A DNA stretch of 64,000 nucleotides from Octopus vulgaris (Eukaryota). The stretch spans positions 97,526,001 to 97,590,000 of the forward strand of contig OX597817.1 of assembly GCA_951406725.2 (NCBI GenBank), read 5' to 3'. The position numbers were made by a program, and so were the translations under genes. Position 1 is the first letter of the stretch. Each line of letters opens with the position of its first letter. Of the stretch, positions 1 through 64,000 are shown in pieces. The notes below the pieces were generated by a model, which saw nothing but the letters and a program-made list of their open reading frames with translations, searched no databases and was not told the DNA's origin.

Positions 1-437
1 CTGCACTTGGAGACAACATGATCAATGGTTTCATTTTGTTGTTGACATACACAACATGTTGGGCTACTGCTGTTCTTTAATATGTTGGCCTGGTAGTTCC
101 TTGTAGGTAGGCATTGATCTTGAGCTGCTATGATAAACCCTTCTGTTTTAGATTTTAAGCCAGAGGCCATTAGTCATTGATGGGTCAGGGCTCTGTCAAC
201 ATCTGCATTATTCACTCTCTTTGGGTATTTGCCATTGAGAGGTTTTTCTTGCCATTTATCATTCAGAATATCTAAGGCAGCAGTTTTAACACAGGTTTTC
301 ATGCGCTTAGCTTTTTCAGTGCTTGTTTCTTGTGTGTCTAATTCTGGAATTTGTTGTATTCGGAATTCACTTAGATATTCCTTTGCCTGTTTTGTTACTG
401 AGTATGATGCTTTCTTGTTTTCATGTTTTGTGACAAG
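1..437 (-). mobile_element. Dong/R4-clade non-LTR retrotransposon fragment (5'-truncated, degenerate)
   Basis: Minus strand reads WQEKPLNGKY...LKSKTEGFIIAAQDQCLPTRNYQANILKN...CCVCQQQNETIDHVVSKC: the post-RT region and CCHC knuckle of restriction-like-endonuclease elements. Abuts (TTA)n. Confidence 0.75.
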
Positions 438-835
438 TTTTATTATTATTATTATTAATTAGGGTAGTATGCTTAGCAGCATTTCTTCCAGCTTAATGTT
501 GTGAATTCAAATACTACCAAGGTCAACTTTCCTTTCATCCTTCCAGAGTTGATGTAACTGACTAGCCCCATCCCTCAAAATTACAGGCGTTGTTCAAAGG
601 ATTATTTAGGGTGATAGACTGCCAGTATCATTAAAGCATCAGACAAAATGCCTTGCAGTATAACAACCACATATGCACGACATGATGATCTCATATCAAG
701 ATAAACAGCACATGACCTTGAAGGTGAGGCCCAGTTAGAATTTTCTTCATGTCGAGTAGCCCATCCCAATCAAAAGGTCCCTGAATAAGGGTTGTTTAAG
801 GATGTACAATGAAACACCCATGTTTCCAGAGGTGA

Positions 836-1045
836 AAAGCAGTGAGCTGGCAGAATCTTTAGAATATCAGACAAAATACTTAGTGGTATTTCATCTGTTT
901 TAATGTTCTGAATTCAAATTACACCGAAGTTGACTTTGCCTTTAATCCTTTCAGGGACAATAAATTAAGTACCAGTCAAGCACTGGGATTGATATAATTG
1001 TCTAGCACCCTCCTCCAAAACTTCTGGTCTTATGCCTTAAACTAG
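836..1045 (+). mobile_element. tRNA-derived SINE (Meta-domain-like octopus SINE); partial copy also at ~461-600
   Basis: gagctggcagaa...gttctgaattcaaat (A/B-box-like) followed by gactttgcctttaatcctttcaggg...aagtaccag core; many copies in the window. Confidence 0.7.
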
Positions 1046-1949
1046 TACATACTAATTTAATTAGCAGGAAATTTATCTTGAAGGTTGGTGACAAGTCTCT
1101 TCAGATCTCAAGAATCTCTCTGAGGATTTTTGCAGAATATATCTCAATTCCAATCTCTTTCAGTCTCTTAGGCAACATTTTGAGTATTGTACCAAATGTA
1201 ACAATTACTGCAGAAATAATTGTCTGTCTTCCACAGTCTCTTCAGCTCTCTGACTACATATTTATTATTATCATTATTATTATTATTTACAGCATTAGGT
1301 TGGCAGAATCTTTACAACATGCCTTGCAATATTTCTTTCAATAGTTATTATTATTATTATTATTATTGTTATTGTATCTAATAAAAGCACAAGGCAACAA
1401 ATTAAAGAGAATAGTAAAGAGAATTAGATCAAACTCTACAGGTTACTTTAAATGATCAACCTCTGAAGAATGAAAGGTAAAGTCAAGTATGGCATGATTC
1501 AAACACAGAATGATGCTCTACTGATTCTACAAAGAAAAAAAGAAGACAAATGATAATAATAATAATAATGGTTTCTAATTCAAGAACAAGCCAACAATTT
1601 TCAGTGTAAGGAGTACTATATTTTATCAGTATTCCAAAAGTTGACCTTTGAAACCAGAATGTACAAGATAATTAATCTGGAGTTGTATCACTCTGATGAC
1701 CACTTTTTTTATATATTATTAACAATAATTACAATAACCTTAGAAATACATTTTGTAGAGTACCACAAGTGTAACATACATATGCAGTAGACAGAAAATA
1801 GCACTACTAGTTACTGTGTACATATGTACAGTATTTTCAATACAATAGAAAGTACAGAAACTAAATACTACACAAGCCATCAGAGCTGAGCAGTGAAGCA
1901 TGCAGTGAATACAAGGCACTCAAGCTACATTTGAGGATTTTTTTGTCTT

Positions 1950-2801
1950 CCTTCTTCAGGAACAGCTTGATGTATTAGTAAACAGTCAACAGCATTGGAG
2001 AGCATAAAGATTAAAGTTGTAATTGAGAAAAAGTTACCAGACAAGGAGGATCAGAAGTCATCTGAATATTGGGAAAAAAGAGTCACTTTATCATGATGAT
2101 TTGTACCAGGTATCAAAATGCTGACATCATGACTACTGCTCAATGCTCTATGAACACTGTAAAGGTTGAAAGATGTGACATGGACAGCTGCAACAGAGAC
2201 TACAAAGCTGTGGCCAGCAGGTATGGACACAGCAGACATTCTAATTGTGTCTGCATGCTGGAATTCATCTCAACATCTGTAAACAAGGCCTTAGGATCAA
2301 TTCAGATGGCTATGTGAAACTGCTGGACTATGGTCAATCACTGACTAGAGAGGGTTGCTGCTGGAAGACCATATGAGTGGTAGCAGGATTTGGCTCCATG
2401 ACATACCACTGGAAAGAACAAGTTGTCAGAGAACTTCACTAGCCCCAATTTCCAGCTTCCTAATTCTTCTGATTGTAATCCCTTGGATTACTATGTGTGG
2501 AGCACCATTAAGAAAGACACCAACTGCTCCACCTACAACTCTAAGGCCAAGTTAATGGCTCAGATAAAGGAGGTGTTCAAAGATGTTCCTATGGACACCG
2601 TGAGGAGAGTATGTGCCAGGTTCTGGAGCTATTTTGAGGCCATGATGGAAGCTGAGAGTGGCTACTTTGAGTAAACTGTTATCACCCAGCCATAATCTAG
2701 TTGATATCTTCTGATTTTTAAAAATATTTTAGCTTTAGATGGCATATTATGTTTTCAGTTCTTTTTATACAAACTGTCAAACTGAGCCTGATCACCCTGT
2801 A
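1950..2801 (+). mobile_element. Tc1/mariner (maT/DD37D-like) transposase remnant
   Basis: PNSSDCNPLDYYVW...RVCARFWSYFEAMMEAESGYFE C-terminus; right end CACCCTG+TA. Left boundary approximate. Confidence 0.7.
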
Positions 2802-3018
2802 TAAGATTACTGAGGTTAGAATTTCTATATAAAGGTATGAAGTCATAAATTTTAAAGGAAAGGTGCCATTGATTAGCAACTTATTTACACTACACTGGAA
2901 GGATGAAGTCAGTGGAATTCAAACTGAGAATGTAAAAAGATGCAACTAAATTCTGTAAACCATTTAGTCCAACAGTCCCCTGATTCTGAGATCCACAATA
3001 ATAATTCTAAATACTTAC

Positions 3019-3149
3019 TTGGTTATGGCACTGAAAAGACCTCGTACTTGAGCTCTTATACGAGATACATAAAGTTCAGTGTATAGAACATCTTTGTTGG
3101 AAGTGTCCAGATGACCTTTGATTGTGCCACCAATATTCTGTTGAACCAA
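3019..3149 (-). CDS. UFL1: UFL1 coding exon 5 (gene continues beyond the left edge)
   Basis: ttgcag|TTG...AA|gtaagt. [43 protein letters not shown] matches UFL1 ...[22 protein letters not shown]. Confidence 0.93.
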
Positions 3150-3659
3150 CTGCAAAGACAAGTTTATACATTGTCAAAATAGTAATATTTTAAATCATAG
3201 TCTATCTGTATTAGCAATTGACAATTCAACAAAGTCTTCCTTACTCAGAGATACTCCATTTTTAATGGAATAATTCTAAGTAACAAAGACAGTTAGGCAG
3301 AGGACTATTCTTTGTAGAAGATTCTGACTTAGACACATAACATGCTTTCATATGTAATTAGAGATATGAGTAGTAATGAGCATTATATCCACAACATCCC
3401 CACTAATAAGATGAAGTGTATTTATGTGGTCTCTCAACCTGCTACAAATAGAAAACAAACCAATCTGGTAAAGGATATGGAAGCATAAAGATCCTTTGAA
3501 CAGTTAGAGATTTAGAGATATTCTAAATGAAGCATTTGAAAACAAGAACAGCAAGGAGACATAACATACAAGACAAGTGGAATATAACATAGAAGGGACA
3601 ACCTACTGTGAGCTACAGACTAAATCTGTTGCTGGAGCAAAGCTCAAGCCAGACCAAGG

Positions 3660-5020
3660 ATATCATGGTGAAGAACAGGGATGTAGACAGAGCCATAAAA
3701 CAAAGAGGTAAACTTGGAAGGATTGGAATAATGGGGGCAGCAGAGAATTATACCAGATAACTAGAAAAGAAACTAAGCAACAGCTCTATTTAGCAAGGGA
3801 AGAAGCAGAAAAGAAGAGGTTTGCTAATGTTCTATGGTGTGAGGACCAGAGATATGGTGTGCTGGACATGTGAAGTGTATATGGATGGATGATGACACAT
3901 TTGCACTCAGTAATTCAGAAAAGAAAAGAGGCATGGAATTGCTATAATGAAAGGATACCAAATATAGAGAATGAATAGGAGAAAGAAGACTTCCTCATGT
4001 AACAGAGGGAACAGTCAATCTAGTTGTTAGTAGTATGATAGACAAATTAATTAAAGGTATAAAGACAAGGGAAGCCACTGGTCCATTAGGAACTACTGCT
4101 GAATGTTTAAATTATCTGGCATAGTGGGATACCTTGTATAGTTAATCAGGTTGTAAGGGAAAGTATCATACCAAACAGCTAGTGTAGCAGCAACATAGTC
4201 AACTGTTACAAGGGTAAAGATGTCTTAAAGACAGTTAGCAGTTATGGACCAGGTCATGAAAATTACTAAAAGAGTTATAGTTCAATTAAGGGAGTTAACC
4301 TAGATCAAGTGCAGTTTGGTTTCATGCTGGGGAGAAATACTACAGATTACTTGTTCTAGTAAGACAGCTGCAAAAGTGTTTAGCTAAAACTAAACTGCTG
4401 TACTTGGCATTGATCAACCTGAAGAAAGGCTTTGACAGAGTTCCTACTGTCCTAATCGTGTGATTGTTACAGAAACTAGAAATAGATGGATGGATGGTTG
4501 GCGAGAGCTTTTCAAGCCATGTACAGGGATGCTGTCAGTAAGGTGAGAGCTATCAATGAATAAAGAGATAAATTTAGTGCATAGGCAGGAGTTCACCAGG
4601 GTTTGGTTATCAGTCCCTTCCTATTTATCATAATCCTCTTGGTCATAACAGAGAGGTTTAAGACTGGTTGCCCATGGAAACTCTTCTATGATGATGTCAA
4701 TGCTTTTATAGCTGAATCTGTAGCAGAATTAGAAAAAAAATTCCAGGTGTGGAAGCAAAACCTGGAACCAAAAAGGCCCTTAAAGTTAACTTAGCAAATA
4801 GTAAAGTTCTAGTATGCAGGAAAATAGACGGGATGCTAATCCCTTCAGGTCAAAGAATGTAAAAAAGGTGCAGGTAAAAATTTCATAAGGAGTGCCTAGT
4901 GCAAAGCATGGACACATAAGAGGTGCAGTGGAATTACAGAAAGGTTAACAGATAAACAAGAGTTTGTATGTGCCAGATGTGCAGGAACAATAAACACTAA
5001 GATTACACCGGAAATGAACT
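3660..5020 (+). mobile_element. Old degenerate RTE LINE fragment
   Basis: Frameshifted similarity to the RTE RT of 61570-64000 (GCPWKLFYDD, FQVWKQNLE, WTHKRC). Confidence 0.8.
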
Positions 5021-5637
5021 TTAGAGGTAGCTTCAACTTTGCTTTGCAACAGTAGAGAGCAATGTCAGAAACGCCAGGTGGGACACCAAGCCACTTCCTG
5101 GTGTATGAGTCTTGACCTCCATCATTTCTACTTTGCTAGTGTTGATATTGTATATCAGCAAAGGCCAAAGGATCTTTGATACCAGCATGAAATGCAGGCA
5201 TCAGACTCTGTATTTTCCAGAGAGGCTACATAAGTCTATTGCCTGCAAGCTCTCCTCTGCCACTGCCTGGTTTCTTTCCCTATTTCTGTGTCATTTGGAG
5301 GGCTATCAGCTTCCAAGGCTCTTCACTGATTCTTTTAATATTGTTGGAATTGGTTGGCTGCAGTGAATGAAAACCTTATCTGCTACTTCCTGTTTCCGTA
5401 ATGAAAAGCTCCATGACTTCAGATATATATCTTTATGCTTCCTTATCCTTCTTTACTAGATGGGCTTGTGTGTGTCTGATTCCTTGTAGCTCTAACTCTA
5501 AAATCACTAAGTACTATCCTACAAACATAAATATAATGATTTCGCTGAGGCATTTCTTAAATGGTGAGCTGAGCACGATGTTCTTATAGCAGAAAAAGCT
5601 GATAGCTTTCATTACAAAGTGTTAGATAACTCCTGTT

Positions 5638-6135
5638 CATCATCATCATCATCATCGTTTAACGTCCGCTTTCCATGCTAGCATGGGCTGGATGATTTGA
5701 CTAAAGTCTGGCGAACCAGATGGCTGCACTAGGATCCAGTCTGATCTGGCAGAGTTTCTACAGCTGGATGCCCTGCCTAATGCCAACCGCTCCAAGAGTG
5801 CAGTGGGTGCTTTTACGTGCCACTGGCATGAGGGCCAGTCAGGCAGTACCGGCAATGGCCACGCTCAAATGGTGCTTTTTATGTGCCACCTGCACAGGAG
5901 CCAGTCCAGCGGCACTGGCAATGACCTTGCTTGTAAGTTTTTTCGCATGCCACCAGCACAATTGCCAGTAAGGCTACGCAGGTAACGATCATGCTCAAAT
6001 GGTGCTTTTTACGTGTCACCAGCACGGAAGCCAGTTTGTTGCTCTGGCAACAATCACACTCAGATGGTACTCTTAGCACTCCACTAGTACGGAAGCAGTC
6101 ATTGAATTTGATTTCGATTTCACTTGCCTCAAAAA
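5638..6135 (-). mobile_element. RTE 3'UTR fragment with (TGA)n tail
   Basis: catcatcatcgtttaacgtccg tail plus ~56-bp internal repeats (ggtgctttttacgtgccacc...) shared with 6336-6830 and 55500-55860. Confidence 0.8.
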
Positions 6136-8672
6136 GTCATATTTATATATATATATTTCTTTTATTCTTTTACTTGTTTCAGTCATTTGACTGCAGCCAT
6201 GCTGGTGCACTGCTTTTAGTTGAACAAACTGACCCCAGGACTTATTCTCTTGGTGTCTTTTGTTGAACCGCTAAGTTATGAGGACATAAACACATAAACA
6301 TCAGTTGTTAAGCGATGGTGGGGTGACAAATACAATCATCATCATCAATTCATGTCTGTTTTCTATGCTGCCATGGGTTGGATGGTTTGAATGAGGTCTG
6401 GAAAGCCAGCAGCTGCACCAGGCTCCAATCTAATCAGGCAATGTTTCTACAGCTGGATGCCTTCCTAACACCAGCCACTCTGAGAGTGTAGTGGGTGCAT
6501 TTTACATATCACCAGCACAGGAGCCAGTCAGGCAGGCTTGGCATTGATCACGTTCAGATAGTGCTTTTTACATGCCACGGGCATGGGAGCCAGTCAGGGG
6601 GCACTGGCATCAGCCACTTTCGGATGGTGCTTTTTACATGCCATTGGCGTGGCAACCACTCAGGCGGACCTGGCATCAACCACGTTTGGATAATGCTTTT
6701 TACATGCCGCCAGCACAGGAGCCAGTCAGGGGGCAATGGTATCAACACACTCAGGTGATGCATTTTACATGCTACCAAAATGGGAGCCAGTCAGGGGAAA
6801 ACAGCCACAGTTACAATTTTGGTTTTACTTGACTCAACAGGTCTTCTCAAACAAATCATATCACCACACAGTAAGTGTACTTTTAAATGGGCCATGCATG
6901 CAACATTGGCATCAGCTATGGCTGCAATCTCATTTTAGTTGCCAGATCTTCTCAATCACAGCATATATCCAAAGGTTTTGGTCTCCTGTCATTGCCTCTG
7001 TGAGGCCCAATGTTCGAAGGTCATGCTTCGCCACCTCATCCCAGGTTTTCCACAGGCTGCTTTCACAGTTAGGGTGTGGGACTTCCTCACACAACTGTCC
7101 TCATTCATACAGAACACATGACCATACCAGCAAAGTCGTCTCTCTTGCACACCAAATTTGATGCTTCTTATGTCCAACTTTTCTCTCAGGGTGCTCACAC
7201 TCTGTCATGTATGCACACTGACATTACACATCCAGCGGATCATACTAGCTTCATTTCTTTCTAGCCTATGCATGTCTTCAGCAGTCATCGCCCATGTTTC
7301 ACTGCCATGTAGCATAACAGTTTGCACACATGCATCAGGCAGTCTACTTTTAATCCTGAGCAAGAGGCCCTTAGCTGCCAGCAGAGGTAGGAGACCCCTG
7401 AACTTTGCCCAGGCTATTCTTATTCTAGCTGCAACACCCTCAGAGCAACCATCTCCACTAAAGACTTGGTTGCATAGGTAGCAGAAACTATCAACTACTT
7501 CTAGTTTTTCTCCTGGCATGTGATGGAATCTGCTTTCTGTACATCTTCAGTGTTTATTGCCCCTATGCATCTGCTACACACAAAAACTATCTTCCCAGTT
7601 AACCTTCTTTTGATATTGCTGCAACTTTTATGTGTCCATAGCTTACACCAGGTATATCGTATGGAGTTTCTACCCACACCTCTTCTTCAGATCGAGCAGG
7701 GCCATCTACCTGAAGGGGTTTGTGATTTGTCAGCCTTCCTATATAATAAGACTTTGGTTTTTGCTAGGTTAACTGTAAGGCTCTTCGATTCTAGATCTTG
7801 CTTCCACACCCTAAACTCCGTCTCTACTTCTGGTAGTAACGTGGCTATTAGAGAAAGGTCATCAGCATAGAGGAGCTCACAGGGGTAGTCTGTCTTGAAT
7901 TCCTGTTATTGCCTGGTGGTCTATGATGAATAAGAGGATGCTGAGGACTGAACCTTGGTGAAACCCTACTGCTGCCTGGAATTCTTCAATATACTCATTG
8001 CTAACCCTCACCTTACTGACAGAATCCCCGTACAGGGCTTGTACAGCACTTACCAACCACCTGTCTATCCCCAGTTTCCACAATGACCACCAGATAAGGG
8101 ATCAAGGGATCCTGTCAAAATCTTTCTCCAAGTCAACAAAAGCCAAGTATAGGGGTTTATCTTTGGCTAGGTATTTCTCATGCAGTTGCCTTACCAGAAA
8201 TATAGCATCAGTGGTGTTTCTGCCTGGCACAAAACCAAACTGCATCTCATCTAAGCTAACTCTCTCTATAATTAGTTGGGCTGTAACTTTCATCACTTGA
8301 CCCAATAATTTGATACCCCTGTAGTTATTTTTATCTAAAGAATCACCTTTACCTTTGTAGCAGTTGACTATGGTGCTGCTAAACCAGTGATTGAGTATGA
8401 CTCCTTCATGAACTACCTGATTTACAATGCAGGTGACAAGACCATAACCCACACCACCCAATATCTTAAGCATCTCAGTGGTGATTCCTGATGGGCCAGG
8501 TGCTTTCCCTGTCTTCATATCCTTAATTGCTTTATCTACCACGGTACTGTCAATTCGGGGAGCTTGTCCCTCAATTGGGTCAACTTTTGGCAGACTCTCC
8601 TCCTCCCATTCATTCTCCACATTCAACAGTCTTTCATAATGGCATCTCCAAGCCTCTTTCTTTGCAGAATCA

Positions 8673-9884
8673 TTAACCCTTTCATTACTAACCTGGCCAT
8701 ACCAGGCCGAGAGAACCTATTGTTATTTAAATGTAAATTTGAACCCAAATCTCATTGGTACATTCGTTAAAACACATGATTTCACTTTGTAAATAGTTGG
8801 GTTATAGTATCCGAAATTGCTTGACCTGATATCTAAACTCAGTGAATTTTGGGAGATTTTTTTTCCACATTTTTTTCAGCATCGATTTTTCTTCAACTTT
8901 GAAAATGGATAGGAGTTTCATGTTATCAAGCATTGATTCCAAATTTAAAGCTTTTTCAACGGAAAATAGGGAGATATCGAGAAAAAGAATGAATGAGGTA
9001 CAAAAGCACATGGTGTACGAGAATGAATAGGATATTTCGGTATCCGAAACTGAAAGCAGCGATTCTGAAGAAACTGAAAGCAGCGATAGCAACAGCAAAG
9101 ATGATTTTACATCGGAATGAAGTAAAAATGTTTTTATTAGTAATTTTTCTGAGGAGATAGGGTCTATCCATAGTCTTTCTTAGGAAGCGAAACCGTTAGA
9201 CTTTTATTTGTTTCAGTATGCTTGTTTGAAGTGATCACTGTTACGCAGAATGTAAACAAACACAAAATGGGAGATCAAAGTTTGGAAAATTTGTGAAGCA
9301 AATACTGGGTACTGTTGTGGATTTAGTTTTTATACAGGGAAAATAATGTTAGTCAGCATGGCCTAGGGAACGATGTGGTCTGGAATTTATTACTTCCATA
9401 CCATAACCAGGACCGTATATTATTTTTTGACCAATTTCTTTAGTTCGGTCAAACTTGCTGTGGATTTAGGTGGATTCCAATATTTCAGTTTATTCCACCT
9501 TTATGGTACACCTGTTCTGTTGTGCAGTAAATTCAACTGATGATCTATTGATGTGCACAATTCTTCTTTATCAAAATTTTGTTGCATACCCAATTGAATA
9601 TTAGCTGATGATTCATTTTCTAAACAAAACTTTAATATTTTTACCTTTTGCTCAGTTTACCGGGATTTACCTGTAATTAAAGTCACTTTGAGACAAAAGT
9701 TATGCAATAGAATTGATTAAGAACCCTTTCTTTAATTATGTTCCAAATATTACATTAATATGTTGATAAGTAAAAAAGTTACAGTTATTTAATGAAACAA
9801 GCCTAAATTCATGATTATTTTAGAATTTAATTGAAACTCATGAGGGGTGTATTTTGGTCAGAAATATAGTAACGAAAAGGTTAA
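8673..9884 (+). mobile_element. Non-autonomous piggyBac element inserted in the RTE
   Basis: TTAA-CCCTTTCATTAC...GTAACGAAAAGG-TTAA. Removing it restores the RTE frame MDDGALGFNDSAKKEAW. Confidence 0.9.
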
Positions 9885-11842
9885 ACCCAAGGGCACCATC
9901 ATCCATTTCTCTCATATGACATCACAATTTTCTCTCACACAATGTCTTGCAATCTGAAATACTTCAGTTCTTCGATCGTCATGAGGCTGAACTTTTTCTT
10001 TTCTGCTAATCCCTTGGCTATATATACCTATCTCCTAGCTTCCCTTTTGACTATCTGATACAGTCCCCTGCTACCTCCACTCTTCCAGGCCTGTTTCTTT
10101 GCTCTAATGGCCCTGTCTACTGTACTGTTCCACCACCATGGTACTCTAGATCTGGAAGGAACTTTGCACCAGCCACAGATTTGGTCTGTGGTACTCAGCA
10201 GGCTGTCCCGCAGGAATTCCCAGCAGCCTAAGTCACAGAACTGTAGCTCCTCCTCCCTATCATCAAATTTCACAGTAAGGATATCCCTAAATCTCTGACC
10301 ATGTGAAGGGTTCTTAAGCTTCCAAGTCCTTCTTTTCCAAATTGGTCTGCTTTTTGGCCTCGAGTCCAAAGTCATTAATAACTAGTCTATGCTGGGGGGT
10401 ACATTCTTTATCAGGGAGGGTCTTTGTATTTGAGAGCAACCATGCATCCCACTGTCTGAGGAGAATGAAATCAATCTGGCTAGCAGAGTCACCTGATTGA
10501 TAGGTTATCAGGTGGCTAGCTGCTTCCTGAAGTTGGTGTTGAAGATCAATAGGTTATTTGCATTTCAGAACTCCAGGAGCCTAGTTCCCTTTTCATTTCT
10601 GGTACCAACTCCATGGTCTGCATGTACACCATGGGTGATACCAGCTTGCTGTCCAACATGCCCATTAAAATCACCAGCCACAAAGATGAGATCATTGTCA
10701 TTCATCTTTGAGGTAGCCTGCAGAAGAATATCATAAAAGTGATCCTTCTGTTCATTCGGTAGGCCCTCTTGTGAGGCATAGGCAGAGATAATTGTAGCTA
10801 TACCATTCTGCAAGACTAGCCTGAGTTTAAGTACTCTATCGCACACCCTCACTACCTCTATGACCTTATCCACTCATTTCTCTGCAAGAAGTATGCCCAC
10901 ACACCCTATGCCATCACTGTTACCTTCGCAGAAGAGTCTATACCTATGTGCTTTGCCTATGAGGACTCTGGCTGAAGCTCCTCTCCACCTTACCTCTTGT
11001 ACGCAACATACATCAACACGTCTCCGTTCAAGCATCTCTACAATCTCACTAGAGCTGCCTTTCAATGTGCCTACATTTACAGTGCCAACTCTGAAAACTG
11101 GGAAACACAGGTAGCGATGTTATTCAACACCTGAAAAGAAGGTTCCCATGATCATTTGGTAACAGACATCAGAATAGTTGTTCTTGCTTTTAATGTTCCG
11201 TCATTCAAACATGTTAGAATTAAGGTTGTTGCCTCCACTGCTTGAGGGAGTAAGGAAGCATTGTATATAAAAGTGTTTGGAGAATTGTAAATATAAGCGT
11301 TATGAGCATTGTGGATGTAAGCATTACTGATGCTGCAGATACAAAAAGTAAAAAAAAGAGAGAGAGAATGAGGGAGAGAGAGAGAGAATGAGGGAGGAAG
11401 AGAGAGAGAGAGAATGAGGGAGGAAGAGAGAGAGAAGTAGAAGTACAAATATGCAAATGTTAAATAGGGTAAGTGGGCTGCTATCTGTTTTAGTTAGTCC
11501 AGAGACAGGGAGAGAAAGGAAAGGGTGGAGAGATTACCAATATAAGAGAGGGATGGAAGGGAAAGGTAACTGGCTGTCTGGTAAGAGAAATGAAATTTCC
11601 AGTATTGGTGGTGGGGGCAGGAGAGTATAAACTGACGAAAGTCTGAGATGGGGGTGGGAGAACAGGTGCGGAGGAGACAGCTGGAAATGGATGAAGATGG
11701 CAGATTTCGCCCTACAGAGTAAGAGAAATAGCAGTTAGTAGCCACTACAACCAGGAACAAGAGAGATACAAACAGAAAAGAAATTATTTTAGAGAACTGT
11801 ACGAAATATGTATGTATATGTATATATATATATATATATATA

Positions 11843-12740
11843 TCATCATCATCATCGTTTAACGTCCGTTTTCCGCGCTAGCACGGGTTGGACGGTTTGA
11901 CCGGGGTCTGGAAAGCCAGAGGCCGCTCCAGGCTCCAGTCTGATCTGGCAGAGTTTCTACGGCTGGATGCCCTTCCTAACGCCAACCACTCCGCGAGTGG
12001 AGTGGGTGCTTTTTACGTGCCACCTGCACAGGGGCCGGGGGGTCCGGCATCGGTCACGATCGGTTCAAGCTTTTTTAGAGTTGAGTTGGGGGGGGGTCTA
12101 GCTGAGAAAGGTTCCACCAGTGGAAAGAGAGGGAGAGATAGTGGGGTGTGCAGGTAATATAGGGAAGCACCAGTGGGGAAGGTTGGGTAAGGAGGAACGA
12201 TGACAAGGAAGGGTTGGTGCAGAAGAAATAAAAACGTAGGATATCACGAGACGGGGAGGGGACTGGAAGGAGATAGTCGGATTGAGGCAGTGACAGATTC
12301 TAAACAGGAGGTAACGTAAGATCAGTGGGGCAGTTAATGAGCTGCAGTGCTAGCAGCTTGTCTTGGTGGGGGGAAGGGGTAGTACACAGTGAAAGCATGT
12401 GAGAAGGAGGGGTAGGAGGGAGAGACACATGCAATGGTGGTGGGGGAGGAGGAGGGAGGAGGGCATATCCGGTGTAGATGGTGAGAACAGTGTTCACCGG
12501 TATTGGTGTTCACCGGTATTGGTGGTGGGGGTGGGAGGCGGGTGCACCGCCGAATGGCGGAAAGATGGAATTAAGGATTGAACGTTAAAGAGGGTTAAAT
12601 TTTGTAGAGAAAGATAAGCAAGTTACTGTATGAGTACAGACATTTAACAATAGTAACGAATGAGCACGAATGAGAAGTAACGAATGAGTACGAGTGAGGT
12701 ACGAAAGATAATGAGATAAAAATGTTTTTGTAACTTGCTA
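11843..12740 (-). mobile_element. Short non-autonomous RTE-derived (bipartite) retroelement in a (TA)n tract
   Basis: RTE 3' tail/3'UTR at 11843-12070 is joined to a region carrying the RTE 5'UTR motif CCCACCACCAATACCGG; (TA)n on both sides; no ORF. Confidence 0.6.
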
Positions 12741-13309
12741 TATATATATATATAGTCAAGAAACAAGGAAAGGATTATTTTTGAGAGCGAGATTTCAATT
12801 TGGAAGTTATTTGATGAATTAATATAAATGTTTACAGTTTATAAAAGCAACCATGAACAAGAGAGAGTCATTTTAGGGAGCAGAGCAAACAAGAAAGAAT
12901 TATTTTAGAGAGAAATACGAAATATGTATATACGTGTAGCCAAGAAGCAAGGTTAGTCATTTTGGAGGGCAGAACAAACCAGAAGGAATTATTTTAGAGA
13001 ATAGTATGAAATATGTATATATATGTAGACAAGAAACAAGGTTAGTAATGTTGCGAGTTAGATGGATCTGAATGAATGAGGCGATTAAAAACAGAAATTC
13101 TTAACTTAGCTGTGCATAATTTTGAGTGTTATAAAACGGCAAAACACATGGTATAAACTGACGAAAGTCTGAGATGGGTGGAGGAGGAACAGGTGTGGAG
13201 GTGATAGCCAGAAATGGACGAAGATGGCAGATTTCACCCTAGGATGTAAGAGAAATAGCAGTAAGTAGCCATTGCAACCAGGAACAAGAGAGATATGATA
13301 TATAACTTG

Positions 13310-14445
13310 GAGAGTGGCTGCACAACTTCCTAAAGATAGAAGGCAGGCAGTGATGGCCAATGGAGCCACCTCCAAGGAAACACAAATAACAAGTGGTGCT
13401 CCATAGAGCACTGTCTTGGGACCACTGCTGTTCATAGTGGCCCTTTCAGACATGCCCTCAGTTGCTAAGATGGCCACACTTGCTAGCTATGCAGATGACA
13501 CAAAAGTCTCTCATACAATACAAAACCCTGGAAATATTGCACATCTGCAACGGGAGTTGGATACAACTGAGGACAACAACATGCAGTTTAATGCAGGGAA
13601 GTTCCAAGCCCTGCACTACCCGCACACAAAGGTGAACGACATGCAGACCGGATACACTGGCCTGGGAAGAATTGTAATTCCTGAGTCAAAATCAGTGCGT
13701 GACCTGGGCATTGACATGAGCAATGATGCATCTTTCCAAGTGCATATTGCCAATCTGGCAATAAAATGCAGACAGCTAGCTGGATGGATCCTCCGAACTT
13801 TCAGAACAAGAGAGAAGGAGACACTGATGGTCTATTGGAAGACATTCGTCCTCAGCCACTTGGACTACTGCTCCCAAATATGGTCAACACACAATATAAA
13901 GTTAACAGCAGAACTCAAAGCAATCTGACGAAGCTACCGTCTCAATGCAACATATCAGCTACTGGGAAAGACTGAAAGTATTAAAACTCTTCTCCCTGGA
14001 GCGAAGGCAGGAGAGATATGCAATGATATACATCTGGAAAATCCTGGAGGGTTTTGTCCTGAATTTTGGCATTGAAAGTTACCCCAACAGCAGAATGGGG
14101 CGCCACTGCATAGTGCCAAAGATCCCAACATCACCATCAAAATACAGAGCCAGATACTGCAACAGCTTGAATTTCAGGGGACCACAGCTTTTCAATATCC
14201 TTCCTAAATGCCTGAGAGACCTGGATGTGGGTTTCTTTAAAACTAAACTGGATCTCTTCTTGTCAGAGGTTCCAGATGAACCTACCTCTCGGCAGGAAAC
14301 ACAGATGCGGGCAGCGACATCGAACTCCCTTGTTGACCAAGTGCCACATATCAGAGGTGGTTTCACATACTAGTGTAGCTCATTCAACGGTGGTGCCCCA
14401 GCATGGCTGCAGCTTTCGGGCTGAAACATTTTTAAGGATTTAAGA

Positions 14446-14448
<3 letters not shown>
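13310..14448 (+). mobile_element. CR1/L2-group LINE 3' fragment
   Basis: LGPLLF...YADDTK, VRDLG, LDYCSQIW, YWERLKVLKLFSLERR motifs; tail tttaaggatttaagaattta. Confidence 0.85.
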
Positions 14449-14489
<41 letters not shown>

Positions 14490-14490
<1 letters not shown>

Positions 14491-14641
14491 ATGGGCTTCT
14501 TTCAGTTTCCATCTACCAAATCCACTCACAAGGCCCAAGGTTATAGTAGAAGACACTTGCCCAAGGTGCCACACAGTGGAACTGAACCTAGAACAATGTG
14601 GTTGGGAAGTAAGCTTCTTTCCATGCAGCCACTCCTGCGCG
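14490..14641 (-). mobile_element. CORE-type tRNA SINE (OR-like); degenerate copy also at ~21100-21250
   Basis: Minus strand gcgcaggagtggctg...ggttcagttccactgtgtggcaccttgggcaagtgtcttct (tRNA head plus CORE-like ccttgggcaagt). Confidence 0.75.
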
Positions 14642-14662
14642 TATATATGAGTGTGTGTGTGT

Positions 14663-15559
14663 GTGTGGTCTGATCAATGAGTATCTGGGCTGTTGCCACA
14701 GTAATGAAGCTAAAACACACAGAGTGAAGCCACTTGGCACAGATTGACTTTGAACTCTGCTGTGCATGCACACTAAGTTTTAACATTCTAGCTTACTTCT
14801 ACTGTTCACAGCAGTGCTTGGAAGGAAGGTGTGTAGAATGTGATTGTTGCATTGACCATTACAGAGAAAGTCGAGCAGAGAATCTGCATCAAATTTACCA
14901 AAAGCTTGGCAATACCTGCTCAGAGGCCTATGCAAACTTTTCAAAAAGTTTGCGTTGTTCTCAACACAATCAAGGACATCTTGTGCAACTGAAACATGAG
15001 TGTCTTTTTGGTCAGCTGAAGGCAGTTTTGGCACAAACTTGGCAGACACGCGTCTCATACCCAAATATTCAGTGATAATGGATTGAACTGAACCATAACT
15101 AATCTGCACATCCTCTGATAACTCACAGATGGTGATTCAACAGTTTCTCCTCACAGCTGCATGCATATCTGTGATGTTTTACTCAGTTCTGCTATTTGTG
15201 GGTCTCCCAGAATGTTTGTCAATATCAACATTTTTTCAGCCATCTTGGAAACATCCGAACCATTCGTACACTTGTGTGTAGCTCATACACTCCTCTCCAT
15301 ACACTTTCTGCAACTTTGCATAGGCCTCTGAGTAGATATCGTCACGACAACTTTCTCTGTTATGGTCAATGCAGCAATCACACACTGCACATGTTCCTCT
15401 CAAGCACTGCTGTAAACAGCAGAAGTGAGCTAGAATGTTAAAACTTAGTGAGCATGCACAGCAGAGTTCAAGGTCAATCTTTGCCATGCAGCATCACTCT
15501 GCATGCTTTATCATCATTACTATGGCAACAGTCTAGATACTTATTGATCAGACCTCGTA
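14663..15559 (-). mobile_element. Non-autonomous mariner derivative with long (~270 bp) inverted arms
   Basis: ggtctgatcaa...ttgatcagacctcg+TA termini; 14663-14940 is the inverted counterpart of ~15300-15557; internal mariner HTH remnants (LQKVYGEECMSYTQVYEW; LGMRRVSAKFVP). Confidence 0.8.
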
Positions 15560-15560
15560 C

Positions 15561-15591
<31 letters not shown>

Positions 15592-15599
15592 CATACATA

Positions 15600-17232
15600 T
15601 AACAGAGGTGAGGACTGAAATCTTTCAAAGATATGTCAAACATCCATGTCCGCCGGTACAGTTCAAGTAAAGAATATATATAAAAATATATATTCAGAAT
15701 TTGCCAAAACAATAAATGAAGTATAAGGAAACAAAAAAATTGTAGGTGTTGATGATCTTTAATTCATAATCCAAGTTGGTACAGATCCAATATAAATTCT
15801 ACAAATTGTTTTGGAGTCTAATTTATTCTTGGAATAAAATTAGATTCTTTGTCAGAAATTACATATTGGTATGAATAATTACAACCAACAAAAATATAAA
15901 AAGACCTTTCATAGCCCAGACGGGAACGAAAAAATAAAATAGAATGAAAAATAACTAGAATGCCAGACCATTCAAAACCAGAAAAATATATATAAAAAAA
16001 CCACTCCAGTATTTTATTAATGTTACAATTTACAATATGTAAATATCTAGTAAAGACAAATAAATTTAATGAAACAAAAATTAGCTACAAAAATAATAGG
16101 GTTGTCTTAATTAAAAATTAATAACTACAAACTGATATATTATCCACTACAGAGTAATAAATGTCCAAATTCTAAGTTAATAAGGTAATATCAAATGAAA
16201 AGAAAAAGCAATTTTTTGTTTATAAAATAGTCACCTACAAGTAAAACAGTAGAAAGAGAAAGAGTAGTATCAGTGAAGGAAGAGGAGAGAAAATAGTAAT
16301 ACAGTGAAGGAGAGGTAGTGAGAATAATAGCCATGACTGAAAGAGTAAGAGAAAGTAGTAGCCATTTGAGAAGGAAGAATGTTGAGTGTATCCTCTGTTC
16401 TCAACATATGAATGAGAAAGGAAGGGGCGAATAGAATAATAAAGAAGGAAGGGGGTGAAAAACAGCCATTCAACTCTGTGTGAGTATATGTGTATATGTG
16501 TGTGTGTGTGTATGAAAAAGGGAGGTATGTGAATGTTTGTGTGTGTGTGCATAATGGAAATAGGATGGTGAACATACAATGCTGAAAATAAAAACTAACA
16601 GCATTCCAATTCTGTTTGTGTGTATGTGTGTGCCTGGGAAGTATGTGAATGGTTGTATCTGTGATTATTTTGTACCTCATTTAGTACCTTATTTAAATAA
16701 CAATTAGCCATCATTATAAATGGTACAGGGTCAGCTAAAAAATAAATAGAAATATCAAAAAGGTTGTAAGATAATTAAATGAGTTAAAAGTAAAAATCCA
16801 CTGTCTCACAATCACAGATGAACCAAAATTAAAACACTCACAATATCTTAAAATATTAAAAAAAAAAACGTGAGAGGAACCAACTTGAGTAGTAAATACA
16901 AATGGTGAAACATTATCAAACTCTCAAAAACCACTAAATCAAAATAAAACCATATAGAATAAAACACCTGTAATAGGCATCCTTATTTAAAATTTTTAAA
17001 CACACATTTATTCCTATGAACAGAGAAAAAACCCCTTTCAGATTTAGAGTTTAGCAGCCTTCTAGAAAATAAAACCAAAAATAATTCCTCAGAACAAAGA
17101 GAGCAGGACCTAGTTTTGTCTTTGGAATTAATTAGACTCTGAAACAATTTGTAGAATTTATATTGGATCTGTACCAATCTGAATTATAAATTAAAGATCG
17201 TCTACACCTACAATTTTTTCCTTTCCTTAAAG

Positions 17233-17236
<4 letters not shown>
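15600..17236. repeat. Unclassified ~1.6-kb element with ~120-bp subterminal inverted repeats, flanked by (TA)n
   Basis: 15715-15825 (ttgtaggtg...gtacagatccaatataaattctacaaattg) is the reverse complement of ~17128-17236. Confidence 0.6.
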
Positions 17237-17282
<46 letters not shown>

Positions 17283-17694
17283 TCATCATCAACATCATTT
17301 AACATCCGCCTTCCATGCTGGCATGGGTTGGACAGTTTGACAAGAATAGGTCAAGGTAGGAGCCTACACCAGACTTCTGTGTCTATTTTGGCAGGACGGC
17401 TGGATGTCCTTCCTAACACCAATCACCTAGCAGAGTGGACTCCTGGCCATAACAGGATATATAGATATATCTTGAATGGGATTAGGAGCGAGTCATCTTG
17501 CTTAACACCCAGTGCTTTGAGGGAATCATCCCCACTGTGTTAACTGCAGGGCACTTGCAAACAAGCAAAAACACATACATTGAGTGCGTGCAGTCAATAA
17601 TGTTTACAAAACTAGTGCTGCTTCTAATTCATAACTGAATATATATATATATATAAAACAGTATATCTGACAACATAGAAAGAAAGTAACTTAC

Positions 17695-17809
17695 CAGTGT
17701 GATAAAGTTTTTGGGTAAATCATAATGTAGAACGAGATCAGTCAACAAAACATGGCCCCTTTCTTGTAACTTCTCATCGATCTCTTCTGCTATATATTCT
17801 TTGTAATTA
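17695..17809 (-). CDS. UFL1: UFL1 coding exon 4
   Basis: ccaag|T...CTG|gtaagt. NYKEYIAEEIDEKLQERGHVLLTDLVLHYDLPKNFITL matches UFL1 [20 protein letters not shown]...YDLPGNFL. Confidence 0.93.
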
Positions 17810-18172
17810 CTTGGAAATTTTACATTTAAAAATTAAAAAAAGAAAATGAAATTAAACAATCAATATATGCATATTGACAATGAAAATAATTGCATTTAGT
17901 ACTTGAATTATTGTAGATAATAAATATTTACTGATAAAGGTTAAAATATTGAAAAGTGGGAGAGAGAGAGAGGATGGGTTTTTGGGACTAAATTTAAACA
18001 CAGGCTGTACTGTAAGCCAAATGAAAAACTTAGGTAGATACACAAACAGCCTTACCACCCACCTATCATCTTTAAAAATTTTATTACTAATATTAGTAAT
18101 GGGATATCTAACCTTTCTTCCTCTAAAATAAGGCAGCCTTCTATCAAAATAGTGCACTAGTCAATAGTAGCT

Positions 18173-19348
18173 TTAACCCTTTTGTTACCAAACCGCCCAA
18201 AGCCACCCGAAAAAAATGTTGGTTCATGTGACCAAGCCGCCCAAAACCGCCCGTAATTACCTATTCATATTTAAATGAGAATATCAGAGCAAATCTCATT
18301 AGTATATTCCTGAAAACACGTGATTATACTTCATAAACAGTTCATCTACAGTTTTGTATAACGATTGATGTGTAATTTTAATTCCCTGAATTTTGGGAGA
18401 TTTTTTTCCACATTTTTGTCGGCATCAATTTTTCTTCAACTTTGAAAATGGATAGGAGTTTCATGTTATCAAGCATTGATTCCGAATTTAAAGCTTTTTC
18501 AACAGAAAATAGGGAGATATCGAGAAAAATAATCAAATAGGTACAGAAGCACGTGGTGTACAAAATAATAAGATATTTTTTTATCCATTAACTGAAAGCA
18601 GCGATTCCGAAGAAACAAATCGGCAATGGCGACAGCAAAGACGATTTTACATCGGAATGAAGTAAAAAAACTTTAAAAATGTTTTTATTAGCAATTTTTC
18701 CGAGGAGATAGAGTTTATCTATAGTCTTTCTTAGGAAGCGAAACCGTTAGACTTTTATTTGTTTCAGTATGCTTGTTTGAAGCGATCACTTCGGAAACAA
18801 ATTTACGCAGATTGTAAACAAACACAAAATGGGGGATCAAAGTTTGGAAAATTTGTGAAGCAAATACTGGGTACTGTTGTGAATTTAATTTTTATACAGG
18901 GAAACTAATGTTAGTCAGCATGGCTTAGGGTATAATGTGGTCTGGAAGTTATTGTTTGAAGCAATCAATGCGGAAACAAATTTACGTAGATTGTCAACAA
19001 ACACAAAATGGGGGATCAAATTTCGGAAAATTTGTGAAGCAAATACTGGGTACTGTTGTGGATTTAGTTTTTATACAGGGAAAATAATGTTAGTCAGCAT
19101 GGCCTAGGGAACGATGTGGTCTGGAATTTATCACTTCCATACCATAACCAGGGCCGTATATTATTTTTTGACCGATTTCTTTAGTTCGGTCAAACTTGCG
19201 GTGGATTCCAGTATTTCACTTTATTCCACCTTTATGGTACACCTGTTGTGCATTAAATTCAACTGATGATCTAGTGATGTGCACAATTCTTCTTTATCAA
19301 AATTTTGTTGCATACCCATTTGAATATTAGCTGATGATTCATTTTCTA
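18173..19348 (+). mobile_element. piggyBac-derived element, right end missing
   Basis: TTAA-CCCTTTTGTTACC left end; body closely matches 8820-9620; internal ~180-bp tandem duplication. Confidence 0.8.
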
Positions 19349-19988
19349 TGGTTATTTTGTGAAAGTTTCCTACAGCTGGAATGCTAACATGAAAATCCTC
19401 ATTTCTTTTAAGTTAACTAAGGTGCTAATTCCAGACTGCAACTTCAGGAACCCAGATACTTTTCAAAGAGACCAGGCATGCATAGTTACCTCATGTCTAT
19501 TCTTTCAAATACAGAGACTAAAAGAAAAAAATACATCTTTAAAAATTTCTTATCTTGAGTTTAGGTCAGTGCAGTTCTGTGTGAAAATGACCTCTGAAAG
19601 AGATATACCAAACACCAGTCTTCTTTCTAGCATGGAACCTGAAGATTTGCAATATATTACACACCATCAAGTAATGAATGTAAAGAGATTAAGGATATTC
19701 ATTATTGGATCAAAAAAAGTGCAGGCTCTGCATGAATAAAAGAACACACATTCTTATATTGAAGAACTGCACTGATCTTCTAAACAAGAGATTTACATTG
19801 AATAGCTCCCAGAACTGGTTGGAATTAAATGTAAAAATATTCAAAATATCTAAATGAAATGCATCTGTTATTTGTCTTTTAATTTAACTGGAAAGATTAC
19901 AACACTTATTTTAACTTTATTGTTCCTTTCCATCCATTTTTATCCACGTGTGTGCATGTAATTAGTTAATACTTAAATAATGACCTAC

Positions 19989-20115
19989 CTATTTATCAAC
20001 TGACCTAATACAAAACTTAGACCAGGTGTTGTTTTGATTAATTCATTCACTCGACTTTCTATATGAGAGAAGTCAACACAAAGAATGTTCTTCAAATCTG
20101 TAAGATTGATCCGAC
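19989..20115 (-). CDS. UFL1: UFL1 coding exon 3
   Basis: ttcag|GT...AG|gtaggt. GRINLTDLKNILCVDFSHIESRVNELIKTTPGLSFVLGQLIN matches UFL1 [20 protein letters not shown]...LVLGQLID; phases consistent. Confidence 0.93.
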
Positions 20116-21511
20116 CTGAATAATGCAAGGAAACAAAATATAAACAAAATAGTAAGCATTTTAATACTTCCTACATTATATATGTTGACATCAATTTACC
20201 TCTCTGCCTGTTATCTGTTTAATACTTCCTACATTAAATATGTTTACATTAACATATCGTTGTCTGCTTATATGTCTCTCTAACTTACCACACATCTATT
20301 TCTAGTTAACACATTCAGTGTTCTTTTCTATTAAAAATATCACCTCTACCTCAACTCAACCAGTTTAGTTATTATGACCTATAACCAAAAAAAAAAAACA
20401 GTAACATTTACACGCCGTCCTTTTTTTGTTTTTAACAAAACAGAAAGACTTTTAAAAGCAGAATATCAACTGTGTCATCAACAAATATATGTTTAAGAAG
20501 TTTCACAATGTAGTTCCAGGTTCAATTCCATAACACAGCACCCCCGGCAGGTATCTTGTACAATTGTCTAATGGTACTCAATAACTTGTGAGAGGAATCT
20601 GGTAGATAAAAGTTGTGTAGAATGATATTATAAATAAATATCATAAATATATATATTTGTATGTATAGTTTTTGCTGATATATATCAGCAAAGGATACAA
20701 ACACTAGCATGGAAAAAAGCAGAACTTTACAAACCAAATACCTTGAGATATAGACTGAGTTAAAGACACTCCTTTATCATTGTTGTCATTAGAAATGCAA
20801 TGAATTGGTTCACTGGAAATTTGTAACAAATGATCCTATTGGTCACCCATTATGATCATTCTCAATGCCCACTTTTCAGTGCTAGAATGGGTCAAATGGA
20901 ATTTGTTGAAGCAGATTTTCTACAGCCAGATGTCCTTACTGTTTCCAACCTCACCTGTTCCAAGTAAGGTAGTATTTTCCCTGACCAGACATGTTTTACA
21001 TGGAACACTTGAAGCAAGCAACATTGCTTGTATGAAATTGATGCTTGTTTATAATCATATCAAAACAAAGGTACATACAAAACACACACACACGTATGAC
21101 ACGCTTTTTTTCTGTTTCTGTTTACCACATATACTCACAAGGTTTGGTCAGCCCAGTGCTCTAGTGAAAGACATTTATCCAAGGTGCAATGCAGTGAAAC
21201 TGAATCGAAACTACATAGTAGAGGGGAAGCTTCTCAACCACAAAGCCATACTACACATCAAATAAACATATTTAGCAATGGTACTGCCCCTCATCAAAAA
21301 TAAGCCTCTTTAACTATGGTATTGCTCTTCATTAATAATAAGTCTCTTTAACTAGGTCACTGCACTTCATCAAAATAAAGAAGATTAAACAACATAGATA
21401 TGGAGAGAAAAGGGATATTAAATGCTAATTAACAAGAATAAATGGCGAAATATGTTGAAATATCATCCTTCTTATTGTAGTAAACCACAAGTAAACAAAT
21501 TTCTTTTTTAC

Positions 21512-21657
21512 CTCCATGAACATACAACTCGTCCAGTATTTCTTTGTCAAGATGTTGTAAAGTTAGATATTCCTTGCCATCTGTGGTGTATATCACATCA
21601 ATAAGTTTCAGTTCAAGTAGCTTTGATACTACTTCAACAACATTTTTCTCTGATAAC
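21512..21657 (-). CDS. UFL1: UFL1 coding exon 2
   Basis: tttcag|G...G|gtaaaa. [48 protein letters not shown] matches UFL1 LSERNCIEIVNKL...TLDGKEYIT...DELHVRGG. Confidence 0.95.
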
Positions 21658-24600
21658 CTGAAATATAAACGACAATATATGAAAGCCTTCACTTTAACAT
21701 AAAGACTATGAAACTGCACATATTTTCTAAAGATCACTGCTTAAATAATTAATCACAATAACAGAAACTCCTACATAACATTGTTTGTATCTCCAGAAAA
21801 TACTTTAGTCTCCAACTACTAATTCCCTACAAAACTCAAGGATGAGACCCACAATGGAATGCTGTTCCCATAACTAAATGCAGATACACACAGACACCAT
21901 AGAACACCTCCATACAAAGGCTACTCCACAACTGACAGGAAGTTACTCACCAACATACTTCAATCTATCCCACAGACAAGCTGTCTATTCTCTGTTTTTT
22001 CTACTGCTACTATAGTGATCTCTGCTATTTTTAGCTACCTGGTCTTGCACTACCTCCACTCAAGGATATCAAATTCAGCTGTCTCTCTGAGGCTCCACAG
22101 TAACCCATACAATCAGCCTTTCCTCTCCAAATTGTCAGCTGTCTGGAATTTCCACCCTGCTCCCAACTTATAAATGTTCAAGAACATTAACAACATCAGT
22201 CTCAATAGTTTCAAAAAGTTTGTGAAGACCATCAGCACAGACTCTTCCTTAAGAGAAAACCAATAAAAAACATAGTTGCTATCTAACCAGACACTTACTG
22301 AAAGTAACACATTCTCTAGTTATTCAGATTGGTCCTCTTCCTCTCAAATTATCAGAGGTAGCCTCAAATAATAGAAATGGGCTCAAACTAATTTGAGGCA
22401 ATCTCAAGCTACAATTAACAATGTAGAAAATGATGACTCTTAAAGAGTAAGTAAGAATCTTAATAATCATTAGTGAGTAGGCTTTCCAACTCTAAAAGCT
22501 GTTGTCCATATTTGTAAAACTATATCATCTCATAGAAGCTTGTATGAAAATAGATTTTAGAGAGTAAACATTGTATAGTAAGGAGAACAAGCAGTCATGT
22601 GTCTTGCTCATGAGACACTGAACAGCAATTGCAAAAGTTTTAAACTTTTGACTATGTTGTTAATTAGTGGTTCAGCTATTCACAGCTGTTGTGCTTCATA
22701 AATATTTAATTGAACAACTTTCAAATTTATATCTTAAATTAGAATCAACATGGGATTTATGCTGTTTTCCTCTTGAAAATGTTGAAGATACCTCAAATTG
22801 TCAGTTTGAACTCTTGGCCGCATATTCCAGACTTTTAGGAGAATACACTAGAATTGATTCAGGATTATAGTAATTTTTTTTTATGTTTCAGACATTGGGC
22901 TGTGACCAATTTGTTGCACCATGTTCAAGGGTTGAATACAAAAGTCATTACTACTGATTCTGGAAGGATGAAAGATAAAGCTGACCTAGGCAGAATTTGA
23001 ACACAGAAAATATTTTATCTGACACTGTAATGATTTTGCTATTCACTGCAACAGATATACTGCTTGGATTTGAACCTAGTATTTACTGTTTGTCAGCTAC
23101 AATACAGAGCATATGTTACCAAATACTATATATATATGTATCATATTATCTTGTTTTACTGACTACAATATTAACATATTGTGTAACTGACTATAAAATA
23201 GAATATCGTGTATTAGCATATTTTGTTACTGACAACACTATAGGAACATCAGATATTAACATATTTGGCATACTTTCACTACAAGAGATTTTGGCCATGA
23301 GCTTTTCCAGAGATTGAGACTGGGAGAGGAATATATTCTAAGATCAGAGAACTACTTTGAATGCTTGCAACAGAGTGGGCTCTGTTAAGAGCAACTGAGA
23401 GAAAGCTGGGTGTTAACCTGAGCAATAATGGAATAAACATCATCAACTAAAACAGTCAAGATCATGTCTTTTCTAATGTAATCTAGTGAGGTTAGATGTA
23501 CTTTCACAAAATTTTCATCTACCAAACATCATTGAAGTCTTTGGTCAACTAGAGGCCATGGAAAAGTACTCTCTGTTGAACAACTGACCACCCCAAACGA
23601 TAAATAAGTTGCTGACATACTTAAGATTGGCTTCAACAACAATGAACAATTTATCACAAGGATCAAATTAAAACCATTTGGGATGTTGAACTTGAGAATG
23701 ATGAAGGATTATTGTATGTTCACAATTCTGGTAATTATGGGCAGTATATATAGCTGTCTCACACCCAAGAGGTGTACTAACATATATCTGAATAAACAAC
23801 AACTGATCAGAAAGAGGTCTCACATATGATTTCAAAACAAGCTTAACACCCCACCCCCACCAAAATGAAAAAATGGTGCTAAACCTGACTATAATCAAAT
23901 TAGTTGAGAAGAAAACAGGTCTGAGTGTAGGAGGCCTCTTGAGAGATTACATTGATAAAAGATGAAAGTGAAACAAATGTGAAAATCAATGCCTGCTTCC
24001 TGTGCTAAAATGAAAAAAAGAAGGCATTGGAGGGGTGATGCATACCCTGTGCACACACAAGGGTATGAAATGTAATTTAATAAATATATTCTCAGACAAA
24101 TTCATATTTCAGCAAAATGACATCAAAAGTTATTTGCCCTGCATATCATTTATGCATATGTAACAAAGAAAAAAAACATTTTGATTCACCCATCTGCCAA
24201 AATTTAATGAGTTCAAGCCACTCATTCAATGAGTATTTCTGCCAAATTTGGTGAAAATTCGTTCAGCTGTTTTCCAGTAATTTTGCAAACACACAGAAAA
24301 ACAAAGATAAGTGACTACAATACCCTACTTTTGCTTTCATGTGCAGGGTAAAAAGAAAAAACAAGCATCCTTGAAATGTTGTGGACAACTAGAGTTTCGA
24401 CACATGGCTAAGCATTCTTTCATAGCCAATTAGTTTCAAATTTAGAGCTTTTGAGGATAACTTTCATATTGGAGTGTAATTCTTAAGGGGAGACCTTTCA
24501 TATATATAATAAACTAAATCAACAAGATCAAATAAATGGATGTTTTCAACTGTTTCTGGAGAACTGAAGTCAAGAACTGACCTTCTAATTCAGTGGATAT

Positions 24601-25441
24601 TTCCTGAGTAATCTATAAAAAAGTCAGAAGCAATGGCCAGGGAATACTGAATTTAAAGAGTAAATACCATTTAATAGTTTCAGTGACAGCTTGTGTATAG
24701 GCACTGCAGAAATGCAGTATCCCCTATTTCCACTTGACATTATTGATAACATTCAATATAATGAGTCTTTTTTCTTTATACTTCTACATTATATAATCTT
24801 TAAGCATAATGTCAGTAGCCATCCCCTAGTTTAAGAAAAAAATACAAAAATCCTCGTACAGAACTGTGTGCTTCACAGTTCCAGCGATGTGGTGTTTGGC
24901 TGTTGTGCGCATGTTCACATGTCTGAGATAGGAAGCTTCACACTAGGGAGAGAGAGCACTGTGGTTCATGTAGTGCCCTAGTGTGCTGGTGAAAGGTAGT
25001 GTTTCCTTTTGACTCCGCAAGTGTTGTGCTTAAAAATGTGTTTATATTCTTGAATGTGATAAAGCGGAGAATTAGATTATTATCCTGCTTCCAGCTAGTG
25101 TTGCTGCCAGGATTTGAAAAATAGGGCACATTTCATCCCCTTATTTTGTGATTTGGGGGGATTTTTGAAAAACAAGGGGGAATTCGCAGTGGTGTTCAGT
25201 GAACAAATTAAATACACCACCCAGCAGTGGCTAAAACACGAACTAATCAAGTTTATGCATAAATTTTCTTTTTACATGTTTGTTTTCTTTTACACAATAT
25301 TAAAACAACGGCTAAAAATTTTCTGAAATAGCACCCCGACTAATTTCATCTACGAGCCACCACTGAACAGTTTGGTGAGCGATTGAACAAACTGAGCTGA
25401 AGTACCATGTAGAATTTTAAGAATTACATGTTTGATCTGCT

Positions 25442-26520
25442 TTAACCCTTTCGTTACCAAACCGCCCAAAGCCGCCCGAAAAAAATTTTGGTTTATGAAA
25501 CCAAACCGCCCGAATTTACCTATTCATAGTTAAATGAGAATATCAGAGCAAATCTCTTCAGTACATTCGTGAAAACACGTATTATACTTCCTAAACAGTT
25601 CAACTACAGTTTTGTACAATAATCGAAGTGTAATTTTAATTCCGTGAATTTTGGGAGATTTTTTTCCGAAATTTGTTCCTATTGTGTTTTCAAAATTTGT
25701 AATTCTGACAAAAAATGGATACGAATTTCATTATATCAAGCAGCGAGTCAGAATTCGAAGGATTTTCTACTGAAGACCTTCATAAATCTAACTCTATGAC
25801 TGAAAAAAAAAGCACATGGTATTTGATAATGAATTTGATGTTTCATTTTCCGAAAGTGAAAACAGTGAATCTGAGATCTCCGATAGCGATAAAGAAAACG
25901 AATTGGCACCTGAATGGAGTGAAAATTTAAAAACTGTTTCTTTCGGTGATTTTTCTGCAGAAACTGGACCAAGCCACAGACTTTCCCAGAAGGGTAAAGC
26001 CTTAGGCTATTTCTATTTACTTTTTTGAATGAGCGTATTTGAAATCATTACAGCGAAAACGAACCGTTACGCTAAACGTAAACAAAACGAAAGAAAGGAT
26101 AGTTTGTTATTTCCCACAACCTTAAATGAAATTAAGGCCTATTTTGCCATAAATATTATTATGGGTATCAGAAAGTTACCCAGAATAACAAATTCTATCG
26201 TAAAATTTTGTTGTATACCCAATTGAATATTAGCTAATATTTTCTATAGCGATGTTTGAACAAAATTTTAATAATTTTATATTTTGTGGAATTTACCTGT
26301 ATCTACCTGCAAATAGAGTCACTTTGTGACAAAAATTATAGTATAGAATTGGTTGAGAATATTTCATTAAATTATCTTCCAAAAATCAGATTAATATATC
26401 AATAGATAAAAAAGTTATAGTTGTTTAATGAAACCAGACTAAATTTATGATTACGTTAAAAATTAATTGAAACACATAAGGGGTGTAATTTGGTCAGAAA
26501 TATAGTAACGAAAGGGTTAA
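25442..26520 (+). mobile_element. Internally deleted piggyBac element
   Basis: TTAA-CCCTTTCGTTAC...GTAACGAAAGGG-TTAA perfect termini. Transposase N-terminal remnants: acidic tract, TNRYA, EIKAYFAINIIMGIRKLP. Confidence 0.92.
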
Positions 26521-27622
26521 GTAGTGCAAAAATTACAAAAACACATTCACTGACTAAGCAATCCCTGACTTGAGATGATTGGTGAATAGTTACTGACTAA
26601 GATAGAAAATGAAACCTCATTTGGTGTATTTGTATGGGCTGGCATGGAGAGTAAAAGAAAGATTTTCCTGTTTGATCACATCATTGCCCAAAGTGACTTT
26701 AGTACAGAATAAGGAAATCAACATTGGTATGAGTGGCATCCAACTGATGAAGCAGTACTGATATCAAAAGCATGAAGTGTAGCAATGATGACGAGAAACT
26801 TGATTGCGACAAACTTGCCACAACTTCAAAAACAAAAATTGCAATAAACATCATGGGAAGAATATTCTATTTGAGAGTTGTAGTAGTAACGTTACTTGAC
26901 AGGGTGTGTAGCTTGGAGATCAGGGCGTTTCAGAGGTTGAGCTGCAACTTCTCCACATTGAGAGGCACAGCTACAGTACTATAGACGTGTGATTAGAATG
27001 TCATAGGAAAGAATTGCAAGATGGATTCTTCAAGCTGACCTAACCGGCAAGGGACCTATGGGTTGACCAAAAAAGAGATGGTAGGATAATATTCATATCC
27101 TCACTTGGTCACAGTTGGAAAGTCTACTGTCAATTGCTTTGGTTAATGTTTACCGAAAACAAAATCAAAAAGAAAAAAATAGTGCAACGGGTGTAAAAAA
27201 ATGTGTAGAAAACAAATATGAAAACAAAAATGCACAGAAAGCAATGGGGCGGGATTTAGGAAAATTCACAAGATCCAAGATTTTCTTTTATAGCTTTTAG
27301 GAAAATGGGTTTTTTTTAAATGAAATTTTATATAAATACCTTTCAAATGGCATACATTTGGTTATAAAGAAATTTGTGGGTAAAATCATTTCCAAGGGAG
27401 TGAGGAGAGGACTTCAGAAAATTCACAAGATCCGAGGTCTTTGCCCACAACTTTGAGGGAAATAAATATCTTTTAATGAAATTGTATATAAATAATTTTT
27501 AAATGACATGCATTATGGATACCTAATGTGCTGTAAACCCTTTATTTTTGTTCGGAAGAAAAGGTGGGGCTCCCAAAAAATGCGTTTTTGAAGGTGAGGT
27601 GTGAAATTGTATTTGCCCCTTT

Positions 27623-29067
27623 GGCACTGTCATGCTTTTAGTTGTCAGGAGGAAAGTAGAAAAAGTGTGACGTCAATTTGACGTCACTCGTCCACCTTCG
27701 TTTCTTTCCGTAGAATTTATCAAAACGCGTGTAAATTTATCAAAATAAAAAACGCAAAATTTATCAAATTAAAAAGCGCAAAATTATTCGGTAGAATTTA
27801 TCAAATTAAAAAATGCAAAATTAATATATTTTTTGAAATTGCAAATTATTTAGAATGTAAAAATATAATTTTCAACAGAGAGAATTTATCAAAATATAAA
27901 ACAAATGAAGCTTGAAGTTAAGTTTAAAAATAAATGTGATACTTATGCTCTGTAGATACTTATACTCTCTAAGGTCTCAAACACATGGATATAGCTGTCG
28001 AATTTGCTCCAATAACTTTCCAAATGTTTCGTCCTTAAATTCATAACGCCACATGAATTCGATGAGATGGGTCTGAAGTAAATTTCGGGCTGTTCCATTT
28101 TCTCTTTTGTTACGATTCTTCACATGCTTCCATAAACATTCTATATGGTTGGTTGTGGCAAATGTTACCGGATCAACAAAATTTATTGAATGATTCACGG
28201 TCAAATGCCTGTATCCTAGCTGATTGAGCGTATTATACGAACGCCAAAGGTCGGAAATTATGGTAGTACCAGGCAATATATGCTCTTGTATAATTTGCAA
28301 AAGGGTGTCCGCTGTCCGATCTTCCACTGCCACTAAAAAACATCTTCTGGTATCTCTTTCTAAAGCGCCAAAAACCCACTGCGTTTTAACCCGATGGCCA
28401 ACATTATATTTTCTTCTAACAAACGCGCTTTCGTCTATCTCTACAATTCGGTTCGGCCCTCCGAGCTTAATGTTTTGTGCAACATAATATTCTGCACATA
28501 TATCACGGCAAAAATTCCTCCAATCTGTTACGGCTACATTTGCTATATGACATTCCTGTCCTATTCCCTTTGCTAAATTTTATTTTGCCCAATAATATAA
28601 TATATCAATAATTTGTTGACACTTCAATTTACTATTTTCTAGAAATGTTCCTTTTCTAATTGAAACCGTTTTTCTACAAGGCCTAACATGACCATATCAA
28701 TTCATCCGACAAATTTTTTTTCGCTATTTCACTCATGCTACCTCCACACGATATACATATTTTCTGGGTATTCAAAAGTCCATGTCTCTTAAGCCAATTA
28801 ATGCTATCTGGTGTTGTAGCCATGGCGATGGCAATATTGTGGTGATTAATTCCTTTTAGACTTATTGAAGCCATATTGAAAATTTTTTCGCACGTGTTGA
28901 TATCAAAGTGAAGAACTTTCAAACTTTGAATTACGTGCGGTGGTGGTCAGTGGTCATGCTGATTGGTGTATGTGATCGTGGTGGTGGTCATTTGTGCAGA
29001 TTTGGTGTGATTTCTTTTTTGTTGAGGTCTGACGTCAGATTTTTCTATTTTCACTTCTGACAGTGCC
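27623..29067 (-). mobile_element. Merlin (ISXO2/IS1595-like DDE) DNA transposon, pseudogenised
   Basis: Frame ~28580-27977 is open: VEIDES...QWVFG...PGTTIISDLWRSY...HLTVNHSINFVDP...TNHIECLW. N-terminal CISC zinc ribbon at 28683-28922. Termini GGCACTGTCA / TGACAGTGCC. Confidence 0.88.
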
Positions 29068-29248
29068 TATATTTTTAGTTATGGAAGATCCGATTCTGAA
29101 AAAAAAATTTCAAAAATCGCATTTTCAAAATTTCAATTCTCCGGCCTTGGCCTTCAAGCGGGCTATTCACATGCTAGAAATAACAGCCAAATCTCACAAA
29201 ACTGCGATAACATAACGAAAGAAATATGTAATCAATCTACACACCTTT

Positions 29249-29514
29249 GGCGATGCTTCGGTATATGTACCGGTGTACTTCCGGAAGTACCGGATACATT
29301 TCAAAAAAGTTTTTTTTTATATATATGGGGAGGTTAGGGTTAGGGTATGTGGCGATGCTTCGGTATATGTACACACGTGACTATGTTTACATTTCTGAAG
29401 ATAACAGAAACCCTTTTCTCCCACCCCTAACCCCCCATATATAAAAAAAAACACTTTTTTGAAATGTATCCGGTACTTCCGGAAGTACACCGGTACATAT
29501 ACCGAAGCATCGCC
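29249..29514. mobile_element. MITE with ~90-bp TIRs and 9-bp TSD (Merlin- or Mutator-type)
   Basis: GGCGATGCTTCGGTATATGTACCGG...CCGGTACATATACCGAAGCATCGCC; CACACCTTT duplicated at 29240-29248 and 29515-29523. Confidence 0.9.
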
Positions 29515-30429
29515 CACACCTTTCTGCAAAGATTTCTTTCAGAGTAATTTGCCGCAGTAATATGATAAAGTAATTCACGCGAAATTAAAGTTGTTTTTTT
29601 TATTTTTAAACTTTTTCCGATTGTTTTTCAATCAATCTACGTGGGAATATACAGAGATTAAGAATATGGAAAAAATAAACACAAATTCAAATTTTTTATG
29701 AAAATCTCCGACCCAAAATTCCCCCACCTCCCCGCAATCCTGCTGTCTAAAAGTGAAAATGTCTTGTCTGAATTAAAGTTTTGTGAATGCGATTTTTGAT
29801 TTTTTTTTTTTTTTTTCGGAATTGGATTCTCCATAACCAAAAACGTGGGATTCTGTAGAAAAAAAAATCAATATATATCCATTTTCCCAAAGTTATGACG
29901 GAAAAATCGGATCTTGTGAATTTTCCGAAAGTCGCTCTCCCCACCCCCCAGGTTTGTTTGCGCAATTTTTTGTCATATTCGTTTTCTACACAGTTGTTAA
30001 CACTCAGCAGGTAAATTGTTAATTATTTGACGTAGGTTAGCAGCAAAATGTGAAAAATTTGGGAGGATGATAAAATCAATCAAGAAATTTAGTAACAATT
30101 TGAACCCGACTGCTTCTGCAGTAGTGAGTACATAATATTGTGTGCGATAAATATATCACTTTGTTAAATTATACAGCAGTGAATTGCGAAATCGATAAAT
30201 ACAGATGTGTGTGTGAGTATATATATATACATATATATAAACCGAGGTACTACTGTATATATATATATATATTAAGCATAAACCAAAACAAAAGATTTGT
30301 ATGAAACAGCTATGACGTGGGGTAAACATATGGCAGACATATAAGTATAAAGAAAAGTTAAAACGTTAAAAACAAGAATATAAGTAGACACATCTAAGGT
30401 ATGTATCAAGAGACTTGTCATCAACTTAC

Positions 30430-30503
30430 TTCTGATGAGATGAAACACTTTGAATACGTGCAAAATTTGCCCGAAGTTCGTTTATCTCATCCCAGGTAGC
30501 CAT
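30430..30503 (-). CDS. UFL1: UFL1 (E3 UFM1-protein ligase 1) coding exon 1
   Basis: ATG at 30503; translates MATWDEINELRANFARIQSVSSHQ(K), resembling the UFL1 N-terminus (human MADAWEEIRRLAADFQRAQ, recalled). Ends in donor AA|gtaagt; 74 nt, phase joins exon 2. Confidence 0.88.
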
Positions 30504-32369
30504 TGTTGTTGAACTCTTCACAATTGAAGTTACATTTCCCCTCTCTTTCGTGGAAGATTTCTGTGTGATTAGTGTAAGAAAACTATTGCTGGACGTCTTG
30601 ATGCTTTGTGCAAAAGTACGTGTGCATTGAATGCATAATAATTATTAATTACTACATTGTTTTAGGCAATGTAATAATAATTAACAGGGTTAAAGTTTAC
30701 TTGGATCTGTTCAGTTTCGCTCACAGATTAATTTTTTTTTTTTAACTAAACAGTTTGAAACTTTGTATACTGATGGAATGCCTCATGCAGAACACGGTTT
30801 ACTTTGAACATTTTTGACAAAATTTGGTATTTTAGATGTTATTTTTTGTTAGATTTGTAGTATTTGGGTAATTTCAACCAATCAATGACGTGTATTCGGT
30901 TGAAGAAAGCTACTGGTGTTTGCGATAGTAATTGAAGAGGAGCAGCTGATTTTCTTCTGCTTACTAATGTATTCCATTGGTATCACCTGAAGTTAAAAGA
31001 ACTGAATATACTGGTAAAGAAAAATCATTTTCCACAGGTTGACCTCTTAGTCAACTGTCAAATGATTTCTACTTGACTGTAGCATTGGTAATTTGGGGTA
31101 TCTTAAAGAAAATGAAATTTTGAATTCCTTAAATATTGTACAGCTCTCCAAAACTGCAAAAATGTATTGCTTGAATGGTTTCTGATGGACAAGTAGCAGT
31201 TAGTCATTGAGGATGTTTTCTAATGTTTTGCTATTCAACTTTCAGAGGTTGATAAAATAGGTTCTGTCAAGTAGTGAGGTTCAGCTTAATCAACAATATC
31301 CTTCCTGCAATAAGATGCCTTGTTTATTTAATCAGTGAATGTTAGAACTGATACGGTCTGAAGATATCACTTGTAATTTTTAGTTAGGACCCTTTGTTTT
31401 GAGTTCAACCAACTACTATACCTTTCTTCTCTGAGTGTGAAATACTTGCTAGTAATGTTTTGTGATAGATTCCATAGACTACATCATTTACCCTTCCTCT
31501 TGCAAGAAAAACCTTGTGCCAATGTGAAACTATTTCATTAAGGAAGCAATAGTGGATATCACTAACACAGTAGGCCATTAGATGAGATACTCTAACATAA
31601 CCACTTTGACACATTAATTGTATATGTTTTCATTTCACCAGAGTTGTTAAAATAACATTTGTTACATAGCAATATTCATTTATAATCTTTTCTTCACAAA
31701 TCTTTAATCCAATTACTTGAAGAAATTGTCTTACTGTAAAGAATTTTCAATTACCTATTATTTTCCTCTTTTTACAACAGATACACTGCACACATTTTTG
31801 TACAAATCACATTATTCAACTGCATCTCAAAACTGATTTCATGTTGAAAAATTACTCATAGATTTTTTTATATTGTTAATGTCTTTTCATCTCCTTGTGT
31901 AAAGCTGAAATTAAAAGGGTTAATCATTACTTCCCTTGAAATAACTCGTGAACTTTTCTGACAGGTGTGATTTTCTCAAGTATCTATCACAAAACATTAC
32001 TAGCAAGTTACACTAATTAGAACCATTTTATTGTCTAAATTGATAGGTATTTTGAATTAATTGCCTCATGGGCCACTTATGATGGTAGTTTAAAACACAA
32101 ATACTGTTATATTCCTTGGTCCAACAGTCAGGTTATCAATATCAGTGTGGTCACTGAATCACATACACGGTGATGTTGACCATGGAAGTCAGAAATTAAT
32201 TTGCAGATTTTGACAGTTCCTTGCAGTTTAGCATAGTGTTTCTTTGCTGCACACTTTCATGGTTTCTTTATTATCCCACAAAAGTGATTCGAAATTAAAA
32301 CCCACTAACTAATAAAACAATCAATGTAAGAGAAACACTTCCAGTATATGCTACCTTAACTTGTAGCAA

Positions 32370-33050
32370 TATTGGTTTCAAATTTTAGTACAAGGCCAGT
32401 GATTTCAGGGGAGAGATTAAGTTGTTAAATTGACCCCAGTGTTCAACTGGTACTTATTTTAACAACCCCAAAAGAATGACAAGCAAAGTCAACCTCGGCA
32501 GACTTTAAACTCAGAACATAAAAATGGACGAAATGCTGCTAAGCATTTTACCTGGCATGTTAACAATTCTGCCAGTTCACTGCCTTTATATTTGTTGTAA
32601 TATTATTTTCAAATTTTAGCACAAGGCCAGCAATTTTGGGGGAAGTGGTTAGTTGATTACATTGGCCCCAAGATTCAACTGGTACTTATTTTATTGACCC
32701 CAAAAGGTTGAGAGGCAAAGTTGACTTCAGTGGAATTTGAACTCAGAAAAAAGACAGACAAAATGCCACTATGCATTTTGCCTGGTATGGTAATGATTCT
32801 GCCAGCTCACCACTTTATTTTATGTATCAATATTACTACATGTATAAAGGCAGCAAGCTGCAGAGTTGTTACTTCACCGGGCAAAATGCTTAGTGGCATT
32901 TCATCTGTCTTTACATTTTGAGTTCAAATTCCACTTTACCTCTCAACCTCTCAAGGTAGATAAAATAAGTACAAGTTGAATCCTGGGGTCAATGTAATCG
33001 ACTTACCCACTCCTCCGAATTTGCTGACCTTGCGTTAAAATTTGAAACTA
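32370..33050. mobile_element. Cluster of three Meta-like SINEs (two minus, one plus)
   Basis: Same core as 836-1045, at ~32370-32590 (-), ~32605-32815 (-) and ~32846-33050 (+). Confidence 0.75.
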
Positions 33051-33392
33051 ATATTAATATATAAATATATTAGTACCAGTGTATGGCAATACATTGAAAT
33101 AATATATATATTATATATGCATATGGAGTGTGTGTGTATTTAATTTAGATATATAGATGTACATACATAAACACACACAATTTATAAAAAAAAAATTTTC
33201 CTGTGTTTAATACTGCGATAATAAACACTAAGGCATTCCAATCATGGCCATCCAATTAATGTGTCATCCTTTGATTATGATAATAAATTCTGCCATTAGT
33301 TAGCAAAACAATTTTAGTTTTTATAACAGAATTGTACTGAACTGTTAAATAACTATACAGCTAACTTTTACCTTACTTGGATGATGGTTGTA

Positions 33393-34532
33393 TGTAAGAG
33401 GAATATTTCTAATAAAATTGTATTTTGGTCTCTAGTTTAATCATGCTCAGGAGCAGTGTCCTTGACAACTACAAGGGTTTCTGTTCTTCATTGCTGGCAA
33501 ATAGTAAGTTCCAAACAGAAACAACATGCCTTAATTGAGTTCTTGACAGAGGAAAGGCGAAGGCTGTTTGAAATCCATAGAAAGCTAAGGGTTGTTTACC
33601 AGGATAACAAGAGCAAAGTGCACAGATGGATGAAAGGGTTGAAAGAAGATAAAACCAGCATTGAAGACAGTCCATGCAATGGGGCACCATCAGCTGTTAC
33701 CATTGGCACCTGTCACCAGTGAGTGGGTGACTTGATGAGTTACAATCTGTGAGTTTGCTGCACAACTGGAATGTAGTCACAATGCATTATAGATGATGGA
33801 AGACTGTATATCAAAAAGTATCTTTTTGACACCTGATTTGAAGGAGAAAAGTGTGGAAGCATACTCTGATCTGCTGGAAAAGTTTGAAGACATATTTTTA
33901 ACCATGATGGCATGAAACATGATGTATCTTTATGATCTGTAAATGAAATCTCAGTCCATGGAATGGCATCACACATCTTCCTCAAGGCCTAAGAAGGTCA
34001 AGAACCAGTGGCAGGTACAGAAAGTCATGAGGACTATTTAGGGGAATGACAAGGCATCATTCATCTTGATTTTCTGGAATGTGGCTGTACCATGAACAGC
34101 AAATAATACATTGAGACACTCAAAAGAAAACTTAAGCGAAGCCATTAAGAAGAGACAGAACAAGAATCTGAAAACAAATCGTATTCACCACGACAATGTA
34201 CAACCACACACATCTTTGGCAATAATTCAGGCAATCTGAAAATTGGGTTAGGTAGGGGTTCCTTCCTCTCTGCTCAGCTCAGATCTGGTACTTTCCGACA
34301 TATACCTGTTTGGTCCTATTAAGAACATCTTCAGAAACAACAATTTAATGACACAGATGAGGTTAAAGTGTCTGTGAAGAAGTTGATGCAACAGTGCACA
34401 CTGAATTTTTTTCAAAAAGGATTCATGAATTGGAAGTTACTCTACCAAAATGTGCAGTTTGAATGACTGATGTCAGTTAATAAAAAAAAAATGTTATGCT
34501 CACTTTGCACTACTTTCAGTATAACCCTTGTA
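33393..34532 (+). mobile_element. Degenerate mariner transposon
   Basis: QHALIEFL...EIHRKLRVVY...VHRW HTH; HHDNVQPH; remnant of the YSPDLAPSD motif; right end ccttg+TA. Confidence 0.75.
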
Positions 34533-34778
34533 TTTGTTGCTAATGAGGTAATCTTTATTTATATCTGTGACTTTCTGCTAATTTGAAATCAATAATTTAA
34601 TGGTAAACATCTCAGAAATTAAACTGATTTCTCTAGGTAAGCTAAATAAGCAACACATTTGTTTCCTACTTGAAATCTTATCATTCCACTGAAGCTATAG
34701 ATATTCTTTGAGAAACAGAAACATCTTGAAATTCCATTTCCTCTTTTCTCTTGAGACCAAATTCCACCATAGTCAGCT

Positions 34779-35058
34779 TTGCTTTTCATCCATTTAGAGT
34801 CAATAAGAAAAAAAATAGCACTCAATATGATTGACTAATGTGCCTCCAACCAGCTCTACATTTTCACACAGTGCCTATGGGAATAGAATTTTCAGTTTCT
34901 TTTCTCTACTTTCATGTATTGCTTTTCATCCATTTAGAGTCAATAAGAAAAAAAATAGCACTCAATATGATTGACTAATGTGCCTCCAACCAGCTCTACA
35001 TTTTCACACAGTGCCTATGGGAATAGAATTTTCACTTTCTTTTCTCTACTTTCATGTA
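34779..35058. repeat. 140-bp tandem duplication
   Basis: 34779-34918 and 34919-35058 differ by one visible substitution. Confidence 0.9.
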
Positions 35059-36889
35059 AGAAGTCTCGCACTAACTCCAAGTTTTAGCCTCAAAACTTGA
35101 ACATGATAAAAACAAGAGAAATTGTATAATAAATGCAATGAAGAGGTAAGGAATCTTAGACTCAGAGGCTGTTGTGAATATTAGTTTGAAAACAGCTTTG
35201 GTGTGTCCATCAATGGGAATTCTTGTTTTAGTCTGTCAACTCTATTGTGCATCACATACTCTGTCTTCCGTTTTCAGTTTTTACATAATCTTGGTGCCCC
35301 AGATCCTCTAGAAATCTCTATCTGCCATAATTTTTCCTATTGACATCAACCTACAGACATTTTTGTAAAAAACTTCTTTTTGTAATCTCTGCTTTTGATT
35401 GTTTTGATTTTTTTTTTGCATTTTCACAGGGTTGCATCTTACACCCTGTTACCATCACTGGTAACAGAACATAGGACAAAAAAAGCTATCTAAAAGCCAT
35501 CAATTGTGCACTGGCACACAAATACATTAAATTTGAAAAATGTTCAGAAAAGGTGCAAGGATCCATTTGTGAACCGCAGCCCACTCACTGTCAATCTCCT
35601 TCATTCATTCTTCCCTGGATAACTGAGTATGTGCTATAGAAAGTTAAGTAATTGAATGTTGAATTCTAGTCTGAGCATTTTCAGTTATAATGTATGTAAT
35701 GATATCAGAACACAAAATCTTCTTGAGTAGGGATGAATTACTGAAGAACATCAAATTATCAGAAATTGATTCAAGTAATGAAAGACATCAAAAAATATCA
35801 ACAAAGGGGAAAAACAATAGCACACTTAATTGTTGAACCTTTTGATGTTTGATGTTTTGAGTTTTTCACAAATTCTTGGTAAAACTTTATATTCAAATGA
35901 GAAAAAAGCTTCCTTTCAGTGGGATAATTGCTAATTAAGGATATTAAATTCAAAAGCAGCTTATTTGCTATATCTATTATTCCACTACATGTTTATTCCT
36001 CTTCCACTGTACTAGAAAGCAATGATCTTGATGATAAAATGGAGAAATTATCATTTTACAATAGACAATTTACCTATTTATACAAAAAATAATCCTGAAT
36101 ACTGGTACAAGTAAAAATCATAAAAGCTGGACTTCATAATTCAAAGTATGATTTGTTATTCAATATTATAACTAAATTAATTATCTTACCACAGTGCTTC
36201 TTTTGTTACAGTGCATTAGAGAGCACTCTTTCAGTGCAAAAGCATCTGTGCTGGTGCCACATAAACATGCTCATGCTAGTGCCATGTAAATGCCAGCATG
36301 GAGAAAGAACATTAAAAGATGATGATGATGAGAGACTGTAACATATTCACTTGCAAAGCAATCTATTATTGCTGTAGAATGCACAATGGAAGTGCCTGGA
36401 AACGAAGGAGTTGTAAGCAAAAGATAGGTGGAAAGAATTTTTAAAGAAGGCAGAAAACAACACTGTGAAGAGGAGTAATTGTATTGCTGCTATTTAAATT
36501 TGATATTTTTATAATTTGGATTTTTACTCTTGAGTCAGGTTTCTTTTTTTTTTTCCAAGCCTGATGTATGTCAGTGGCACTCCTGAACCTCAATTTCACT
36601 CCTATCTTTTTAAATATTATTCTCTCTTTTCTAAATATTCAGTCTGAATTTATCAGATTACCTTAGAAAACTCAAGTAGCCCAGATAACATGAATTCTCT
36701 AGTTGTCTTGAAGTTCATATTTTGTAACAAGGGAACACTACTTGGTCACTAAATTTACTATGCCTGAAAAAGACAGGGTAGTTTTAGCTGGTAAACCTTT
36801 CGTTGTGGACCTACTTAATTAAGGATGACCCACACTTTTCCAATAAATAAAAAAAAATCACCATAGTATTTCTAATTTTTTATTATTAT

Positions 36890-37560
36890 TAAGGTGGTGA
36901 GCTGGCAGTATCATTAGCATGCTGGACAAAATGCTTAGCAGCATTTTGTTTGACATGCTAACATTCTGAATTCAAATGCTGCTGAGGTTGACTTTGCTTT
37001 TCATCTTTTTGGGGTCAATAGAATAAGTAACAGTTGAGCACTACAGTTGATGTAATCGACTTACCCCCTCCCCCCAAATTGGTGCCCTTGTGTCAAAATT
37101 TGGAATTATTATTATCATTATTATCATCTAGGGAGCAAACTGGCAGAATTGCTAGCATGCTGGACAAAATCTTTAGTGGCATCTTATCTGTTTTTACATT
37201 CTGAGTTCAAATATTACTAAGGTCAACTTTGCCTTTCATTCTTTCTGAGTCAATAAAATAAGTAATAGTTGAGCATTGGTCTTGATACTATCGACTGACC
37301 CCCTCCCTCCAAATTGCTGGCCTTGTGCTAAGATTTGAAATTATCATCATAATCATCATCATCTAGGTGGTGAGCTGGCATGCCAGACAAAATGCTTAGT
37401 GGCATTTCATCTGTTTTTACATTCTGAGTTCAAATGCTACTGAGGTCAACTTTGCCTTTCATCTTTTCAAGGTTGATGAAATAAGTACTACTAGAGCACT
37501 GTGGTCTATGCAACTGACAAGCTCCTCCCACAAATTTCAGGCCTTTATGCCTTTAGTAGA
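36890..37560 (+). mobile_element. Three head-to-tail Meta-like SINEs
   Basis: Copies start at ~36890, ~37130 and ~37365, separated by (TTA/TCA)n. Confidence 0.75.
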
Positions 37561-40500
37561 AAGGATTATTAATATTGCTATTATTATTATTATTTTGCAT
37601 AATCTTTATTTCAGAATTTCTGTTTTAATTTACTTTATTGGTAGAATGTTTCGGAGATGGAGGTGGAACCAACCTTCAGTTTGAAATTTTACTTGAAAGT
37701 AAAAGTATAGAGGGAAATATTTCTTGATGCACAATTCAAATTGCGTTTGTTAGATTTGAGGAAAAAAAACCCTGAATAATTTTATATCCTTATGTTTGGA
37801 TAAATGATTTAATGAAGCAGAGGTAAAGTAATGTTTTCACACAACATACTACTGCTATGTGAGACTCCAAATGCCCTGTTATCTCAACGATAACGTTACT
37901 CTTTATAAGAGTTCGACAAGTCCATCTTTTAATCATACAGGGGTGTTAATGTCTATCATCACATCTCCCCTTTTGAAATTAACTTCCGTTGGAAGTGAAT
38001 AAATTTTTCTTTTTTTTTCACACCACACCTCCCTTTTTGAGATTTACTTCCCTTGAAACTTAATATTTTTTTTGTGTTTTGAAACTACCTCTAACAATTC
38101 CATACCTTTTCTTTTTTCTTGTACTGGTACGCCTTGCTTTGACAATTTCTTGCAGAGTTGGCACATCAAAAACATCGTAGAGAACTTCCATGGGTACTTC
38201 CTTCTTTGTAACCCTTCCTTCATCAAACCTTTTCAGCTGATTTATGTGCCTTTTATGTTCCCATTTCGAACCTTTCACCATGTATATCTGGGATACTATA
38301 CATTGCAAAAAGTTTGTGTAGAAAATCCACTGTTACCATGGAAGTTGGGTTTCTACATTTACACATTTCTGGCCATTTTGTAAAGCTATATATCACTATG
38401 ATCCGTTTAATGGTCCTGTGAAGTCTATGTGTAGCCTGGTCCATGAAATATTGGTCTTGGGCCAACGTTAAAATTTTATAATTGGTGATGTTGCTGCAAG
38501 AGCACAACTTCTGCAGGATTTTACCAACATCTCAATATCTAGATCCATCCTGGAAATTCCTGGATGTAGTGAGACAGGTTTATGACCCTCTGTGCATACA
38601 TCAACACATTATCACATATCGAATACAAATTTGAGACTGTACTATGTCCAGCCACAGGTATTTTTTACACAGCTCCAAAACCACTTTCATTAGCATCTGA
38701 TGCCACTATTTCTAAATCTGGGTCAAAATGTGATAACAACAATTCCAACATTAAGATGTTTTTAATTTCTTCAAAAGATTTTTGACATTTGTCTGACCAG
38801 TTCCACTCAACGTCTTTTCTTCATAAGCTATTCAGGGGTGCTCTTAAATCATGCATATTTGGTATGTATACCTGGCAGTAATTTGCAGCCCCAAAAATGC
38901 TTGTAACATAATGTTTGTCAGGGGAGGCATATTTTTTATTGATGGATCTGCTCTGAATCCATTTTCATCGATAATCTGCTCTAGATATTTTATTCTTGAC
39001 ATAAAAAATTCACACTGAGCTTAAAACCAATAATGGCATCAAACATTTAACACTGTTGAAAAATCAGCGCACACAGAGATTTTATTATTTTTTCTTGACA
39101 TAAACTGTTGGGGATGCCCATTTAGCATAATCAGTTTTTTCAATAACTCCAAGCTTTTCAAGTCTATCCAATTCTTCATTGACTTGTTTCAAGGCTGCGA
39201 AAGATACAGTTCTTCTTGGTTTAAATACTGGTATGATGTTTTCTTTTACTTGAAATTTCACCTTTGCTTTGATGCAAAGACCTAATTCATCAGAAAAAAC
39301 TTCAGGAAAAATCTTTTTTAAGTCTTTTTTAAATTCTCTGATGCCTTATTTGTACTGTTGGAAGAAGCATTCACATTTTTACCACAAAAATTTATTGGGA
39401 GGTCCCATAAGTTCCATCCAGTCTGTTCCAAATAAATTTGTCGTATTATTCAGCACAAAAACTTTGGATTTCAAGGTTTTTCCACAAAACATAACAGCAC
39501 TTATCATTTCACCCTTAAAATGTAATTTTTTTCCTGAAACACCATGTGCAATCTTCAAAGGTTCTTTCAGTTTAGGTTTCCTGATTTTTCTCCATGTATC
39601 TGCATTAATTATCATGATATCACTGCCCGTATCCAATTGTAACTTGATATTCACATCATTCATTTTTATGGACACAAATTTTCTTTTTTGAGCCTTGCTT
39701 AGAATTTTTGTTGATAATACTTTCTGACCAGAATGTTTTTGTTTCACTTTTTTTTTGTTTTGCTCTACAATGTGAGCTTCCGATTTTTCCACACTCAAAA
39801 CGTTTTATATTTTTAAAAGGACAGTTACCTTTAAAATGTAAGCCTCTACTCTTGACATTTGTTTTTCTTTTTTCATATCTGTTACAGGTTAACATGTATG
39901 TTATGTCTTGAATTTATAGTCCTCTGGCATTCTTCTGCTACTGCCTATAGAGTTAATTTTTGGTCCTGTTCTAATTTTGTTAATATCTGGGACTGCATCT
40001 TTGCTTGCAGTTAGCCCTTGAACAAAATTTAGATATTTGAACATGTCTGGGGTTAATTCATTTGATTTGAATCTTTCACTCTTTGTTAACAACTCCAGCA
40101 TAGGTGATGAAATCTTCATCTTTTTTAACCAAATTTAAACACTGCCAGAGAGTACTTAACAGGGAACTTCTTTCACTGAAAATTTTCAATAAGTTGTTTC
40201 ATTGAAACAAATCACACCTGGTTTCTTCAGCAGAATATAATTACAATATTTTCCGTGTTTGGCAGGGGATAACTTTCTTAAAAGTAGTTGTACATTTTTC
40301 TTGTCAGTCCAATTTTAAAATTCTTATTATTTTCAAAATAAATTATCTCTCCAATTGAGTTTGTTGCACCGTCTGAACTGAATGACCCTGAAGTATTTTC
40401 AGACTTTTTCAACATTAATTCCAGCAACTGTTGGTTTTGTTGTTGTAGTTGCTGTTGCAACTGCACTATGCAGGCCAATAATTCCTCCATGTTAACAGTT

Positions 40501-40572
40501 TATTTCTTTGGTTTCGTACCAAAACATTTTAATGTTTGATGCAAGTTTCAAATATCACATTACCACTTTTAT

Positions 40573-41083
40573 GACATGGAAAAATACGAGCATGAAAAAT
40601 AATATTCTTAAGATTATAAACCTGGAAAAGTACAGGACAAGTTATTACACCTGTAAAAGTATAGGACAAGGTATTACTTCTAGTAAAGAATAAGAAACTT
40701 TTTACTTAAAATATTGCAGCAAAGAATGCCAGTTCTTCTAATTTATCACTCTTTACAGTTCTCATCTTTTAAATTTACTGTACAAAACTGTTCAGCTAAT
40801 TTGTAGGTTTGTCTAATTATTCACTTTTTTCTGTATATAGGTAGTAAATTAGCCAAATTCTACTTAAATAAATATAGTGTTATTTGTAAACTATAATAAA
40901 ATATTTTTTTAAGATTAACATTTTAATTTTAGCTGCAGTATTTAAGTAAAAAGTTTCTTATTCTTTACCTTACTAGAAGTAATAGTTTGTCCTATACTTT
41001 TACAAGTGTAATAACTTGTCCTGTACTTTTCCAGGTTTATAATCTTAAGAATATTACTTTTCATGCTCACATTTTTTCATGTA
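40573..41083. mobile_element. MITE/foldback with ~150-bp TIRs nested in the Gypsy 5' region
   Basis: 40573-40722 is the reverse complement of ~40931-41083. Confidence 0.8.
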
Positions 41084-41519
41084 ATCCATGATTTTTCCAG
41101 GCATTACTGTTATAAGATGATAATGGGTCAATTAATAATTTAGGATTTTACCTTATATAATACTAGGTAGGGGGATACATTGGCTGCTATTTTTAGCGTG
41201 TCAAGCGACCAGGTAAAGGCTCTTTCATTGGTTTGATTGCGTGATGAGATTCTTTTACACATATATGTATAATATGCATATATATCATTGGCAGAAGTTA
41301 GAGAGTAAGTCAAAAGCTGAGAGTTTCATGTATTGGCACTTATCAAACATGAATTTGTCCATTGTCACTGTAACTTACGACGAAATAACTTCTAAAATAC
41401 AAAATTTTATCAAAAACATTAAGAGTAAACCCTGACATATTGTATCAGTATCGGAATTTTCAAAGTGTTTAGTTAAAAAAAATTAACTAAATAATCTGTA
41501 TGTTAAATTAAATAGATCC

Positions 41520-41822
41520 GAAATGGATAAGAAGCAAAGTTGACCTCAGCGGTATTTGAACTCAGAACATAAACACAGGCAAAATACCTATTTCTTTACT
41601 ACCCACAAGGGGCTAAACACAGAGAGGACAAACAAGGACAGACAAAGGAATTAAGTTGATTATATTGACCCCAGTGTGTAACTGGTATTTATTTAATCGA
41701 CCCCGAAAGGATGAAAGGCAATGTCAACCATGGCGGAATTTGGACTCAGAACATAGCGGCAGACAAAATACCGCTAAGCATTTCACCCAGCATGCTAACG
41801 TTTCTGCCAGCTCACTGCCTTA
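41520..41822 (-). mobile_element. Full-length Meta-like SINE
   Basis: Minus strand aaggcagtgagctggcagaaacgttagc...gcctttcatcctttcggggtcga...gtagtaaagaaataggt. Confidence 0.8.
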
Positions 41823-42550
41823 GAATGTAAACATTCATTTTAGCAATATATTCTTTAATATTCTTATTGATAAGCGTTACTTCCTTACTCTCTTACTTAC
41901 ACGAAATTTCATGGTATTTCACCCCATAACTTTTCTCCTACTAATTTTTGTTCAATGCAACTAACAACTCTGAATTCCTCATACATTTTTGTACCATTTA
42001 AGCCAAAGAAAAGTATACTTTTATTTATGTTAATTTAAGGTGAATAGGTACCTTACTGCCTCCCCCACCAGGTCGCAGATATTTTGATGCAACTTTTTTC
42101 TACTGAACCAAATCTCAAACTATTTATGCCAAAGTGTAGCTGAGGAGGTGTCCTCTTTAAAACTGTTAACAGTTTGCAATTTAGTTGAGAACTGAATTAG
42201 TGGTGAAGCTTGGAAGCTGCTGCGATTGACAAAATGGTGGACTCAGGAATATATTCAACCACTACCATGATTGAATGATATCCTTGCATTTGGATACCTG
42301 ATTTAATGAAGTGGAGGCAAAGTAATGTATTCACATAATGTACTACTGCTATGTAAGACCCCAAATGCCCTCTGTTATCACAACAATAACGTTACTCTTT
42401 ATAAGAGTTCAATGAGTTCATCTTTTAATCACACAGAAGTGTTAATGTCTATCACCATAACAAATAAATAAAAAGATTTTCAGTAAAAATTTATCTTTAT
42501 TTAACAACTGTAAATTTTGAGAAAAAATATTTAAACCCAATAATCTCTTT

Positions 42551-42556
42551 TTTATT
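42551..42556 (-). terminator. Candidate polyadenylation signal of the PAF-AH gene
   Basis: AATAAA on the minus strand ~240 nt after the stop; a second one lies near 42497. AT-rich context makes this weak. Confidence 0.35.
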
Positions 42557-42795
42557 ACTTTAGATTTATCTGAACCATGATTTTTAATTAGTGAAGACTG
42601 GAGGGGAATGATTACTTGCACAAAATTTTTCTAATTTTACAAATTAAGAAAATATAATGTAGAAATAACCAATTAATTTCTGTCTCTTTTTTCTTTCAAC
42701 AACCTGATATTATGTGTTGAACTGTTTAAAGGGAATCTGATACATTGTGTTGAACTGTCTGAAGAAAACCTGCAACATTTTATCACAGATGATTT

Positions 42796-42893
42796 TCAGT
42801 GATCAGTTTTTTCCAAATTTACATTGGTTCCACAGATAAGCCATTCATGTTTTCCTGTCAGCAAGTCTTCATGTAATTCTTTATCAGTAATAC
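42796..42893 (-). CDS. PLA2G7: PAF acetylhydrolase last coding exon
   Basis: ttctcttttag|GT. GITDKELHEDLLTGKHEWLICGTNVNLEKTDH-stop resembles the human C-terminal ...LIEGDDENLIPGTNIN; phase matches the previous exon. Confidence 0.85.
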
Positions 42894-43069
42894 CTAAAAG
42901 AGAAATGAAGTTCATTTGTTAGACAATGTTGTATAGAAAGTTATTCCTAATGCCGTCTGCCTTAAATCTTTACATCTTTTTACAGAAGACCTATATACCT
43001 CTGTACCTCCCTTTAAAAGTTTTTTAAAAGAATATTTGTATAATGTTCAAATACAAGTGGCATTTTCCT

Positions 43070-43336
43070 TGTTTCTGCCTGTCTCTGTGTCTCTTGCTTA
43101 CTCTTGTGGGTTGGAGGTCATTGTGAATTCTTGGTAGAGGAGGAGGAGAAGAAGAAGAATGTGGGAGTACAAGACAGTAGTATGTTGAATGGTTTTTGGG
43201 GGCTGCTGACCATTCAACATACTACTGTCATGGTACTCCCACATTCATCTTCTCCTCCTCCTCCTCCTCTACCAAAAATTCACAATGACCTCCAACCCAC
43301 AAGAGTAAGCAAGAGACACAGAGACAGGCAGAAACA
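43070..43336. repeat. Long near-perfect hairpin (arms 43070-43193 and 43209-43336, 15-nt loop)
   Basis: Direct reverse-complement match of the two arms. Confidence 0.92.
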
Positions 43337-43559
43337 GTCCATAGTAGTAGTCACTGTTCAATTCATGAAACATCTCTTTTGAATATTTTTTTTACAAAAT
43401 TTGCATAGGTGTTATTCTAAACAACAATAGTGGTAAGGTTAAGAAGGAAACAAAGAAGGAGGAGAAGGAAGAATAAGAAGGAATGTAGGTAGTGTGAAAG
43501 TAGTAAGGTGTTAAATGTTCAAATGACTTAAAATTGGCACGTTATGGATTATAGCAGTG

Positions 43560-44600
43560 ATTGGGACTGTTTTTTAATGAATTGTTGGGAATCTCTTGAG
43601 TGTATCATTTTTAATATTTGCGTGTGTATTTGTGTTATTCTAAGGCATTGGTGGATATGTTGTTTGTTGTAGACGCATTCAAAAAGGGTCTGTATTTCGT
43701 AATAAAGAGTCTCTTTACTAATTCGTTGGCTCCAGGTTGCATCATCCTTGAATTGGTAGAGGGGAAAAATTCTGAAGCTTGGATTTTTGTTATTGGTGCA
43801 AATGTCTGTGTTGGCTGAATGCTATTTTTCTGTTTTGGGGAATTTTGATCTGGTATCTGTGCAGAGCCATTCTTTTACGTAGACTGATTTTTGTTTGGCC
43901 TATGTATCGCTCTTGACACCCAGAGCAGGTTAGTGTATATATAAGGTTCTCCGAAGCACATGTGAAGTTGCTTTTCCCTGTGAAACGTTGTCACTGTTTG
44001 AAGGAGAACTTTGATCCCTCAATTAAATTGACGCATGTCCCACAGTTGGGTCTTCCGCATTTTTTTACTGACGGCTTCTGTGTTGTTGAGCGTATTCGGG
44101 CTTGTGTTAGGAGACTTGGGTTGTCTCTTGCTTTTATGATGGTGTGTGTTTGGAGGACTAAAATTCTTTCTGTGGGTATGTTTTGGAGGATGGTGTCGAA
44201 GGCTTCATTGTTGAGAGGGTTGTGTGTGGAGATGTGTGATAAGGCTTTTGGTTGTAAATCTCTCTTTAATTTGGGATGTCTGCGTTCCTGAATGTTGAGT
44301 TGAAGGGCATGTTGAAAGCATATGTCAATTAGTGAAGGTGGGTAGTTCCTGGTGATGAGTGTATCCTTTAGTTCATGTAGTCATGTATCTCTGGTGCTTG
44401 CGTTAGAAACTATGGTACATATCCTTTTTGCTAGGTTGAAGGACATATTCATTCTGGTGTGTCTGGGGTGGCATGAGTTGAACGGTAGATATTGCTTGGA
44501 ATCTGTAGGCTTATAGTATATATCTGTTTCTAATACATTGTTAGATTTCTTAATGAGGATGTCGAGGAAGGGAAGTTGTTGCTGGCTATATTCAGCGAAT
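43560..44600 (-). mobile_element. Penelope-like element 3' part (RT C-terminus plus GIY-YIG endonuclease), degenerate
   Basis: LPFLDILI...TDIYYKPTDSKQYLPFNSCHP; FTCASENLIYTLTCSGCQERYIGQT. Confidence 0.88.
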
Positions 44601-47372
44601 TTGATTTCACTTGCCTGAACAGGTCTTTGCAAGCAGAGCTTAGTGTCCAATGAAAGAAAGGCATGCATAAGTGGGCTGGTTACACCCCTGATATAGGCTA
44701 CGAGGTTATGGTCTCACTTGGCTTGCTGGGTCTTCTCAAGTACAGCATATTTCCAAAGGTCCCGGTCACTAGTCATTGCCTCCGTGAGGCCTAATGTTCA
44801 AAGGTTGTGCTTCACCACCTCGTCCCAGGTCTTCCTGGGTCTACCTCTTCCGCAGGTTCCCTCAAAAGCTAGGGAGTGGCACGTTTTCACACAGCTATTC
44901 TCATCCATTCTCACCACATGACCATACCAGCGCAGTCGTCTCTCTTGCATACCACATCTGATGCTTCTTAGGTCCAACTTTTCTCTCAAGGTACTTACAC
45001 TCTGTCGAGTATGCACACTGACATTACACATCCAATGGAGTATACTGGCTTCATTCCTTGCGAGCTTACGCATGTCCTCAGCAGTCATGACCCATATTTT
45101 ACTGCCATGTAGCATGGCTGTTCATATACATACGTCATACAGTCAACCTTTTACTCTGAGTGAGAGGCCCTTTGTCACCAGCAGAGGTAAGAGCTCTCTG
45201 AACTTTGCCCAGGCTATTCTTATTCTAGCAGCTACACTTTCAGCGCACCCTCCCCTGCTACTGACTTGGTCACCTAGGTAACTGAAGCTATCAACTACTT
45301 CTAGTTTTTCTCCCTAGAATGTGGCAGAAGTTGTTCTCTGCACATTTTCAGTGTTTATTGCTCCTGAGCATCTGCCACATGCAAAAACTATCTTCCCAGT
45401 TAGCCTTCTTTTGATATTGCTGCACCTCGTCTGTGTTCATAGCTTACACTGGGTACATCTTATAGAGTTTCTACCTATGCTTTTCCTACACATCGAGCAG
45501 GGCCATCTCTCTGAAGGGATTTGTGGTTTGCTTGCCTTCCTACTTATTAGGACTTTGGTTTTAGCTAGGTTGACTTAAGGGCCCTTCAATTCTAATCCTT
45601 GTTTCCACACCTGAAACTTCTCTAGTTCTGATAGTGACTCAGCAATTAGAGCAAGGTCATCAGCATAGAGGAGCTCCCAGGAGCATCCTGTTTTTAATTC
45701 CTCTGTTATTGCCTGGAGGACTATGATAAATAGGAGGGGATTAAGGATTGGTGGACCCCTACCTCTACTCGGAATTCTTCACTGTACTCATTGCCAACCC
45801 TCACCTTTCTGACAGCGTCCCTGTACATGGCTTGCACAGCTCTCACTAACTATTCATCTATCCCTAGTTTCCTCATTGACCACCAGATAAGGGATCAGGG
45901 GACCCTGTCAAAGGTTTTCTCCGTGGCAACGAAAGCCAGGTACAGAGGTTTATCTTTGGCTAGGTATTTTTCCTCAGTTGTCTTACCACAAACATAGCAT
46001 CAGTGGTGCTTTTCCCTGGCACTAACCCAAACTGCATCTCATCTAAACTGACTCTCTCCCTAATTAGTTGGGCTATGATCTTCTCCATGACCTTCATTAC
46101 CTGATCCAACAACTTGGTACCTCTGTAATTATTTGTGTCTAAAGCGTCACTTTTACCGTTGCAGCATTTGACTATAGTGCTGCTACACCAGTCATTGGGT
46201 ATGACTCCTTCATGTATCACCTGGTTAACTATACGGGTGACTAGGCTATAGCTGACACTGCCAGATATTTTGAGCATCTCTGCAGTGATTCCTGATGGGC
46301 CAGGGGCTTTCCCTGTCTTCATACTCTTAATTGCTTTATCTACCAAGGTACTGTCAACTCGGATAGCTGGTCCCTCTGTTGGGTCGACATTCGGCAGACT
46401 CTTTTTCTCCCATTCATTTTCTTTAACGAGCAATCTTTCATAGTAACATCACCAAACCTCTCTCTTTGCAGCCTTGTTTAGTGCAAGTGAGCCATCATCC
46501 ATGCAGACACATTTCTCTCCTACAACATCACGATTCTCTCTCAAACACTGGCTTACAATACAAAATACCTCCAGTCTTTGGTCCTCATGGCACAGAACAT
46601 TGGCAAATTTTTTCTTATCCGCTTTCCCTCTCGCTAAGTAAACCTGTCTCCTAGCTTCTCTTTTCGCAGTCTGATACAATTCCCTGCTACCACTGTTCTT
46701 CCAGTCCTCCCAAGCCTGTTTCTTTTCTCTAATAACCCTGTCAACAACATTGTTCCACCACCACGTTATTTTGGGTTGAGAGGGGACTTTGCACTGTCCA
46801 TAGATCTGTCAGTGGCCCTCAGCATGTTGCCCCATAGAAACTGCCAGTTGTCTTCTACATCATGTGATGCTATATCCCCTTCTATTTTGTCAAAGGCTTT
46901 GAGTAATATGTCTCTAAATTTCTGTCCATTTGCAAGATTTTTAAGCTTCCAGACCCTTCTCCTCCATGCTGGTCATATTCTGGGCATCCACTTAGCACTG
47001 ATCCTGAAGTCATTAACTACCAGTCTATGTTGTGGGGTACATTCTTCGCCTGGGGAAGGTTTGGGCATTTATAAGCAACCATCTTTCCCCTTTTCTGGTG
47101 AGGATGTAGTCAATTTGGCTAGTGTGTCTGCCAGAATGGTAGGTGACTGGCAGGTTTCCTGAAGTTAGTGTTGCAAACCATATGGTCATTTCCATCGCAG
47201 AACTCCAGCAGCCTGGTTCCCTCCTCATTGCAGGAACCAAAACCGTAGCCTCCATGTACGCTATGGAAGCCCCCTGTGAGTTGTCCAACATGTCCAATGA
47301 AGTCACCAGCCACAAAGAGAAGGTCCCTGTCATTCGTCAACGAGGTAGTCTGCAAGAGGGTGTCATAGAATT
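44600..47372 (-). mobile_element. 5'-truncated degenerate RTE LINE
   Basis: Same family as 61570-64000 (partial EN, RT, PHD, RGRPRKTW C-terminus) with frameshifts. Confidence 0.9.
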
Positions 47373-47384
47373 AGGTGGGCAATG

Positions 47385-47815
47385 TGTACAGTGAAAAAAG
47401 TGGCTGAGTTCCTTTCAAGTATTGGGCCTCACAGAGGCAATGACCAAGACCTTTGGTATTATGTCATGCTTGAGAAGACCCATCAAGCCAAGCAAAATTG
47501 CAGTCATGGCAGATAGCAGTGTCACACAAATTGGCACCTGTACCAGTGGCATGTAAATGCACCCCAGTGTCACACAAATTGGTACCTGTGCCGGTGACAT
47601 GTAAATGCTCCCCGGTGTCATGCAAATGGCACCCATACCAGTGGTACATAAAAAACATCCATTACACTCTTGGAGTGGTTGGCATTAGGAAGGGCATCCA
47701 GCCATAGAAAACTGCGAAATCAGATGGAGTCTAGTACAGCCTTCTAGCGTGTCAGCCCAGTCAAACTGTCCAATCCAAGCCAGCATGGACAACAGACATT
47801 AAATGATGATGATAA
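47385..47815 (+). mobile_element. RTE 3'-end fragment with (TGA)n tail
   Basis: ORF end LGLTEAMT, 3'UTR repeats, tail acattaaatgatgatgat. Shorter tail fragments at 17282-17450 (-) and 51295-51452 (+). Confidence 0.75.
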
Positions 47816-48018
47816 TTTAGGTGACATGCAGACTGATTGATTATGGTATGAATGTTATGATGGAACAAAAAGAAAATGGTGTGTCTGTAAATACATAGGA
47901 CAGATTGATGATAATCTTTACATTCTCAACTTCCATACAATAGAATGTCTGCTCAATGATTTATTTTAATGTGGATATTTTACTTAAAAAAAAATACAAA
48001 AATAGACCATGAACTTAC

Positions 48019-48167
48019 CAATAATTTTACAAAGAAATCCTTGCACTATTTTTCCAGTTATGTCTATAGCATCCTTTGGTGCTAAATTGTGACAGAATTT
48101 CATGATCCGACCCATATAGTGGTTGCAAAGGAACTGGAAGTCTGTGCTGCTTTGGTGACAAGTTCCT
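48019..48167 (-). CDS. PLA2G7: PAF acetylhydrolase exon with catalytic His
   Basis: tttaacag|A...G|gtaagt. GTCHQSSTDFQFLCNHYMGRIMKFCHNLAPKDAIDITGKIVQGFLCKII matches human GSVHQNFADFTF...AIDLSNKASLAFLQKHL. Confidence 0.92.
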
Positions 48168-49264
48168 CTGTTAAAGAAAATGTAAAGAATAGTGAGGGAA
48201 ACCTTTTGATAAATATATTATCATCAACTATAGCAACAAATTGGAAGAATTTTTAGTACATTGGTTAAAATGTTTTGTGTTGTTTGTTCTAGTTCTTTAC
48301 GTTCTGATTTTAAATTCTGCCAAAGCCAACTTTGCCTTTCATTCCTGCAGAGTTAGTAAAACATAGTCCGATACTAGGTTGATATAATTTTCCAAAATGT
48401 CTGTTACATTCTGAGTTCAAATTACCGAGTGGACAAATAATACCAACAATAACAATTCAATCTGCTATACCATGCCACCTTGTCTCCTATAAATTTGTGG
48501 ACATACATCTACCAATGTAAATCATTAAATGCTTGTCACTCTGTCATTAAATATTGCCAAAAACAGTAACTGCCCTAAATACTCCGAGATTATATTTCAG
48601 TCACCCAAGCCTCATCCACATGGATAACTCACATCAAAATAGCACCGTTTGAGGACAGAGACCTCAAAAACATCCTACCATGATGGAAATTTGATCTCCT
48701 TCAACAAATACACAGTCATTAGACATATAAGATAATATTGCACCTCATCTCTTAAAATATGAGTAACACACAACTAGAATTCTCAAGGACACTACACCTG
48801 GCCTCACCATTACTGAGGATCTCCTCTGTTAACATGCATATTCAACATAGCAAAGTTCATTCTTAGGGTCAGAAAATATTTCAACCCCATTCAACTCCTA
48901 AATTTCTGTTGAACTGATGTGGAACCCACAATGGAATACTGCCCCATCTAGGACAGTGCAAAAACCCCACCCAGGACATTCAAATCTCTGGCTCACAAAT
49001 GTGCCTCCTCTTCTTACTGCTTTTTCTACAGCTGTTTCTATAGTGGACTCTGCTCTTTGAAGATGGTTAGTGTCAAACTAACTCCATTCCTCACTCACTT
49101 GTATCTCCTCACCCACTGTGTTGCCTCACCATCACTAACCACTTCCTTCCCAGAATGTTGGCACTCAGGAATATCCTCTCTGCCCATGTTTTCCATGCAG
49201 CTATCAACTTGTGACTATTCAAAAGAAATATTAACTGTGTCGATCTCACCTATGAAAAACTTAC

Positions 49265-49435
49265 AATATTGTCAACATAATTCTGTTTTGTTGTGTGCAT
49301 TCAAGGTTTTTCATTTTCAGGACATTTCTTTTCCACTGAAAGGTTTCTGTATTAAGCATTAAAACTGGCTGAGTAACTTGAGCATAAATATTGTCCTCCA
49401 AGGGTAACATCCAACCATCCAACACCACTCCAGCT
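49265..49435 (-). CDS. PLA2G7: PAF acetylhydrolase exon with catalytic Asp
   Basis: ccaccag|A...TT|gtaagt. AGVVLDGWMLPLEDNIYAQVTQPVLMLNTETFQWKRNVLKMKNLECTQQNRIMLTI matches human CGIALDAWMFPL...PQPLFFINSEYFQ (recalled). Confidence 0.93.
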
Positions 49436-50422
49436 CTGGTGGTAGAAAGTAAACAGATACAATGGTTTTAACATATAAACAGCCTGGGATTAATTCAACA
49501 TCAGTTTATTAATGGGCCTGCCCTGATAGCCCCAACCTGATATAGTAATGGCAGAATGAATAACTTGCACTTCTACATGGTCACTCAAACTACTAGAAAC
49601 TGTAGCCAAATCTTCCTCAAATCACAATTTCTTAATAACAAAAGTACCATTGGATATATGTATCCTTAGATATACTATGGCTGAAAAAAGATGAGATGGT
49701 CATGACTGAAATGCTGTTGATTATAGATATGAAAACCTAATAAAAAGTATATTCATAGCAATGTATTTTTACTTTTCTTGTGTGGTGCCTATTTATGTGG
49801 ACCAGGTTATTGTTATGGCTCAGAGTCCAATGCAGAGTGACAGTATAAGCATGTTATACTTCCTCTACTGTTTAGTCTGGAGATGACACCATATGTATTA
49901 ACCTGTTAACATAACATGCCAACACTTTGAATTAACTTTGTACCTTGTCTTTTACAGACCTCCAGGTTTGGAGTTTAGTTCCTGATGAAACTATTAAAAA
50001 AACTGTTAAAATTATATTCCCTCTCACTGAAGATATCAATCTGTTTCTTCTCTCCTTTTCCATATTTGTATGAGTCAAACATATTTTGTTGATATTTTGT
50101 TGATAAGTCAATGCCACAACTAAATCTCCCTCACATCGCATTCTGCTATCTTAAAAATAAAAGAACACACTGAGTAAGGTAGACAACTGTATGAATAACA
50201 GACAGGATGGTCATAGCTGGATTGGTTTTGATCATTGATTTATTCAGTGAGAGCTGACCTTGGGTTTCACGACAGGTAGATGCCTGTGTAGCAGGATTGA
50301 CTGCTATTCAATAGAAAAAAGAACAAAATATAAGAAAATCTATACTTTATTGATGTAAGTTATTTATAACAAGTAAATGAATAATTAAATATTGTAAAAG
50401 TGAAGGATTTTTAAATATTTAC

Positions 50423-50514
50423 CTAAACCTTTTGTCTTTAGCAAGGACCATAATAGTTGTGGCTCCTCCAAAAGAATGTCCAGCAATACATACATTAGAC
50501 AGATCCAAATGTTC
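50423..50514 (-). CDS. PLA2G7: Platelet-activating factor acetylhydrolase (PLA2G7/PAFAH2 family), exon with catalytic Ser
   Basis: tttcag|GAA...AG|gtaaat. EHLDLSNVCIAGHSFGGATTIMVLAKDKRFR contains the GHSFG nucleophile elbow. Upstream exons were not found in the window. Orthology to PLA2G7 versus PAFAH2 is unresolved. Confidence 0.92.
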
Positions 50515-51599
50515 CTGAAATATTAGTAGTGGTTTTGTTTATATTCTTAGACTAGAATTATATTTCCTTGGTAAACATTAAGCATCAGTTAATAATTACA
50601 TCTGTTGTATAATTATATTAAATATCCGTTAATAACTATAATTGATGTCTAATTATGTTAGATATCAGATAATAATTATATTAGTCCAAGAGTGAACGGC
50701 AAAAAAAATCTGAATTGTCACACAACAGAACTGTCACAACATCTGAACTGTCACACAACTGCCACACAACAGACTTCACAACACACTGCACTGCTACACA
50801 ACTCACACTACTATCACATTACAAATCTACTGTCAAACAACATACCTTACAACAACACTGCCACATAAACTACACTTGAGCTAATGAAGGAATCTATGTA
50901 TAAGCTGTCAGTCAATCTACTGGAAATAGTAGTTAAAATCACTTAAATTACACTAAAATCATTAAAAACAGGAAGACAAATATTGAATAACACCCCCCTT
51001 GATATATTGTGTTCTAAAAAAGAGACAGGATAATTAAATTAAAATAACAACCTAGTCCACCTTTGAACTTCCAATTGAGCAGGAGACTCAAATATTCATT
51101 CTTCTAGACTCTACCTTTCACAGGAATTGTCGCTTTTCTCTAAAAGCTGAACAAACTAACTTACATGGAACGTGTGGTCATTTGTCATGTACTATGTACC
51201 TGTGCCACGTGGTGTTACTTAAACAATATATATAGCCATCTATCACATATACGTGAGAGAAGACTCAGCATAGTTACTTATACTACAAATAGTACATCGA
51301 ATGGTTGATATTAGGAAGGGCATCCAGCCATAAAAACCATGCCAAAACAGACATTGGAGCTCGGTGCAGTCCTCTGGCTTGTCAACTCCTGTCAAACCAT
51401 CCAATCCATGCCAGGATAGAAGATGGACATTAAATGATGATAATGATGATGTACCACAGGATGATATAGTTCATTATTGTAGTATGTAACACAGGGTGGT
51501 ATGATTCACTGCTACAGTAGGCATCACTGTGTGCCAGCAATAGTATAAGAATCACTGACCTGTTTACTGGTTGTCTACTAACTTTTCAAACTGGTCATT

Positions 51600-53500
51600 C
51601 CTCTAGACCCTTGGTTCCCAAACTTTTTCAAAATTTTTGCCCTACAGACCCCCTCCCATTTTTTTGAGGCTTCGCAGACCCCTGCCCCTACCCCAAAATG
51701 AAAAAATCCAGAAAAGATAAACAAAGCAAAATGACCTTGTATAAAATGATTTTTCATGAGAGATAAAGTTTTACTGATAAAATAAAAAAATTCAGTGAAA
51801 GTGGTGAATTTGTTTGGTTTGTAATTTGTCCTCAATATTACAAATGAGTTTTTGATAATGTGACCCTCACGTCATTGCAACATCCATTTTATTGCGAATC
51901 TTTGTTTTAATTATGAGTAAAGTTGTAAAAGCCATCTCAAATTCATACGTTATTGCAAATGGAACGATGAATTTGAAGGCCAATTTGGCAACATCTGGAT
52001 AGGACTGTGCCATTTCAATCCAGAACTAACTGCAGCACATGTTATGGAAGGTGTCTTTTGCACTTCCATCATTCAGCAAGTTGATGAATTGTTTTTGAAT
52101 GATGTAATCTTCTGACAGAAGGTCAACAACAGAGATTGCAAAGGGATTGGTGATGAAATGATGAACTTCTTTGAAGTTTTGTGGGTCGGGGAGGTATCTT
52201 TGAATTTCAATGTGAAGAATTAAGACATGCTGTTTCATTATGTCAGGGATGTCAGCATCAACTTGAAGGCCATCTTCATCAAGGAAAGTATTGAGGTTTG
52301 GAAATGGTGCAAAATTCTCAAATTACAATTTAGAATGCCACAAATGGAGCTTCATTTTAAATGCAATCATTTTTTCATGACAGTTGACAATGGTGATATC
52401 CTTTTCTTGTAATGCTAAGTTAACAGAATTAACTGATTCAAAAATGTCGACCAAAAAAAGGAGAGACATATAAGGAAACGAATATTGGAGAATTGTCTGT
52501 GCAGTTCTTTTTTAGCACCATAAAGAAATTCATGTATCTCCTTTCATAGAACAAAGACTCTTTTCAGTACTCTCTCCTTTGATAACCACCTCACATGCGA
52601 GTACTGCAAAAGCATTTCAAAATTTGATCCATTCTCCTTGCACAAGTCAGCAAAAAGATGCAAGTTTAGAGGATCGGCTTTGATAAAATTTACCACTTTG
52701 ACCAAATCATTCAAAAGATTCTTCAAATGGTCGGGCATTGTTTTAACCATCAATGCTTGGTGAAGTGTACAATGCATACCAATTGCATTAGGAGACTTCT
52801 CCTTCACTATTGCCTGAAAGCCAGAGCGGCAACTAAGCATTGCTGGAGTACTGTCAGTGCACATGCCAACATGCTCCCAGTTTATGCTATGCATGTTAAA
52901 GAATTGATCCACTTTCTGGAATATATTGTTTGCAGTGGTTCGGGTGTTGAGGGGTTTTGAAAAACAGGAATTCATTTTCCAGGCACTTGTTATGCATGTA
53001 ACATACATAAACATAAAGTTGTGCTAAATCCGCCACATCAGCGGTTTCATCAATTTGGATGGCGACATAGTTAGACATTGATGTTTTTATCTTTGAGATG
53101 ACCTGAGACAAAATATCATCAGACATCTCAGCAATTCATCGACTGACGTTGTTGTTGGAAAGTGAAACATGTTTAAGCTTCTGTAATTCAGACGTTCCAA
53201 GTATGAGTGAAATTATATTTTTGCAGCAAGGAAGAACTAACCCGTCTCCAGTGTTATGAAGTTTTTTTTTTAAGTAGCGATTTTCCTTGAAACCTCGTAG
53301 GAAGCTTTCAGACCAGCTGCAATGTCCTGCATACATATTCCTGTGTCATCAAGCCTGGATTTGACCAATCTGTCGGCTAGGCACCTGAAAAATTCGTCAT
53401 TTTTGTTGACTGCACTGGGATGTTTCATTTCCAAATGCCTCTTTAGCCTGCTGAGCTTCAGTGAAGAAGATGCCAATACCAGTGCTTTTTCCACTACACC
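51600..53500 (-). mobile_element. hAT (Buster/Charlie, ZBED8/SCAND3-like) transposase pseudogene
   Basis: LKRHLEMKHP; AIQIDETADVADLAQL; CTDSTPAM; HCTLHQAL; VRWLSK; C-terminal dimerisation remnant; many frameshifts. Confidence 0.88.
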
Positions 53501-53795
53501 AGCAAGTTTTTATTATTTCTTTTAGGAGACAATTAAGTTTTTTAATTTCTTTTGGGAGACAATTTTTTTTTTTTATTTCTTTTGAGAGACAAGTTTTTTT
53601 TTATTTGTTTTGGGAAACAAAGAAATAAAAACCTTAATTGTCTCCCAAAAGAAATAAAAAACTCAATTGTCTACAAATAAATATAATAAAGATATGTAAA
53701 TGTTGTGCTGTAAATGCACAGAATTTTGTACTATTTCACTCTGTTGAGAAAACTTTGCTACTTTTATCAGTATAAATATATATATAATATATGAT

Positions 53796-55868
53796 AGTGT
53801 CGGCTATAGCCTAGTCACCTCTGGCAGTGTCGGCTATAGCCTAGTCACCCGTATAGTTAACCAGGTGATACACGAAGGAGTCATACCCAATGACTGGTGT
53901 AGCAGCATTACAGTCAACTGCTACAAAGGCAAAGGTGATGCTTTAAATACAAATAATTACAGAGGTATCAAGTTGTTGGATGAGGTAATGAAGGTCACGG
54001 AGAAGTTCATAGCCCAACTAATTAGGGAAAGAATCAGTTTAGATGAGATACAGTTTGGGTTAGTGCCAGGGAAAAGCACCACTGATGCTATATTTCTGAT
54101 AAGACAGCTGCAGGAGAAATATCTAGCCAAAGATAAACCTCTGTACATGGGTTCCGTTGACATGGAGAAAGCTTTTGATCTCTTATCTGGTGGTCAATGA
54201 GGAAACTAGGGATAGATGAATGGTTAGTGAGAGCTGTGCAAGCCATGTACAGGGACACTGTCAGTAAGGTGAGGGTTGGCAATGAGTAAAGAGAAGAATT
54301 CCGGGTAGAGGTAGGCGTCCACCAAGGTCCAGTCCTTAGCCCCCTCCTATTTATCATAGTCCTCCAGGCAATAACAGAGGAATAAAAGACAGGATGCCCC
54401 TGAGAGCTCCTCTATGCTGATGACCTTGCTCTAATTGCTGAGTCACTATCAGAACCAGAGAAGTTTCAGGTGTGGGAACAAGGATTAGAATCGAAGGGCC
54501 TTAGAGTCAACCTTGCTAAAACCAAAGTCCTAATAAGTAGGAAGGTAGGCAAACCACAAACCCCTTCAGGTAGATGGCCCTGCTCGATCTGTAGAAAAGG
54601 TGTTGGTAGAAACTCTATACGATGTACCCAGTGCAAGCTATGGACACATAAGAGGTGCAGCAATGTCAAAGGAAGGCTAACTAAGAAGATAGCTTTTGTA
54701 TGTGGCAGATGCTCTGGTTCAATAAAGACTGAAAATGCGCAGAGACCATCTTCCGCCACATTCCAGGGAGAAAAACTTGAAATAGTTGATAGTTTCCGTT
54801 ACCTAGGTGACCAAGTCAGTAGCGGGGGTGGGTGTGCCGAAAGTGTAACTGCTAGAGTAAGAATAGCCTGGGCAAAGTTTAGAGAGCTCTTACCTCTGCT
54901 GGTGACAAAAGGCCTCTCGCTCAGAGTAAAAGGCAGACTGTATGACGCATGTGTGCGAACAGCCATGCTACATGGCAGTGAAACATGGGCCGTGACTGCT
55001 GAGGATATGCGTAAGCTCACAAGAAATGAAGCCAGTATGCTCCATTGGATGTGTAATGTCAGTGTTCATACTCGACAGAGTGTAAGTGTCTTGAGAGAAA
55101 AGCTGGACCTAAGAAGCATCAGATCTGGTGTGCAAGAGAGGCGTCTACGCTGGTATGGACACGTAGTAAGAATGGATGAAGATAGTTGTGTGAAAAAGTG
55201 CCACACCCTAGCGGTTGAGAGAACCTGTGGAAGAGGTAGACCCAGGAAAACCTGGGACGAGGTGGTGAAGAACGACCTTAGCGCTTTAGGTCTCACCGAG
55301 GAAATGACCAGAGACCGAGACCTTTGGAAGTATGCTGTACGCGAGAAGACCCGGCAGGACACGTGAGGCCATAACCCATGACGTAGTCAATCCACCTGTG
55401 CATACCTTCCTTCTTGGGACACATAACTCTACTTGTGAAGACCTGTTGAGGCAAGTGAAAATCAAATCAAATGAAAATCGCTGAACATCAATGGAATTTG
55501 TATTTTTGGGGTACCAGTGCCGGTGGCACATAAAAAAAACCATCCGAATGTGGCCGTAGCCAGTACCCCATTGACTGGCTTCTGTGCTGTGGGCACATAA
55601 CAAACACCACCCAATCAGGGCCGTGCCAGCCTCGCCTGGCCTCCGTGCCGGTGGCACGTAAAAAACACCATCCGAGCATGGCCGTTTGCCAGCCTCGTCT
55701 GGCACCTGTGTCGGTGGCACAAAAAAACACCATCCGAGCGTGGCCGTTCGCCAGCCTCGTCTGGCACCTGTATCGGTGGCACATAAAAAGCACCCTCTAC
55801 ACTCACGGAGTGGTTGGCGTTAGGAAGGGCATCCAGCTGTAGAAACTCTGCCAGATCTGACTGGCCTG
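53796..55868 (+). mobile_element. 5'-truncated RTE LINE (RT, PHD, 3'UTR without tail)
   Basis: ORF 54470-55366 contains the C4HC3 PHD and the C-terminus; stops and frameshifts upstream; 3'UTR repeats at 55500-55800. Confidence 0.9.
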
Positions 55869-55869
55869 A

Positions 55870-57398
55870 CTTGTCTAGGTTGACTCTCTCTCTAATCAGT
55901 TGGGCTATGACCGTTTCCGTAACCTTCATTACCTGATACAACAGCTTAATACCTCTGTAATTACTTGTATCTTTGTAACAGTTGACTATTATGCTACTAC
56001 ACCAGTCATTGGGTATGACTCCTTCATGTATCACCTGGTTAACTATACGGGTGACTAGGCTATAGCCAACACTGCCAGATATTTTGAGCATCTCAGCAGT
56101 AATTCCTGATGGGCCTGGGGCTTTCCCTGTCTTCATGCTTCCAATTGCCTTAACTACCATGGAACTGTCAACTTGGATAGCTGGTCCCTCTATTGGGTCG
56201 ACATTCGGCAGACTCTCTTTATCCCATTCATTCTCTTTGTTGAGCAACCTTTCATAGTGGCATCTCCAAACCTCTCTCTTTGCATCCTCATTTAGCGCAA
56301 GTGAACCATCGTCCATGCGAACACATTTCTCTCCTACCACATCACGATTCTCTCTCACACACTGTCTTGCAACACGAAGCACCTCAAGTCTTTGGTCCTC
56401 ACGGCGCAGAACATTGGCAAATTTTTTCTTATCTGCTTCTCCTCTAGCTAAATATACCTGTCTCCTAGCTTCTCTTTTCGCAGTCTGATACAATTCCCTA
56501 CTACCGCCTTTCCTCCAGCCCTTCCAAGCCTGTCTCTTGTCTCTAATAGCCCTGTCTACAACATTGTTCCACCACCACGTTACCCTGGGACGAGATGGGA
56601 CTTTGCTCCATCCACAGATCTGGTCAGTCGCTCTCAGCAAATTGTCCCATAGAAACCTCCAGTTGGCTTCCACATTATGTGATGCTATATCCCCTTCTAT
56701 TTCGTCGAAAGTTTCGAGTAGAACTTCTCTAAATCTCTGTCCATTTACAGGATCTTTAAGTTTCCAGACTCTTCTCCTCTGAGCTGGTCTTCTTCTGGGC
56801 AGCCATTTGGCCCTGATCCTGAAGTCGCTAACTACTAATCTATGTTGAGGAGTACATTCCTCGCCTGGGAAGGGTTTGGCATTTATAAGCAGCCCTCTTT
56901 CCTCTTTCTGGCGAGGATGTAGTCGATCTGGCTAGTGTGTCTGCCAGAACGGTAGGTGACTAGGTGAGAGGTGGGTTTCCTGAAGCTGGTATTGCAAATC
57001 ATAAGGTCATTTGCATCGCAGAACTCCAGCAGCCTGGTTCCCTCCTCATAGCAAAAAACAAAACCGTAGCCCCCGTGTATGCCATGGAAGCCCCCGACAT
57101 GCCATCCAACATGTCCATTGAAGTCACCTGCCACAAAGAGAAGGTCACTGTCATTTGTCAACGAGGTAGTCTGTAATAGGGTGTCATAGAATCTGTCCTT
57201 CTGATAGCCCCGGCTGAGGGGCATATGCCGAGATAATGGTTGCTGACCTATGATAAAGCACTAGTCTAATCTTAAGTATTCTGTCACATACTATGACTAC
57301 CTCGACTACCTTATCAACCCATTTCTCTGCAAGAAGTATACCCACGCCCCCAACCCCGTCAGTGTTCCCTGCCCAGAAAATCTTGTACCTGTGTTCCA
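55870..57398 (-). mobile_element. RTE LINE internal fragment (EN to RT start)
   Basis: HRYKIFWAGNTDGVGGVG, GDFNGHVG, KAPGPSGITAEML; truncated at both ends. Confidence 0.9.
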
Positions 57399-57444
57399 TG
57401 TATGTATGTATGTATGTATATATATGTATATGTAAGTATGTATG

Positions 57445-57491
<47 letters not shown>

Positions 57492-57666
57492 ATATATATA
57501 ATAGTTATCGCCATACTAATATGGCATTCTTAAAAATAAGAATAAAGCTGTCGCTGATTAGCTCCATGAAGCCATCGCCTCAAGCTAGCTACTTGACACA
57601 CAAACTGCGTCCGTTATTAAACCTTCGAACAGGGGAGGTCAGCCGCTTCAACCTGCTAGTCCGACA

Positions 57667-57709
57667 GCTACAGACATGTTTCAGGGTTGTTGCCCCTTCT
57701 CAATGCAGC
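57667..57709 (-). ncRNA. Minimal type I hammerhead ribozyme, U3-A8 core variant
   Basis: Minus strand GCUGCA-UUGAGAA-GGGG-caacaa-CCCU-GAAA-CAUG-UC^UGUAGC: stems I and II pair, palindromic loop III. Confidence 0.75.
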
Positions 57710-58013
57710 GTAGTCAGACCTGCAGGTGTCGCTACTGACTGTCTCCGTTCGAAGATTCTATTTACCTAGTTACGGTGGAATACATCCACTTGTTTTCAAT
57801 AATAGAAATATTAAAATTACTAAGTCACTTTAAACGAGATTATGAAAGCGTTTCTGGAAATTAATAGTTATCGCCATACTAATATGGCATTCTTAAAAAT
57901 AAGAATAAAGCTGTCCGCTTATTAGCTCCATGATTAGTATGGCGATAACTATTAATTTCAGAAACGCTGTCGTAATATCTTTTAAAGAGATTAGTAATTT
58001 TAATATTTCTATT

Positions 58014-58032
58014 ATATATATTAATATATATA

Positions 58033-58081
<49 letters not shown>

Positions 58082-58290
58082 ATATATTTATATATATTTA
58101 AATATATATATTTGTATATATATATATTTGTATATATATATTTGTATATATATATATTTGTATATATATATTTGTATATATATATATATGTATATATATA
58201 TTTGTATATATATATATGTTTAGATATATATTTGTATATATATATATTTGTATATATATATATTTGTATATATATAATAGAAATATTAAT
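58014..58290. repeat. (TA)n-rich microsatellite; other tracts at 57400-57500, 58780-58967, 17237-17280, 11810-11842
   Basis: Direct inspection. Confidence 0.95.
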
Positions 58291-58566
58291 TATATATGGA
58301 TACAGTTTGTGTATCAAATAGCTAACTTAAGGCGATGGCCTCATGGAGCTAATAAGCGGACAGCTTTTTTCTTATTTTTATAAGAATGCCATATTAGTAT
58401 GGCGATAACTATTATTTTCCGGGAACGCTGCCGCTGTTCTCTTTTAGAGAGACTTAGTAATTTTAATATTTCTATTATTGAAAACAAGTGGATGTATTCC
58501 ACCGAAACTAGGTAAATAAAACCATCGAACAGAGATTGTCGGAAGCGACACCTACTGGCTGGGTAC

Positions 58567-58608
58567 GCTGCATTGAAAAGGGGCAATACCCCGAAACGCA
58601 TCTGTAGC
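58567..58608 (+). ncRNA. Minimal type I hammerhead ribozyme, U3-A8 core variant
   Basis: GCUGCA-UUGAAAA-GGGG-caaua-CCCC-GAAA-CGCA-UC^UGUAGC; predicted cleavage after 58602. Confidence 0.72.
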
Positions 58609-58898
58609 TGCCGGTCAAGTAGTGTGGAGCGACTGACCTCCCTTGTTCGAAGGTTATATGGATACAGTTTGTGTATCAAATAGCTAACTTAAGGCGATGG
58701 CCTCATGGAGCTAATAAGCGGACAGCTTTTTTCTTATTTTTATAAGAATGCCATATTAGTATGGCGATAACTATTATTTTGTATATATATATATTTGTAT
58801 ATATATATATTTATATATATATATTATATATATATATATATATATACGTGTATATATATATATACGTGTAAATATATATATGGGTATATATATATATT

Positions 58899-58967
<69 letters not shown>

Positions 58968-58970
<3 letters not shown>

Positions 58971-60414
58971 GCTACACCTTCAGAGAAAACACAGACTTCC
59001 AAAAATGGCCAGCTAAGTCAATTTCATCCTGCTCTTTTCATATTTTTAAGCGTTTTGTTTGGATAGCTTGATCTGTTCTCCCTTCGTTCCCCTATTCTCT
59101 AAACATGGCGACTTCATGCATTGCATTTTTAAAGTTTATTTTCCTTCAGGGCCATCTTCGATGTTTATCCATTCTCCTCCGAAATATGCCCCCTCGTCTC
59201 TTACCGTATCTTTTTTCATTATTTATCTATTCTCATTCTCTACCGTATTTTTTTCATTATTTATCTATTTCCATTCTCTACCGTATTTTTATTATTTATC
59301 TATTTTCATTCTCTCTCTGGCTTTCATTCAGTCATTTATCTAATTAATTATTTTTCCCCCTCAAATATAGTATTCAAACTAGTTGCTTCAATTCTCTCTC
59401 TCTCTCTCTCTCTCTCGTGTTTCCGTCCCCTTCCCTAATTCCCTTATAAAAGCCAGCGTGCGATCGTATCTGATCCCTATTCACTCGCTACACCTTCAGA
59501 GAAAACACAGACTTCCAAAAATGGCCAGCTAAGTCAATTTCATCCTGCTCTTTTCATATTTTTAAGCGTTTTGTTTGGATAGCTTGATCTGTTCTCCCTT
59601 CGTTCCCCTATTCTCTAAACATGGCGACTTCATGCATTGCATTTTTAAAGTTTATTTTCCTTCAGGGCCATCTTCGATGTTTATCCATTCTCCTCCGAAA
59701 TATGCCCCCTCGTCTCTTACCGTATCTTTTTCATTATTTATCTATTCTCATTCTCTACCGTATTTTTTTCATTATTTATCTATTTCCATTCTCTACCGTA
59801 TTTTTTATTATTTATCTATTTTCATTCTCTCTCTGGCTTTCATTCAGTCATTTATCTAATTAATTATTTTTCCCCCTCAAATATAGTATTCAAACTAGTT
59901 GCTTCGATTCTCTCTCTCTCTCGTGTTTCCGTCCCCTTCCCTAATTCCCTTATAAAAGCCAGCGTGCGATCGTATCTGATCCCTATTCACTCGCTACACC
60001 TTCAGAGAAAACACAGACTTCCAAAAATGGCCAGCTAAGTCAATTTCATCCTGCTCTTTTCATATTTTTAAGCGTTTTGTTTGGATAGCTTGATCTGTTC
60101 TCCCTTCGTTCCCCTATTCTCTAAACATGGCGACTTCATGCATTGCATTTTTAAAGTTTATTTTCCTTCAGGGCCATCTTCGATGTTTATCCATTCTCCT
60201 CCGAAATATGCCCCCTCGTCTCTTACCGTATCTTTTTCATTATTTATCTATTCTCATTCTCTACTGTATTTTTTTCATTATTTATCTATTTCCATTCTCT
60301 ACCGTATTTTTTATTATTTATCTATTTTCATTCTCTCTCTGGCTTTCATTCAGTCATTTATCTAATTAATTATTTTTCCCCCTCAAATATAGTATTCAAA
60401 CTAGTTGCTTCGAT

Positions 60415-60445
<31 letters not shown>

Positions 60446-60934
60446 TTTCCGTCCCCTTCCCTAATTCCCTTATAAAAGCCAGCGTGCGATCGTATCTGAT
60501 CCCTATTCACTCGCTACACCTTCAGAGAAAACACAGACTTCCAAAAATGGCCAGCTAAGTCAATTTCATCCTGCCCTTTTCATATTTTTAAGCGTTTTGT
60601 TTGGATAGCTTGATCTGTTCTCCCTTCGTTCCCCTATTCTCTAAACATGGCGACTTCATGCATTGCATTTTTAAAGTTTATTTTCCTTCAGGGCCATCTT
60701 CGATGTTTATCCATTCTCCTCCGAAATATGCCCCCTCGTCTCTTACCGTATCTTTTTCATTATTTATCTATTCTCATTCTCTACCGTATTTTTTTCATTA
60801 TTTATCTATTTCCATTCTCTACCGTATTTTTTATTATTTATCTATTTTCATTCTCTCTCTGGCTTTCATTCAGTCATTTATCTAATTAATTATTTTTCCC
60901 CCTCAAATATAGTATTCAAACTAGTTGCTTCGAT

Positions 60935-60965
<31 letters not shown>

Positions 60966-61419
60966 TTTCCGTCCCCTTCCCTAATTCCCTTATAAAAGCC
61001 AGCGTGCGATCGTATCTGATCCCTATTCACTCGCTACACCTTCAGAGAAAACACAGACTTCCAAAAATGGCCAGCTAAGTCAATTTCATCCTGCTCTTTT
61101 CATATTTTTAAGCGTTTTGTTTGGATAGCTTGATCTGTTCTCCCTTCGTTCCCCTATTCTCTAAACATGGCGACTTCATGCATTGCATTTTTAAAGTTTA
61201 TTTTCCTTCAGGGCCATCTTCGATGTTTATCCATTCTCCTCCGAAATATGCCCCCTCGTCTCTTACCGTATCTTTTTCATTATTTATCTATTCTCATTCT
61301 CTACCGTATTTTTTTCATTATTTATCTATTTTCATTCTCTCTCTGGCTTTCATTCAGTCATTTATCTAATTAATTATTTTTCCCCCTCAAATATAGTATT
61401 CAAACTAGTTGCTTCGATT
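58968..61419 (+). repeat. Tandem array of ~506-520-bp monomers (4 full plus 1 partial), probably the 5' promoter array of the adjacent RTE
   Basis: Units start at 58968, 59484, 59990, 60510 and 61030. They are near identical except for (CT)n length. Each full unit ends in (CT)n...TATAAAA...TATTCACTC. Confidence 0.9.
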
Positions 61420-61569
61420 TTGTCGCCCGCCCTCCCACCACCAATACCGGAAGTTTCTACCCTAATACCGGAAACTACCCCCTCCCCCACTAGCACCTAT
61501 GTAGGGTTTATCTGAACATATAGCGCAAAAATTGTGAAAAGTATGCAGGTTGTAGTCTAGAGTTTCCAT

Positions 61570-64000
61570 ATGAAATCTGCCAAATGCAAGCTTTCTTTTC
61601 AGGTACATGACACTGCTGTCCCTCGTCCCAGGGTCTCTGATGCCCACACCTCCCAAACCCTCAGAGTTGGCACGCTCAACGTTGGCACATTGAAAGGTAG
61701 GTCTGGAGAGATTGTAGAGCTGCTTGAACGGAGACGTGTGGATGTATGCTGTATCCAGGAAGTAAGGTGGAGAGGAGGTTCTGCTAGGCTCCTCACGGGC
61801 AAGGAACACAGGTACAAGATTTTCTGGGCAGGGAACATTGACGGTGTCGGGGGCGTGGGTATACTTCTTGCGGAGAAATGGATAGGTAAGGTAATCGAGG
61901 TAGTCAGAATAAGTGACAGAGTAATTAAAATTAGATTAGTTCTTCACCATAGGACAGCTACCATCATCTCGGCATATGCCCCTCAACCAGGGCTACCGGA
62001 AGGACAAAAAGACCAATTCTATGACACCCTATTGCGGACTACCTCATTGACAAATGACAGTGACCTTCTCTTCGTGGCAGGTGATTTCAATGGACATGTT
62101 GGACGACATGTCAGGGGCTTCCATGGCATCCATGGAGGCCACGGTTTTGGCTCTCGAAATGAGGAGGGAACCAGGCTGCTGGAGTTCTGCGATGCAAATG
62201 ACCTTATGGTCTGCAATACCCACTTCAGGAAACCCACCTCTCACCTAGTCACCTACCGTTCTGGCAGACACACCAGCCAGATTGACTACATCCTTGCCAG
62301 AAAAAGGGAAAGAGGGCTGATTATAAATGCCAAAACCTTCCCAGGCGAAGAATGTACTCCCCAACATAGATTAGTAGTTAGCGACTTCAGGATCAGAGCT
62401 AAATGGTCGCCCAGAAGAAGACCAGCTTGGAGGAGAAGGGTCTGGAAGCTTAAAGATCCTGCAAATGCACAGAGATTTAGAGACATACTACTCGAAGCCT
62501 CTGACGAAATAGAAGGGGATATAGCTTCACTTAATGTGGAAGACAACTGGAGATTCCTACGGGACAATCTGCTGACAGCCACTGACCAGATCTGTGGATG
62601 GAGCAAAGTACCATCTCGACCCAGAGTAACATGGTGGTGGAACACGGTGGTTGACGGGGCTATTAGACAAAAGAGACAGGCTTGGAAGGACTGGAAGAAC
62701 GGTGGTAGCAGGGAATTGTATCAGACAGCCAAAAGGGAAGCTAGGAGACAGGTTTATATAGCCAGAGGGGAAGCGGATAAGAAAAAATTTGCCAATGTTC
62801 TGAGCCGTGAGGATGAAAGACTTGAGGTATTTCGTGTTGCAAGACAGTGTGTGAGAGAGAATCGTGATGTGGTAGGAGAGAAGTGTGTTCGCATGGATGA
62901 TGGTTCACTTGCGCTAAATGAGGATGCAAAGAGAGAGGTTTGGAGATGCCACTATGAAAGTTTGCTGAATAAAGAAAATGAATGGGATAAAGAGAGTCTG
63001 CCAAATGTTGACCCAACAGAGGGACCAGCTATCCGAGTTGATAGTTCCGTGGTAGCTAAGGCAATTAGAAGCATGAAGACAGGGAAAGCCCCAGGCCCAT
63101 CAGGAATTACTGCAGAGATGCTCAAAATATCTGGCAGTGTCGGCTATAACCTAGTCACCCGTATAGTCAACCAGGTGATACACGAAGGAGTCATACCCAA
63201 TGACTGGTGTAGCAGCATACTAGTCAACTGCTACAAAGGTAAAGGTGATGCCCTGGATACAAATAATTACAGAGGTATCAAGCTGTTGGATCAGGTAATG
63301 AAGGTTACGGAGAGGGTCATAGCCCAACTAATTAGAGAGAGAGTTAGTTTAGATGAGATGCAGTTTGGGTTTGTCCCAGGGAAAAGCACCACTGATGCTA
63401 TATTCCTGGTAAGGCAGCTGCAGGAGAAATACCTAGCCAAGGATAAGCCCCTGTACCTGGCTTTTGTTGACATGGAGAAAGCCTTTGATAGGGTCCCCCG
63501 ATCCCTCATCTGGTGGTCAATGAGGAAACTAGGGATAGATGAATGGCTGGTGAGGGCTGTGCAAGCCATGTACAGAGATGCCGTAAGTAAGGTTAGAGTT
63601 GGCAACATGTACACAGAAGAATTCAAAGTAGAGGTTGGGGTCCACCAGGGTTCAGTACTCAGCCCCCTCCTATTTATCATAGTCCTCCAGGCAATAACGG
63701 AGGAATTCAAGACAGGTTGCCCCTGGGAGCTCCTCTATGCTGACGACCTCGCTCTAATCGCTGAGTCACTATCAGAACTGGAGGAGAAGTTCCAGGTGTG
63801 GAAGGAGGGTTTAGAATCGAGGGGCCTTAGAGTCAACCTAGCTAAAACCAAAGTACTAATAAGTAGAAAGGTAGAAAACCCACAAATATCATCAGGAAGA
63901 TGGCCCTGCTCGATCTGTAGAAAAGGTGTAGGTAGAAACTCTATAAGATGTACCCAGTGTAAGCTATGGACACATAAGAGGTGCAGCAATGTCAAAGGTA
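61570..64000 (+). CDS. RTE-clade LINE ORF: APE endonuclease, reverse transcriptase and PHD finger; uninterrupted, runs off the window
   Basis: Hand translation from ATG 61570 gives 810 codons with no stop: TLNVGTL, CIQEVRW, GDFNGHVG, QIDYIL, KAPGPSG, FVDMEKAFD, GVHQGSVLSP, LYADDL, CSIC...CTQC...HKRC. Confidence 0.93.
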   Translation, partial: MKSAKCKLSFQVHDTAVPRPRVSDAHTSQTLRVGTLNVGTLKGRSGEIVELLERRRVDVCCIQEVRWRGGSARLLTGKEHRYKIFWAGNIDGVGGVGILLAEKWIGKVIEVVRISDRVIKIRLVLHHRTATIISAYAPQPGLPEGQKDQFYDTLLRTTSLTNDSDLLFVAGDFNGHVGRHVRGFHGIHGGHGFGSRNEEGTRLLEFCDANDLMVCNTHFRKPTSHLVTYRSGRHTSQIDYILARKRERGLIINAKTFPGEECTPQHRLVVSDFRIRAKWSPRRRPAWRRRVWKLKDPANAQRFRDILLEASDEIEGDIASLNVEDNWRFLRDNLLTATDQICGWSKVPSRPRVTWWWNTVVDGAIRQKRQAWKDWKNGGSRELYQTAKREARRQVYIARGEADKKKFANVLSREDERLEVFRVARQCVRENRDVVGEKCVRMDDGSLALNEDAKREVWRCHYESLLNKENEWDKESLPNVDPTEGPAIRVDSSVVAKAIRSMKTGKAPGPSGITAEMLKISGSVGYNLVTRIVNQVIHEGVIPNDWCSSILVNCYKGKGDALDTNNYRGIKLLDQVMKVTERVIAQLIRERVSLDEMQFGFVPGKSTTDAIFLVRQLQEKYLAKDKPLYLAFVDMEKAFDRVPRSLIWWSMRKLGIDEWLVRAVQAMYRDAVSKVRVGNMYTEEFKVEVGVHQGSVLSPLLFIIVLQAITEEFKTGCPWELLYADDLALIAESLSELEEKFQVWKEGLESRGLRVNLAKTKVLISRKVENPQISSGRWPCSICRKGVGRNSIRCTQCKLWTHKRCSNVKG

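Follow-up and report, generated by a model that had tools for sequence, protein, structure and literature searches.

Two copies of a hammerhead ribozyme lie on opposite strands of the stretch of Octopus vulgaris DNA analysed here (64,000 nt, hereafter the window), each of them inside a repeat that codes for no protein. The locus raises the question of how such a repeat spreads, that is, which machinery mobilises it and whether a circular RNA is the template that is really copied. For animal retrozymes, both points are left open in the available text of PMC7229834 and bioRxiv 10.64898/2026.07.22.740005. The repeat constitutes a good test case for the spread of non-coding, ribozyme-bearing repeats. 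The reading that we favour, with a probability of roughly 0.6 for the whole chain, is that its 362/363-bp unit is a non-coding, non-autonomous non-LTR retrozyme whose circular RNA is copied by Penelope proteins. In a more tentative version of this reading, the genome would preserve the traces of a Penelope machinery that reverse-transcribes an animal retrozyme in rolling-circle fashion, and the U3-A8 (and A3-U8) core would hide both the Penelope helpers and the retrozyme from standard ribozyme searches. Since the family is young, its priming sites are mapped and Penelope families with intact frames share its genome, a single purified protein and an RNA of 362 nt may suffice to test the question.

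Two insertions of the repeat in the window

Regular arms of the repeat end only at site A (unit position 362) or at site B (62 nt further), and these ends face outward. The features of the window that bear on the question are the following.

43020..44605, minus strand: Penelope-like element copy, broken, 5'- and 3'-truncated, with reverse transcriptase (RT), C-terminal GIY-YIG and a cysteine linker of Neptune/Nematis type
57499..57933, minus strand: left insertion, long arm, subfamily 2a, 1.2 units (435 nt), whose 3' end lies at site A (57499) and faces a TA/TG tract
57667..57709, minus strand: type I hammerhead with the core U3-U4-G5-A6-G7-A8-A9, CAUG as loop III and a predicted cut at 57673/57672
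57934..58015, plus strand: left insertion, short inverted arm, with its 3' end at site B (58015)
58016..58273, no strand: TA-rich microsatellite between the two insertions, the presumed target
58274..58289, minus strand: right insertion, 16-nt inverted arm that ends at site B
58293..58778, plus strand: right insertion, long arm, subfamily 1, 1.35 units (486 nt), with its 3' end at site A followed by (TA)n
58451..58514, plus strand: best-conserved stretch of the unit, with a pair of hairpins around site B (58478), from the alignment and predicted helices
58522..58653, plus strand: predicted long rod that extends hammerhead stem I, with 5' truncations at its 3' base (unit positions 221-238)
58567..58608, plus strand: type I hammerhead, core 58573-58579 (U3 58573, A8 58578), predicted cut 58602/58603

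The hammerheads of the original prediction, one on each strand, both fold as claimed, with the core UUGA(A/G)AA, a 6-bp stem I, a 4-bp stem II, GAAA, four nucleotides and UC, and direct repeats with the proposed periods of 362 and 363 were recovered. A relaxed scan of the 64-kb window gave these two U3-A8 matches and one poor, AT-rich C3-G8 match. What had been described as two monomers are indeed two diverged ribozymes on opposite strands, in arms that are 86% alike (blastn), but they belong to two separate two-armed insertions of two subfamilies, which lie in a single TA-rich tract. In the left insertion the arms join head to head at about 57928-57934, and in the right one the long arm comprises the unit 58417-58778 and has its 5' end at unit position 239, beside the hot spot of 5' truncation. 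Neither insertion can release a unit-length RNA by double cleavage, because each of them has one ribozyme.

Loop III had been given as CAUG or CGCA. CAUG is a state of the family, but CGCA is a private mutation of the palindromic CGCG: the A at 58600 is peculiar to the copy of the window, with G in 129/133 subfamily-1 pieces, and contigs of four public runs (four organisms) that cover the plus-strand ribozyme also read G there. Compared with the family loop, CGCA is predicted to weaken the duplex of the palindrome, from -7.5 to -2.3 kcal/mol. As a separate observation, the 5'-most 20 nt of the left arm (57914-57933) carry subfamily-1 letters and the remainder is subfamily 2a, possibly as a result of a template switch or of conversion from the neighbour.

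A young family dispersed over the genome

A genome-wide search for the motif, proposed with the original prediction, found 1,309 exact matches of a tight ribozyme pattern with U3 and A8 in the 2.8-Gb assembly and 0 with a reversed-pattern control, so the motifs of the window are not a product of chance. The same tight pattern with C3 and G8 had 0 matches genome-wide, and no hammerhead family of Rfam was matched at E up to 10 in 3 kb and two 81-nt stretches, which bears out the suspicion that standard descriptors would miss this family. At least 1,309 ribozyme copies of this one family thus escape both Rfam and C3-G8 descriptors, so that animal hammerhead counts are lower bounds.

Of the motifs at the two conserved ends, one gave 4,058 matches genome-wide with one mismatch allowed and the other 1,955 with two allowed. 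The copies are dispersed over many contigs, and the subfamily of the plus-strand copy is young: of 1,134 candidates 40 were scored, and dozens of these are 99% copies. The unit is non-coding, 362/363 bp long and 41% G+C; none of its ORFs has any match or is of note, and no tRNA-like head was found in it. Arrays reach about ten units, the largest one fetched having 9 full units and parts, all of them pure units, in one 3,572-nt arm. The tandem non-coding units, the type I hammerhead and the dispersed copies support the retrozyme-like family that had been claimed. The repeat stretch was also found in 20 sequencing-run entries (10 studies, six organisms), none of them listed as RNA and 14 guessed to be so, a result that has no bearing on expression. 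Likewise, the four public runs consist of assembled contigs only, three of them with uncovered bins; their depth is not readable as expression, and they show neither ends nor informative joints.

Insertion ends point to Penelope machinery

The first set of insertions comprises 111 loci chosen by a full-unit or ribozyme match, a count that excludes the window locus and overlapping duplicates (7 of L002-L060 and 12 of L111-L140). Among them, 56 are simple two-armed insertions whose two ends both fall on A or B; an A end is combined with a B end in 54/56, the other two being one A+A and one B+B (binomial p 2e-14). The remainder consists of 13 two-armed loci with an end elsewhere, 31 single arms and 11 complex loci. 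The second set contains 33 further insertions picked by end motifs and not by the ribozyme, L227 having been dropped as a local duplicate. Here all the simple two-armed insertions with regular ends (17/17) were A+B, three more with a middle piece were also A+B on the outside, one had an irregular end and 12 were single. Both sets together give 71/73 simple two-armed insertions with the A+B combination.

The surroundings and the inner ends of the arms are equally distinctive. The sequence (TA)3 is touched by 132/153 A/B ends vs 9/31 5' flanks, and target duplications of 8-16 nt were seen in six hand-picked loci with less repetitive flanks, duplications not being visible inside (TA)n. The two arms of an insertion are not mirror images at the joint. 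Their 5' ends pile up at unit positions 221-238, where 28/153 arms end within 18 nt, about three times the typical bin, and in the unselected set 8/46 arms have 5' ends in positions 217-238. This pile-up may reflect an RT that meets a stable RNA helix at the 3' base of the rod. One locus, L248, contains two insertions (1407-3374 and 5884-6784) that belong to different subfamilies and are separated by 2.5 kb; in each of them the A arm is 137 nt long and begins at unit position 225.

A tail at one end, inverted 5'-truncated copies and a (TA)n bias are described traits of Penelope elements (PMC8557442; PMC3846280, in the parts available). In vitro, the Penelope tail is the stretch between two RT start sites, and both DNA strands are cut and extended (PMC11167929, available part). 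A 784-aa Penelope family of the octopus genome follows the same type of A+B rule in 6/6 two-armed loci among 19 fetched, with a 39-nt tail. The repeat itself has two 3' ends, an inverted truncated arm and an AT-rich target, and it is very likely that Penelope machinery mobilises it. In this sense, the Penelope mobilisation that had been proposed gains support from the insertion anatomy, with A+B ends, inverted arms and one haplotype per insertion.

The template RNA and a proposed cycle

Both arms of an insertion share their haplotype. In a comparison drawn from 45 subfamily-1 insertions, they agree at two common variant sites in 39/39 insertions (shuffled mean 0.47, maximum 0.72) and over 13 sites in 40/41, and tandem units within arrays share rare variants. 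A uniform donor array predicts the same haplotype pattern as a circle. From the predicted cut it is 176 nt downstream to site A and 238 nt to site B, therefore a cleaved linear monomer could give no longer arm. We rejected such a monomer as template, since the arms run through the cut instead of stopping there: in the sets that had been chosen for long matches 114/153 arms cross it, 33 of these at least twice, and in the unselected set 17/46 cross it, with one arm that stops within positions 180-196 and four more at 199-200. Arms that cross the cut, often repeatedly, call for a template that is either a circle or an uncleaved multimer, and we lean towards the circle as the main one.

The cycle would begin with the transcription of tandem genomic copies, by read-through or from some promoter. 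Structure and literature suggest that the U3-A8 type I hammerhead would then cut after GUC, best as a dimer held by the palindromic stem III, and that the unit-length RNA would be ligated into a circle. A Penelope-like RT/GIY-YIG protein, to which the observed footprints point, would nick both strands of AT-rich, mostly (TA)n DNA, and reverse transcription would start at A and B, 62 nt apart, one on each strand. The products would be two cDNAs of variable length that, as the arms do, often run past the cut and round several units and often stop at the rod base; their joining head to head would give an inverted insertion with the tails outward, A at one end and B at the other. A more specific version of this cycle is tentative, and we give it rather less than an even chance: one 362-nt circle would be copied twice per event by a Penelope dimer that primes both strands and rolls up to ten times, the U3-A8/A3-U8 core would have spread through helpers and parasite, and loci where repeat and Penelope sequence are mixed would stem from one complex carrying both RNAs.

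The template could instead be an uncleaved linear multimer from donor arrays, with rare cutting or 5' trimming, and circles that are absent or a dead end. The missing stop at the cut fits uncleaved RNA equally well, and uniform arrays exist as possible donors. Furthermore, the ribozyme of a purified anole Penelope was dispensable in vitro, with uncleaved RNA as the main substrate (PMC11167929, available part), and 8/9 of the frog retrozyme dimers tested were without cleavage according to the available text of bioRxiv 10.64898/2026.07.22.740005. However, arms of 5 to 10 units need equally long donors while truncation shortens each generation, and all five clusters retain the letters of the core, the palindrome and the loop, which argues for a ribozyme under selection. 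Related units of similar size in mussel, coral and axolotl also give abundant circles (PMC7229834, available part). We therefore consider the linear multimer unlikely as the general template and retain the circle copied by Penelope proteins as our working explanation.

Relation to the local Penelope elements

The original prediction named the element at 43.6-44.6 kb as a possible helper. It is a real Penelope-like element, from a 784-aa family that has a U3-A8 hammerhead; but this family shares no detectable sequence with the monomer, and for this reason it is only one candidate mobiliser. The window copy (43020..44605) is without the hammerhead of its family and is physically separate from the 362-bp repeat. 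Pfam found nothing on the two broken Penelope fragments of the window and identified RT and GIY-YIG in the intact 784-aa family frame; many intact Penelope frames of 781-785 aa are present in the genome. A cysteine linker precedes the nuclease and agrees with the Neptune/Nematis type in the description of PMC8557442 (available part). No blastn match above AT-rich noise was found between the unit and the fetched Penelope families, including their terminal repeats. The tail of the unit is 62 nt vs roughly 30-40 nt in most of these families. A Penelope family at L058 was considered for a matching 60-nt tail and rejected, its tail being about 38 nt. At L091:1570-2907, a frame of ~440 aa with no clear Pfam match overlaps and precedes the 784-aa frame and starts just after site B, a layout that is possibly frameshifted or two-frame.

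A translated search of the 181 fetched repeat loci revealed nine with a Penelope match, and in three of them it adjoins the repeat (L058:113-1789, L161:820-1543 and L121:1299-2190). Each of the three has one Penelope outer end and one repeat outer end, and they join mid-ORF to different Penelope families, the L058 part being 99% identical to a young family. We do not take these mixed loci as proof of co-mobilisation, as the four-part order is also expected from a deletion between two-armed neighbours; since such a deletion explains them no worse than a shared insertion does, we keep them only as a lead. L121 also has an inverted local copy of the Penelope-repeat junction (800-1030), some 270 nt beyond the insertion.

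The ends of Penelope type, the U3-A8 hammerheads in terminal repeats of several local Penelope families, and the three loci that join the repeat to Penelope coding sequence might suggest that the unit is the pseudo-LTR of an autonomous Penelope family, its copies being 5'-truncated insertions of that family. Frog retrozymes are indeed related to pseudo-LTRs (bioRxiv 10.64898/2026.07.22.740005, available text). Nevertheless, what lies upstream of a unit is another unit in exact register and never a 3' UTR with the end of an ORF (181 loci); in the same 181 fetched loci, no RT and GIY-YIG ORF with a 3' UTR running into the repeat was found. The three adjoining cases join mid-ORF and to different Penelope families, and the 6-bp stem I with its long rod is unlike the weak Penelope ribozymes. 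A pseudo-LTR origin of the copies is thus very unlikely.

Spread at the DNA level, by circular DNA or by self-priming of an antisense fold-back, with arrays arising by unequal crossover, seems to us at least as improbable. It could yield both head-to-head palindromes and arrays in tandem; for the inverted ends of Penelope, self-priming has been proposed (PMC3846280, available part), and unequal crossover is the usual satellite model (bioRxiv 10.64898/2026.07.22.740005, available text). However, fixed 3' and ragged 5' ends, the A+B rule, non-mirror joints and truncations at the rod base point to reverse transcription of a folded RNA.

The ribozyme and its U3-A8 core

The ribozyme was compared in an alignment of 40 monomers that form five clusters, 86-96% alike between clusters, 22/60 distinct full monomers having been removed at 98.5% identity beforehand. 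The persistence of core and stems in other copies, on which the original prediction depended, is evident: U3-A8 is present in 40/40 aligned monomers, as are U4, A6, A9, GAAA, U16.1 and C17, and G5 is changed once. Variation occurs at N7 (A, G or U), in the first pair of stem II (G-C in 11 monomers, G-U in 14, A-U in 15), in stem I through G-U/G-C exchange and in loop III, which alternates between the palindromes CGCG and CAUG. The outer pair of stem I is broken in one cluster, with 7/40 rows unpaired. The candidate letters for a contact between loop I and loop II (UA bulge and CAA..A loop) are invariant in 40/40. Variation within the unit is lowest outside the ribozyme, in the hairpins round site B, where 3/64 columns vary vs 92/373 overall (counted at subfamily level). 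To judge from this conservation, these hairpins are a candidate protein-binding and priming region.

Folded as a circle, the unit reaches a z of about -6 vs 60 shuffles in both subfamilies, and the sense strand is predicted to be stabler than the antisense one (-118 vs -99 kcal/mol). Covariation support for the fold is modest. Pairing, with 98.5% of cells paired, and the covariation score exceed all 500 shuffles, in a control that ignores relatedness; but both-sided changes occur in only 6/80 pairs, a count reached by 83/500 shuffles, and in a single-copy-structure test pairing was kept in 15/33 and 12/23 changed states (p 0.48 and 0.11), which does not exceed the null, and the antisense fold scored as well.

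The motif had been called a minimal hammerhead. By the definitions in the available part of PMC4209133 its geometry is that of a canonical animal type I ribozyme, with a Watson-Crick pair 3-8, GAAA, UH, stem I of 6 bp, stem II of 4 bp and a short palindromic stem III. The Penelope minimal form described there has a stem II of 7-8 bp, a stem I of 4-5 bp, a loop 1 that is ill defined, and an extra base after A9, a description that the ribozyme of this family does not match. We consider it likely that the ribozyme is active in intact haplotypes. That the fold is a chance resemblance in an ordinary repeat can practically be dismissed, for although Rfam gives nothing at E up to 10 and rod covariation is weak, the core, the three stems and the palindrome are all in place and vary only where this is tolerated, and the same core variant occurs in terminal repeats of local Penelope elements.

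U3-A8 is not new in nature, since it has already been published: the available part of PMC3088659 (section 8) describes U3-A8 as a covariation that occurs in nature and cites earlier work in which it was active in vitro, and that of PMC4209133 ties about 1,300 minimal U3-A8 motifs to the Schistosoma Penelope family Cercyon. In the octopus genome, U3-A8 hammerheads are terminal in at least four Penelope-like families, some of them with a stem II of 1-2 pairs, and were located at L092, L187-L210, L262 and L121:2040-2075. The 784-aa family, source of the 43-44.6-kb fragment, has one near its 3' end, and others belong to the 781-aa family, the L058/L262 family and the L121 family. The hammerhead of L201 reads A3-U8 (by eye), and in those of L196/L202 GCAA replaces GAAA. 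From these sequences, the ribozyme core reads as one that may be drifting lineage-wide among the local Penelope families. Canonical C3-G8 motifs are also present in fetched flanks; at L189:3056 (oriented) and in the L263 flank there is another repeat, whose hammerhead has the canonical C3-G8 pair and a long loop on stem II.

Comparison with known systems

The closest known system is that of the metazoan non-LTR retrozymes (PMC7229834, available part), especially the 350-390-bp units of mussel and the units of axolotl, the latter with a one-pair stem III and a palindromic tetraloop. The octopus unit has in common with them a non-coding tandem unit of 150-450 bp, a G+C content below 50%, the absence of an LTR/PBS/PPT layout, one type I hammerhead per unit, dispersed and tandem copies, duplications of more than 4 nt where visible, and co-occurring Penelope elements. 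In contrast, the core here is U3-A8, and circles, demonstrated in that study, are predicted in our case. The available part of PMC7229834 does not describe the strict (TA)n targeting, the pair of fixed 3' ends or the inverted arms with outward tails that we found here.

With Penelope elements of Neptune/Nematis type the insertions share the tail at one end, the inverted 5'-truncated arm, partial tandems, the AT-rich target and a palindromic stem III. The Schistosoma family Cercyon has U3-A8 (PMC4209133, available part), as do the local families and the 362-bp unit. Unlike Penelope elements, the unit has no ORF, its stems are the canonical 6 bp and 4 bp, and its tail is 62 nt instead of the usual 30-40. 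For vertebrate non-LTR retrozymes, Li, Clavereau and Pollet proposed the same relation to Penelope helpers (bioRxiv 10.64898/2026.07.22.740005, available text). That study is based on co-occurrence, distribution, phylogeny and pseudo-LTR similarity and leaves the mechanism open, whereas our argument comes from insertion anatomy, no similarity to the fetched pseudo-LTRs having been found.

By its testable features, the unit is, as far as its sequence tells, a metazoan non-LTR retrozyme. What appears to be new is a retrozyme whose ribozyme is of canonical type but has U3-A8, and which bears the footprints of two-site priming of the Penelope kind. The hammerheads of Schistosoma Sm-alpha and newt satellite 2 share with it the canonical type I geometry, an extension of stem I with an internal loop, and a loop II that is short and A-rich; they have C3-G8. 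The UA bulge and the CAA..A loop of the unit presumably resemble the letters of the tertiary contact in Schistosoma. The family and its footprints were not found in the part of the literature searched, and surveys of Penelope hammerheads could already list the family. The main text of an octopus repeat annotation, in its available part, contains neither 'ribozyme' nor 'hammerhead' (PMC13282606).

Other features of the window

Directly to the right of the repeat, a 506-520 bp tandem repeat with at least 4 copies at 98-100% extends over 58877-61515 and is unrelated to the 362-bp unit. Two minus-strand frames bear what we take to be a resemblance to known proteins, one to a UFL1 exon (21429-21740) and the other, of 200 aa, to an IS1595/Merlin-type transposase (27977-28579). 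One LINE family, which we assume to be RTE-like, has left many fragments (7205-8716, 44798-47336, 53748-56931 and 61462-63734), and tandem units of 62-66 bp accompany LINE fragments of the window at 6495-6797 and 55513-55794.
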